A stretch of 59,840 nt of DNA, filler included, from Jimgerdemannia flammicorona (Eukaryota): the NCBI GenBank assembly GCA_003990765.1. It is 3 parts of 3 records of this genome, joined end to end, with 100 filler letters (N's around TTAATTAATTAA, not from the genome) between each part and the next. Parts side by side here need not be neighbours in the genome. Positions count along the whole stretch, not along the records: positions 1 to 19,882 come from RBNJ01001813.1; 2 more parts are not named here. One strand, written 5' to 3'. The first letter of the stretch is position 1, and each line of letters opens with the position of its first letter. The notes beneath the pieces were generated by a model. That model was not told where the DNA came from, did not search any database, and saw only the letters and a list, made by a program, of their open reading frames with translations. A program made the position numbers and the translations under genes. Positions 1-59,840 of this stretch are shown in pieces.

Positions 1-248
1 CATTGCTTTGAAGACCAAGCATCTTTTAAGAGGCCACATCAAATTAGCGTGTGGAAAGTGTACAAAAAACGACGGACACAATTAAACTGTGCAAAACGAA
101 TAGGACACCTTGAAGCCAGTACTGCCCGGCACGCGCCCAGTTCCACACCTTCGGCGCAGACGATGGTCACATCATGGTAGGTTGAGTCCTTCCAGATGGA
201 GGCGATATCGCCCTTGAGACTAAACCCACTATCGGATTGCTTAGCCAT
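1..248 (-). CDS. BTB/POZ-domain protein, 5' part (exon 1 248-109, intron 108-23, exon 2 from 22 running off the window)
   Basis: Exon 1 encodes ..STYHDVTIVCAEGVELGACRAVLAS, a BTB N-terminal motif. Splicing GT(108)..GCTAAT branch..AG(23) gives LASR-CLVFKAM, matching the BTB consensus LAARSxxFxxM. CpGs are retained. Confidence 0.8.
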
Positions 249-400
249 GTTTATAAGAAAGAGAGAAATAAAAGTTTGGTTGGGATGGGTGTGAAAATAA
301 GAGGTTAACTGCGGAAAGACCGATATCTAAATCGTGGCGCAGCGTTGATAAGGTTGGTCAAATGGCAGTCCCACTTCCCACTTCCCACTTACGTCATGAC

Positions 401-1360
401 TAGTGCTCCTAACAAGTCAATTTAATCCGGATTGGATTCGGATTGATTCGGATTGAATCCCATCCTAATCAACTCCGATGGGATTCAAATCAACCATTGT
501 TTTGATTTCCAAATTAGATAATTAAATGTTTACATCAATAACTCAATGAATAATCATCCAAATTTGATGATCTTGGTGTCATTTGAAAGCCCTTAATAAG
601 GCCTATCTAATGATACCAAGAACATTGAAATCATATCATGCGTTGCTGAGTTATGAAGGAAACCGTCTGAATCGCCGATTTTGGAAATTCTTCGATTTGC
701 CAATTTTGGAAATTTCGTCAAATAGAACGTTTTCCGTAATATTTCGGCAACGTGTAATCCGATTTTAATGTTTTTGATATCATTAGAAAGGCCTTATTAA
801 GGGCTTTCAAATGACACCAAGATCATCAAATTTGGATGATTATTCATCGAGTTATTGATGTAAACATTTAATTGTCCAATTTGGAAATCAAAACAATGGT
901 TGATTCGAATCCAATCCGAATCGCCAGCGGGTGTAGGGGGCCGCTGGGAGGACTTGAGGTCTCGGCTGGTGGGGGGGGTGGGCGATAGTTGGATTACTGT
1001 AGGGTGGGTGTTGGCAATATGGGTGGGGATGGCGGGACATTGGCTTTTTGTATTTGAGGAGGGGCAGCAGGTGGGGTGCCAGGAGAAGGTATTACGGTGG
1101 GAGGAGCTGTTGGGAGATCTTTTGAATGGATGGTGGGTGGGCTGGGGTCCTCAGGGTGGACGCCGGCGCAGTTTGGTGGCGAGGATCTGTGAGCAAAGTG
1201 AAGGAAGGGTGGGAATGGTATTAGATAAGGTGGTCTTTCATAGAGAAGGAGTAGGGGGGGAGGGGGCCCCTAGGGGGATCGGATAGGGGGTGGGATTACT
1301 GTAATTATATGGGATAGATGGGTGTAATAAAGGAAGGGAGTCCAAGTGACTATAAAAAAG

Positions 1361-1391
<31 letters not shown>

Positions 1392-1471
1392 AAATAAATC
1401 CAATCCGAATCGATCTGAATGGGATTTGAATCCATCTGAATTCCATCCAGATTGACTCGTTCGGAGCACTA
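401..1471. mobile_element. non-autonomous hAT-like MITE/foldback element (about 580 bp without the LINE insert)
   Basis: TIRs TAGTGCTCCTAACAAGTCAAT (401-) and ATTGACTCGTTCGGAGCACTA (-1471). 8-bp flanks GTCATGAC (393-400) and GTCATGAT (1472-1479). Long internal inverted arms at about 482-631 and 761-912, with GATT(C/G) subterminal repeats. Confidence 0.85.
924..1396 (+). mobile_element. 5'-truncated LINE (L1/Tx1-like) 3' end with poly(A)
   Basis: Ends AATAAA..CCAAGTGACTAT-poly(A). 16-bp TSD AATCCAATCCGAATCG at 908-923 and 1397-1412. Similar to the copies at 3813 and 5523. Confidence 0.9.
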
Positions 1472-3812
1472 GTCATGATATCACTCTCACAGCTCTCACC
1501 AGTATCTGTTCACCCATAGCTGCTGATGCTAAGAAATATTGGAAAAAGAGTAATCTAGAGAATTTTCAAAAGTTGAAAGTATTCCAAAATATCCGAAATA
1601 TCTACTCACAGATGAGGGATATGTAATATATATCTATAAGAAATATAATATAAAATATAAATATATATAAATTGTAATAATTCATTATATAGCAATAAGT
1701 CACTGGAAATTCCAATGGAAACTCCAATAAAATTTCCAATGCAGTAGTTAGAGATACTATATATAGCATAACTATATATAAATATATCTAGTATACTATA
1801 GTTCCAAATTAGATAAATATCCTCTATACTAAATATATTATAATCTTAGCTCTGCTTTCTCTAAATATAAGAATAAAAAGCAGTATTCTATCTAGAACTC
1901 TCAGACCTAACTGATTAATGATTCTAAGTCTGATCTACTTAGGATATAAGTATGGTATCTCTATTAGTATAAAAATCTGAAAGTAATACTTAAACTCTCC
2001 TCTATAATAGATAGAAAGAGCTTACTCAATAACAGATATTTGGAACTTAGCACTTTCTTATAGAACTCAGAACTTAGGGCTCATACATAGTTATCTTTAT
2101 TACATATCTGTAATATATTAATTCTATCAGAATATAGTTTTATTATAATTTAATAGTAGTAAAAGTTGACTCTAAATATAAATAACTCTATAGAGAATCT
2201 AGTCAATATCAAGTGATAATTAAAGAATATCTACACTCTAGCAACTCTCTAGAACAAAGCTAAAAAGATGAATAGAATTATCACTAAGTTGACTAAAATC
2301 TATATCTGCTAAGAAGATTTGACAAACTCAATAACAAAACTATCTAAAAAGTATTTGACACATTTATCATACTTAATAAAGAAGTCACCTATACTCTAAG
2401 AGTTAGAGAGAAATTTAAAAGATTAATTAGTAGTTATTTCTATAAAAAATATATAAGAGAATTCATCAAAGCTATAAGTAAATATTTTCTAAATTTTCTC
2501 TCTAATGATTACTACTATAAAGCCAAGACCTTTCGGAACTATAAAAAATATTCTACCAACTAAAGGAAATTTCACCTCTACTACTAAGTTCTTTATATAC
2601 AAGTAAAGACAATTTAATAATAAAGATTACAAACTACTAAACTCAGTAAAACTCCTACTATTTATTTTAATCTAGAAGAAATACCTGAGCCAGATACTAG
2701 TGACCTCAGTATAGTTATAAACCCACTATCAAGAATATTAAGTTTAATAAAAATTATTATAGAAAACCTGGCAATAACTCAATCAAGACTACTAATCTAT
2801 AGACTAATTACTAAATTCATCTATCTTAGTAATATATATTATAAAAGAAACAACTATATATCATACTACTCTTAAAGCAATAGTATCTAAAGAAAGACCA
2901 CTACTATCTCACCATATAGACAATAAGAGTAGTAGAATAATATTAGTAAATAAAAAGATAGCTATCTTAGCTAATCAAGTAGCTATACTTATCTAAACCC
3001 TTTATCTCAGCATTGAGACAAACAAGCTCATGAAAGGTCTCTAACTTACACTATTCAAATATAAAGCAGACTAAGTAATAGCATTTATTAGATAAGTAGA
3101 TACTAATTCTTATAATAATAGATAGAACTTAGATAGTACTCTCATTAATAATAAGTACTATAAGATTAAAGATCTCTATATAATTGTAGACTTATAAGTA
3201 GAAAAAGTTTACAAATATAGCTACTTATTAGTGGTACAATCTCTCAGTATACTCTCTCATCTGGAAAACTCATACAGAAATTGATATAAGTAAGAGAGAT
3301 AATGATCACTCTGACTATAATATCTATGTAGCTACTATAGAACTAAAGGAGCTGATCATCAAGCAGTTTTACAGCTCTGCCTATAATACTAAAACCAGAA
3401 TTAAGCTCAAGAATCTTTAATTTTACAATGATAGAAAAGAAGATATAGAGACATTTGTAACAAGATTAGAAACTCTTCTGAATACTATAGAAGTAGAGTA
3501 TAGCTAATAAAAATAGACTATAAATTGATCCAGAGTAGTATACTTCTTTAATGCAATCTCTGGATAGTTATTAGAAAGTTTATAAATAAGGATGATTCTA
3601 TAACTATCCATATGAGCATTAGTACTTAAAATAAGCTATTACTAGAGTATATACTATCTTAGTAGTCTAAAGACTAAGAGATAACAAAAACAACAAACAA
3701 TAATTCAAGAAGAAATATAAATCTTAAAATAACTCTCAGAAATTATAAGAAGGATATAAGAGACTATCTGATAAGAGATTTAAAGAACTCAAGAAGAAAG
3801 GAGTATGTTTTT

Positions 3813-4874
3813 TGTGGAACTGCAGGGTGGAGGTTGGGTGCCTCTGCTGCAGAAGGTTTGAGAGATGTGAACATCCCTCCAAGGGTCCTCTGGCGATCTG
3901 CTCTCTTTGGTGGGGCTGAATGGAGTTCGGAGGCTGCGGTTCAAGGGCTTTTGGTGGGGAGTGGCCAATGGAGCATACCGAATTGGCCTGCGATGGCAAG
4001 GTAATGAGAGGGAGGCGGCGTGGGGGCCTAATATGTGGTGTTGGGATAGACTGCTCCTGGGGGGTACTCCACTGGCTGCATTTGATATTGGGGAGGGAGT
4101 GGAGTGTCAGCGGGGGCTTGGCCAGGACCTTTGGTCAAGTAGCTGACAGGTGGTTGGAATTGGAGAGGAGTGGGACTGGGCAGGCATCTGGTCTTGGAGT
4201 GCTGAGGTGTGAAGGTGGCTTCCTCCCAAGTTCTGGGTGGTATGGTGGTGAATGTTGCGGAGAAATGTCATGCTGAATTTCTGCTCAGGGTATTTAGTAG
4301 AGGGTGGACAATTTGACTGCGAGGAGTGTTATGGTATTGGGCAGGCTGGGGGTCATGTACAGATGCAGGAACATTGACTGGGAGAGTGTGTGGTCTTGGG
4401 GGAATTTTGGGCTAAGATAGGGAATAGACTGGGTGTGGGGTATCAGTGGGTGGGGGAGGGGGGTCGCTGGGAGGACTTAAGATCTCGGCTTGTAGGTGGG
4501 GTGGGAGATAGTTGGCTCACTGTAGGATGGGTATTAGCAGTATGAGTGGGACTGGTGGGCTATTGGTTTTTTGTATTTGAAGAGGGGCAGTGGTTGGGGC
4601 TGCATGAGAAGGTATTAAGGTGGGAGGAGCTGGTGGGGGATCTGCTGACCGGATGGTGGGTGGGTTGGGGTCCTCAGGGAGGATGATGTCGCAGTTTGGT
4701 GATGAAGATCTGTGAGCAGAGTGGTGGGAGGGTGGGGATAGTATTCGATAAAGTGGTCTTTCACAGGGAAGGGGTAGGGGGGGAGGGCCCCCCTAGGGGG
4801 ATTAGATAGGGGGTGGGATCGTTGTAATTATATGGGATAGATGGGTATTAATAAAGGATGGGAGTCCAAGCGAC

Positions 4875-4936
<62 letters not shown>
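3813..4936 (+). mobile_element. 5'-truncated LINE (L1/Tx1-like)
   Basis: Poly(A) at 4878-4939. TSD AAAGGAGTATGTTTTT at 3797-3812 and 4937-4952. ORF2 C-terminal Cys/His motif (C..C....ET.EHWL.EC-like). Confidence 0.9.
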
Positions 4937-4941
<5 letters not shown>

Positions 4942-5069
4942 AGTATGTTTTTACTATAAGAAGATTAGACATATATTCTATAAATACTCTGATAAGAAGA
5001 CCAATATGAATAAGGAATTATCCTCCTCACATATTATAATAGGAGATAACCTCAAAGGAACTCTTAAGA

Positions 5070-5490
5070 AGATTAAGATCAAGAGATTCTACATCACTGC
5101 AAAAATTTCAAATAAAGTACATATATCTGATACTGGCTAAAATCTCTACTCAAGTATAAAATAATTATTAAATCAGACAAGTAAACAACTATCAGTACAG
5201 GTATTGAAATGGAAGTTCTTAAAGAAACTTATATCTATCTTATAGAAAGAAGTAGTCTGACTAAAAAAGAGAGACTCTGTATAGCTAGAGGAGTTATTGA
5301 TTAAGGATTTAAAAGCAAAATCAAGATTCTGCTACACAATAATAGACAGAAGTCAGTCAAAATTATATATGAAAAATAAATTACTCAAGCCATCATTAAG
5401 ATAATATATAATGATCTTGAAGTAGAAGAAACAAATAAGCTATCACTCTCTAATAGAGAAGAAAAAACTTTTGAATTATTAAAAAAGTAC
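5070..5490 (+). pseudogene. retrotransposon dUTPase remnant (Gypsy copy 1)
   Basis: Decayed dUTPase motifs in order: SDTG*NLYS (AGxDL), STGIEMEV, RSSL, RGVID*GF, ITQAI (IAQ), REEKTFELL (RGxxGFGSS). Confidence 0.8.
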
Positions 5491-5522
5491 TCTGTCAAAG
5501 TCAAAGAGAAGAGTAAGGTATA

Positions 5523-6256
5523 AGTGGTTGGCAGGTAGTCAGGATCAGCAAGGAGTGGGACTGGGCAGGTATCTGGTCTTGGAGTGCTGAGGTATGGTGG
5601 TGGCTTCCCCCCAAGTTCTGGGTAGTGTGGTGGTGAATGCTGCGAAGGAATATCATGTTGAATTTCCACACTGGGCATCTGGTGGATGGTGGCTGTTTTG
5701 ACTATAAGGAGTGTTACAATGTAGGGCAAGCTGGGGGTTTGGTACAGATACTGGAACATTGGCTGGGGGAGTGTGAGGTTTTGGGGGACTTTTGGATTGA
5801 AATAGAGAATAGACTGGGTATAGAGTGCAGGTCAGTGAATGAAGGGGACCACTGGGAGGACTTGAGATCTTGGCTGGTGGGGGGGGTGGGTGATAGTTGG
5901 CTCACTGTCAGGTGGATGTTAGCAGTTTAGATGGGTCTGGCAGGATATTGGCTATTTGTGTTTGAGGAGGGGTAGTAGATGAGCCTACAGGAGAAGGTTG
6001 TGAGGTGGGAGAAGCTGTTGGGGGATCTGTTGACTGGATGGTAGATTGGTTGGAGTCCTTCAGGGCAGTGGCAGCATGGTTTGGTAACAAGGATATGTGA
6101 ACAGAGTGGTGGAAGGGTTGGAATTATATTCAATAGAGTAGTATTTCATCAAGTAGGGGTAGAGGAGAGGGACCCCTCTAGGGGGATTGGATAGGGGGTG
6201 GGTTCATTGTATTTATATAGAATAGATGGGTGTAATAAAGGACAAGTCCAAGTGAC

Positions 6257-6305
<49 letters not shown>
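5523..6305 (+). mobile_element. 5'-truncated LINE (L1/Tx1-like)
   Basis: Poly(A) at about 6260-6308. 20-bp TSD AAAGAGAAGAGYAAGGTATA at 5503-5522 and 6306-6325. Confidence 0.9.
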
Positions 6306-6313
<8 letters not shown>

Positions 6314-6559
6314 GAGCAAGGTATAGAATATCATTTATATTGAAGGACCTCAGGATTGAGACTAAAAATAGTACTAATATATTGTAGATAGATATATTCC
6401 AATCAGATTATATTCTTATAGAATCAGAATATACTACTTTAAGTATATAAGTAAATATATTATATATATATGTATTCTCAAATCTAAGAAATATAAGCTA
6501 ACTATCTCTGAATAATAGAATGAAGCTATTAAGAATATTGATTATGAATATAGAGAAGT

Positions 6560-6708
6560 CAGAGAGAGGATGAGGAGGAAAGAGTGAGTATTGAGATAGA
6601 GTAGAGAGGGGTTGGGTGAGACTACTAGTGTGGTATAAAGACTATATATATATTATAAATTAGTTAATAAATAGGCCTAGTACTTATTGAAAAAGAAAAA
6701 AATAAATA
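6560..6708 (+). mobile_element. short poly(A) retroposon fragment with a different 3' end from the other LINE copies
   Basis: 13-bp TSD AATATAGAGAAGT at 6547-6559 and 6709-6721, plus AATAAA and an A-rich tail. Removing it restores the Gypsy reading frame into the protease. Confidence 0.7.
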
Positions 6709-7669
6709 AATATAGAGAAGTACAATATTGGAAATAAGAAGCTATTTTAGAAATAATTACTATCTAGTAAGAAGAAAATTCTAAATATATCTGTCTATAA
6801 TGAAAAATTAATAGAAATTCTATTGAAATTCTTATCAATAGTAGAGTAAGTAAGTATTATCTTGACAAAGAAATAGCTGACAAATTCAACCCCAAAAATA
6901 CAAAGAATCCAGCAGGTAATATTGCTATATTCAGTAATAGAACAACTTAGAAACTCTCCAAAATCTGTAAGAATACACTCTTATAACTCAGAGAATATGC
7001 TATAAGATTGACCTTTTACATTATATATCTTCCAGAACATAATCTTATATATGAAAAATTCTGACTTATATAGAAGAATTTCCACTTGACTGATGAATCT
7101 ATATAATCTCTCTAGGATATATTAAGCTATAGTCAGAACAGACTAAAAAGAAAACAAAACCCAAGTGTGATATTATTTCCACTATTCAAATGGAAAAGCT
7201 AATTTAGAAACCAGAGTAATATATCTATATATATATATATTGTCAAGAAATTACCAATAAATAGTAATGTTGATAATAATTTCTCTAAGTTACTAAATAA
7301 TAAAGATGATGAGAAAGACAACCTTCAAGAATTACTCAAGGAATATAAAAATGTTTTTTAAGAATCTTAAGGACTATTATCTATCTGAGTAGTAGAATAT
7401 ATATATTATTAAAATCATTTTTAGATCAGATCCTCTCTATTATGAAATCTCTCTACTAGTTCAGCCTGAGCTAGAAACTCTCAAGAAATAGCTAGCAGAC
7501 CTTTCAAACAAAGGCCTCATCTATCTATTAAAATTACTATATAGTATATTAATTCTTTTTATCTATAAGAAGGATGAAAGTATTCATATATATTAACTAC
7601 TGAGTACCTAACTAAATCTCTTTCAAGAATTAATATGCAATCTTACAAATTGAATAACTACTTGACTAA

Positions 7670-10600
7670 TATATATATATATATTTATAGTCACTTGAAC
7701 TTCTACTTTATTATCATCTAATATATATTATACTAATACAAATACAAATATATCTCTTACTTAATACTACTAGAGGCTTCTCCCCCCCATCTTCTCATCT
7801 CTCTGAAAAGTCACCATTCCCTCAGCTATTCCAATTCTCTCTCTACTCTGCCTATACATTTTCTCTATAAGTCTTCTATGAGACCCCTCTCAAGATCCCC
7901 ACTCTTCCACTAGCTATTCAAAAGGTCCAACATCAGCTACTCTTACCTCATAACCCACAATCCAAGTACTAACTACTGATTATCCTCAAATACATATAGC
8001 CAATATCTAGTAAGCTTAACCCAAATAGTCAGTACTTACTCAATAGTTAACCACTCATTATCAACCCCTCTCACCAGTCTTCTCTGAAGATCTCCCTACC
8101 TCTCTCCCACTATATATTCTGATAGGCAGACTCCTAAAAGACTCTTTATTGCCCTCTAAAGTCTTCCATTATCTTATACTCTCCCAGTCAATGCTCAGAA
8201 GTCTGCACCACTCCACTCTCCTGTCTGTTGTTGAGACACTCCTTATACTCCAATACTCTCTCTTTTACTAAATATCCTGACTGATAGTTCAATATCACAT
8301 TTTATCACAAAAGCCTCTACAATATTACCCAGAACTTAGGGGAGATCTACTATACTATCTACTTGCTCTATGACTAAATACTATTCCAGACCCACTTCTT
8401 ATCAATCCCCACTCCTTGTCATGCTATAGACCATAGGTCTTACCTATACTCCTGAAGACACTCTATACTATCCTCCAAGCTGAAGTCATCTACCAGTATA
8501 TCCTCCAACAGAAGACAGTCCTACCTTTATATTCTGGGTCTCCAGGTATCCTCTCTCTCATCACTCTACCATCTGATGTCAATCTGTTGAGCTCTATTAA
8601 TAACTCCCTATCAGAATCCCTTATAATATATCTTCAGCTCCTCTCTAGAACTACCAGAGAAGACAGATAACCAGATATATCATGGAGAGAGAACTATATC
8701 TTCCATACTCTCTGCATAAGAAGCATCCACTCACAGCCCCTCAACTCATTAGCTCACTTCAACCACTATGCTCTTAAGTAATATAGATACTTGGTAAAGT
8801 CTACCAGACCTAGTTCCCTTCAGTCTACTGATAATATCACTATCTCTTAGCCAATCTGACTCTTCTGCCCTACTCATATCCAAGATCTGGCTATCTTCAA
8901 CAGCCTCTTGACCACCTATGCCAGAAAGTCCAAGTATTACCCCAGATATCACAACTTGGGCAGCCAGTATACATTCAGTACTATTACTCTTCTAGCTAGA
9001 AAGATATATCAGCCACTCTACTCCAGAAGACTATTCCCCCACTCAATCAACTACTGCTCCCACTATTCTTGAAGCAGCAGAGACCTATATACTGAGAAGT
9101 AGATTCTCAGATAATGGACTGTCTCTTCTGCTGGAACAACTACTCTAATCATATCCTTCTCTACTATTTCTCCTCCTAACACTAGAGTCTCTTTTTTTTA
9201 TTTTTATTTTTATTTTTTTTTTTTTATAGTTGTTTAGACTTCTCTTTATTACTGCTGTCTATAATAATAATAATACAATATCACCCCATCCCCTCAACCA
9301 ATATTCCTTGGATCCACTCCTCCTCTCTCTATACCCCCCTGCTGGAGGACAACCCAGTCGCCCACCACCTGAATTCTCCTGCTACTTTTCCAGGAGATAC
9401 ACTGTACCAAACCCCTGTGACTCCCCCCACCTGGCCCCCACCCTTGCCACCAGCCATTCAAAATATCCAGTAATAACCATTCTCAACATACCACCCTATC
9501 TCCAACCCCAACCTGCTGGCCCTCCTCAAATACATGTACCCAATGCTCAGCCATCCCAACCCATATGGCCAGAGCCCAACTGAGGGTCAGCCATTCATTC
9601 CTAATCCCTCTGACCAGCCTTTGGCAGAGCTCTCCCCATCTTCCCTCTTCCCCACCCTCCAGGGCTCACAGTCCTAACCAGTCTGTGATACACCACCAAA
9701 ACACCCCCAAAATATCACACTCACCAAGCCAGTATTCAGGCATTTGTAACACTCCCCCTTTCTGTCCAACATCAAAACATTCCTTATACTCAAATGTGCC
9801 ACTGACCACCAAGTACCCAGACTGATAGTTCAATATCACATTCTGCCATAGAACTCACCACTATACCATCCAGAACTTGGGGGATAGCCACTGCATCACC
9901 TGCTTGCTCCAAAGCCAGAAACCATTCCAGTCCTACTCCTTGTCAATCCCAACCTCTGCCAGACTTCAGGCCAAAGGTCCCCACCTAAGCCCCACAAATA
10001 CTCCATTCCATCACTAAGCTAGAAGTCCTCCACCAAAACACTACCCAGTAGTAGCCTGTCTCATTACTATATCTGTAGTCCCCAATTCTCCTCTCCTTCA
10101 TCACTCTGCCACCAAAGTCCAATTCTCGTAGCACTATCTACCACCCTCCACCAAAAGTCCGTATATAGCATTCTCTTGCTCCCATCTATGGCCACCATCA
10201 CAAGCAGATTGCCAGAAGCTTCACAAGGGGAATACCAGACCTCTCGCACTCTCTGCATAAGTGGTACCCACTCCTGACCCCTCAGCTCACTCACCCTCCT
10301 CAGCCACCAGGCTCTCAAGCAATGAAGCCATTTGGTAAAGTCTACCAAATCCAACCTGCCTCTTTCCACTGATAGGGTAAGAATCTCCCAACCTATCTGA
10401 CTCTGCTGCCCTCCCCAAATCTATGATCTCGCCATCTTCAACAGTCTCCTGATCACTCAAGCTGGGAAATCCAGATAATACCCCACATACCACAGCTTCA
10501 GTAGCCAATATACATTCAGCACCATCACTCTTCCTGCCAAGGATATATGTCAACCACCCCATCACAGCAGTACTTTTCTCTACTCCAGAAGTTGTTGATC

Positions 10601-13600
10601 CCACCAAGTGCAGGGGAGCAGTGATCCAAACACCAAGAAGTAGATTCCCAAGTAACAAACTGACTCTCTTACTGGCACCACTGTCTCAATTATATTACTA
10701 CCAATGATTCCACCACCTAGCACCAGAGTCTTGCATTTGTGCTAATTGAGTTTAGCATCAGAGCTCCTCTCATACCATTCAACAGACCTTTGTAATTCCC
10801 CCACATCAGCCAATGAGCTCAGTCTAACCACCATGTCATCTACAAAGGCTCCCACCTTCCAATTTATCCCTAGAATATCCAAACCCCCAATTTGATGCCA
10901 GATTCTATCCAGTAGGGGCTCCAGGGAGAGGGCATATAAGATGGGTGACAAAGGGTCACCTTGTGGCACCCTATGACTAAGAGGAAAGGTTACACCCCTG
11001 TGGCTATTGATGATCAATATAGCCTGACTGTTTTCCAAAAGACTGATCAACAACCTGCAGAACCCTGGGGGAACACCAACCCATTTCTACACTCCCTCTA
11101 ACCAGATCCTCCTCACTCTATCATACACCTTCTCCTGATCCAAAAACACCAATCTGCCATCTACTCCTGCAGTCCAGGCCCCTTCAATCACACTATGTAT
11201 CCAAGCCATCCCATCATAGATCAACCTGTCACTGACAAATCCTTGTTGCTCCACACCAAGCACTTGCTGAGCGATTCTCTGCAGCCTCATCACCAATATC
11301 TTTATCACCAGTTTGTGGTCCATGTCAAGTAGCATGATTGGCCACCAGTTCTTCCAATCTTCCTGTCTCTTCTTATATTTATAGAGCAAGACCAGCCCTA
11401 GGCACTGGTCCCCAATCCAAGTTCCAGACTGAAAAACCTCACCACATATATATATATGTCATTTCCTCCAGTACCTTGCCCACTCCAGCCATCTTCTTCC
11501 AAAAATCCCAGGGCAGTCCATCCTCCTCTGGAGCCATCCCCTTACTTATCATAGCCAAAACCATGCAAATTTCCTCTCTCCTCACTGGATCCCCCAGAGT
11601 CCCCAGGCCCATTGCAGGGTCTGGATGCCACTTCTCTAGCTGCCTCTCAATGTTCAAAGCATCCTCCCCCTCTTCCTCCTCACTCCACAGATCCTCCCAA
11701 TGGATCCACAGTAATCTCAGAATTGCCAGAGTCCCCACCACCATCTCTCCATCCACATCCAGGACCCCATCTCACTGCTGCTTCATTCTCCATACTTGTA
11801 ACATCTGCGATAAAACCTAGTAGGTCTCTCTCCCTCCTCAAGCCCCTGCCACCTCAGCCATACCACCATCCCCTTCAGCCTAACCTCTTCCTCCCTTCAT
11901 AATACTTCCTTAAGCTCCTCAACTTCCTTCTGGATTCTCACAATATGCCAGTTGGTCACCTCCCAGTCTTCTAGCACCCCTGCCCATCTCCCCATGAGTA
12001 CTGCCAATTGCTGCGAGGCCCATAGCACCCTCTGCTACTGTTGGGCACACCTTCCTTTTCCTGCTTCCCTCCAGTACCCCTGAGCACTTGCTTTCAGCCT
12101 CCTCCAGCAGTCTCCAATCACCAGGCCCTGGTCCCACCACCTCCCAATATTCCCAATAACCTCCTTTTCCCAGTCTGCCCATAAAACCCCATCCTTCAAC
12201 AAAGAAGAATTTAGTCACCAATGTCCAGGCCCTTCCCCACTTCCCCCAAACCTCCCCCCTCCTAACAGACCCCAGTGATCTGACTACAGATACCAAACCA
12301 CCTCCAGCATTGTCCAGACATCTACTCTCCAGCATTTTGCCATCAATATCCAGTCAATCCTTGAGCCCAGCCCTGCCACTCAGTGAGTATAAATTCAACA
12401 ATCATCCCAAAACCATCTCCCTGAATCAACCAAAGAACTAAGCCTCTCCATCTTCAACCAGTCATCCAACCCACTATTGCTACTCCTCATTCCTCTCCCT
12501 CCATCTGTCTTGTCCATCCCCTTATCCTATACTATGTTGAAGTCACTCCCCAGACAATCAAACCCAACCTCCCCCAAGATACTGGTCTCTTTCAAACTTC
12601 AAATCCAATCCACCTATTCCCCTCTCTCTGCTGGGCAGTAACACAACCCAACTGTCAATGGGCTCCATCCTGGCCTCTTCCACACTCCTCACACCAACTA
12701 AGTCCCCCAATGTCCAATGTCCCCAATGTCCCCCAACCCCTTTGGAACAAGGATACCCACCCTCCCCATCCACACCCCCATTCCTTAGTCCAATTCTGTA
12801 AGTCCACATCTACCTCATAATGGACATCCTACAGTAAGAAGAGATCTGTATCTAGTCCCTATAGCCATCCAAATATGTACTTCCTCCTAGCTGCCTCCCA
12901 TAACCCATTCATGTTCAAAGAGAATATTCTAGTTGTACTGTTTATATTGAAAAATGTTTGAATTTGAGATTCCAGCCTAGTATTTCATGCTCATCTCATC
13001 CCTAGCCAGATCTAAGCACTGCTCTGCTTCCAATTCACCCTCTGCAACAGTCTGAGCATCCAATGCCTCCAAGATTTCTTGACATTCCACCCCATCCACC
13101 ACCTCCATCTCTGACTGATAGTCTGTGCAGACCACTCTCCACTTCTCCAATCTCTTCCTCGAGCCCCACAAGTATGCTGCCCAGTCATTCACAATCCCTC
13201 TAAGCTCCTCCTCCCTCTGATCATTGACTTGATATTCAACTGATTCCAAGAGAACTGCTAGGATCTCATTCCTCACCTTCCTCAGTACCTCCTCACCCCA
13301 AAGGATTTTCTCCCAATGCCTCTCTTCTATAACCCAGAAGTCCTCTCCCCCCAGCTCCTCTGCTGCCACCTCTTCCAGAGTCTTCCACAGCCACTTCTCC
13401 TCATTCACAATCTCTGTCATATTCTGGGCAACCTGACCACCCCCCACCTCTGGGTCCACTAAAGCGCTCCTCCTTACTGACTCATCCCACTCATTATCCA
13501 GTATATCCAGTAACTCCTCCTCCCCCTCTGCCCCACCCAGGACACTATACTGAGAGTGTACTCCTTCATTCATTTCTGCATCTGCCTCCACACTGCCTTC

Positions 13601-16600
13601 TCTCTCCTTTCTTGGTCCATCCTGTGCCCCACCTTGTGCCATCTTGCTTCCCTCCACCCAGACACTCTCATGCAATCCCACTCTCCCATCTCCTGAGCTG
13701 CTGCCTGCCCCACCACCACTCAACTTCACCAGCAGCTCCTTCTGGATTCTCCTCCCCTACATCTTCTCTCAGGTCACCCGATCCATCCTGACCCTCTTCC
13801 CATCGACTACTTCTACCACTGTCTTGGCCTCATACTCCTTCCAAGCCAATCTCCTCCTCTTGACCACTCCTGCCAGATCCTCCAGAGTCTCAAGCAAGTC
13901 TTCCTCCTCTTCCTGAGTTCCCTTCACCCACATGACCTTGCACTCCACTGGTCTCCACTTCAGAGTTACTGGCCAGTCCCTTGTCTTCCCCATGTTCTCT
14001 TTTCCAGCTAGCCTTACCTGGATGTCGACATCACCAGTCCAGAGCTCTGTACCCTCCCAGACCTTGAACCCAATATCCACAATCTCCCCATACTCCTTGA
14101 TCACCCCCACAATCAACTACCTGGTCCTCTCCCTTGATACTGTAGGAAGATCCAACACTGTCAACTGCACCACTCAGGGGTTCCAGCACATGCACCTGGC
14201 CATAGGGACCACAACCCTGCCCACTGTTACCCCCTTCTCTATGGTAGCCAGCAATGCTTCTTCTTCCTTAAACTCCACCTCAATCCCTTCTTTCCTCTTC
14301 AAAAACTTCACTGATGCTGCCCCTTTTGCCTCCTGCACCACCAGCCCCAAGATCATTCTCACAGTTACTGCCAAGCCCCTGAAACACATTGTGATGGTGA
14401 ATTCTGACCTTGATTTCTTGAGTAACAGTACTGACACCATGTCCATCACCCCATTCACCAGATCCCCAAGCCTCATGCCCACCCCCTGTCCTGAACCATC
14501 AACTGCCATTATATTTGGATTTTTTTCAGATCCCCAATCACAGCTCCATCAACAGTCACATCTCCAGCCCTTACTCCCCTCCCTCCCCTACTGCCAGACA
14601 CTCCTCTGGGCACTCCTCTCTGTCCTCCAGCAGCAGTCATTGATGCCTTCCCCAGGCCCAGCCAATCATCCAGACTAGAGGCCATTCTTCCCATCTTGAT
14701 CTTGTCTGCAAAGGTCAATCTCTCTCCTCCTTGTTGCCTCAGGCTGCCCCTCCCTCCACCACCAGTACCTCAACCAGCCATAGAGGCCCCTGGCATCCCC
14801 AAACCATCTCCCCTCCTCTCCACTCACTGCCAGCCAAAGACACCACCACCTCTCTGGCCAGCATACTCACCAGTTCAATCATTGCCATCCATGTCAATAG
14901 TTGTCTATCCTAACACTAGAGTCTCACACTTATACCAGTTCAGCTTGGTACCAGAGTACTCCTCATATCATTCCACAGCTCTCTTCAGTGTGACTACAGC
15001 CCAGCCCAATTAATATATCATCAGCAAAGGCTCCAATCTTCCAATTCACTTCAAGAATATTTAACCCCCCCATCTTGTACCTAATCCTATCCAACAGAGA
15101 CTCCAGAGAAAGAGCATAAAGGATTAGTGATAGTTGATCTCTTTGTAGCACTCCTTTGCCCAGAGAAAATGAAATCTCTCTATATTTATTTACCAATATT
15201 GCTGCCTAACTTCTCTCCAATAACCTGATTAAAGATAGTCTGAACTCTGGGGGAACCCCTATATACTTCAGTACCCCTGCCAGTCATACTTACTGGACCC
15301 TATCATATGCCTTCTCCTGGTTCAGAAAAACTAGCTAATTATCTACCCCTGTAGTCTATATATCTTAAATAACTCCATACACTCAAGCTGTTCTATCTCT
15401 TATCAAGCATTCCCTAATGAAGCCTCTCTGTTCTGCCTCTAGCACCTGCTGAGCTATCTCTTATAGTCTAGCCACTAATATCTTCATAACCAATGTATAA
15501 ATCTATATTCAAAAACATAATCAGCCTCCAGTTCTTCTACTCCTCCTGTCTCCTCTTATTCTTATATAGTAAAGCTACTAGTTCTAGATAGTGTCCCCCA
15601 ATTCACTCCCCTGATCCAATAATCTCATGATACATCTATGTCATCTCCTCCAAAGCTAACTCAATACTTGCTATTCTCTTCCAGAAATCCCAAGGTAGAC
15701 TATCCTCTCCAGGAGCTGTTCTGAGACTTATTGTTGTCAAAACCCTACATATCTCCCCACCTTGGACAGATATGCCAAAGTCCCCTAGGCTCTCTACTGA
15801 GTCTGGGCATCAATCCTCCAGATGCTGTTCAATGTCCAGGACATCTTTCCCATCTTTCTCTTCACTCTACAAATGTTCCCACCATGAGCTCAATGGGTCC
15901 AAGATCTCTGAAATTCCAACCACCATCTCTTCTGCCTCATCCAATATACCCTCCCACTATTGTCTCACCCTCCTTACCCAAAGAAATCTTAACAGAAACT
16001 TCATAGATTGCTCCCCCTCTTCTATACTCTGCCATCTCAACTGAGCTACTATACTTTTCACCTATAGATTTTTCTCCTGCCTCAGCATCTCCTTCAGCTC
16101 CTCTATCTCAAGCTGGACCCACTGAACTCTTCAATCTCCATCTTCTCCATTGTTTAGTAAATTTGCCCAGGTCATCAACAACTTCTCCAATCTCTAAGAG
16201 ACCTACCTTAAACAGTTCCTCTTCTTATTACCCCTCACCTTTCCTATCTTCCCCCAGAAGCTTTGAGCCTCTAATTTCAAATACTGCCACCAGTCTCCAA
16301 TCTCCAGCCCTCTCACTCTAGTTAAGAATTTTGGAATTTATTTTCACCACCTATACATCCTATAATGAGAGCTATCCCAGCAATGTGATATTTAGGCACT
16401 AATGTCCAGGCCCTTTCTCACTTCCCCCAAACCTCTTACAATCCAGCAGACCCCAATGATCAGACCTTGGGCATCAAATCATCTGTAGAGAACTCCAAAC
16501 ATCCTCTCTTCAATACTCTGCAGTCAAGATCCAGTCAATCCTTGAGCTCAATCCTGCTACCTAGTGAGTATAGACTCTATAATCTCTTTACCCAAGTTAC

Positions 16601-19145
16601 CCTGCATTTATCAAAGAGCTCAATCTTTTAATCTCCTCTCAGCCTTCTACACCTTTGCTCCTACCAGCCATCCCCCTCTCTCTAACAGTTCTGTTCAACT
16701 ATCTATCTCAATATATTGAAGTCTCTACCCAAATAGTTAATCTCTGCCTCTGCCATCACTCCTACATCTTAGAGTTCTCTTATCCACTCTACATACTCTC
16801 CTCTTTCTGCAGGGCAGTAATAAGACCCAATAGTTAAAGGGCTCCAGCCTGGCTCTACCATATCCTCTCTCCTATATTACTCTGTATCTCTAATTTTCAA
16901 TGTCCCTTATATCTCCTTTGCCCTTCTGAACCAAAATTCCCACCCAACTCTGCCTAACAGCTGCTCTACCCCATTCTCTCATCCAGTCTAGTCTGTCCAA
17001 GTCTACATCACATTTAATATCCTGCAGCAGAAACAGATCTGCATCTAGCTCCTTTAACTAGTAGAAAATATTCTGACATCTTATCAAACTCTATAACCTA
17101 TTGATATTTAAAGATAGAATTCTAGTTGTACTGTTCATATTAAATAATTATTATGAAGAAAGTTATCCACTCTACAATTCCATACTCACCATATCACTAG
17201 TAATATCCAGGTTCCTCTCTATCTCAAGCTCCTCAGTCTCCTCTTGCTGGACATCTAGAGCTACCAAGATCTCCTGATAGTCCTCACCATCCACAGTTTC
17301 TATGATAGACTGATACTTCTCACACACTATCTGCTACATTACTAACTACTTCCTAGATAGGCTATACAGTCATTCATAATCTCCAGAAGTACTGCCTCTC
17401 TGTTGCCATCTATCTCATACTCCTCTGCCTCCAACAGACCTACCATCAGCTCATCTTGAAGCTTCTGCACTACCTCTTCTCCTCTCAGAACCTCCCTCCA
17501 GTACCTCTTACTAATTATCTGAAAGTCTACCTCACCTAACTCATCTGTAGTAATATTCATCATTATCTTCTACAACCATCTCTCCTTTTCTATAGCCTCA
17601 TCCACTCTATAGACTATCTCCTACTCCCCAGTCCCTTGACTGCTAACAGCATCTGCTCTCACCAACTTATCCCAGTCTTTCTCTAGTATATTCTACAGCT
17701 TATTAGTTTCCTCTTTCTCTATAGACATATTATACTGAACTTAAGTCACCTCCACTATCACCTTATTCTCAACCACTGTACCTTGTCCTGAGTCTCCTCT
17801 TTTCTCCAGGGTCACCTTCATCACCATCCCCTTCTCTCCTGCCTAAGTACTAACCCTCAATCTAACTTCATTAGTAACATTCTCTCCCTCTGGCTGCCCT
17901 CCCAACTTTGCCAGTAAATTCTTCTGATACTTCCTCTCTTATACCCTCTCTCAGATAGTCTGATCCAGCTACACACACTTGTCATTTACTATCTCTACCA
18001 CTATCTTAGCCTCAAACTCCTTCCAGACTAATCTTCTCTTCTCAATAGTCCTGGTCAGATCCTCTAATACCTCCAGCAAGTCCTCTTCCACCTCTGGCAT
18101 CTCTTTGATCCTTGAGACCTTATACTCCACTAGTCCTTACTTAAATACTACCAGCTAATATCTTTCTTTTCCAGTATTCTTCTTGTCTACCAACCTTACC
18201 CTGATATCCATATTCTCAGTTCTGAACTCTATACCCTTCCAGACCCAGAAACCAACATCCACCACATCTCTATACTACTTAATGACATTGATAATCAGCT
18301 CCCTAGCCTCTCCCTTCTTTTTTATAGATACATTCACCACCACCAGCTGTACTACCTGAAGGTCTCAGCATAAGTACCAAGCAATAGAGATAGCTATCTC
18401 TCTTACTACTACTCTTTTCTCCAATGCTCCCAACATCAACTCCTCCTTCTTGAACCCCACCCCACTTTCTCCAGTCTCTTCAAGAACTTTACCAAGGTAG
18501 CTCCTCTCACCTCCTGAGCCAGCAGCCCCAAAACTATTCTTGCTATAATTACTAAGCTCCAGAAGTACAATATGATGGTAAATTTGGACACCAATTTCTT
18601 GAGTAATAGTGCTGCCACTAGGTCTATTATACCATCAATCAGATCTCCAGACCTTATGCTCTGCCCCTGTCCAGCCCCACTATCAGCTGTCACATCTGGA
18701 TTTTTTTCCAGATTAGCAGTCTTTTCTTCATCAGCAGTCCTGCTCTCTCCAGCTACTATTTCCCTAGCTCTGTCACTACTACTCCCTGAGGCCTCTCTAC
18801 CAGACCCTATAGCCTCCTCCTTTTCCTTATTTCTCTATAGCCAGATCTTCAAGCCTGTTGATGATTACTCAGCCTTGATCTTGTCAGCAAAGCTCACTCT
18901 TTCAGTCTCTTGTCTCATAGTACCACCCCTCCCCTTTAATGTCCACCAGCTAGCAAGCCCAACAGACTTCCCCCCAAGCTATGATTTCTCCCCACATGCT
19001 GCCAGTTGAATATACTAGGGTCACTCTGGCCAGCACACTCCTCTAATCACTCATTAGTTACTATGTTGTTATTATCTTTACTCCAAAAACTATGTTGAAA
19101 GTATTGTTAGAAGTTTGTATAATATAAATTATAGTAGAGAGAGCT
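7670..19145 (-). mobile_element. near full-length decayed LINE A (ORF1 plus APE-RT ORF2), split by LINE B at 9192-14907
   Basis: The family 3' end CAAGTGACTATAA lies on the minus strand at about 7685-7697. RT motifs GVLQRDQLSLILYALSLE..GAFADD at 14963-15196. ORF1 remnants at 17342-18900 are homologous to ORF1 of LINE B. Confidence 0.8.
9192..14907 (-). mobile_element. near full-length LINE B (L1/Tx1-like): ORF1 about 14718-12977, ORF2 about 12950-9380
   Basis: Poly(T) at 9192-9225. 18-bp TSD TCCTAACACTAGAGTCTC at 9174-9191 and 14908-14925. APE start FSLNMNGL..FLL*DVH. RT motifs FLDQEKVYDRV, PQGDPLSPILY and AFVDD. Confidence 0.9.
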
Positions 19146-19400
19146 GTTAACTAAGTATATAAGGTAAAGGCAAAGATCTTTTTACTTATTGATCTTATAT
19201 TTGGATATCACCAAATTTGTATCAAGAAAGAAAATATCTCAAAAACAGTATTTTAAATAAGATTCAGATACTATAAAGTCTATATAATACAATTCAGTCT
19301 AACTAATATACCAGTAACCTTTCAGATACTGATGAATAATTTATTTTAAAAATATCTTAGAATATTTGTCCTAGTATATCTAGATGATATCCTAATATAT

Positions 19401-19882
19401 TATAATGTGCCAGCTCAATAGAGGCAAATTACAAGGTTGGGGATTGATGTAGTTTGGCTTGAGCCCCCAGTTACTTTGTCAAAAAGTAACAAAATGTTCT
19501 AAGATTCCTGAGGTCCTTGGTGTTTAGTGGTATAATAGTTAAAGCTGGATATCTGTGAGTGATTTGTGTGTTGATTTCCTAATTGAGACAGTTCTTTAGG
19601 TGTAGTAGCGATTTGTGTAAATGGGTTTCCTTCTTGGGTCAACTGGGAATATCACAATTCATGTAGCAAGGCAATTTCCAAAAGTATCCAATTTCTGGAT
19701 GATAGCTTTGGTGCAACAATCTCCATGTAGCATGATGATCTTGATGCGACAATCTTGGGGTAGCACAATGGGTTCCTTATATGGACGTTCTGAGAATTTG
19801 GTGGATAACTCAATTTGACTCACTGGGAATAGAGGATGGCACAGATTCTTCTATACCAGGCTTACTTTTTTTTTTTTTTTTT
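19401..19882. repeat. LTR-like repeat family (TGTAACGTGCCGGCTCAATGGAGG...), copy interrupting the Gypsy RT
   Basis: Near-identical to 59714-59840 and to a more decayed copy at 40439. All three begin at the same TG/TA boundary. Confidence 0.65.
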
Positions 19883-19982
19883 NNNNNNNNNNNNNNNNNN
19901 NNNNNNNNNNNNNNNNNNNNNNNNNNTTAATTAATTAANNNNNNNNNNNNNNNNNNNNNNNNNNNNNNNNNNNNNNNNNNNN
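19883..19982. other. artificial 100-nt linker/gap
   Basis: N44-TTAATTAATTAA-N44 (stop codons in all six frames). Confidence 0.97.
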
Positions 19983-20938
19983 GCAACTATTTAATGTAAA
20001 CTCGGCTAAATTATGTAAACTTGAACTACCAAGCTTGTGGCTGAGACCAGAGCGAATTGTTCAGGGCGATGCTAAGGTTTGTCCTTTGTAAAAGGGAGTC
20101 GAGAAGCATGGACACTCTGGCTTTTAGAGTTGCTCTTTTATGCCAGAACATTTCCTTATAACCTGTCGAGATACTGTTGGTTATTTCGGTCTGCATGCTA
20201 AGCCTGAATGAATCGGTTTCCCAAACACGAACCCCTTTATAAAAAATAAAAAATAAAAAATAAAAAAAGTGTGTTCTCGTGCATTACATACCGTCCATGA
20301 GGCTGCCAGTGTTAAGCAGATGCTGAAATGACTGACCTTGCCGCCTTCTTATGCAAATATTGCGAATGGAGTGATCACGTCTACATTGGATTGGGGCGTA
20401 TCGGCGCAGTTGTCACAGTCTTTTTGAGAAAAATATGTCGCCGCAACCGTATGCAACAAAACACATTTATATCGGAGGTTTGGCTCAGAGTTATTGCATA
20501 CACACGATCGTATCTCAAATATCGAGACGAAGAAGCCTCCTTTACGCCAAGCTTGTCACCCCAATATTCCCGGATGGACGAGGCGCCGTAGGCGCCGAAG
20601 TCTGTCCCAGACTTTACGAGCTTTGGGAGGACCGTGAAGAGTTGGTTTCTGCCATCCTGAAAGCGTTGGCATGCTTTATTTTGTCTTAAACATGGGTTTA
20701 TCCATGCGAATTTCCTTCTGTCTAAGACATATATGTATGAGACATTTCATGTAAAACATGGTAATAAGAGAACATCTTGACTCCCATGGAGTCCCTTAGC
20801 CTAGAAAGCTTGGCATGTGAGCCAGGAACACCTGAAGGGAAATATAGGAAAAAACCAGCTGGTGAAGCACAGCCAAAAATAGGAAAATGAAATATACCCA
20901 AAGAAAAATGAAAGAAGGGTCGGGAATGGGTGGGAAAT

Positions 20939-21050
20939 CAACTCTTCACGGTCCTCCCAAAGCTCGTAAAGTCTGGGACAGACTTCAGCACCTACGGTGC
21001 CTCATCTATCCAGGACTAAGCATCACTTTGTTCTGGACTGTTTCAGAGTT
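20939..21050. repeat. DIRS internal complementary region (ICR)
   Basis: 20939-21015 is the reverse complement of 20568-20644, and 21016-21050 is the reverse complement of about 25351-25385. Together they copy the circle junction. Confidence 0.85.
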
Positions 21051-21129
21051 GGTTGTTTGTAGATCTGATATGAGTGGAGCATCTGGCCAGGGGTGTGCTG
21101 ATGGCCATGACTTTACTCTTGTATTTGAG

Positions 21130-22050
21130 GACCATATAAATAAGAGAAGTGGTCTGAGCAGATTGTGAAAGAACTGGCATCTGGTGTAGTAGATGATAGT
21201 GGCATTCAAACGTAGTTTTGGAACTCCAATTGCTGCTCTTGAGGACTTTGTTGATGGGCGTACCTCCTTCCAGGGCTTCAGTGGAGAATTCAGCCCAAAT
21301 AGAGTGAGGGTGATGAACCGGATCAATACCCATAGCTGCCATGTATTCGGAAAACCAATTTCGAAGGTGGTCAGATATAAGGTTGTGATGGGGAGAGCAC
21401 ATACTGATGAACAGGCAGTTGCCATTTATCCATGGGTGGAGGGGATCCATCTTGGAAAACCCAGTATACAGGGCACATATTTTTGTCCTCCAAGAGGGCT
21501 GGAATGAGACAAGAGATCTTGGTGGTGACATCAGGGGTACATTCCTTCATCATGTTGGTAGTTAGGACTATTTCAATGGGCCAATCGCTGATGCCACTGC
21601 AAAAACTGATAGTTGCCCGGCATTTCACAAAATCGCTCACCACCTACCAGGAGGTGCATAGGGTGAGAAGAGCATGTGTTTTCTTACCACAAAGTACATA
21701 TTACTGGATGGAGTTGTAGGGGCCCAGGGAAGCTAGCTACTGAATAAGGGTGGTAATGTCCCATCAGGTGGCCTTGTCTTTTGAGAGAGGGGGTTAAAGA
21801 TTCACAGTACCCTGGATCAGACAGGAGATGGTCAGAAGGTTGGAGAAATGAACACTGTTCATCATGGGGGTCCACCGGCCAATGGCGGTATGGATGCTCT
21901 GAAGCTGATATGTGCTCATCCCTTTCTTGAAAAGCTGAGCCAAGCAGTTAGTACATTGCTCAGTAGAAGCTCATAAGGGATTGATACATTGTTGATGGTA
22001 CCAATAGATAAATTATTGGTATACTGACTCATAGTTCTTATATGAGGATA
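21130..22050 (-). pseudogene. DIRS tyrosine recombinase (frameshifted)
   Basis: ..EDKNMCPVYW.., HSIWA (HSxRA with CGG>TGG) and NWSSKTTFECHYH with the C-terminal catalytic Tyr pattern of DIRS YRs. Confidence 0.8.
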
Positions 22051-22214
22051 TCTATATACTGGCTCAGATGAGTTTGTGAGCCTGTGGCACCAGTTCTGCA
22101 GTATCAGGAGATTGCTGCTGATTTGCCATACTAGAGCATCCTAGTGTATCATCTATATCATTGTCATCATTGTCATTGTCATCAGGAGATAATAAAGAAG
22201 AAGAATGGGGGGAG

Positions 22215-22490
22215 TGGTTATCATTTCCAGGAGTTTGGGCCACTAGCTCTATCATTGCCAAAATGATATAATGAGGACTAGGCAAGCATACCTGTTCTCC
22301 TTAACCTTGCATAGTGTGCAGTTGAGGAGGATCCATGGCAGATTTGCATAAGTACCAGAGATCAGCCATTGATGTTGGAAAACATTGGTGTCCAGGGCCT
22401 CAGGGTCTACCTGCCAGCTATAGAAGAGGGGGTCTGGATCATTGTCTGTGATGTGAAGAGGTCCTGGTGTATGGGACTCCAATAGAGGAG
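22215..22490 (-). pseudogene. DIRS DNA N6-adenine methyltransferase-like (MT) domain
   Basis: QDLFTS..FYSW..DPEALDTNVF..W....YANLPW.LL...L.KV; NLPW is NPPW after one C>T change. It sits directly after RH, as in DIRS-1-like pol. Confidence 0.75.
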
Positions 22491-25400
22491 ATGATGGAAT
22501 ATCATTGGGTTGAGTTGCCATTCGTTTGGGCTGGGGCAGATACAGTTCAGAAAATTGGCATGCATGTTTTTGATCCTAGAGATGTATTCAGCAAAGAGGT
22601 ATATCCTCCTCATCATATAGATGTAGTGTATCTTGGTGGCAATCTCATTCAGGTAGAGGAGAGAGCCCTCTTACTTGTTGATAAAAGCTCTTATGGTCAT
22701 GTTATCCATCCGAATGAGGACCATGTGGCCCTCTCAATAGTGGTTGTTGATCTGGAGCATGAACAGGACTGTCTTGAGTTCACAGTAGTTGATGGAGTGG
22801 CATCATTCCACAGGGGTGTAAGTGCCCATCGCTTGCTGTGTCGCTTGGCTGGTGGACATGGAAGTAGTGATTTTGAAGCTCCAATCTAGGTCACTGGTAT
22901 CTGTATTGACTGTGACCTTGGAGTGTTCAGTAAGTAGGGACCGACCATTCCAGCTGGAGAGCTTGAGAGACCACCAATAGAGGTCCTCCTGAGATGTTGG
23001 AGAGATGTATATAAGACCATTCCAGTTGTGGTTATTGGCATTAAGGGAGTCCTGGATGTCCTGAATGAGAGACCATACTCAAAACTGGGCTGGAAAGATT
23101 ACCTGTACTGTAGAGTTGCAAAGACCAACTAGCAATACCATCTTGTATATAGGGATCATGGTTGACAGTTGGAGGAGAGATATAGATTCCTTGCAGATCT
23201 TGTATACCTTATCCTTAGGTAAGCAGAGTTCCATGTTCATGGTATTGACCAGGAACCCCAGGAATGTCTGTTACTGCATGGGTTCCTATATGTATTTTAT
23301 TGGGTGTAGAAGAAAGCCCAATATCTCCAGATGGTCACGAACGATCCTCCTATATCAGAGTGCTTCGTCTCTCATAGAGGCCAGGAGATATATATCATCA
23401 ATGTAATAGATGAGCCAGACACCCCTTGCTTGGAGAGGCTCCAGAACCACTACCATCATCTTCATCCAGATGTATGGAGCAGATGACAGACCAAACAGCA
23501 TAGTATGGAATTTCCAGTTGATCTTCCACCACTAAAAGGTGAGGAACTATTGATTGGCTGGGTGTAAGGGAATGTGTAGGTAGGTATCCTTTATATTGAT
23601 CTTGATGAGGTGGTCACCAGGCCAGACTATATGGCATAGGGTCTGGATACCTTCTATCTTGAAGTACAATTGCCTCATGAACTCATTCAGTGAATGGGTA
23701 TTGAGGCAGGCTTGGTTCTTGTCAATCTGGGGGATTGTGAAGATATTGGAGAAGAAGAGCAGCTCTCCATCCTGGGTGGGGTAAATGGCCTCCTTGTCCT
23801 GAAACTCAGTGATAGCAGTGTCTACCAGGGCCTTCTCTATTGCTGACATACCCTTCTTATAGAAGAACCTGGGTTCAGTCCAGAGTGGGGTCAGGGGTTG
23901 TAATCATTTGATGTGGTTCTTACTATAGGCTATATTGATGACCCAGCAGTCGATGCCCATAGTTGTCCAAACAGTCTTGGGGACCTGGGCTAACTGTGCC
24001 CCCACCTTTGAGATAATATTTGAGGTCTTGGGGGTGATAGTATGGTAGATCAATTGGTCCTTTAGAGTTGAGCAGCAGGTGTTGATATGCTGTTGCCCAG
24101 ATTCAGAGCTCAGTACTGGAAACCTCCTTGGCTGTATATACTCAGAGTGTGGTTCTGGGAGCTCTGTTGTTGAGAATTTTGATAGTTGAAGTAATGGCTA
24201 CCCCAGGACCCATTTCCCCAGCCATGACCATCAGGACCATGGGATGGGGTTGGATTACCTCTTGGTTTGGAGGTTGTCTTGACCATGAGGAGATGCTTGT
24301 GGTGTTTGGTGTCATCATAAAAATAGCGGATAAATTTAGTACCAAACAGGTTGCCATCATACTCAGAGCCAGAAGCCACTGTGTGGCAGGTGGAGATGAG
24401 GGCAGGTGACCATCTTGTGGATTTGGCTAGTTCAATGCAGTGGCAGATATGGATATGTTCTACTTCATAGAATCTGATCCAGAGAGAGTCTTGCAGTTTT
24501 TCCACCAAAGGGAGAATAACAGTATTATGGACCAGTCCATGGTAGTAGAGATCAGCTCTATCAGAGCAAGGTTCAAGGGCCTGGAGGGTGATGGTGATGG
24601 GCCAGAGGGTGTTGTAGATTGCTTGTTGGGTGTCAGCAAGAACCTTGTCTACTTCTTTGGTGGATTTTCTGAAATCATCTGTGAATGCTTTGTCAATAGA
24701 GGGGGTATAGAGAACACCCCATTTGGGTTTGGGGTTTCAATGGAGGAGTTTCTTGAAACTGGTGAAGAAGAGGTATACTTTGATATATTCTGGTGGAATG
24801 GTATCAGTGAATGTGGGAGATATGTAATATCTCCTGATGGTCCAAGACTTGGCTGCTGTGAGGAATTCATCATCACTGCTGTTGACATCATTGTGGAGGT
24901 CCATACCATCAGAATTCCCATTGAGTCCAAGGACTACAGGGACGGAATGTCAGGAATTCCAAAGGAAAAGGGCATCAATGAGGCTTTATTGGTCATCTGG
25001 TTTGTGATCTCTGGATCCAGCAGAGGAGGGCAGAGGCTGACTGTGACAGCCTCAGTGATCTGGCAAAGGAACTCGGTACACTTGACCAGGGCAGCCTGTT
25101 GTTGTTGAAGGAGTTGTTCATTGCTCATAGTAATGTAATAAAAAAAGATTCTGTGGATCATAAGAAGAGGCGAACTGCCAAGCTTTCAAAATGACTAAGA
25201 GACTCTATGGGAGTCAAGATATTCTTTTATTACCATATTTTACATGAAATGTCTCATATATATATGTCTTAGACAGAAGGAAATTCGCATAGATAAACCC
25301 ATGTTTAAGACAAAATAAAGTATATCAATGCTTTCAGGATGGCAGAAATAAACTCTGAAATGGTCTGGAACAAAGCAATACTTTGTCACTTTTTCTTCTT

Positions 25401-25866
25401 CTTCTTTTAGCTGCATTGGAATTTGTATTGCATGCAACTTGCCATTGAGGTTGTGATTAAATCCATTTTTACTGTAGAAGTGGTTGTGGCTGAAACAAAT
25501 TCAGTTCAGCCCATGTGACTACAGAGTTGACAGGTCATAAGACATACAAGCATACACTAGTGAAAAGTGCAGTTATAGTGTCAAAAGGATAATTGGTATA
25601 GTGTAAAGAGTAACCCATGTATGCTAGTCTATTGTAACCCTTCTTGTAGAACAAGCTTTCTATGCCTTGGTACATAGTTGCACAACTATCTTTGTCTAAT
25701 GTTGCCCAGTAGGTTTGATGGTAGAAATCAACATGGTTAAAATACAAGTAATCTTTTCTCTATATTGTTAATAGCCATTAAGGCTGCAGTCAAAACTTGA
25801 GTCAGAAGGTTAGCATTTTGGTGATTAAAATGACATTGTGATTAATTTAAACATAATGCTTATATT

Positions 25867-26251
25867 TTAGATTAATGCAACAGTTCTGAGCTGTATATTT
25901 TAAGCAAAGATCTCTGGTACCTTATTTTCATTTGCTACCATATGCAAAGCAATGAAGCAGATATTTCTGGTAGCATTGATATCTCTGTTTTAGACGATAG
26001 CACATTCTTTATATTTGAGTATAGTATGCAGAGAGTTACTCTTAGTATAGATATATTTCAAGGTTATGATTTGATACTTGGAGTATACTTTAGAAGATCA
26101 AAATTCAGAAATATTGATGAGTACCAAATTGTCTAAGTAGTCATATCACCAGAGAGTATGAAACAACTCTCATGAGATATCAGTCATCTTCTCTTTTATT
26201 ATAGATGAGAATGTATTATCTCTAAAGATTACAATAGTGAATTTTAGTTTA
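25867..26251 (-). pseudogene. Fanzor1 (TnpB-like RNA-guided nuclease), C-terminal RuvC-II / Zn finger / RuvC-III relic
   Basis: Single frame reading TIVIFRDNTFSSIIKE..LVLINISEF*SSKVYSKY..LHTILKYKECAIV*NRDINATRNI..VPEIFA. Reversing transitions gives IV.FGD.F....KG..I.EFRSSKVCSKC..LH.ILKCKEC..WNRD.NAARNI. Confidence 0.85.
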
Positions 26252-29200
26252 TATGGTAGAATACTTGAAAAAGAGTAGAGAGAGAAAACTACATTTGTTT
26301 ATTAATACTAGCTTATACACTTTTATATATATTGATGACATTTATATAATAATGTAATCAAGCTATACCATTATATATTAAGTTGCTATAACTAAGATAT
26401 TTTAATATTTTAATACTTCTACTCAATGAGATATATTTCAAAATATGCAAATAAAGAACTGACTAAGAAAACTAAATATAACCAACTAGATACTATCTAG
26501 ATAACTAAAAATAAAAAATAAAAATAAAAATCCTACTTATAAGTATGAAAATAAGTAAACAGAGTAGTAAAAAAATAAAAATCCAGAGTAATATTATATA
26601 ATAAATAAAATTACCTATAACTAGATGAAACTAGTAATGTTAATAAATATATATAAGATATGGTGAAAGACTTTTAGTATTTCAAAAAAAAAACTTTCTA
26701 TTATCACTATATTATAATTATTGCTATTGCTTACTACTTACTATTATAAAATTTTCACTTACTAGTATATAGTTTCTGTTTACTAGTATAGAATTATCTG
26801 TAAGTCTCATTCCTTATATATATAAGTAAAACTTTGTCTTTGGAAGAGCTTTAGCTAATGGATCTATCATCATATACTGTATTGAGATATATTTTTATAT
26901 AGTATTATTTTCTATATATTACTATATAAAATAATATTATATATCAATATATTTGGTTCTTGCATAATGTATAGAGTTCTTTACTATAGTAATTATAGAC
27001 TAATTGTTTTGTTAGAGTAATATAAAATACTATTTCTGAGAAAATTCCAATTCTTTTAATAGTTTTCAAAGTTATATAGCTTACTTTATTACCATAGATA
27101 ATATTACCACTAAAGATTACTTATATGTTTACTATGAAATAACTCAGTTTTTACTAATTTTAAAAAGATATCTGATCATAGACCATCTGTTATCTAGATC
27201 ACTGATCCAATTGATATTATATATATTGAATAGTCTTATAGTACTCCCACTTTGTTCCTTATTATCACTCAAACTGAGCTTATAGTATGCTGTATCTTTA
27301 ATATACTAAAAAAATATACTTAATTACTATCTAATGTAATTTGTCATGGTAGGATGAGTACTGTGCTTCTTTGTTAACTATATTCAATATATTAGATCTC
27401 ATTCCAAGTATAGGATATATAAGAGATCTCACAGTTTATCAATAGAAGATATTGTTATCTTTGGATATAGTATTAGACTTTCTTAATCTTATAGATATCT
27501 CTATAGATATTTTGACAGATTTGTATTTACTCATACTGAATTATTTGAGTATAGTCTGAATATATATAACTTATAATAGATATATAGTATGCTTATACTA
27601 TCATAGATAATTAATATTCCAAGAAAATAGGATATGTTTCTCATATTTATCATCTTGAATTCTTAATATAGTATTATCTTTATATTATTAATCTTACTTG
27701 CTATCTCAACTTAAATAATATAATCAACTCAAATTTCTAAATATATTATCTCTGAGGATATATACTAGGTAATATAGATTGACTTTGTAATACTTAATAT
27801 CAATTTTTCAGTTCCACAGTCTTGTCACTTGCTTGATACTATAGAGATCTTTATATAATTTACATATGAGCTAATTTTGCTTATTATTATATAGTTCATA
27901 TTCCTGTAGTTGACAAGAAGAATTCTAAGTAAAGTAAGCTTAAATACTAGAGAGAAGGTCTCATTATAGTCTATACTATATTCTTATAAATATTTCTTTG
28001 TTATAAATTAGACCTTATATCACTCTATGTTACTGTTACTATTATATTTGACTTTATATATCTAGTAGAATCCTATTACTTATTACTTCACCAGAAGAGA
28101 GACTAGATTCCATATATTATTTTTAATAAGTGAATTATATTCCTCATCTATAGTCTTTTTTTTCATCTAAGTATATAGCTTTATTATAGTTTATTAGCTC
28201 ACTAGTCATTGCTATATAGATATACTTATAGATATAGTTTATATGATATTGTTTACTATTATAACAGGATGTCTTAAGCTGGTCTCAATAATCTTCTAAA
28301 TCTGCTTTATGTAACTTTATTTTATAGTCTTTTAAAGAGATATTCTCATATCTATAATTTTTATAATTCTTGGCTCTAATAGCCTCATTGATATATATAA
28401 GTTATGCTAGCATAGATATTATTTTATTTATTTTTAAAGTTAGTATAGATGTCATTAGTGGTACTATTAGATTTATAAAAATAAGAATTTCTATATAAAT
28501 TTCCTACACTTTGATCTCCTTGAACTAAATGTTATAAGAGATAACTATATAGCATTTCTGTGGATTCTATAATCTATATACTACTTCATTATATCTAAAA
28601 GTATATACTTATCTACCTTAGGTTCAAATTTATCTCTATTACTACCTTTATCTAAAATATAAGCTTTACTTCTAAATATCCTTAGGTATGAAATATTGAG
28701 CTTAGATCTACTCTATAATTCTTCAGATATAAGATCACTATCATTTTTAGATTGTTTACTAGATCTACTAGATCTATCAAAATTCTTACTTAGAGCTTAA
28801 GAAATATAATAATTTTATATATACTGCAGTATTCACTACTTTAGCTCAGAAAGAGTATAGTAAGCTAGCTATATTCATCATCATTGAGCCATCTCTACTA
28901 TTATTTGGTTAAAGTGTTCTACAAAACCATTCTGTTCAGATATATAGAGAGTCATTGTAGAGTATTAGATATTATACTTCTTCAAGAAGTATCTAAAGGT
29001 TTTATTGATATATTTCTTACCATTATCTGAGTATAGGGTCTATATTTTTTTTTTATAGTCTGTATAGGGTCTATATCTTACATCTTGTTTCATTTTCTAT
29101 AATTTCTTTGAATTCTTAGTATTTTTTAAATACCTCATTCTTTACTATAAGAAAGTATATATAGACTTTGTGAGTATAATTGTCAATAAAGGTAATAAAG

Positions 29201-31142
29201 TATCTTTTCTCTAAGTATGTTGAAATATATATATATATATTATATTAAGAATACTGGTCACTTACTTTATCTATTCCTAAAAAGATTATCAGAAAGTCTT
29301 ATTTGCTATATATCTATTACAAAAGCTGAAATGTGGTAATATATAGTTCAGTAATCTATATATAGATTTACTCCTTATTATCTATTCTAAGCTCATATTG
29401 TCAATGTATTCTAGTGTTTATATTATATATGCTAAATATTAGTTACTATTATAGAATATGTAAATGATATACCACTTAGCATACTATTGATTATATATAG
29501 ATTCTCTCTTTTTGATATATATATTAGCTTCTTATTATTCTTTAGGTTAATTACCATAATACTATTTGGATATATATTTACTTCTTTATCTCCTTAAGCC
29601 ATCATCTGACCTATCAATAAGATATTCTTACTCATATTAAGTATATATAATATATCTATAAAGATGCCTGAGAGTTCACTAATATTCTTATACATATATA
29701 TATAGATATTTTCCTTATCTTGAGTATAAATAATATTATTATCATCTAATTTAATAGATATGAGGTGCTCAAACTTCTCATATAAAGAATTACTCATAGT
29801 GTACTATTATATACTATATTGTACCAGAATCTATAGGTTAGACTTTTTTTACTCTATATAAGTACTCAGTGTATAGTTTTTATTAGTATAAATTTTTTTT
29901 CCAAATTCACTTCTATATCTCTCTCTATATAGATAGATTACTACTTCTGCAAAAAACAGTCTCTACTACTTTTATTATTAGTATCTATGATATTCACTTG
30001 TCTATATTGCTTATCTTAACTATCTTTTTTTCTTCTTCTTATAGTTGTAGTCTTTCTTGCAATATCTATACCTATTATAGTAGAAATATTTAATATTAAA
30101 TTTGGCTTATTGACTATCACACTGCTGGTTTTATCCTTATTCTTTATTTAGCTTATCTTTGCCTCATCTATACACTTCATAGAATAATTTTTTTGTCATC
30201 TTTATTATTATTGTCACCCAGTCTTGATTTCTTATTTAGAAGACTTGTAATGATATACTTATAGTCTAATAGTTAGTCAGATTTCCTCATAGTAGTAACA
30301 ACTATATTATATATCTCAGAAACATTATACATAAGGGCCAGAATCTTATCTTTATCTTTGATGAGATCTACTAGTATAGAAAAAAAATTCACTTGATTCA
30401 TCAGATCATTAATATGATTAGTATAGTTTTAGATACTCTCCTTAAATTTAATTCAGAGATTGAATAGTTATACTTTTAGATAGAATCTATTTGATATAAA
30501 TGTCTACTGATAGTGATTTTTTAAGATCTCCCAGGCTTCATTTACTGTTATGGCATTGATAATGGGTTTTATTAGCATATTTGAAAAAGTAAAGATAATC
30601 TCTCTTAATACTCTGTAATTCTTTATAATATTGTATTCTATTATTTATATCTGTAGCTTTCAGTAATCCTCTAAACCATATTCTTTTAAGAGATTCTTTA
30701 TATAGTATACCTATATGGTATAATTCTTATTATTAAGACAGAAATCATCTTCTTTATCATTATTGATACTACTGTAGGAATAGTTATAGTTGTGACTATT
30801 ATAATAGGCATACTTATACTACTAGTATCTATTCCAGATCTCATTCTACTTATACTATTTAGCAGACTTATATTTGATATATCTGGTAGGTATGATATTT
30901 TTCTTTATATTGTATAGTATATATATTAGAGAGGTATCTTTATTATTATTGACTTTTATTAGTGAGACTTATAATCTTTTATTATAGAATACTTAGAGAA
31001 GAGTAGAGAGAGGAAACTACTATTATTTACAATACTTACTTATATGCTTTTATGTATATTGATAACATTTACATAATAATATAGTTAAGCTATACCACTA
31101 TATATTGAGTTGCTATAATTAAGATATTTCAATATTTCAATA
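26252..31142 (-). mobile_element. full-length, heavily decayed Ty1/Copia element
   Basis: Direct LTRs at 26252-26415 and 30980-31142. 5-bp TSD GTTTA at 26247-26251 and 31143-31147. Decayed PBS (AGATTATAAGTCTC, like AGGTTATGAGCCC) and PPT. RNase H ARTKYIDI and integrase EQNGFVEHFN. Confidence 0.88.
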
Positions 31143-31497
31143 GTTTATTATGAGGTTTTATATACTTTTATTTTAAATACAAAGTAGGAAAATTAGAGAG
31201 ATTAGAATCTAGAGAATTGGGAGAGAGTTTAGAAAGATAGTAAGAAATATATATAGTTGTTATATTTTTTACTATCAGTTATAAACTATCTATATAGTTT
31301 AGAGAAGACTTTCTGCTATCTTTAATAATATCAAAATAGCAGCTTTCACGACTTTTCATTATAGAATTAGATAAGCTTCTTGTTACTACTGAGAATTTAT
31401 ATAATAAATTGATCAAAAATTATAATATTTATTATCTTTATAAAAGGTATATAATCTAAGATAGTTTATAGCTCAGGGTTCTCTATTCTCTATATAA
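31143..31497 (-). pseudogene. Fanzor1 relic, middle part, upstream of the Copia insertion
   Basis: ENPEL*TILDYIPFIK..KKLI*FYNEKS*KLLF*YY*R*QKVFSKLYR*FITDSKKYN resembles IPS.KT..L..FY....K.RF..Y.GRQKA..E....GSKKY. After a probable frameshift, it joins the C-terminal part in frame across the GTTTA TSD (KPHNK-LKFTIV). Confidence 0.75.
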
Positions 31498-31956
31498 TGT
31501 GACAGTACAGCCAAACTTAGAAGAAGGAAATAGAGAATAGACACTTGATTGCACCCATTCCCAAAGTAGTATAAGTCTTATAGTTAGCAGTCCTCAATTT
31601 CAACATTGTCTAAATTCTTAGACATTATCCAAATCGAACACCCCGATTTAGTATAGTATTTAGACATTGTCCAAATGTTTCGACAAAGTCCAAATGACTC
31701 ATTTATTACTTAGCCACCCTCTCATAGCTAGCAAACTTGTATAAATAACCCAGTATCTTTAAGTGAATAAACCTCAGATCGAAATAGTTCAAAGCAAAGA
31801 GATAGCAAAAGAACTAGTAAGCCTGTGGGCAGATACACTTCAAACTCACCCACCCTCCCCTACAACTTCAAGAGACTCTGCGAGAGTCAGAACAGTCAAG
31901 TTTTCAAGATACAGAAATCCAATATACTTCCAAGAGTAAGCGTCCACTACGTTACA
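31498..31956 (+). repeat. 5' LTR
   Basis: TGTGACAG...GTTACA with TATAAATA at about 31740 and AATAAA at about 31766. About 95% identical to the 3' LTR by manual alignment. Confidence 0.95.
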
Positions 31957-32070
31957 ACTTGGTGCCCATTGGCTGGTGATTCAAGACAAATCCCTCACTT
32001 TCAAGCTGAACAACAAACAACCACCACTACCTGAACAACCATACAAACCGAGCCCCAATACTCAGACAAG

Positions 32071-35000
32071 ATGGATATGAGACCGCCAGTATTCCATGGA
32101 TATACCTCAGATGAATCAATCATTACCTTCATTGACAATTTCAAGTAGTATGCTGCTGTAAGGACTCTGACAGCAGCACAGCAAGTAGCCCTCATGCCTT
32201 TCAGCCTATGAGGCCCTGCCAGAGCAGCATTCACAGCCGCAACCCATGCAGGAAATGATGCTGATGCCATACTGACAGCACAGAAGACCTGGCTCCAAAA
32301 TACATATTACACAGATAAGATCAAGCAAGCCCTGAAGGATCAGCTCAACACAATATACCAAGGAATAAGCGAGGATCCAAACACATTCTATACCAGAATT
32401 CGATATCAGATAATCCTTACAGATTATGCTGCTGCTATCTGAGATCAAGTAGCTGAAACAACCTTCATGAAAGGAGTCCATCCAGAAATAACCATGGCTA
32501 TCTGCTCATCACCAGTGATTCTGGATCTGCCACAGAAGGTCACCTATGCTCAGCAATACTGGATAGCCAGACACCCACAAGACCACACAATGGAGAGAGT
32601 TACAGGAGTCAGAATCGAGGTACCCAAGGCAACCAGTGTGATCCCCACCACAATGATCAATCGAAACACACCTCAGCCAAAAGCTACAGAGCAGCAAAAG
32701 AACAGTGACCCTATGGAGGAACTTGCCAAAAGGTTTGCTGAAATGACTGCCCATCTGGGAGATGTGGTAAAGGAAATCTGAGGAAGAGATCACCACTCTG
32801 TTCAGAAGTTTGCCACCACCTCAGACAAGAAGAAAGGTACCTGCTACAGCTGCAAAGAAGAAGGCCACTACTCCTATGAATGTATGAGTGAAACCAAATG
32901 CAAGGCTCAACCAAGCAATGCCACACAAAACAAGGAGTAGGCCAATACAATCACCTTTGAAGAAATCAGAGAATCCGATGAAGAGGAATGGGAGGCCTAT
33001 CCTGCTCAGACCACCAAGAAGGATGCTCGCAAAGAACCCTACAAGAGACCACCAGGAAGACCTAAGAAGAACCCAGTGGAAAAGTGGATGGAGACTGATA
33101 CAGAAAGCCAAGCTGAAGAAATGGACCAAGACATTGAGCTGGAGCAAGCAGTTCAAGATATCATCCAAGAAACCACTCCAACCAGTGAAGGAGAAAAAGA
33201 AAAGAAGCTTTGCAAGACCAAGACCTTCAAGTATGATATCTTCAAGGATCTCAGTCAACAAAAGGTCAATGCAACCTTTGGTCAGCTTGTAGAAATCCCA
33301 ACATTTAGACAGCAAATGAGGTTTAGACTTGCCAAAACAACCAAGGAACAAGGATGGAAGATAACTGAGGCCAATAATGTTCAAGAGGACTCAGGAGAAG
33401 AAAGTGAGGATAATTGCAAAACCTCTGCTTATGCAATATACCAAATCGAAGATAGAACCTTTGAAGCCATCATTGATACAGGAGCAGGAGGATGTCTTCT
33501 CAGTAAGAAGGCAGCAGATCACCTAGTTTGGGATGTGGAAGAAGCAACTAAGCTAGTATTTGTCACAGCCGATGGCACAAGAGCCACACCTCTGGGAAAG
33601 ATCTGAGATGTTCCCATCAAGATCAGAGGAGCAACAATCCCAGTAGATGTAATCGTAACCAATGCCACCAACTATGACATCCTCATCGGCAATCAATGGC
33701 TTCACAAAGCCAAGGCAGTAATCAATCTCAATGCTCAGAAGATGCAGATCACCTACCAGGGACAGAAGATATGAATTCCCATCAACATCAACAAAGGAGT
33801 CCTGCCCGATATGGAGGAAGAAGAGAGTGAGCAAGAGGAAGCTTATATGGTGACTACCCCAAAGAAGAAGAAAGTCAGATGGATGAGTGAAGAAGAATGG
33901 TATAAGAAGATCGCAGAAGGCTATGCCCCACAAGGAGTCTGTCCTCATGGAATCAAAATGTACTGTATGGAGCATGTCAACGATTGCTACCAGTGCACCA
34001 TCGGAATCAAGAAGATCTACCAGGAAAGAAGGCAGAAAGCTCTCGAAAAACAGATCAGGGAGGAAGATAAGGAGAAAGACGATGAACCACCAGCCCTCCT
34101 GGAGGACAGTGATGATAAAGAAGAAATCAAGGTCAAGATTCGAAAAATCCACCTTGATGCAGTCTTGCCAGAATACAAGTCAGAAAACATAGCTGGAATG
34201 GACATCGCTATAGTAGAAGAAACTGTACTTGAACCCCAGACAACCACCCTACTCACAACTGGACTAGAGATGACCATCTCAAAGGATCATGTCGGGATTC
34301 TCAAGATAAGAAGTAGCCTGGCTAGAAGCAAAATCACAATCGAAGGAGGAGTCATTGATTCAGACTATACTGGAGAAATTCTACTCATTGCTAGGAACCA
34401 TAATCCTACAATTCCATTTCCAGTCAAGAAGAAGGACCGATTGGCACAGATGTTGATCTTCCCAATCATACAGCCAAGGATCATAAAAGTCAAGAATCTG
34501 GAGGAAATGAAAAGAGGAAAGAAAGGATTCGGATCCACTGAAAGAGAAGTATTCACCAGCACCAATATCACTGAACTTGAGCATAAGAAGGAGGAAAACA
34601 TGAGCAAGCACAGTTACACCATTGGAGACAAATTCCCACTCAAGGAGGAACTCAAGAAAATACTCCACAAATTCGAGGATGTCCTTGCCACAGATTTCAA
34701 GGATATCAAGGGAAAGACCCCACACTACTATCACGAGGTAGATACCAGAGACACCGAACCAATTTACCAGAAGGCAAGACCTGTCCTGCCAGCCTACCGA
34801 GAATGGCTCAGAGAAGAAATCAAGCAGATGGAAGAAGCTGGCATCATCAAAGAAGCCAGTAGCCCCTGGTCTTCACCAGTTGTACTAGCCTCAAAAAAAG
34901 GAAGCAAACCTGGAGAATTTGCCCCAAGGCTCTGTGTCAACTACAGAAAGCTCAATGCAGTTACCAAGAAGGATCGCCAACCACTGCCGCTCATCAGTGA

Positions 35001-36063
35001 CATCCTTATAACACTGGGAGATGAAGTACAGTACTACAGCACCTTGGACTTATATTCAGGATTTCACCAAATCGGACTCACAGAGATGGCAAGTGAAAAG
35101 TCAGCCTTCATCACCCCAGACGGAACCTACATCTACCTATAAATGCCATTCAGAATGTGTAATGCACCAGCAAGCTTTCAACAAATGATGAACAAAATCT
35201 TCCGCTATGACATGGGAAGATGGATGATGGTTTATGTCAATGATGTAATCATCTACAGCAAGACACCTGAGGAACATCTGCAGAACATACAGCAGATAAT
35301 GGAGAGACTAAGACAACATGGCCTTTATATCAAACCCAAGAAGTGCAAGTTTGCAGAAATCGAGATCTCCTATCTTGGCCATATTATCAATTGAGATGGA
35401 ACACACATGGACCCCCTCAAAATACAAGTGGTAGCAGCATACCCAAGACCCACTACTGTTACAGAAGCCCAAGCCTTCATGAGACTTGCCTCCTACTATC
35501 GCAGATTCATTAGAGGATTCTCCAACATCGCAGGTCCAATCTATGAACTCAACAAGAAGGATACCAAGTTCCAGTGGACTGGCAGACAACAAAAAGCATT
35601 TGATGAACTCAAGATCAGACTAACTCAGGCACCTATCCTCAGACGACCCAATTGGCCCCAAGAATTTATCCTTCAGATGGATGTAAGTGCACAAGGACTA
35701 GGAGCAGTCCTAGCTCAAAAAGAAGACAAAAAAGAGTATGTCATTGCATATATTAGCTATGGAACCAGAGGAGCTGAAAAAGAATATGAGTCCTACAAGT
35801 TGGAATGCCTTGCAGTCATCTGGGCTGTGGAAAAGTTCCACTACTATCTGGCTGGAAGACACTTCACCATCCAGACGGACCACTCAGCTCTCACCTGGCT
35901 ACTGACAACTGGACAATCCAAGGGAATCTATGCCAGATAGATAATGAAGTTACAAGCCTATAATGTAACCATTGTACACCGCCCTAGAAGAACAAATTCC
36001 AATACAGATGCTCTCTCATGGACACCTCGAACTACCTCCAACCAACAAATCAATCATGAATAA
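32071..36063 (+). pseudogene. gag-PR-dUTPase-RT-RNase H polyprotein (single frame, nonsense-interrupted)
   Basis: All ORF fragments from 32467 to 35940 are in the same frame. CYSCKEEGHYSYEC knuckle, IIDTGA protease, dUTPase (AGMDI, RSSL, GVIDSDYTG, RLAQM, RGKKGFGST), RT (YVNDV), RH (MDVS..GLGAVL, LECLAV, TDH). Confidence 0.92.
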
Positions 36064-37249
36064 GGAGCTCTACTATGGAATTATCACATACCTGGGACAG
36101 CAAAAGATGCCCCAACATCTGGAAGAATGGACACAAATGATTATCAACAGGACATGGAAACAATTTGAAACTGACAGACAAACACTGAAGAAAGAAAAAC
36201 TACTGGTCATACCAGAACACAAGAAGGAGCAAGCAATGAAATCAGTACATGAACTTGGCCATCTAGGAGGAACAAATATATATGACAAGGCAAGAAGAAC
36301 AATATGGTGGCCAGGGATGGAGGAAGATATCAGAAAATTTGTCAAGACATGTGATAAATGCCAGAAACAGAAACAAGACCAATAGAATCAAGCCCCAGGA
36401 TTAGCATACATAGAACCAGTACTATTTGCCCATATAGCAATGGATGTAATCGGCCCTCTACCCTTGACCCTGAGTGGTAACCGATACATTATTGTCATTA
36501 TAGACCTTTTTATGAAGTGGATAGAAGCAGGACCCCTCAAGGAAGCCAATGTACAGTCAATTGCTGATTTCTTCTACAAGAAAATCATCTGCCAGTTCAA
36601 GACCCCAACACAAGTAACTACAGATAGAGGAACAGAATTTGTGAACCAGCTCTTTGAGGTTCTCTACAAGAAGTACAAGATCCAGCACATTCAGACCACA
36701 GCCTATCACCTCCAAGGAAATGGACAAGTAGAAAGGACCAACAAAACTCTCAAGAATGTTATTGCTAAGATCTGCAATAACTACAAGAACTGGGATCACT
36801 ATCTACCAATAGCATTATCTGCTCTCTGGGATATCCGATCACAAAGCACCCACTTTACCCCTCGAGAAATGCTGTTTGGAGAAGAATGTTCTCAAGGAAC
36901 CCTATCATCCAATGGAGATGCTGTATAGAAACATGTAGACATGGAAATACGGAGACTACACCAAATCAGGAAGAAGGCTGAGAATTACATAACCAAGGTG
37001 CAGACACTACAACAGAGGAATGTGGAAAAGACCCACAAGCCCTTGGAGATTATCAAGATAGGAGACAAAGTCCTAGTGTATCGGAATATGGTAGAAGCTT
37101 CATAGTCATGAAAACTGGAGCTCAAGTGGGAAGGACCTTACCATGTGCAAAATATAAAAGGGACCACCTTTTGGCTATGAAAACCCTCAGGCACAATAAT
37201 CCCCACCACTATTCACTGAAACCGACTCAAGAAATATCATGGCCAGTAA
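36056..37249 (+). pseudogene. integrase as a separate ORF (+1 frame)
   Basis: ATG at 36056 (MNKELYYGIITYL). HHCC (HELGH..CDKC), DDE core (MDVIGP, TDRGTEF, GNGQVER) and C-terminal GDKVL..W.GPY..NRLKKYH. Stop at 37247-37249. Confidence 0.85.
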
Positions 37250-37685
37250 CAAAAGTACTGCAATGGCACTCAAGATCACTAGTGCTGCCCAAAGAGCCAT
37301 CAAAAGACAATGGCACACCACCGAGCCTCTGACTATAGAGGCATACTATGAGGATATTCAGAGTATTGTGCAGACTCATCTCTCTCAGATCTCACACTTT
37401 AGAGCCTATCAATATCAGGCAGAATTCTAAGAGTACTTCAAGCTTGGACAGGTGCTCAATCAGGACCCAGCAAAGACCAAGGAGGACTGGATTGCCGAGT
37501 GTCAACTCTCCCACTCACAGATAACTATTGTCAAAAGGATCCACAAGTTATTCTGAGAAGATGAAGCAGTGATAGACCACCTGAGAGGAGTAACCCCCAC
37601 CGACTTTGAGAAAGTGAAGAGACATCATTGGGAAACAGTCATACATACAACAAATTGCACAGTACAAGACCATACAGACCATTGA
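37239..37685 (+). pseudogene. extra ORF 3' of integrase, unknown function
   Basis: The ATG overlaps the end of the integrase. About 148 codons, with only two internal stops (TAA, TGA), both explicable as CAA/CGA deamination. Confidence 0.6.
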
Positions 37686-37741
37686 AGCCTGGGAGTTTGA
37701 ATAGATGCCTCAGGGATGAGACCATCCATTCAAGAGGAAGT

Positions 37742-38200
37742 TGTGACAGTACAGCCAAACTTGGAAGATGGAAATAGGGAATAGACACTTGATTGCACCC
37801 ATTCCCAAAGTAGTATAAGCCTTATAGTTAGCAGTCCTCAATTTCGACATTGTCTAAATTCTTAGACATTATCCAAATTGAACACCCTGATTTAGTATAG
37901 TATTTAGACATTGTCCAAATGTTTCGACAAAGTCCAAATGACTCATTTATTACTTAGCCACCCTCTCATAGCTAGCAAACTTGTATAAATAACCTAGTAT
38001 CTTCAAGTGAATAAACCTCAGATCGAAATAGTTCAAAGCAAAGAGATAGCAAAGGAACTAGTAAGCCTGTGGGCAGATACATTTCGAACTTACCCACCCT
38101 CCCCTACAACTTCAAGAGACTCTGTGAGAGTCAGAATAGTCAAGTTTTCAAGATACAGAAATCTGACATACTTTCAAGAGTAAGCATCTGCTACGTTTCA
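37742..38200 (+). repeat. 3' LTR
   Basis: Direct repeat of 31498-31956. Confidence 0.95.
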
Positions 38201-38204
38201 ATAA

Positions 38205-39862
38205 TAATACTTATTTCAACCCCTCTTATATTCTTAGATAATCTAGATAATAAGATATTACTTAGAGACTTAATATATATATATATATATATATCAAAAA
38301 GTCTTTTAATTATTCATTTACTTATTAGTATTTACTAAGATTAAGAAAGTATTATTTCTTTATAATAAAAATAAAATATTGCTCTTCTATAGTAACTATA
38401 GTTATAAGAGACTTATTCTTATAGACTCTTTCTCTATTACTATCTCAGTTATAAGATTTTGGTAGGTAATCTTTTAAGTATCTTTTCTATAATTTATTCT
38501 CTCTTTATCTCAGGTTAGTTTACTATACCTATTACAGGATAGTAAGAGAGAGATAATGGTGATAGGTTGCCTCTTTATCATTATCAGATTAGTGTTTTCT
38601 CTACTTTTTCATAGTTTCTGATATCTTTAGCTATATCAATTTTAGTATAGTATCTTCTTCCTTTTACTATTATTAATAAGGTATAATTATAGTATACATA
38701 TTATAAACTATATAGAGAATTTGCCAATCTTGAGTATTAAGTATCAGTATAGATTATCTACAAGTTATCAATACCTATAGTGAGGCTTACTGAGCTTTGG
38801 TAAGCTTTCTAGTGAGTATAGTTCTAGTATAGATAACTATTTTTCAGATAAAGTTAAAATGAGAGAAGAGGTAGCCATCACAGATAAGAGAAAGGACAAT
38901 AATAGTAAACTAGTTAAATATTAAACTAGAAGTAGTTATCAGAATTTGATTGAACATTATCTCAGTAAGGCCTTTTAATTAGCTGACAGATAGTGAGTAG
39001 TATAGTGGCTGATATTCTAACTATACTCAACTAAAACTAAGAGCTGATACAATAATACAATCAAGGTCTACAGCTTTAGAGAGTGGGACTTTCTTCATTT
39101 ATAGTATCTGACTGAAACTAAGAGCTGATATAGTAATATAATCAAGACTCATAGACTTAAAAAGTAGGATTGAGATCTTTTTAAACCTTAGTCTATATAT
39201 CAGTTCTTTTGAAAAAGTCTTATATATCTCTTTGACTGTTTTATAGCTATATTTAGAGACAAGATTTTAAAAGTTTATATCTTTTAAAATCATAATAGCT
39301 GTTAAAAAAGAAATTTAATAAAAAAAAAAATTTTTTTTTTTTAATAGAAAAAATAATGTTTCAAAAAATCATTTTTTCAAACTTTAATTTGTCTGCTAAA
39401 TGATTTTAAAAGACAATCTTATCTACAGTCAAAGGAATAAGTCCTTTACTCATCTACTATAAATCTGTTCTGCTTTTTGTTAATTGATAGGAGGGTTTTT
39501 TCTTTACCTCTAATTTTTATTTAGAGTCAGAGAGATTATAATATTCAGTTCTGATATTACTAGATCTAATATATAGGTATGCTCTCATAGTATTAGTCTA
39601 ATGATTCAGCCTTAGTAAATAGGCAAGTCTGGTCTATATATTATTAAGACAGAGTTACAATACTATCCTTATATAACTGAGATAGTAGGATTACTACTTC
39701 TCTTTATATAACTGAGATAGTAGGATTACTACTTCTCTTTATATATAGTCTAAAGATAATAAGGGAGTAATATTTAGAAGAGAGTGAAAGTGGATTTTGG
39801 TCTATATAGTCTAAGTTTCCTTTTAAAAAAAATTTACAGAAATATGATTTTATTAAAAAAAA
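38205..39862. repeat. decayed AT-rich repeat of unknown class
   Basis: About 38430-38585 matches the reverse complement of about 39980-40135. Short internal duplications at about 39036/39116 and 39669/39704. Confidence 0.5.
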
Positions 39863-39962
39863 NNNNNNNNNNNNNNNNNNNNNNNNNNNNNNNNNNNNNN
39901 NNNNNNTTAATTAATTAANNNNNNNNNNNNNNNNNNNNNNNNNNNNNNNNNNNNNNNNNNNN
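39863..39962. other. artificial 100-nt linker/gap
   Basis: N44-TTAATTAATTAA-N44. Confidence 0.97.
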
Positions 39963-40438
39963 AAAAAAAAAAAAGATACTAATAAAGGGGCAACCTATCA
40001 CTATTGTCTTTCTCTCACTGCTCTGCAATAGGTACAGCAAATCAACCTGAGATAGAGGGGGCAATAATTGTAGAAAGTAGACTCAGAAGGTTGCCTACCA
40101 AACTATTGTGACCAGTAAGGTAGTGGAGAAAGGGGCCAGCAGAGTTAGGCCTCTTAGTAGTATATCTGCTGGTAAATCTGGTATATTTACAAGCTTAATC
40201 TTGATAACTGAGCTAGTAATAGTAGAGGGGCCTATATTGTACTGGCATCTAGTTGAGATCCTTCTGATGGTAGATAGTTGGAAAGTTTTGAGGTAATTAC
40301 TTCACTTTCTATTTAAATTCTACTGACAATTTATTCTCTTGTAATAGCTGAGATTAATATAGTATCAGATATATCCAATTTGACTGTTGGTTTCTTATGA
40401 GCTGAAAAGTCATATTGATTATAAATATTTTCCAGTTA

Positions 40439-40740
40439 TGTAATATACTGACTCAATAGAGGTAAATTATAAGGTTGAGATAGCTATATAGATTGGCTTT
40501 AGCCCTAGTATTTTATCAAAGTTTAATAAAATATTTAATAATTTCTCTCTCAAAATTAAGTATAAATTCTTTTATTTACATAATGCAGATAATTTTGACA
40601 ATTTTCTAATTAGGTATAGATTTGGTAAACTTCTTAAATAGTAACTTTATAGCAAGTATTTTTACTAAATATTTTAATTATTTTTCTTTAAGATTAAGTA
40701 GCTCTTAGCAGGCATATCTCTCAAAGTGTATTAGGCAGAC
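40439..40740. repeat. decayed copy of the TGTAACGTGCCGG LTR-like family
   Basis: TGTAATATACTGACTCAATAGAGGTAAATTATAAGGTTG is a transition-decayed version of the sequence at 59714. Confidence 0.55.
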
Positions 40741-40759
40741 TTATCTTTACTTTTGAACT

Positions 40760-43700
40760 TTTCAGACTGCTATCATTCCACTCCACCACTCCTTCAGTAG
40801 AACTGTTCCATATACTGAGAACCAGACACCCAAATATCAAACTGCCTCTCCTATATGGACCAGTTGACCAAAATGTCCACATTCTCCCAAACCAGCTCCC
40901 AGCTCCATAGTCTCACACTTGCCCCAATTCAGCTTCACCCCTGTCAGCCTTTTATACTGTCCCACCCCTTCCTGCAGTCTTGTCACATCTGCCATACAGC
41001 CTAACTCTACCACTATGTCATTAGTGAAAGCTCCCAGCTTCCAAACCACCTCCCCCATCTTCAGCCCAGTGAGCCTTTCTCTCAGCCATACCAACAAAGG
41101 CTCCAAGGATAGAATATAGAGTAGAGGTGAGAGAGGATCCCCCTATACCATGTCTCTCCCCAAGATAAACTCTGGGCCACTCCACTCATTCATTAGTACT
41201 GCAGCCCAACAGCCCTACACCAGGCCCATCAGTTTCTGAGCCTCCACCATACCAAATCCTGTCTTCTGCAGAACTGCCTCCAGATAGTCCCACCTCACTC
41301 TATTATATGCCTTTTTCTGATCCAAGAACACCATTCTCCCATCCACTTATCAGCTTTGACAGTCCTCCAAGACATTTTGCAGCCAGGCTGTGCTGTCATG
41401 GATCTGTCTCCCCTTCACAAATCCTTACTATTCTTCACCCACCAATTGGCCAATCCAATATTGCATCCTCCCAACCAGGATCTTAGAGACCAACTTTCTG
41501 TCCACATTCAGTAGCATAATAGGCTACTAGTTCTGCCACATATGGCAATCCCCTTTCTACTTGTAGAGCAGAGAGACTTACCCTAAGAAGCCATTGCCGA
41601 TCTAGCAGCCTTCACCTCTCACAAAGTTTGCCATTTCAACAAGCTATCCCCTGAACTTGACTTGGAATTCCTTCCAGAACTCTCAAGGCAGCCCATCCTC
41701 TCCTGGTGATGAACCAGTCTGTACTTTCTACAGAACCTCCAAAACCTCTTCAAGGGCCACCATACCCATTACTGCCCCACCTATCTCAAGCACCACTACC
41801 ACTGACCAGCTGCTAACCAGATTGTCATTATCCTCTAGTGGAGTCACTCCCCCCACCAGACCTTTGCCATCTTGCCATAGAGCATGCCATTGCCCCGAGA
41901 TCTCTCCAAGCATATCAGTAATACCAGTAACCTCAACATCATCCTTCCACAACACTGAAGCCCAGCTATGCTGCACTCTCCTGGCCTTCAAGATTCTGGA
42001 CAAATACTTAGTGGGTCACTCTCCTTCCTCCAACTGCCTTGCCTGCAACCTCGCCAGCAGCCCATCTATCACTCTATCTTCTGCTGCCTTTAAATCTAAC
42101 CACAATTCAGCCACCTCCTTGGCCAACCAGGAGCATCTCTCTCCAGATAAATTCTCTCCCTCCAGGGATTTCAGCCGCCAATGTAGCCCCTGTTCAACTC
42201 TCCTTTCTCTATCCTTCTGCTCTCTTCCAGCTAGCTCCCCCACATCCCTCCAGTAAGTACCTGCCAAATGTTTGAATTTCCCCCACCACTGTACTATTAA
42301 CTGTCTACCATCTTTCTACAGTGCCACTTCCTGCCTTGCAATTTCCACAAATTGGTCTCTTTCCACCTGTCTTTTGAGTAGTGCCATATTGAGTCACCAT
42401 CTACCTCCACCTCCACTGACCATCTGGAATCTCCCACACACCTCAACTCCCCAGTGATCTGACCAAGGACACCACTGTACTCCTGTTGAATCCAATACAT
42501 TGCCCCAGCATTCTGCCACCAGAATCCAGTCAATCCTTGTTCCAACCAAGTTCTCACCAACTGGGTGCCACCTAGTGAATGGCCCTGGCCTTTCCCCTTG
42601 ATGTTGTCGAACCCCATCAACCAATCCCATATTCCTCTCTACCTGGAGCCACCATGAGAGCCCAGTAGATACAGCCACACCAACTCCACCATCAGATCTA
42701 TCTAATGTTCTATCATGTACCATATTAAAGTCCCCCCCCAGAATGTCCAACCCCACCTCATCCTGGTCTCCCCAAGCCAACCAAAATGCCCACCTACTCA
42801 TTCCAACCTATACTTCTATATTATTCCCTACTCCAATCCTCATAATCTTGCTCCCCATATGCCCAAATGTCCTGTAGCAATACAACATCATATCTCCTGA
42901 CCTTCAGCCAACAAAATAGATGCCTTCTCTTCACTCCATCATGCAAATCATTGACATTTAATAATAAAATACATAGACTGTTCATCATCATAAATAAAAA
43001 TATTTAAAGCTCCACTGGAATCACCACCACCTTCTCTGCTCGACCACAGATTATTATCTTCCATTCCTCACAGATTGGCCTCTAGATACAGGCTCCATTT
43101 ACTCTACTGCAGAATATATTCACTTGCTCAGATGCCACCTTCCTGATGTCAGCCATACAGTCCTCATCTACCTCATATCCTTCATCATCCAGAAGTACTG
43201 TCACCATCCCTATCACCAACTTCAGCCCCTATAATACTACATTGAGGAACCCTTCCCAGACCTCTTGAGACCCATTAAATACATCCACTTCCTTGATATC
43301 CTCCTCTGCCAGTTCCTCGAGCACTACCTGATACCAGTCATCAGCTATCATCACCAAGGGCCCAGGGGTGGCAGGCCTTGGGGTCCTGCTCAGCTCCTAT
43401 AACATCTCTCTATCTGCCAACACATCAGAGGCTACATTCACCAGGTCATCCTCCTCCATACCCTTCTCCAGCCTCACCACTTTGCCAGCCTCTGGATACT
43501 CCCAATGAACATTTGCTACTCCTGCCATCCGAACATCCTCCAACTGAGTCTCTGGCACTACCTTGACAATCTCCTCAAAACCCCCTACATTTGCCTCCTC
43601 CTTATCAGCCCACTTCCCCTTTACTGGTACATGAGCCGAGTCCTCCACTCCCCCCAGTTGTGAATAGGACACCTCAGCTGTCTCCACCTCTTCTATCTGA

Positions 43701-44950
43701 CTCTTGGCCATCTCCACCTTTCTTCTTCCTCCACTTTCGAGCCCTGGAGGACTGTCTGAAGGCACTCCCAGTTTGCCCTCTACCACTTCTTCCTCCTTCC
43801 ATCTGTCAGAATCCAGATCCAGTCCTTGGCAAACTCCTCCCATCTCCTCTTCTGTACTTCCTTTGCTGCCTCCCTCTCCTCTAGGGCAATCAGCAGTTCC
43901 TCCTCCTCCTGTTCAGAGCCCTTCCTTCTCCACACTTTGTACTCCTGCCCTTCAATATGAATCACCTCTGGCTAGTCCCTCCCTAGCCCTGTAGCCTCCT
44001 TGCCTTCTAGCCTCACTATTATCTCACAGTTGCCATTCCTCAGCTTAGTCCCCTCCCAGAACATAAACCCAAAGTTGACCATCTCACCGAAGCCCCCCAG
44101 TGCCTCTGCTACAATCCCTTTAGTCTCTTGTTTTCCCAACATCAGCAGCCCCTCAATCACCAGGTATATGGTACATGGGTCCCACCTCAGGCACCTCACC
44201 ATGCCTACTTTGATATTCTTGATGATCAACCCTTTCACCAAGGCTTTTGCCATATCCTCCTCCTCCACAAATCCTATCTCTACTGCTTCAGCTGATGGGA
44301 TGAACTTCAGTGACTCTGCCCCAGCAACCTCCTCTCCCACTAGCTGCAAGATCTCCCTAGCAGATATCCCCAGCCCTAAGAAATTTGCTGAGATAGTCCA
44401 CGTCGACACTGACTTGTGAAAGAAGGGGCACACCACCAGTTCACCAGAGCCTACTGCCATCATAGCCTTCCTCTTATTCTCAGATACCCCAGCCATTACC
44501 CCAGCCACAGACCTAGCCCCAGGAATGCCAGTCCCAGCTGCACCACTTCTGGACCCCTGGCCCCTGGCAGGCACCTGACCAGTCACCTGACCAGTCACCT
44601 GGCCAGTCACCTAACTCCTACTCCTGTCAATACTACGTCCCCCCTGCTCTACCCCCATGGGCCTAGTAGCCACCCTCCTGCCCCCTATCACTGTATGCCA
44701 ACTTTCGATACCAGCCTGCCTTCCTTGACCACCCCCTCCTCCTGCTCCAGCACCTGCCCCAGCTGCTGCTGCAAAACTCTTGGGGAGGCCCAGGCCAGGC
44801 CTCCTTCTCTCTAAGCACTCAGAGCTTGATGAACCCTGGGTCGCCATTCAATGAAAACTCCACAGAATTTGATGAAACTTATTGTAGACTGTTACTAGAC
44901 TCTTGCCACACCTTGTACACCAGTATAGACGAAGTGAAAACTTGAAAACA
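40760..44950 (-). mobile_element. LINE C (divergent L1/Tx1-like subfamily), 3' end missing: ORF1 about 44847-43010, ORF2 from about 42990
   Basis: ORF1 TISANFLG..LKFIP..VEIGF is homologous to LINE A/B ORF1. APE motifs LNVNDL..LLQD, LGGDFN, TRIDWIL and SDH. RT motifs FLDQKKAY and GAFTND. Confidence 0.85.
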
Positions 44951-45104
44951 TGTTGCTTTTCATGAAACGATGTCCATCTGGCCTAGCTCACTCCAAATGG
45001 TTTGAGCAAAAGAAGTCCTGTCCCTTAATATCTTCTTTCCTAGTAAACATCTCTGTGACTGAAGCCTTTTTTATTTTTTATCTTTGGATATTTTGGGTAA
45101 ATAT

Positions 45105-45270
45105 CTCTGTTCCTAAAGCCTTAATATTCTCTTTTTTATTTTTTATTCATTGGATACTCTCTGTGACTAAAGCCTTAATATTCTCTTTTTTATTTTTTAT
45201 TCATTGGATACTCTCTGTGACTAAAGCCTTAATATTCTCTTTTTTATTTTTTCTTCTTTGGATATTTCGA
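45105..45270. repeat. 54-bp tandem repeat (about 3 copies plus a degenerate copy upstream)
   Basis: Unit CTCTGTGACTAAAGCCTTAATATTCTCTTTTTTATTTTTTATTCATTGGATACT. Confidence 0.85.
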
Positions 45271-45369
45271 GTAAATGTCTCATGTCTCTGCAACTGATAC
45301 CTCAAAAATTTTCTAATTTCTATTATCAAGCTGACTTATTACTAGAATTCTCGAACTATTAATATTGGT

Positions 45370-46570
45370 TGCATCAAGGGTACTATGTACTGTCTGTATG
45401 GGACCAGAGGCTATATTCTTGAAGGATGCAGTATCAGCAACTGTTCCAATGCCATCTGCATTGAGAATGATCACAGTCATCCATATGCACTACCATTTAT
45501 TGCTGAAGGAGCTTGGCAATGTCCATCTCATGATAGTAAAGCTGATAGACTGTTTGGTACAATGGGAACCATCTCATTAACATCCAGACACTTGAATTGG
45601 CATCATTTTCAGAGCAGGAGATCCTCTTTTTAGCAACTGGGTTGATATTTTCTTCATATAGTATGTGTACTTTTATATTTATATTTATTTGCGGATATTG
45701 GTTAAATTTTAGCTAATAAGATATTTTTTATCTATATAGTGAAACCAGATCCTTTTTACAAAGCACTCTTTTTTAACTGAAAATATGCTGAAGGCTGCTG
45801 CAATAAGCACTGATCAGATGTAAGGTTTTTTTTTTTTTTTTTTTTTTATCTATTTTTTAATATTATATTCTAATCTAATGTTATACTTTTTTTTATCAAG
45901 ATGGTGATCTGAAGCTAGCAAATGGCTGTTAATCCTGATACATACTAATTATGAGGGTGATTTATAGTTTGAGATCACTAAAGATGGATAGCCATGGGCG
46001 GCCCTATTGAATGAGATATGTTTACAGAGTGTCTTTAGGTTTTTTATTAAGTTTTTTGCCAGCATCTTCACCAATAGCAGAATATATAATATCAATATAG
46101 TTCTTTTTGTCTGTGGCTCTCTAATACACTCTACCAAGTCCAATACTAAAAGAAGTTAAGAGAAGACTGTCCAGGTAATGAATGTATTGAAGAGGTATTT
46201 TATTATTATTATTATTATTATTCTAAGTATCAATTTAAATATAATATATTTTATATATAGCTAATAATTAAATTTATATTTATATAGATCAAATATTGGG
46301 AAAGTTCTTCTTTTTACACAATATTCTAAAGATCATTGAGCAATATGAGATGTATGGTGTTCTATTTATAGAAGCTGTATACCAAAGAGAGAATCTGTCA
46401 AGTCCTGTCTGAGTGTTGGAAAATGGTGAGAGAATATATTCATGGAAAATTGTTACCTTATTCTAAACATCCACATAAAAGTAGTCAGTGCTGTATGATA
46501 GTTAAATGTAGTGAGAATGATAGATATGTTGTTGAGATTATAGAATATAAGGCTTCTTATAGATAATGCA
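45370..46570 (+). pseudogene. decayed multi-exon gene with a PHD-finger-like N-terminal domain
   Basis: YCLY(C)GTR(G)GYILEGCSISNCSNAIC....EGAWQCPSH at 45388-45530 has PHD/ADD-like spacing. Downstream exon-like blocks are separated by AT-rich intron-like tracts. Confidence 0.5.
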
Positions 46571-46799
46571 ATTTTATTCATAATATTATTTAGTTAGCTA
46601 ATATCACTTTAATTATATATAGTATAGCTAAATAATATAGATATTTATATATATCTTTATCCTTAGGAAAAGAGTTATTTCAGAGAAAAGAGTTTTCCTT
46701 CTAAGGAACTAGGTGAATCCGGCATAATAAATATATTAAATTTGAACATGATTTTGTTAAGTTATTAAATTTTAAAGTTTGTCTCTGAATTTCAAATCA

Positions 46800-46885
46800 A
46801 ATTAAACCTCAATTCAATTTGATTTGATTTCAATGACCCCCAATTCAATTCAATTAGAATTGATTCAATTTGTTTACAAGCACTA
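46800..46885. repeat. isolated hAT-MITE-like terminus
   Basis: AATT(C/G) repeats ending ATTTGTTTACAAGCACTA, similar to the right TIRs of the MITEs at 1471 and 55718. Confidence 0.45.
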
Positions 46886-47146
46886 GGCTGGACAGTTCAG
46901 GTGATGTATATTATCAGATAGTATGATTGGGCAATTTGTGTAGAGAGTAAAGAAAATATAACAGCCAATAGCTTAGTAGAAATATGTGTGATCAGAATTC
47001 AGAAAGTCAGAATACAGGGATCTAATATATGTATATAAATAAGAAGTATAAACTATTTCTGAATAATCAATACAAACTTCAATATAATCTCTGAAAATGT
47101 GAAGACTGAACTATTTCTAAGATATAAATATATATATCAGTATTAA

Positions 47147-48690
47147 TTACATATAAAGTAATTGCAATATAATCTCTATTGCCCTAACATATATATCCAT
47201 TCTCCAAAGATCAGATGCTGTCAATGGATCTATCTCTGTTTGTAGCTGTATTTTCATTTCATCAGAAAGGCCAATGTCCTGAGGAGGCTCTATTTCTTTA
47301 GATTCACCACCTATGCCAACTGGACCATCCCAATCAATTCTAAAATTCTCATGTATTCCTCCAAGTATATCAACAATATACTGGTCATCTTCTCTTGCAT
47401 CAAATTGATTCCATTGCTCAGTATTAGATATGTCCAGAATGAACAACTGCTGTGGGATTCTATTATTCTTCATTATAATAGGATGTCAATTCCAACCCTT
47501 TATAAATGATTAGAGGACAGCTTGAATTCAGAGAATGTATATGAAGTGAAGACACTACATATAAACTGGATTATCAATATCCAAGAATTCCTGATGCTCA
47601 AGTTCATAAAAAATCTTAAAATAGCAATAGATTTAAAGTTAGAGAATATATTAAATAATATTATTTAAATATATATATATAATCTTACTTCATAAAATAT
47701 TCTCAATGCATGACTCCATATATCTCACCAAAGTCATTCAATTTGTTAATTATGTATAAATTTTCCAGCAATAAAACTGCCATGGCCAATTCCACTTATT
47801 TGTAACATAAACTTACAAATAGCATAATTTTCACCTCTCTTATCACCTTAAACTTAACTAGGACAACTCCAAGATCAGATTCCTTGTAAAAATGCTTCCA
47901 TCATTGTTTCTTTCTGATTATTATTGTTTAACATAAGAAATATTATTGCCTGAGTCTTGCCATCATTACTGCCATATATAACCATCTTCTATCTATCCAA
48001 TCCATGATATTCATCAATATCCAAAGAGAGTTTGGTTGCTCAACCCAATAGACTCATAGCTGAATACTCTCAGCCTATCATATAGAGACACCAATAGGAT
48101 CAATCACTTGTAAGGCTCTTCAAATTCAATGTTGAGGAATATGTATTCCTTGGCTTTGCAATACTCTAGTTAGTGTTTGCTCTCCACTATAAGCATCTGT
48201 TGTCTGCTTAAGATACCTTATCATATTCTTCAAATCAGTATCAGAAATATCTGTCCATTGTCTACAGATTCCATAATCCTATAATTATCTCTTAATAGTT
48301 GATTCTGAGACACCAAAGAGTTGAGCAATATCAGAATTTGTTAGACACTCTTCTATATTGGCAATAAGAATCTCCTTACTAATAAGATAGCCTGGACATC
48401 CATCTTGTCCAGTCTGAATAACTTGTGGTTGAATAGGTAATAGTGCAACTTCATCTGCATTAACATGAGTATGGATTTTAAGAAGCAGTGAACAGGCTAA
48501 GTCAAGATTGCTCTAGATCCATAGATCAGACAATATAGTTGCAAGGTGATTGAGATTATTTGCAAACTGATCCAATTGAAGAAGGTGGAGGTCAAATTCA
48601 GGATGATTGCCATTATTTCATAAGTTCAATACATTTTGAGCATCTTGTATAATTTGAGAAGTTGTATAAATGAAGTTCTGTATTTGATCC
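47147..48690 (-). pseudogene. integrase-type DDE transposase with N-terminal HTH (IS3EU-like), with one intron at about 47688-47615
   Basis: HTH NSDIAQLFGVSESTIKR, ISDTDL..SGE..LQSQGI..IDPIG, YWVEQPNSLW(H)ID, VI(H)GSNDG, CPS*V*GDKRGEN (PSRVRGDxGGEN), GSFIAGK.IHN*QIE*LW*D (HNQRIERLWRD), WN*HP..NRIPQQL. Confidence 0.75.
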
Positions 48691-48694
48691 AGTT

Positions 48695-49345
48695 TGTATG
48701 GTATACACAGCTTACTTGGCTTATATGGTTTATATAGCTTATGTGGTTTGTGTTTGCTCATAGCTTACTCAGCTTGTACAGTTTGTATAGCTTATATAGC
48801 TTGTATAACTTACACAGCTTCCACAGCTTACTCAGTTTGCATAGTTTGTATACCTTATATGGCTTATATGACTTGTATTACTTGTGGATAGTATAGGTTA
48901 TGTAGCTTATATTGACTTATATATTTGATAGAGATTAGGTAGCATAAGCTTAAGTGGGTAATATAAGCTTAAGTAGGTAGCATAAGTTTAAGTGAGTGGT
49001 ATAAGCTTAAGTAGATGGCATAAGCTTATATGGGTGATATGTATAAGCTTAATTGCTTATAAAAAATTCACTTTTTTTGTCAATCCAGTTTTTTTGGTTA
49101 TCAATCTAATTTTTTTGATCAAATTTCATTGATCCACTTTTTTGATCAAATTTTATCAATCTAATTTTTTTGGTCAAATTTTGTCAATTTAATTTTTTTG
49201 GTCAAATTTTGTCAATCCAATTTTTTTGGTCAAATTTTTGTCATCAATCCAATTTTTTTGATTAAATTCATCAATCTAATTTTTTTGGTCAAATTTTTAT
49301 CATCAATCTATTTTTTTTTTATCAAATTTCTTGTTGATTCATGAT
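48695..49345. repeat. degenerate tandem repeat blocks (about 9-bp TATAGCTTG-like, about 19-bp ATAAGCTTAAGTRGGT-like, about 26-30-bp CAATCCAATTTTTTTGGTCAAATTT-like)
   Basis: Repeated units read directly from the sequence, upstream of the transposase. Confidence 0.7.
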
Positions 49346-49368
49346 TTGATAGTTTTGACCTTGATGGT

Positions 49369-52300
49369 ATGCCATCAAGAAGTATAGAGAGATTGTAGAT
49401 ATTGAGTTTAGGGTCTGAGAGAGTACTAAATTTCAGACTAGGGATATAGATATCAGGGTATGGCTAGTGGGCAAGGAGAATACAGGGAAGACAAGGGACT
49501 GGCCAGTAGTTCTAAAGTGGAGACCTGTGGAGTGTAAAGTCTGGCAAGTGAAAGGGACACTAGAGAAAGAAGAGGACTTACTAGAGATATTAAAGGACTT
49601 GGCTGGAGCTGTGAAAAGGAGGAGATTGGCCTGGAAGAAGTATGAGGCCAAGACAGTTATATAGACTGTCAATAGTAAGAAGGTATGGCTGAATCAGGCA
49701 GCCTGAGAGCAGGTATAGAGGAGGCAGATTCAGAAGGAGCTATTGGAGTTGGGAGAGGGGACAGTAGGGGGAACCACTGCTGAAGATGCTGGATTGCAAG
49801 TAAGTATCTGGGTGGAGGAGAAGGGAGTGGCTCCAGAGGTGACCCAGAGAGTAAGAGATAGCTCTGGGTTGAGTGTGGTCATAGAAGATACAGAGATAGT
49901 TAAGGGGGAGCACTCTCAGTATATAGTGCCAAATGGGGCAGCTGGTGAGAATAAACTGCAGAATGTGCTGAGGGAGGATTGGGATGAGTTAGCAAGAAGG
50001 AATACTGAGGAAGGGCAGGTGGAGGGAATAAATAGGGTGGCCCAGAGAGTTGAGGAGGCTGTAGATGAGAAGTGGCTGTAGAAAATGCTGGATAATGTAG
50101 TAGTAGAGGAGCTGGGAGGGGGAGGACTTTCAGGTACTAAGTGAGAGACACTGGGGTGAAATCCTATATAGCAAGGAGGTGCCAAGGAAAATCCATGATG
50201 AGATAATAGTAGTACTGCTAGAGACTGAGACTTATCAAGTAGATGATGATAGGGAGGTATTACTTAGAGCAATTGTGAATAATTGTCCTACTTATATATA
50301 GAGTTCAAGAAAAGTAATAAGTGGTGGGCAAGGAGTACCAGATAGAGATGGAGGCTATGGATGAGGTAGATTGTTAGGAGATCTTGGTGGCACTGGATGT
50401 TCAGTAGGGGGAGATAGATAAGCTTGTAGCAGAGAGGAACTTATATCTTACAGGTGATAAAATGAGTATAGAATTACAGGGTGGGAACTTTCTCTCAAAA
50501 AAAAAAAAACATTATTCAATTTGAAGAGTATAACTTGAATCTTCTCTTTGAATATCAATAGACTGAGGGGTAATGAGACATCAGAATATCTTTAGCTAGT
50601 TGAAGATACTAGATGTAGCTCTTTTCTTATTGCAGAATGTGGGTTATGAAGCAGACTTTGATTTTCTAGACTAGATAAGGTAATGAGAAGGTACAGTGGT
50701 ATAGCAGGATTAGGTGGACATTCTTGTCTAGAAGGAGGTAGGGGATATTGGAGACATTGGACATTGAAGGAGCTGATTGGTATGGGGAATGTAGAGGAGG
50801 CTGAGATAGAGTCTACTGACTGTTAGGTCATGCTACTGTCTAGTAGAAAGGGGGGAATGAGTGGGGATTGTGAGAGGCTGGTGTTTTGGCAGGTGTGGGG
50901 ATCAACTGACTGAGGGGTAACTTTAACATAATACACAATGGCAGGTTGGACAGGACTGATAGAGAGAGGGATATGGTAGGCAAGATTGAAGGGATGGAAG
51001 ACTGAGAGAAGATTGAGAGACTGAGTTCTTCAGTAGATGCTGAGTGACTTGGGTGGATGAATTATAGAGTCTATACTCACTGGGTAGTAGGACTGGAATC
51101 CCAGATAGACTAGATATTAACTACTAAGTACTAGGGTACTAATGTCTGGAGTGAGATTGAGATAGTCTGGTGCTCTTAGTCAGACTACTGGGGTTTGCTG
51201 GGCAGAGAGAGGTTTGGGGATGGTGGAGATAGGCCTGGATATTGGTGCCTGAATACCTCACTGCTGAGAGATAGTATCTTATAAAGAGAATGAGTAGTAG
51301 ATGTTAGCACTAAAGTTGTTGGCTGGAGGATACAGGAGATAGAGATTGGGGATTATTGGTAGCAGTTGAAATCTGATGCTCAGCAGTACTGAAGTGAGGC
51401 TGAGAGAGAGAGGAGGGTCCAGCAGAGATAGTATATTAGGTAGGCTTCACAGAAGCTAGAGAAACTACTGGAGAGGTGGGCAGAGTCTTTGGCAGACTGT
51501 GGGAAAGGGGACTGGAGGATTCAGAGAATCCAGCAAGAGGTAAAAGAACTGAAGGGGCTGCTCAGACAGGAGGAGGAATTGTAGGTGAAAGGATTGGTAG
51601 CTTGGCTAAGGTGGCAGGGTTTGGAGGAGGGAAGCAGCTTACTAAATTTCTGTCAAGGCTGCTCCAGGTGTGAAGGATAATGCAGAAGTAATAGATGAGG
51701 CAGGGGATATAGTGACTGAGATACCAGGGATCTTGGACCTACTGCAGTCTTGCTGGGGGCAGCTGTAGAGTGAGGAGAAAGAGAGAGAAGATGCTCTAGG
51801 TATTGAAAGACAGTTGGAGGATTGATACCCAGACCTGGCTGTGGGCCTGAGTATACTTGGAGCCCCAGTATGTAGAGAGGAGATACGTCAGATTGTGGCA
51901 ATGATCAGTATAGATATAGCATCTGGAGAGGACAGATTGTCATGAGATTTTTAGAAAAAAATAGCTAGTATTGAGGTTGTGCCAGAGGAGATAATGTGGA
52001 TATGTGATGAGGTCATTAGCTCAGAGCTTGGATTGGGGAACAGTGCCTGAAGCTTGTAGCTCTGTTGTATATGGATAAGAGAAGAAGAGAGGATTGGAAG
52101 AACTGAAGGCTGATCATACTTCTGGATATGGATCACAAGTTGGTGGTAAAGATTTTGGTGGCCAGGCTATAAGGAGAGGCTCAGCAGATACTAGGGGCTG
52201 AGCAGAGGGACTTTGTTAGTAGTTATTTAATTTAAATTGAAATGGTATAGGTTCATAGTATAATTGAGAATACTTGCACAGCTGGGGTTAATGGTCAACT

Positions 52301-54216
52301 AGTCTTTCTGAATCAAGAAAAGGTATATGACAGAGTTCAGCATATATGGCTAGAGAGGATATTGAAGCAAATGGGAGTCTCCTCAGAGTTTAGGAGATCA
52401 TTGATTTGTCTGTTGGTAGAGAGTTGGGTAGCTATTATAGTAAATGAGTATAAGGAAGAGTTCTTCTCCCTAGATAGAGGAGTACTGCAAGAAGATCCAT
52501 TATCACTGATTCTGTATGCCCTCTCATTGGAGTCCTTGTTGGATAGGATATGGTACAGAGTTGGGGGTCTGAATATTTTGAGAGTGAACTGGAAGGTTGG
52601 GATCTTTGCTGATAATATAGTGGTCAGGCTGAGCTCTGTAGAGGATATAGTAGCTCTGAGGAGTGCAGTGGAATGATATGAGAGATGTTTGAGTGCTAGG
52701 CTCAATTGGCATAAGTGCAAAATTCTGGTTCTAGATAGAGGATTAGTTAGTGACAATATGATCAGAAGGTGGTCCCAGCTGTTAAAGTCATCTACTACTT
52801 AGAGATTTATTTTTGGTTTATGGCTCCCTGCTGCCTTAAGACTAGTGAGAGCAACAGCTACTAGTATGGGGGGATGTTCTCTTGAGATAGTGAGACTGGT
52901 ATATCTCTCTGATAGGAACAGTAATAGTGCTGAATATATACTAGCTACCAAAGCTGTGGTATGTGAGATATCACTTGGATTTTTCAGTATAGGTGATCAA
53001 AGTTGGCCAGGTCATAGATCTGAGTAGAGCAGTAGAGCCAGATTGGCTGAGAGGTACTGATACTGTCATTAGATAGTGGTGGGCTAGATCTTGTAGATTT
53101 CACCAAGTATCTGTACTGCTTGAGAGCATGGTGGCTGAAGCAGACAAGTGAATTGTAGGGTCAAGAGTAGGTGCCTCTTATGCAGTGGGTGTAGGAGGCT
53201 CAGTACTCTCTCCAAGATATGACTTGTAACCTGCTCTCTCTGGTGGCTCTGAAAGAGAGTAGGAAGATATACTATAGAGAATTCTGGTAGAGAGTAGTAG
53301 ATAGTGTACACTGCATTGGTCTTTAGTAGAGGAGTGATGAGAGAGAGGAGAATTAGGGACTACAGATATAAAGATAGAACTGCCTGCTGTTGGGAGGTAT
53401 ACTGGTGGAGGATTTTTAGCTAGAAGATAGCATAGAATATCTATAAGAGCATGGGAGGGATCTGTGGCCAGAGGTATAATAGGAGGTAGGGATCAGTAAA
53501 AAGTAAGACTAGAATAGTATCTGGCCTTGGTGCAAGAAGATGACTAGATAGCTCCCTCCCAAGTTCTGAGTAGTATGGTGGTAGTTACTGAGATACAACA
53601 TAATGCTGAATTATTGGTTGAGATACTTGATAGAAGGGGGTACTTTGGAGAGTGGAGAGTATCTTGATATTAAGAGAATGAGTGATATAGCACAGACCCC
53701 TGAGTATTGGCTAGGAGAGTGTGAGGTTCTGAAAGACTTCTGGAGAGTCATCAAGGACCTAACTCTTGGAGGGAGTAGAGGGCAAGAGATAGGATAAGCT
53801 CTGATATAGGCTAGTGGGAGAAGTTGGAGATGAGTGGTTGACTTTGGGGTGGGCTCTGGCCATTTGGATTGGGCTTGTCAGACATTGACTTTATATATTT
53901 GAGGATGGTCAGTACTTAGCAGTTGAGGTGTGGGTGGTATAATGAGAGTGGTTATTATTGGACATCCTGAACAGTTGGTGATAGAGGTGGGAACCTGGAG
54001 GGGGAATTCAAAAGAGGCTTGTGGAATGTATTTGCAAGAAGAGTAGGGAGAGGGTTGGGGTTGCTGGGGGGTTGGTAACTCTTCAGAGGAGTGGGGAGGG
54101 TGGGGGAGTGGGGGGTCCAAGGGGGATTAGGTGAAGGGTATATCCATACCTTTGTATTAGTATAACATAGATTGGGAGTCCAAGTGACTATAAAAAAATA
54201 AAAATAAAATAAAAAA
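49369..54216 (+). mobile_element. LINE D, 5'-truncated within ORF1 (same family as LINE A/B)
   Basis: ORF1 GKENTGKTRDWPVVLKWRPVEC. APE SLNINRL..FLLQNV. RT GVLQEDPLSLILYALSLE..IFADN. Ends CAAGTGACTAT plus an A-rich tail. Confidence 0.88.
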
Positions 54217-55545
54217 TTAACCACCTAGTATACATATTTATACCACATCCAAATGCAAATTAGTGAATTTTTCCACACTGATCTGTCCCGAGTACAAGTT
54301 TCACTCTCTTCATGTACAATCTTTCATATTAGATCATCAGGCTCATGCTGGTGTATTTTCACCAGAGGACATGTTTCAGACAGACATACATACAAACACC
54401 ATCACAGTCCAAAGTTCGTGGTCGAGAATAAGAGGCCTCGCTTCACTCGGCCAATAATTATGTGCTTTTGGACTTAGCCATCTCTCTTCACCGAACATAA
54501 ACTTGGCAGGGAAGGAAAACAGTATAAAAACAGAAAACTGGCCTGAGTAGAAAATCTAAGCTATTGTGGTGGAGAGCCTGACAGAGCCATTTTTCCGATG
54601 TATTGTGGCAGCAAATCTTGAATAGTTTGGATGAGCGAGAGCAAATTGAAACAAAGAGCAGAAAGGAACAAAGAGAGCTTATTTCTTAAAGTCTCATTAT
54701 CATTATTATTGTTTAAATGTTAGCTCATGGCTTACAGAGGAACTCGGTCTCTGTGATGTGTAAAAGCGTCGAATTTTGTCATTGATTGAATTTGGTCGTC
54801 GATTGAATTTTTGTCGCCGATCGAATTTCTGTCTTAGATGCAATTTTTTATCATTGATCTAACTTTTGTCGTCGTCGATCCAATTTTCAATGTTATATTC
54901 CCCATATGCTTAGAGAAGCACTTCAACTCCTTACCGAGACGAAGAATTGGCATTGATGACCGGTTAAGCCTTTTACAAATTAACCTTATTGATGGCGGCC
55001 GTCGGCGTTTCAGATGAAGACGTGCTCATGTTTGGTTTGTTTAGGTTGGACTAATTTCACCGCCCGCTGGCACTTGGGGAGAGGGGAAATTGAAGAGATT
55101 GCACTGCATAAGCATATGTCATTGCATGAGTTTGCATGTGAGGGTTACACAGCCGGTATATGGACGGTGAGCGACTTAAAATTGTTGGACCTAGGTGATG
55201 CTTCTAATAAGGCATTTCTATTTAGAGCACTGTAGTGTAACCGTGGGACACAATTTATGGTTACACAAGATGTCTGGTCTGCCCGTCAAGAATGTCGCCG
55301 GTAGGCAGAAGAGGGCGAAAGCGTTGCGTGCGCTGGTAACGGTCATACTTTTATCCGTGTTGACAGGGTTTGATGGAGCCTGCGTGTCCTATTGGCTTAA
55401 GGTGAGTAAAGACGGAGGCGGTCTGACATGGTTTAAGACAGTTTTCCCAGTTCTCGCCGGCCATCGTCGTCGTCCGTCGCCATCTGTCGCTCGGCTCCTC
55501 CAACTCATTTATATTAACTTGAATAGCATTGGAACAGGACTGGAA

Positions 55546-55718
55546 CAGTGCTCCCAACAAATCAAATCAATTCGAATCGAATCGATTTTGTGTTAATTCG
55601 AACAGAATTGGATTGAAGTCTTTTCTTCTTTTTTTTTTTTTTTTTGATTCCAATTGAGTCCGAATCGAATAAAATTCGAATTTGAATGAAGGTCCGATTC
55701 GATTTGTTGGGAACATTA
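55546..55718. mobile_element. short hAT-like MITE (173 bp)
   Basis: TIRs CAGTGCTCCCAACAAATC and GATTTGTTGGGAACATTA. Flanking direct repeat ACTGGAA(C) at 55539 and 55719. GAATC/GATTC subterminal repeats and an internal poly(T). Confidence 0.75.
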
Positions 55719-55917
55719 ACTGGAACACCATCAGAACAGATATCTCTTATCACACTCTAACCCTGATACGTATGGATCTGGATTGTGTGGGGCTAACACA
55801 TAGATCATCCAAATGTTAAACGTCGAATGATTTACATTTCTTTGGCACGAAATTTTTATGTGCAAAACGCTTAAATTGCAGTCAGATCCGAATTCCATTC
55901 CTTTCAGCCAGTTTGAA

Positions 55918-56448
55918 ATGGGTAACACATTCGCGCGCCGACGTGTCCCAAAACATCGATCCCGTGAACCACCTAGAGATGGCGTATCCCCGTGTAACCA
56001 TATGGTGAAGGTGTACGATGTGTTCATAGTACGCTTCATCCAGATGATTCATGACGACGTTCTAGCGAAGAACCGAAAACGCTGGGGCAGCTTCGTGGTG
56101 ATTGACTTGCGGTTCCCGAACTCAGAGCCAGGGAAGCTAGTGGCTGCCACAGCAAAGAACCCCGCGGACAGTAAGAGCCGCAAGGAAATGTTAAAAAATC
56201 TCAAATCGGTGGAGCGTAGCGCCTGCGACCGTCTGGATTGGACAAGCTTCTGGGACTTCGTCGAAGAGCGGTTCCAACAGGTGGAAGAGTTCGAAAGATT
56301 CAGGCTGGAGCTTGTGACAAAAGTGAACAGGGGCCGGCTCAGTGTGGATTATATCATTATAAAGGCAAAACCCTCAATCTATTGGTCTTCGAAGGATCCC
56401 GAAATGCGATTGATTCGTTTTCAGCTGCAATTTCACGAGTTCCAATGA
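55918..56448 (+). CDS. hypothetical protein (176 aa from MGNTFARR), probable host gene
   Basis: Uninterrupted ORF in CpG-retaining DNA with moderate GC content, followed by an AT-rich 3' region. No recognisable domain. Confidence 0.5.
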   Translation: MGNTFARRRVPKHRSREPPRDGVSPCNHMVKVYDVFIVRFIQMIHDDVLAKNRKRWGSFVVIDLRFPNSEPGKLVAATAKNPADSKSRKEMLKNLKSVERSACDRLDWTSFWDFVEERFQQVEEFERFRLELVTKVNRGRLSVDYIIIKAKPSIYWSSKDPEMRLIRFQLQFHEFQ

Positions 56449-57019
56449 ACGGTTTATGGATACTACTCATACTTATTAGCTCATATGCTTTATGGTCAAT
56501 CGATTTACAACCTCTGTGTCTATGAATTCAATTTGCTAATGTCTATATGCGGGGCTTTCGAGATAGCGGAACCAAGAACAATTGAAAAGTTTATGGTCTC
56601 AATGCCAATATTTAGTATGAAAATATTTACAATTGTGTGCATTATTTTAAATGGTCTATTTGAATATGTATTATATATATTGTATGAACTATAAAGTTGG
56701 ATTAAGGTTTCATTTTTTTTTTTTAATTAAAAAAAAAATTAATTTTGACAATTTAACTTTGGGCTTTACTTGGTTACAACTAACTATTTCAATGATTTTT
56801 TAAATCCCAAAATAGCCTGTACATAATCAAGGTAAATTCCAACCAAACGCAGTCAATGATTCGATAGTGTAGTCATTGCTCCAAAACTAATTCTATTGAT
56901 AGTGATCCGAACGGACGAGATTTGTTCTCTTCCGGTTTCGGATTGGAAACTGGTGCCTGACTCATGTTTTAGTTAGCTTGTCTGAATAGTTCGTTGTCGC
57001 TCGGCCTGTATGTGTGTTT

Positions 57020-59713
57020 CTGTCATATGTAATAGATATCCCCAGAAGGAAGGATGTATCACCTATGTTAGTCATCTTGAATTCTTAGCATAGAGTTTTC
57101 TTTACTCCATTAAGCCTATTCTTGCTGGCTACAATGATGATATCATCAATCTATATACTAATAAATACTATGCCATTGTTATAATATTGGACATATATGC
57201 AATTATCTACTTCACAATGCTTGAATCCATTGTTGAGGAGATATTTATCAATCCTTTTATTCTATAGATACACCACTTACTTGATACTATATAATTCTTT
57301 ATGTAATCTATATATGAGCTCATCATTCTAGTTGTCATATAGTTCATATCCTTGTGGTTGACAAACATATAGTTCAGTGTCTACATCACTATTCAGAAAG
57401 GCTGTCTTAATATCCATCTGATGGATTTCTAGATAGTATAGTATACTAATTGTAAGGAGTATTTTAAGTGAAGTTAGCTTAAACACTGGTGAAAATATTT
57501 CATCAAAATTAATACTATCATCTTGCAAATAATCCTTGGCAATAAAGTGAGCTTTATACTGCTCTATATTACTATTGATATTGTGCTTTATCCTATACAC
57601 CCTCTTGGATCTGATTGCTTGACAATTGGGTAGAAGAGATACAAGATCCCATATGACATTTTTGATAAGTAAATCATATTCCTCATCTATCACTTGTTTC
57701 CATTTCTTGTGGTCTGGATTGGTTATAGCTTTGTTGTATATGCTTGACTTGCCAGAAGATATCACAATATATATACATTTATATACTTTAGCATAGCTCA
57801 CATAATTTTTTTATTATTGTCATTATTTAGAGCTTACTGGTATGTTCTAATAACTTCCTAAATTGGAATGAGTTTTATGGTGAACATTGGAATACTTTTG
57901 TATTTGTTTATCCTTTATTGAGGATTTCTCATCATTGGAAAATTCATTATCATCATCTTTGATCTTTATTATTCTTGACTCAGATATCTCTAACTCAGGC
58001 TCAGATATGTATATAGTTGAAAATAGTTCTGATAGACTGCTGGAGAGGTAGATGATAATTGTGTATAGTTACTATATTTATACTGGCTGAGATATAGAGG
58101 TTTTGACTAATACTTCTATGTGGATTTCCAAGTCTTTTTCTCTGAACTATATATTATGCAAAATGACTATATACTACTTATATAGATCCCACAGCCAGTA
58201 TGTCTTACCAGAATATCTAAGAAATATATGTTTGCTCATCTTGGGTTTGAATTTATCCCAGATAGTATTGCCTTTGTTGAGGATATATATATCAGATCTG
58301 AATATATGTATATAGTATATATCCAGCTTGGATTCACTTCATAATTCTTTAGAGATAAAATCATTATCTCTGGAATACTTATTACTATTGGAATTCTTAC
58401 TTACTGATCAAGATATACACAAGTTGCAGATATGTATATACTGCAGTATTTATAGCTTCAGCCTAATAAGAATATGACAATCTAGTGATATTAATTATTG
58501 AATGTACCATTTCTACAATTATATAGTTAAATTACTTGGTTATGCCATTCTGCTGAGATATGTAGAGAGCTGTTGTTTGATGACTTATGTCATATTTCAT
58601 CAGGAACTGTTTGAATGCATTATTAATATATCCATATCTATTGTTTGATCATATAGTATTAATTCTATATCCAGTTTCATTTTTGTCAATTACTTTGAAT
58701 TCTTTGAATTTATCCAAGGCTTCACTCTTTGCTTATATGAGATATATATATATCTTATATATATGATCATTGATGAATATGAGAAAGTACCTCTTGCTGG
58801 AATATGACAGAATATGTATCAACCAGTATATATCTATATGTATGAGGTTGAGGATCCTAGATATGTACTTTAATAGTTCTTTGAATAGTTACTGGGATGC
58901 TTTATTTACCATACAATTCTTATAGAAGAAATTGTTATATATATATATATACATTAGCAATCCATTGATGGATCTACTCTTTATCATATATTTAAGGCTC
59001 ATCTTGCTGATATGTCCTAAGTATTAATGTTACATATTGGATACATCAGATATAGTTATTATATATATGGAGGCTTTCATACTACTCAGTATGCTATTGA
59101 TTAGGTAAAGATTACTACATTTCAAAATTGTTATTAACCTCTTATTGTCATGCAAATTATATACTATTACATCTTTTGAATATATATATATATATCTCTT
59201 TATTGCTATGGGTTATCATTTTGCCTATAGAGAAGAGATTCTTTCCTATCTTTAGAGCATATAGTATATCTACAAGAGTAGTAGTAGGCTTGATGATATT
59301 TTTATGAAGATATATACTAATATTTCCTTTTTCTTGAGTATAGATGACATTATTATCTCCAACTTAATGTTTAAATGATTAATACATGGAGAACCATTCT
59401 CTATATAGTATCATATATTGTATAACTCTAGAATCTATTAACCAGACATCATTATCATTAGCTGTATTTGCTATATATTCAGTAGATATATGATTTGCAG
59501 TTTTTCTATCCATACTACTAGTGGTACTGATATCATTACTACTTTTTATTAGGTGAAAAGTATTTTGCTTTTACTATTGACCAGAATTTATAGATGATGG
59601 ATTGGTGGATTTAGCAGTAGAGCTGACAGCTTATGTAAAAAATAGATTATCACTTTTATCAGTTTCAGTAATATTTGTATTACTATACTTTCCTTGATAG
59701 TTCTTATATCTAT
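57020..59713 (-). mobile_element. decayed partial Ty1/Copia element (PR-IN-RT)
   Basis: RT WDLV..YKAHFIAKDYLQ..FSPV..LEIHQMDIKTAFLN..YVCQPQG (57328-57801). Integrase QQNGI at about 58545 and protease WLIDSRV at about 59440. Confidence 0.85.
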
Positions 59714-59840
59714 TGTAACGTGCCGGCTCAATGGAGGCAAATTACAAGGTTGGGGGTTGATGTAGTTTGGCTTGAGCCCCCAGTTACTTTGTTAAAAGCA
59801 ACAAAATGTTCTTGGTGTTTAGCGGTATAATAGTCAAGAT
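59714..59840. repeat. LTR-like repeat, least decayed copy, runs off the window
   Basis: TGTAACGTGCCGGCTCAATGGAGGC.. matches 19401 onward. Confidence 0.65.

Follow-up and report, generated by a model that had tools for sequence, protein, structure and literature searches.

A Cys/His module beside dUTPase in two non-sister lineages of Ty3/Gypsy retrotransposons, decayed in one copy and open in another

In the 59,840-nt stretch of Jimgerdemannia flammicorona DNA analyzed here (assembly GCA_003990765.1; hereafter the window), positions 6381-6467 are the mutated, AT-rich remnant of a Cys/His (CH) module that is preserved in an open frame around 33910-33996. The CH module is a conserved, rare domain of about 55 amino acid residues, found almost exclusively beside dUTPase in retrotransposons of two architectures whose reverse transcriptases (RTs) are not sisters: lineage A, represented in the window by copy 1, with a chromovirus-like RT and a reconstructed order gag-CCHC-dUTPase-CH-PR-RT (PR, aspartic protease); and lineage B, represented by copy 2, with an RT apparently of a different clade and the order gag-PR-CH-dUTPase-RT. 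On balance we think it probable that one account joins these facts, in which i) RIP-like transition decay of a putative zinc-binding CH module produced 6381-6467; ii) the module would be an accessory domain of dUTPase-carrying Ty3/Gypsy retrotransposons; iii) it would have reached both lineages by one old transfer or from a shared source; and iv) it may serve as a tether for the enzyme.

Two copies of the module in one window

The alignment of 6381-6467 with 33910-33996 runs without a gap, as the first-pass annotation had said, with 45 of 87 bases identical and 69 of 87 either identical or differing by a C>T or G>A change in the AT-rich decayed copy. When the intact 87-mer was slid across both strands of the window (59,574 + 59,754 placements, about 119,000), 69 was the unique top score, the next best reached 56, and the AT-rich placements (n = 8,574) averaged 38 (sd 6.2). 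A decay-aware Smith-Waterman comparison of 33300-35200 with copy 1 gave 33893-33998 and 6364-6469 as its top match. Scoring by decay is justified because transitions dominate repeat divergence in the window, where they account for 33 of 54, 47 of 72, and 48 of 61 differences between pairs of retroposon copies, and for 8 of the 9 differences between the LTRs of copy 2. The reversals by single transitions that had been proposed codon by codon (tgt>tat, cct>tct, cat>tat, gga>aga) are correct: in the copy 1 module Cys and His have become Tyr, Gly has become Arg, and a stop stands in place of the upstream Trp (tgg>tag). The window consists of three pieces of about 19.9 kb, with N44-TTAATTAATTAA-N44 spacers at 19883-19982 and 39863-39962; copy 1 is on one piece and copy 2 on another, and the two need not be physically linked.

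Copy 1 reads on the + strand. Its gag (3208-3582) was located by tblastn with P0002 gag residues 28-152 (E = 1.4e-12) and with P0019 residues 27-143, and is followed, between gag and the CCHC knuckle, by a poly(A)-ended retroposon (3813-4939, + strand; repeat family D1/D3/D4) with a target-site duplication at about 3797-3812 = 4937-4952 (duplicated 16-mer at 3796) and a poly(A) tract at 4878-4939, where the sequence common to the family ends. The decayed gag CCHC knuckle (4946-4987; by translation, frame 4802) now reads C-F-Y-Y-K-K-I-R-H-I-F-Y-K-Y and is distinct from the CH module; P0002 residues 233-314 align to 4916-5155 in tblastn. The dUTPase (5152-5472) contains in-frame stops, and with these read as X it matches Pfam PF00692 at E = 3.8e-12 (46.5 bits; cut-off 22), with tblastn support from P0002 residues 326-420 and P0014 residues 38-145. 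A second poly(A)-ended retroposon of the repeat family (5523-6307, + strand; poly(A) 6260-6308) parts the dUTPase from the module; its target-site duplication (5505-5522 = 6308-6325) has one C/T difference, and once it is excised (a shift of 803 nt) dUTPase and module share one frame. The decayed CH module (6364-6469; decay-aware alignment) is followed by the aspartic protease (6790-7110, approximate limits; by translation), whose active-site motif reads I-L-I-N-S-R-V at 6828-6848, and by the N-terminal part of a decayed chromovirus-like RT (7290-7772; by translation); a Pfam search of the PR-RT region with stops read as X found no family. Module, protease, and RT all fall within one collinear alignment, in which residues 3-483 of P0022, a protein with the order dUTPase-CH-PR-RT, match copy 1 from 5272 to 7772 with a score of 301.5, compared with 63 ± 7 (maximum 83) for 30 shuffles; the alignment was a decay-tolerant protein comparison with a shifted matrix in which the second insertion was skipped. 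The order gag-dUTPase-CPHG-PR-RT claimed for copy 1 is thus confirmed by collinearity with P0022, by Pfam for dUTPase, and by tblastn for gag. A further piece of A-type RT at 19191-19400 on the + strand (tblastn with P0022 residues 450-519, 48.6% identity, E = 1.8e-15) is probably the RT of copy 1 resuming past some 11.4 kb of other sequence (7800-19190).

Reading 6381-6467 as a decayed CCHC knuckle was rejected, as copy 1 has its CCHC elsewhere, at 4946-4987, on the upstream side of dUTPase.

Copy 2 spans 31498 to about 38145, also on the + strand, between a 5′ LTR (31498-31900, direct repeat D2) and a 3′ LTR (37742-38145, direct repeat), each with an approximate 3′ end; the pair is 97% identical over 300 nt and 96% over 400 nt. 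Between them lie the aspartic protease (33442-33726; Pfam Asp_protease_2, E = 6.5e-06; tblastn with P0007 residues 157-280), the CH module in open frame (33874-34053; phmmer, a 12-sequence alignment, and AlphaFold at pLDDT 91.9), dUTPase (34162-34539; PF00692, E = 1.8e-25, 89.6 bits, cut-off 22), RT (34777-35391; Pfam RVT_1 and an RT HMM), RNase H (35575-35922; RT_RNaseH_2), the integrase zinc finger (36209-36376; Integrase_H2C2), and the integrase core (36431-36706; rve). Flanking LTRs together with the pol order PR-RT-RNaseH-INT make copy 2 a Ty3/Gypsy (Metaviridae) element, and the full Pfam order, PR-module-dUTPase-RT-RNaseH-INT, confirms the order PR-CPHG-dUTPase-RT that had been claimed for it. 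Despite its 96-97% identical LTRs, copy 2 is not intact: in-frame stops occur at 33604, 33772, 35140, 35392, and 36383, that in RT (35140-35142) aligning with a Gln in P0021, and the frame changes between RNase H and integrase at 35940-35969.

Several other repeats were seen in the window. Three + strand retroposon copies (929-1389, 3813-4939, and 5523-6308) are G-rich and C-poor, with GC skew up to +0.57, end in 29-62 nt of poly(A), and are variably 5′-truncated, and the two inside copy 1 bear 15-18-nt target-site duplications; the family looks non-LTR (LINE/SINE-like), no coding domain having been identified in it. The 11.4 kb between 7800 and 19190 are C-rich and G-poor on the + strand (GC skew -0.34 to -0.56), hold internal repeats (8267/9808 and 12209/16390), and are probably nested elements on the - strand. 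Regions 41001-45000 and 49001-54000 have a GC content close to normal and strong GC skews, of about -0.4 to -0.5 and +0.4 to +0.5; they may be additional members of the same skewed family, some in each orientation. A 90-nt direct repeat (19395-19484 and 59708-59797, 92% identical), the first copy of which overlaps the end of the A-type RT fragment, lies within about 45-490 nt of piece ends on both occasions, suggesting that the contigs end within one and the same family of repeats. Lastly, a - strand ORF at 23547-23903, with neighboring - strand ORFs at 24110-24736, has an RT-like motif (…TYLHIPLHP…) which we take to resemble DIRS/BEL-type RTs, and would represent another class of transposable element in the middle piece.

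A rare domain family with a predicted zinc-binding fold

A phmmer search of 1.84 billion representative proteins with the 60-aa module returned 17 proteins at E <= 0.001, of which 12 carry the motif and the other five are repetitive and were judged spurious by eye; a profile search among longer proteins gave 14 matches, 13 with PF00692; a local HMM added P0027; and a metagenome scan with a 5-sequence alignment added L001, a single locus from 157 pattern matches, with a 1281-aa open frame reading CCHC-PR-CH-dUTPase-RT. Counting both window copies and L001 along with 18 proteins, 21 members were seen, most of them on short metagenome contigs. They share the signature WY..I..GY.P.G.CPHG…C..C, or more fully a core of W/F-Y-x2-[IL]-x-[DE]-G-[YF]-x-P-x-G-x-C-P-H-G-[IV]-x-M-Y-x7-C-x2-C and then a basic helix. 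In the 12-sequence alignment C23, C38, and C41 are invariant, and G16, P19, P24, H25, and M29 are conserved in at least 90%. The six-ligand core first proposed, C-P-H-G-x4-C-x2-H-x3-C-x2-C, does not hold up, as 6 of the 12 aligned members have another residue at its middle Cys and 5 at its middle His; the conserved ligand set is therefore C-x-H…C-x2-C, and zinc would likely be held by Cys-His-Cys-Cys.

The module appears to lie outside the named domains, as had been suspected. No Pfam-A family reaches its cut-off on it: the best sub-threshold hits are zf-C5HC2 (PF02928), seen on the window's own module only, with 17.0 bits where 22 are required (E = 0.0074), zf_RING_Vps8_fungal (E = 0.0023), and DUF4379, a "probable treble clef" (E = 0.033). 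The zf-CCHC family (PF00098) had no match on the module in 13 sequences at E <= 1, and the spacing of the module is C-x-H-x12-C-x2-C as opposed to C-x2-C-x4-H-x4-C for the knuckle. A PDB sequence search with the CH profile gave no match (best E = 1.3). Nor could a description of the module be found in the literature on dUTPase-bearing LTR/Gypsy elements, where this zinc module appears to be undescribed.

AlphaFold2, run on the 12-row alignment, predicts a structure with pLDDT 91.9 and pTM 0.71, consisting of a helix (6-14), a hairpin (21-29), and two further helices (32-37 and 39-59); strands 21-22 and 28-29 flank C23-P-H25, and C38 and C41 open helix 39-59, which is long and mostly basic. The predicted topology resembles a treble clef, but since fold searches gave no match, "treble-clef-like" is only our reading of the topology: Foldseek against PDB had a best E of 5, VIA-align against 48,161 chains a best Z of 4.3, and the BFVD fold search a best E of 0.23, none of them a meaningful match, and the best ESM Atlas cosine, 0.78, is below the useful range. 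A complex prediction for three copy-2 dUTPases with the CH module and zinc scored 0.00 in a run without controls, and weighs neither for nor against an association.

The copy 2 module is about 52-57% identical to A-type members. Between lineages CH scores about 59-61 bits over 60 aa, whereas dUTPase scores 44-63 bits over 137 aa, so that by this comparison the module appears better conserved per residue than the enzyme it accompanies. A tree of CH alone (47 columns) did not resolve the branching.

Near-exclusive association with dUTPase, in mirrored order

dUTPase adjoins CH in 19 of 21 members, the two exceptions, of 82 and 157 aa, being fragments; this bears out the earlier suggestion that the motif is linked to dUTPase rather than equally frequent without it. 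The order is dUTPase>CH in 12 members (P0002, P0003, P0004, P0007, P0011, P0014, P0017, P0018, P0019, P0020, P0022, and copy 1) and CH>dUTPase in 7 (P0001, P0010, P0015, P0021, P0027, L001, and copy 2), and each order is found in open reading frames (P0022, P0019, and P0011 for the former; P0021, P0027, and L001 for the latter). In all ten sequences where PR, CH, and dUTPase are detectable together (P0007, P0011, P0014, P0019, P0022, and copy 1; P0015, P0027, L001, and copy 2), CH lies between PR and dUTPase, so the two architectures are mirror images and not the result of a translocated block. Lineage A has linkers of 5-27 residues between CH and dUTPase, and lineage B has linkers of 30-131. 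The intact proteins P0011 and P0019 have the order CCHC-dUTPase-CH-PR, and a separate CCHC knuckle is present in both lineages (P0002, P0011, P0019, L001, and copy 1).

Two dUTPase-bearing relatives of lineage B, P0025 and P0026, had no CH module detectable by the CH HMM, and their weak CH-like motifs reach z = 6.3 and 4.5 against shuffles, as the best of 12 queries. Both motifs lie between PR and dUTPase: in P0025 (about 690-720) a C-P-x-C-G knuckle replaces C-P-H-G, and P0026 (about 775-850) has two tandem C-x(1,2)-H-G…C-x2-C motifs. Tandem CH modules would offer a route to the order swap.

Two RT lineages

Of the 120 long relatives listed for the A-type RT, nearly all come from plants and green algae and one from an arachnid; they are mostly 50-66% identical, none of the 120 has a dUTPase, and several proteins among them carry PF00385. 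The 120 relatives listed for the B-type RT, from animals, Glomeromycotina, and unnamed sources, are 37-54% identical, and three of them have a dUTPase (P0025, P0026, and P0027). Conservation between A-type and B-type RTs is itself poor: the only alignment between A and B that spans CH to RT is 27% identical overall. In an RT tree of 70 rows and 186 columns, built by a quick method, P0022 falls in a clade (99*) with 27 cassette-free plant or algal chromovirus-like rows, five B rows group apart from it, and the distribution of the cassette requires at least two changes on the tree. An AU test, run after the tree had been seen and on a sister hypothesis that came from the first-pass annotation, rejects a tree that unites the six cassette rows in a single clade (delta lnL 65.5, p-AU 4.3e-5). 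By these analyses the A and B RTs are not sisters: the claim of distant lineages stands, and the sister placement that would have indicated rearrangement rather than exchange was not found. Judged by RT grouping, lineage A is chromovirus-like, and so is copy 1, being collinear with P0022; this too agrees with the earlier claim. No integrase attributable to copy 1 was identified in the window.

What the module might do

Invariant Cys and His residues, a confidently predicted small fold, and a basic C-terminal helix together point to a zinc finger, and the tolerance of CH on either side of dUTPase with variable linkers fits a tether. From the position, the conservation, and the predicted basic helix of the module we favor a tethering or positioning role: CH would bind zinc; it would tether or position the trimeric dUTPase in Gag-Pol or in the reverse-transcription complex; and its basic helix may bind nucleic acid, like the nucleocapsid in betaretroviral NC-dUTPase fusions. 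A bolder version, which we regard as possible but doubtful, makes CH a dedicated dUTPase partner, a new zinc-finger fold anchoring the trimer, with the pair exchanged between unrelated Gypsy lineages; if so, the pair would work as a unit with the module under stronger constraint than the enzyme, and would parallel the betaretroviral NC-dUTPase fusion by convergence.

The constant place of CH at the PR-dUTPase junction (ten of ten sequences, in either order) also keeps alive a quite different role, as a structural or processing element of that junction and not a nucleic-acid tether: CH might be a rigid spacer that lets dimeric PR and trimeric dUTPase fold next to each other within a single polyprotein, or might present cleavage sites, and linkers of 5 to 131 residues on the dUTPase side are compatible with this. 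Yet a mere spacer needs neither invariant Cys nor conservation as strong as that of an enzyme, and no such module is reported, in the accessible part of the source (PMC5408684), for published dUTPase retroelements in which PR lies next to dUTPase; we consider a junction role unlikely.

How the module came to be in both lineages

A dUTPase tree of 14 rows, with no outgroup, has a single branch (support 88/94) between the 5 A rows and the 9 B rows. This clean split by architecture argues for one old event and not for repeated or ongoing shuffling. The broader proposal that a dUTPase-plus-module cassette moved between lineages stands in part: the module is homologous and the RTs are not sisters, but the mirrored order does not fit simple cut-and-paste movement of one cassette. 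Copy-2 dUTPase matches full-length A-type dUTPases at 44-63 bits and cellular and viral dUTPases in PDB at 45-74 bits (top 73.8); being no closer to the former than to the latter, it does not demonstrate a specific common origin of the two enzymes. The clean split of the dUTPase tree points to one old exchange or capture. In the account that we prefer, the module, probably with dUTPase, would have passed once, long ago, from one lineage to the other, or from one source into both, and the order would have been swapped then or later, for instance through a tandem duplication with subsequent partial loss.

That each lineage took up dUTPase and module separately, from a combined host or viral gene or from two sources, is in our judgment rather unlikely. 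Fungal elements do seem to have gained dUTPase independently from different sources, according to the part of Novikova et al. (2010, PMC2864245) that is accessible; the A and B dUTPases are no closer mutually than to PDB dUTPases by bit score; and mirrored order fits separate insertions. Against this, the module is clearly homologous across lineages (about 52-57% identity), the true module matches among 1.84 billion representative proteins are all beside retroelement domains or in short fragments, and no cellular-looking dUTPase-CH protein was found in that set. Purely vertical descent, in which one ancestor of both lineages carried dUTPase and CH and the order was later rearranged internally with no transfer, would also yield a single-branch A/B dUTPase split (88/94) and a module between PR and dUTPase in both lineages; it is nevertheless improbable, for the A-type RT nests among cassette-free chromovirus-like RTs, a single cassette-bearing RT clade is rejected (p-AU 4.3e-5), and the presence of dUTPase in only 0 of 120 and 3 of 120 of the nearest long RT relatives listed means that vertical descent would need many independent losses. 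Finally, C>T and G>A decay renders any Cys/His-rich motif Tyr-rich and 6381-6467 lies upstream of PR, the usual place of a nucleocapsid knuckle, but it is hardly credible that 6381-6467 is a chance resemblance in AT-rich decayed DNA or a decayed gag CCHC knuckle, given the unique top score among about 119,000 placements (69 versus 56), a spacing that fits C-x-H-x12-C-x2-C and not C-x2-C-x4-H-x4-C, the order CCHC-dUTPase-CH-PR in intact P0011 and P0019, and the collinearity of the whole region with P0022.

Significance and comparison with known systems

Retroelement dUTPases are thought to exclude uracil from new cDNA. To our knowledge, how dUTPase is delivered to the site of reverse transcription is known for only a few retroviruses, and a confidently folding predicted zinc domain near dUTPase in two non-sister Gypsy lineages offers a testable handle on delivery. 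The module would also add an unnamed domain family to transposable element annotation libraries and is a probable case of modular exchange between LTR retrotransposon lineages, and its recovery shows that decay-aware scoring can retrieve homology from heavily transition-decayed copies.

In the betaretroviral NC-dUTPase transframe fusion (MPMV/MMTV p30), a zinc-finger nucleic-acid-binding domain is joined to dUTPase upstream of PR, and we see in it a functional analogy for the CCHC-dUTPase-CH-PR order of lineage A; the betaretroviral fingers, however, are ordinary CCHC knuckles N-terminal to dUTPase, and CH differs from them in spacing, predicted structure, and position. The gag CCHC knuckle (PF00098) is, like CH, a short Cys/His zinc motif in the Gag-Pol region, but its C-x2-C-x4-H-x4-C spacing is not that of CH.

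Nearer at hand are the dUTPase-bearing LTR retrotransposons of fungi and bdelloid rotifers, with which we compare CH by published description, as far as the accessible parts of the two sources go. Among fungi, such elements include PosPlaTy3-3, -4, and -5 of Postia placenta, elements of Phanerochaete chrysosporium, and Tuber Tmt1 (Novikova et al. 2010, PMC2864245); their dUTPase position varies between the N-terminus of Pol and a place between PR and RT, the same two positions as in lineages A and B, and only CCHC and HHCC zinc fingers are mentioned there. In the bdelloid elements Juno, Vesta, and TelKA, dUTPase lies between PR and RT (Rodriguez & Arkhipova 2017, PMC5408684), and in Juno an "extra Zn knuckle" comes after the dUTPase and before RT; there too a zinc motif adjoins dUTPase, but in the order PR-dUTPase-knuckle as opposed to PR-CH-dUTPase here; other knuckles in bdelloid elements are CX2CX4HX4C (PMC5408684). 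The variable position of dUTPase in fungal Gypsy elements was thus already published, and CH is a new accessory domain variant in dUTPase-bearing Gypsy elements.

Follow-up and report, generated by a model that had tools for sequence, protein, structure and literature searches.

The closest described systems are Fanzor1 proteins, among them SpuFz1 of Spizellomyces punctatus (Spu-1 elements; PDB 8GKH, 9CEU-9CEZ), GtFz1 and PpFz1 of Parasitella (PDB 9CF0), for which guide-RNA-directed cutting is described in sections of PMC10432273 and PMC11423790. According to passages of Bao & Jurka 2013 (PMC3627910), the TnpB/Fanzor superfamily shares the motif D-X(125,275)-[TS]-[TS]-X-X-C4 zinc finger-X(5,50)-RD, and Fanzor1 in Mucorales is transposon-borne. 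A passage of PMC10530073 reports Gly or Pro in place of the canonical RuvC-II Glu in Fanzors, and this passage, together with an excerpt of PMC13565253, places an alternative Glu just before the zinc finger in both Fanzor1 and Fanzor2. Two further Fanzor1 motifs are DPG, at RuvC-I, and (T/S)DG, in the WED domain (PMC10711439).

The window examined in this study, the whole stretch of 59,840 nucleotides from Jimgerdemannia flammicorona (GCA_003990765.1), very probably contains what is left of a dead Fanzor1 gene, its 3' third, along with the non-coding right end of a presumed carrier DNA transposon. About 230 of roughly 810 codons survive (the last ~230). They carry a +1 frameshift and 12 in-frame stops, and tyrosine has replaced three of the four zinc cysteines. 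The relic has no working function left now and is an ordinary fossil from a family previously known in early-diverging fungi.

The C-terminal piece (25906..26250, minus strand; 115 codons with four internal stops) includes the former RuvC-II strand and the alternative Glu, followed by the zinc ribbon and RuvC-III, and its frame from 26250 reads ...VIFRDNTF...INISEFxSSKVYSKY...KYKECAIVxNRDINATRNI...NENKVPEIF. By family HMM alignment, the canonical RuvC-II position is occupied by VIFRDN (26215..26232, minus strand), a decayed 'VVAFGDG' strand in which the Gly codon of the relatives is now AGA (Arg); in the relatives this strand is AFGD with a nearly invariant Gly, and A328, G330 and F334 are nearly invariant in their alignment (A1). 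The alternative RuvC-II glutamate (GAA, 26104..26106, minus strand) is retained in ISEFxSSK and precedes the first zinc-finger position by six residues, and E369 of the relatives is invariant in A1, six residues before C376. The family shows the Fanzor RuvC-II feature of Gly replacing Glu plus an alternative Glu, and the relic retains the Glu. In the zinc ribbon (TNB, PF07282; 26002..26085, minus strand), VYSKY...KYKEC stands where relatives have VCSKC...KCKNC, with three of the four Cys codons now TAY (Tyr), one G>A step from TGY. Together with the residues before the finger, the relic reads S-S-K-V-Y-S-K-Y...K-Y-K-E-C and the relatives S-S-K-V-C-S-K-C...K-C-K-N-C, the [TS]-[TS]-X-X and C4 part of the superfamily motif. 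The RD of RuvC-III follows in NRDINATRNI (25989-25960), aligned to WNRDVNAARN in the relatives; its aspartate (25981..25983, minus strand) is retained, and the stop codon (TAA) just before the motif occupies a Trp position.

The middle piece (31253..31492, minus strand), which represents the RuvC-I-to-RuvC-II bridge, contains eight in-frame stops and reads ENPELxTILDYIP...FYNEKS...QKVFSKLYRxFITDSKKY in a frame that differs from that of the C-terminal piece. Between the two lies a decayed variable linker (31148..31252, minus strand) that, by frame arithmetic, must contain the +1 frameshift: the upstream frame closes precisely at 31148 and codons resume downstream at 26250, so base 26251 is spare. 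A transition-aware segment against the relative P0041 reaches 31205 within this linker.

Both pieces were tested by piecewise searches and codon-compatibility counts on the unrepaired sequence. Read through its stops, 26250-25906 had 19 matches at E<=0.001 among 1,835,955,588 proteins (phmmer), the best at 7.6e-18 and 47% identity, and PF07282 (the TnpB/Cas12f zinc-ribbon domain) was found in all 19 of these relatives, 15 of them above the Pfam cut-off. A family HMM built without the window gave only two matches in its six frames, at 26244-25900 (94.0 bits; HMM positions 197-312) and 31483-31253 (27.0 bits; positions 91-167). Residues 721-833 of the L001 ORF, from the closest full-length relative, aligned with the C-terminal piece at 43% identity (tblastn, E=1.1e-21), and residues 218-293 of P0015 with the middle piece at 38% identity (E=7e-8). 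The middle piece was absent from the query that found the family, which makes its collinear homology independent. When both strands were scanned with four relatives by a transition-aware method, the two known pieces were the only matches. They scored 150-306 with the three closer relatives and 74-91 with P0011, which is more distant; the reversed-query control reached at most 78, and the middle piece scored 175-187. A putative second copy at 58806-58720 (P0015 residues 230-258, E=0.027) was rejected because the family HMM did not recover it.

These results bear out the main proposal of an earlier sequence-only reading, namely a Fanzor1 relic on the minus strand with ISEFxSSKV at 26112-26086 and xNRDINATRNI at 25992-25960; the ISEF motif that it assigned to RuvC-II holds the alternative Glu used by Fanzors, six residues before the zinc finger. 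Its joining of the two halves across a Copia insertion at a GTTTA duplication agrees with one collinear protein family, Fanzor1-type by profile and fold, instead of two unrelated ones, but the single frame that the joining implied does not hold, as the frames differ by the +1 shift.

There are several potential explanations for these motifs other than a Fanzor1 relic. The probability that the resemblance is fortuitous, in decayed DNA that is AT-rich and of low complexity, is practically negligible, and this explanation is refuted by the phmmer match and the family HMM scores. It could draw on the zinc-ribbon match of the relic translation, which is below the curated Pfam threshold (E=4.8e-4, 20.7 bits versus 26.3), on a word-based homologue search with the relic that returned nothing, and on a single-sequence PDB search that returned only FapR (E=0.44) and no TnpB; NCBIfam likewise gave no TnpB model on the relic. 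However, the best match stands out among 1.84 billion proteins, the C-terminal piece scores 94 bits, a second, independent piece matches in collinear order, and no stray families emerged from about 8,000 residues translated through the stops of neighbouring AT-rich DNA. Pfam gave no families in the three minus frames of 38202-41000 and of 31148-31497. An origin from a Fanzor2/IS607-type element, or from a prokaryotic TnpB acquired through transfer or contamination, is highly improbable. While the zinc ribbon and RuvC-III also match TnpB, Cas12f, Cas12g and mimivirus Fanzor2 in the PDB (E=3e-5 to 5e-4), the best match of the family profile is SpuFz1 (8GKH, E=1.3e-7), followed by GtFz1 and PpFz1 (the latter E=3.2e-5). 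The SpuFz1 match includes both the zinc ribbon with RuvC-III and the region from RuvC-I to the bridge, and SpuFz1 is the only chain that aligns beyond the zinc ribbon (profile positions 40-167). Foldseek ranks 1-7 for the AlphaFold model of L001 are all Fanzor1 (E=1.4e-12, for SpuFz1, to 1.5e-7; PpFz1 at 1.4e-7), ahead of Cas12f (1e-4), Fanzor2 (3e-4, rank 11) and TnpB (3e-3, rank 23), in a model whose mean pLDDT is 61 and whose TM-scores to Fanzor1 are only 0.27-0.38. The relatives are about 810-860 aa long and occur in Mucoromycota genomes (the named ones belong to Umbelopsis, Mucor, Rhizomucor and Apophysomyces), and the relic sits among eukaryotic retrotransposons. A Fanzor1 grouping over Fanzor2 or TnpB is thus supported by sequence profile and predicted fold.

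It is also very unlikely that the relic is a pseudogene of a host-domesticated, Fanzor-derived gene instead of a mobile-element remnant. In favour of such a gene, the search for inverted repeats, a target duplication and a transposase was negative here, and the 3' flank of the relatives is conserved well beyond the stop codon, with intron-like signals. However, the relic lies in a transposon graveyard and carries the same hypermutation as the neighbouring Copia element, and single genomes or metagenomes contain many truncated copies of the relatives, in fragment clusters (L003 is one truncated copy). The passages of PMC3627910 cited above describe Fanzor1 in Mucorales as transposon-borne. Within the preferred Fanzor1 reading, carriage on a DNA transposon rests on analogy with such elements, since no terminal inverted repeat, target site duplication (TSD) or transposase partner of the Fanzor element was identified.

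The family of the relic has two features in common with SpuFz1, namely Gly where the RuvC-II Glu used to be and the alternative Glu ahead of the zinc finger; however, sequence identity is only about 15%, the N-terminal half of the 810-860-aa proteins of this clade is unlike that of SpuFz1, and the copy in the window is a dead fragment without about 70% of the gene. The Mucorales Fanzor1 elements ROr, PBl and MCi (of Rhizopus, Phycomyces and Mucor; Bao & Jurka 2013), likened to the relic by their published description, come from Mucoromycota, as do all of its named relatives. MuDR-type inverted repeats and 9-bp duplications have been reported for some Mucorales Fanzor1, and neither was found here; in addition, the clade of the relic has about 85 more conserved bases between the motif that follows the stop codon (see below) and the element end.

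Two retrotransposons interrupt or border the relic. A heavily decayed Copia LTR retrotransposon (26252..31142, minus strand), recognised by its LTRs, junctions and gag, splits it; the TSD GTTTA stands at 26247-26251 and 31143-31147, the 170-bp LTRs are 83.5% identical, a Copia-type gag (PF14223) is found on the minus strand (E=2.1e-12), and GC is 0.22-0.25. A younger Gypsy/Ty3 LTR retrotransposon with a dUTPase (31498..38201, plus strand) starts exactly where the homology on the 5' side of the relic stops. Its LTRs (31498-31957 and 37742-38201) are 95% identical over 460 bp, its domains comprise protease, dUTPase, RT, RNase H and integrase, and it has a possible 4-bp TSD (ATAA). GC is 0.22-0.30 in the relic plus Copia versus 0.41-0.46 in Gypsy, and the differences within LTR pairs are mostly transitions (21 of 23 differences in Gypsy, 21 of 25 substitutions in Copia).

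Of 109 codons of the C-terminal piece aligned to P0041, 57 are identical and 92 can be derived from it if C>T/G>A changes only are allowed; allowing T>C/A>G instead gives 57 and C>A/G>T gives 63, in agreement with the TG>TA decay proposed in the sequence-only reading. The middle piece shows the same pattern relative to P0015 (29 of 76 codons identical and 57 of 76 with C>T/G>A; controls 29 and 34). Nearly all of the damage is C>T/G>A, and we infer a RIP-like or methylation-driven process. GC content and LTR identities also suggest an order of events. A Fanzor1 element would have inserted and then received Copia in the linker before the RuvC-II strand; the region, Copia included, would subsequently have been flooded with C>T/G>A transitions, which gave rise to at least 12 stop codons and abolished three zinc ligands. 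The younger Gypsy occupies the point where homology stops, and the first ~600 codons are lost from the window.

These ~600 codons include RuvC-I. Residues 1-606 of the L001 ORF had no match in the window (tblastn with 14 pieces from full-length relatives), and the RuvC-I WGVDPG block was found there neither by a codon-compatibility scan nor by the transition-aware scan of both strands, as already noted from the sequence, where RuvC-I and the N-terminus had not been visible. No RuvC-I aspartate lies 125-275 residues upstream in the window; relatives have WGVDPG at this place. They carry GVDPG and RSDG, STDG or ETDG words (the latter identified as words only) in the part absent from the relic. 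Only part of the defining architecture is therefore visible in the window itself and, because the relic is truncated, the absent RuvC-I reflects missing sequence and not a different family. Homology to characterised Fanzor1 proteins suggests that the once-intact protein would have bound a guide RNA, itself transcribed from this 3' end, and would have cut double-stranded DNA with a three-part RuvC site, composed of the RuvC-I aspartate (not preserved), the alternative Glu (26106-26104) and the RuvC-III aspartate (25983-25981), both preserved; guide-RNA-directed cutting by the intact ancestor is inferred from the published work on SpuFz1, GtFz1 and PpFz1.

Just past the stop codon, a small hairpin (25875..25898, minus strand) is conserved, with compensatory changes in relatives. 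In a structure drawn by eye from the same six sequences used for scoring, 81.8% of cells are paired versus 23-41% with slid partners, and four of eight pairs are changed on both sides; the hairpin also appears in single-sequence folds of four of four relatives. It is likely a remnant of a guide-RNA (omegaRNA) scaffold. Next comes CATTAATCTAAAATATAAGC (25858..25877, minus strand), the decayed form of CATCCCCTATA-GTAAGT, a motif found after the hairpin in fungal-type relatives. Similar words, ...AGGTAAGC... and ...TATAGGT..., are found close to where scaffold and guide meet in the published PpFz1 and SpuFz1 omegaRNAs, as excerpted from Table S3 of PMC11423790, and the PpFz1 guide RNA in that excerpt, a hairpin followed by ...AGGTAAGC... 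before the guide, resembles the hairpin and ...TATAGTAAGT motif here. Similarity to relatives ends with a conserved terminal non-coding block (25777..25824, minus strand; ...GCTAACCTTCTGACTCAAGTTTTGACTGCAGCCTTAA), in which an nhmmer profile of the 3' flanks of L001, L002, L004 and L005, built from non-coding sequence with the window excluded, had its one match (E=5.1e-6; next best E=1.6). The right end of the element is placed at about 25777 because similarity ends there, and this is probably the true end; the 3' limit of 25867 proposed earlier was too short, although the C-terminal piece within it was confirmed. No inverted partner of this end was found in the window, L001, L007, L009 or L012, where the contigs of relatives are short and the left end is missing here. 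RNAalifold gave no consensus fold in the terminal module or around the hairpin, and Rfam had no match in 25300-26300. Long-range pairing with the NAARN codons was rejected, as duplex energies were no better than those of shuffles.

It is conceivable, though rather doubtful, that spliceosomal-intron-like bases separate the scaffold of this clade from the right end, such that splicing would join the scaffold to the flanking guide and strip the terminal DNA signals of the transposon from the RNA. About 55-200 poorly structured bases lie between the scaffold (hairpin plus CATCC..TATA) and the right end, and the segment of about 85 bases after GTAAGT folds no better than shuffles in three of five relatives. 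GTAAGT or GTACGT directly follows the motif, a CTAAC-type branch site is present in four of five sub-clades, and YAG lies 3-9 bases before the point where copies cease to be alike; the relic retains all of these signals in decayed form. If true, this arrangement would be a eukaryotic, spliceosomal counterpart of bacterial IStrons, in which, according to parts of 10.1101/2023.11.20.567912 and PMC13521648, the transposon end likewise also marks an intron boundary and overlaps with the region of the guide RNA. However, an IStron is an intron over its whole length and relies on a group I ribozyme, while the signals for the putative splicing here are of spliceosomal type and cover only about 80-100 bases at the right end. 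This conserved, intron-like kind of right end may be relevant to the way in which Fanzor1 guide RNAs deal with sequences of the transposon end.

These findings indicate that a Fanzor1 element once invaded the lineage of this genome, from a clade whose present members are known mainly from soil metagenomes and Mucoromycota, and that massive C>T/G>A mutation silenced this copy while retrotransposons buried it. The relic points to intact relatives of about 810 aa, such as L001, that are candidate RNA-guided nucleases.

The minus-strand frame opening at 26250 reads KLKFTIVIFRDNTFSS...INISEFxSSKVYSKY...LHTILKYKECAIVxNRDINATRNICFIALHMVANENKVPEIF, with four in-frame stops, and the positions at which the sequence-only reading had placed ISEFxSSKV (26112-26086) and xNRDINATRNI (25992-25960) were exact in the minus-strand translation. 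The sole Pfam family matched by the read-through translation of this C-terminal piece (26250-25906) was PF07282 (Cas12f1-like TNB, formerly OrfB_Zn_ribbon), at E=4.8e-4 and 20.7 bits, under the cut-off of 26.3 bits. Nothing useful was returned for the relic by NCBIfam, by a single-sequence search of PDB or by a word-based protein search. A phmmer search of its 115-residue translation against 1,835,955,588 representatives identified 19 proteins at E<=0.001 (two at E<=1e-10), the best match being the relative P0004 (E=7.6e-18, 47% identity). All 19 relatives contained PF07282, with 15 exceeding Pfam's cut-off and four (P0010, P0012, P0013 and P0015) scoring below it. The corresponding part of P0004 reads ...VPEFRSSKVCSKC...SCKNCATVWNRDVNAARNLRFIALHMAANENKVPEVF, and alignment with it places the relic's stops at Arg or Trp sites of the relatives and its odd tyrosines at their zinc-cysteine sites.

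The C-terminal piece is separated from a middle piece (31492-31253, minus strand) by a Copia, which had been proposed together with its GTTTA duplication from sequence alone and is real: its 170-bp LTRs (26249-26418 and 30977-31145) are 83.5% identical, GTTTA flanks them at 26247-26251 and 31143-31147, and a copia-type gag lies on the minus strand (PF14223, E=2.1e-12). The 447-aa relative P0015 has two collinear matches in the window, its residues 326-409 aligning with 26235-25993 and its residues 218-293 with 31489-31262 (38% identity, E=7e-8). A family HMM based on alignment A1, which comprises 14 relatives and leaves out the window sequence, found two matches only in six frames of the window, at 26244-25900 (profile positions 197-312, 94.0 bits) and 31483-31253 (profile positions 91-167, 27.0 bits). 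Because the upstream piece was absent from the query used to find the family, this is independent confirmation of the join across the Copia. Both halves thus match one family, in order, and belong together as had been suggested; a correction concerns the frame, which the two halves do not share. The upstream frame has its last complete codon ending at 31148 and the downstream one opens at 26250, leaving base 26251 surplus, so the variable linker (31252-31148) or its vicinity must carry one or more 1-base indels.

Profile and structural comparisons place this family with Fanzor1. Against all PDB sequences, the best match of the A1 profile was SpuFz1 (8GKH, E=1.3e-7), in two stretches (profile 40-167, RuvC-I through bridge, and 232-312), followed by LaTranC, GtFz1, 8HR5 (a transposase-annotated chain), PpFz1, Cas12g, TnpB and a mimivirus Fanzor2, for which matches were confined to the zinc-ribbon and RuvC-III part. 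A metagenome scan yielded 53 related loci, of which L001 has a full ORF of 812 codons, 43% identical to the relic across ORF residues 721-833. The AlphaFold model of L001, made from a 24-row alignment, had a mean pLDDT of 61 (70-93 in the RuvC/TNB half), and Foldseek ranked SpuFz1, GtFz1 and PpFz1 in places 1-7 (E=1.4e-12 to 1.5e-7), ahead of Cas12f (1e-4), Fanzor2 (3e-4) and TnpB (3e-3). In A1, RuvC-I reads GVDPG, the old RuvC-II place holds AFGD with a near-invariant Gly, and an invariant Glu stands six residues ahead of the zinc finger; all three agree with published Fanzor signatures (PMC10530073, PMC10711439, PMC13565253, PMC3627910). By the same alignment and literature, the Glu in ISEF that had been labelled RuvC-II is the Fanzor alternative Glu, and it is retained. 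Named relatives come from Umbelopsis, Mucor, Rhizomucor and Apophysomyces, and Table 1 of PMC3627910 already lists Fanzor1 families in Rhizopus, Phycomyces and Mucor. The earlier Fanzor1 call was right in substance. The relic is the dead 3' portion of a Fanzor1 element, hypermutated, split by insertion and incapable of function, from a clade related to Fanzor1 genes of Mucoromycota and soil metagenomes. Among the metagenome loci, L003:3394-4386 (identical to L002) is a 5'-truncated Fanzor1 copy of 331 codons with an intact reading frame, which begins just ahead of RuvC-I and adjoins ordinary-looking genes on a 31.7-kb contig.

The decay of the relic was examined codon by codon, by asking at each aligned position whether reversing C>T or G>A changes alone would turn the relic codon into one for the residue of the relative. 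Compared with P0041, 57 of 109 residues of the C-terminal piece were identical and 92 of 109 were reachable (controls: T>C/A>G 57, C>A/G>T 63), a result that also bears out the suggested TG>TA loss of zinc cysteines; compared with P0015, the middle piece gave 29 of 76 identical and 57 of 76 reachable (controls 29 and 34, respectively). Nearly all of the damage is therefore of one transition type, and the ancestor of the relic would have been approximately 75-85% identical to these metagenomic proteins. Transitions make up 21 of 25 substitutions between the Copia LTRs and 21 of 23 differences between the LTRs of the Gypsy on the relic's 5' side, the majority of the differences in both pairs being at CpG or CpA/TpG. 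The 26-31 kb region has a GC content of 0.22-0.25, TpA/ApT of 1.07-1.20 and (CpA+TpG)/(ApC+GpT) of 0.83-0.99, and the Gypsy at 32-38 kb has corresponding values of 0.41-0.46, 0.53-0.82 and 1.35-1.80. We take the 26-31 kb indices to be RIP-like under the usual RIP index thresholds. We infer that hypermutation postdates the Copia insertion and largely predates the arrival of the Gypsy.

The Gypsy, earlier placed at 31498, is borne out by 460-bp LTRs (31498-31957 and 37742-38201, 95% identical) and by plus-strand protease, dUTPase, RT, RNase H and integrase domains. If its LTR terminates in CA, the Gypsy may be flanked by a 4-bp duplication (ATAA), which is weak evidence given the AT-richness. 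The dUTPase (PF00692, E=1.8e-25) lies between protease and RT in the polyprotein (33775-35139, plus strand), whose nearest relatives are metagenome proteins of like layout with at most 46% identity. Homology of the relic begins at 31492, no more than two codons from the Gypsy LTR, and the well-conserved upstream block (WGVDPG ... RRTSxxEYYH) had no match past the Gypsy (38202 onward). In tblastn, 14 pieces from full-length relatives gave no match there, and a codon-compatibility scan for the block reached only scattered bests of 11/19 and 12/22 (positive control 36/43). With four relatives as queries, an ungapped scan of both strands that allowed for transitions detected nothing besides the two known pieces, which scored 150-306 with the three closer relatives and 74-91 with the more distant P0011 (maximum of 78 for reversed queries). 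These searches agree with the earlier remark that RuvC-I and the N-terminus are not visible past the Gypsy, and approximately 600 codons are therefore missing from the window. Their loss would be explained either by a recombinational deletion marked by the Gypsy or by an older insertion within the unexplained AT-rich DNA at 38.2-40.4 kb. A candidate second copy at 58720-58806 (minus strand; P0015 residues 230-258, tblastn 41%, E=0.027) was not recovered by the family HMM and is probably due to chance.

Past the Gypsy, a 128-bp inverted repeat (38458-38585 and 39975-40102, 77% identical) surrounds approximately 1.6 kb of AT-rich DNA in which no protein family was found; this stretch may be the degraded remains of a non-autonomous DNA transposon. 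A DIRS-like retroelement (20638-25356, minus strand), approximately 420 bp away from the right end of the relic, matches a tyrosine recombinase (PF00589, E=5.6e-5) and has inverted ends of 57 bp (20638-20694 and 25300-25356, 89% identical). LINE-like elements with RVT_1 and Exo_endo_phos matches occupy 8000-19400 (minus), 40400-45000 (minus) and 49000-54000 (plus); their coding strand is approximately 35% G and 11% C, an extreme strand bias (GC skew of approximately 0.5), with CpG near zero. Four 44-N runs (19883-19926, 19939-19982, 39863-39906 and 39919-39962), form two pairs with a spacing of exactly 19,980 bases and suggest masking, not biology.

Alignment with the non-coding flank of the closest relatives continues beyond the relic's TAA stop codon (25905-25903). 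A small hairpin (25898-25875, minus strand) is common to six sequences, with 81.8% of cells paired versus 23-41% for slid partners, both sides changed in 4 of 8 pairs and a covariation score reached by 3 of 500 shuffles, although the structure was drawn by eye from the same six sequences and is thus favoured in the pairing test. Single-sequence folds of L001, L004, L007 and L014 include it. The motif CATCC..TATA-GTAAGT follows (CATTAATCTAAAAT-ATAAGC in the relic), then approximately 85 poorly conserved T-rich bases and a conserved block that finishes in ...CTGCAGCCTTAA at 25778, which is probably the element's right end. An nhmmer profile of the 3' flanks of L001, L002, L004 and L005, without coding sequence, had a single match in the window (25824-25777, E=5.1e-6; runner-up E=1.6), and similarity between copies stops 3-9 bases past a YAG in three sub-clades. 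In Table S3 of PMC11423790, the PpFz1 and SpuFz1 guide RNAs carry the words ...AGGTAAGC... and ...TATAGGT... near the scaffold-guide junction, and we read the hairpin and motif as a putative guide-RNA scaffold remnant. The GTAAGT...CTAAC...YAG segment, for which no consistent fold was found, may be an intron, a spacer or a transposase-binding end. A search of the literature on Fanzor splicing found no publication describing spliceosomal splicing at the right end of a Fanzor element, and the nearest precedent is that of bacterial IStrons.

The same arrangement of hairpin, CATCC..TATA-GTAAGT and a segment with intron-like signals lies just 3' of the stop in fungal-type Fanzor1 loci (L001:3866-3995, L004:2143-2247, L005:1264-1397 and L002:3633-3729; also L006, L007/L013, L009, L011/L012, L014 and window 25777-25898, minus strand), and the intron-like segment stops a few bases short of where copy similarity ends. 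In fungal-type Fanzor1 loci, this 3' module may comprise a guide-RNA scaffold and a spliced or spacer right end.
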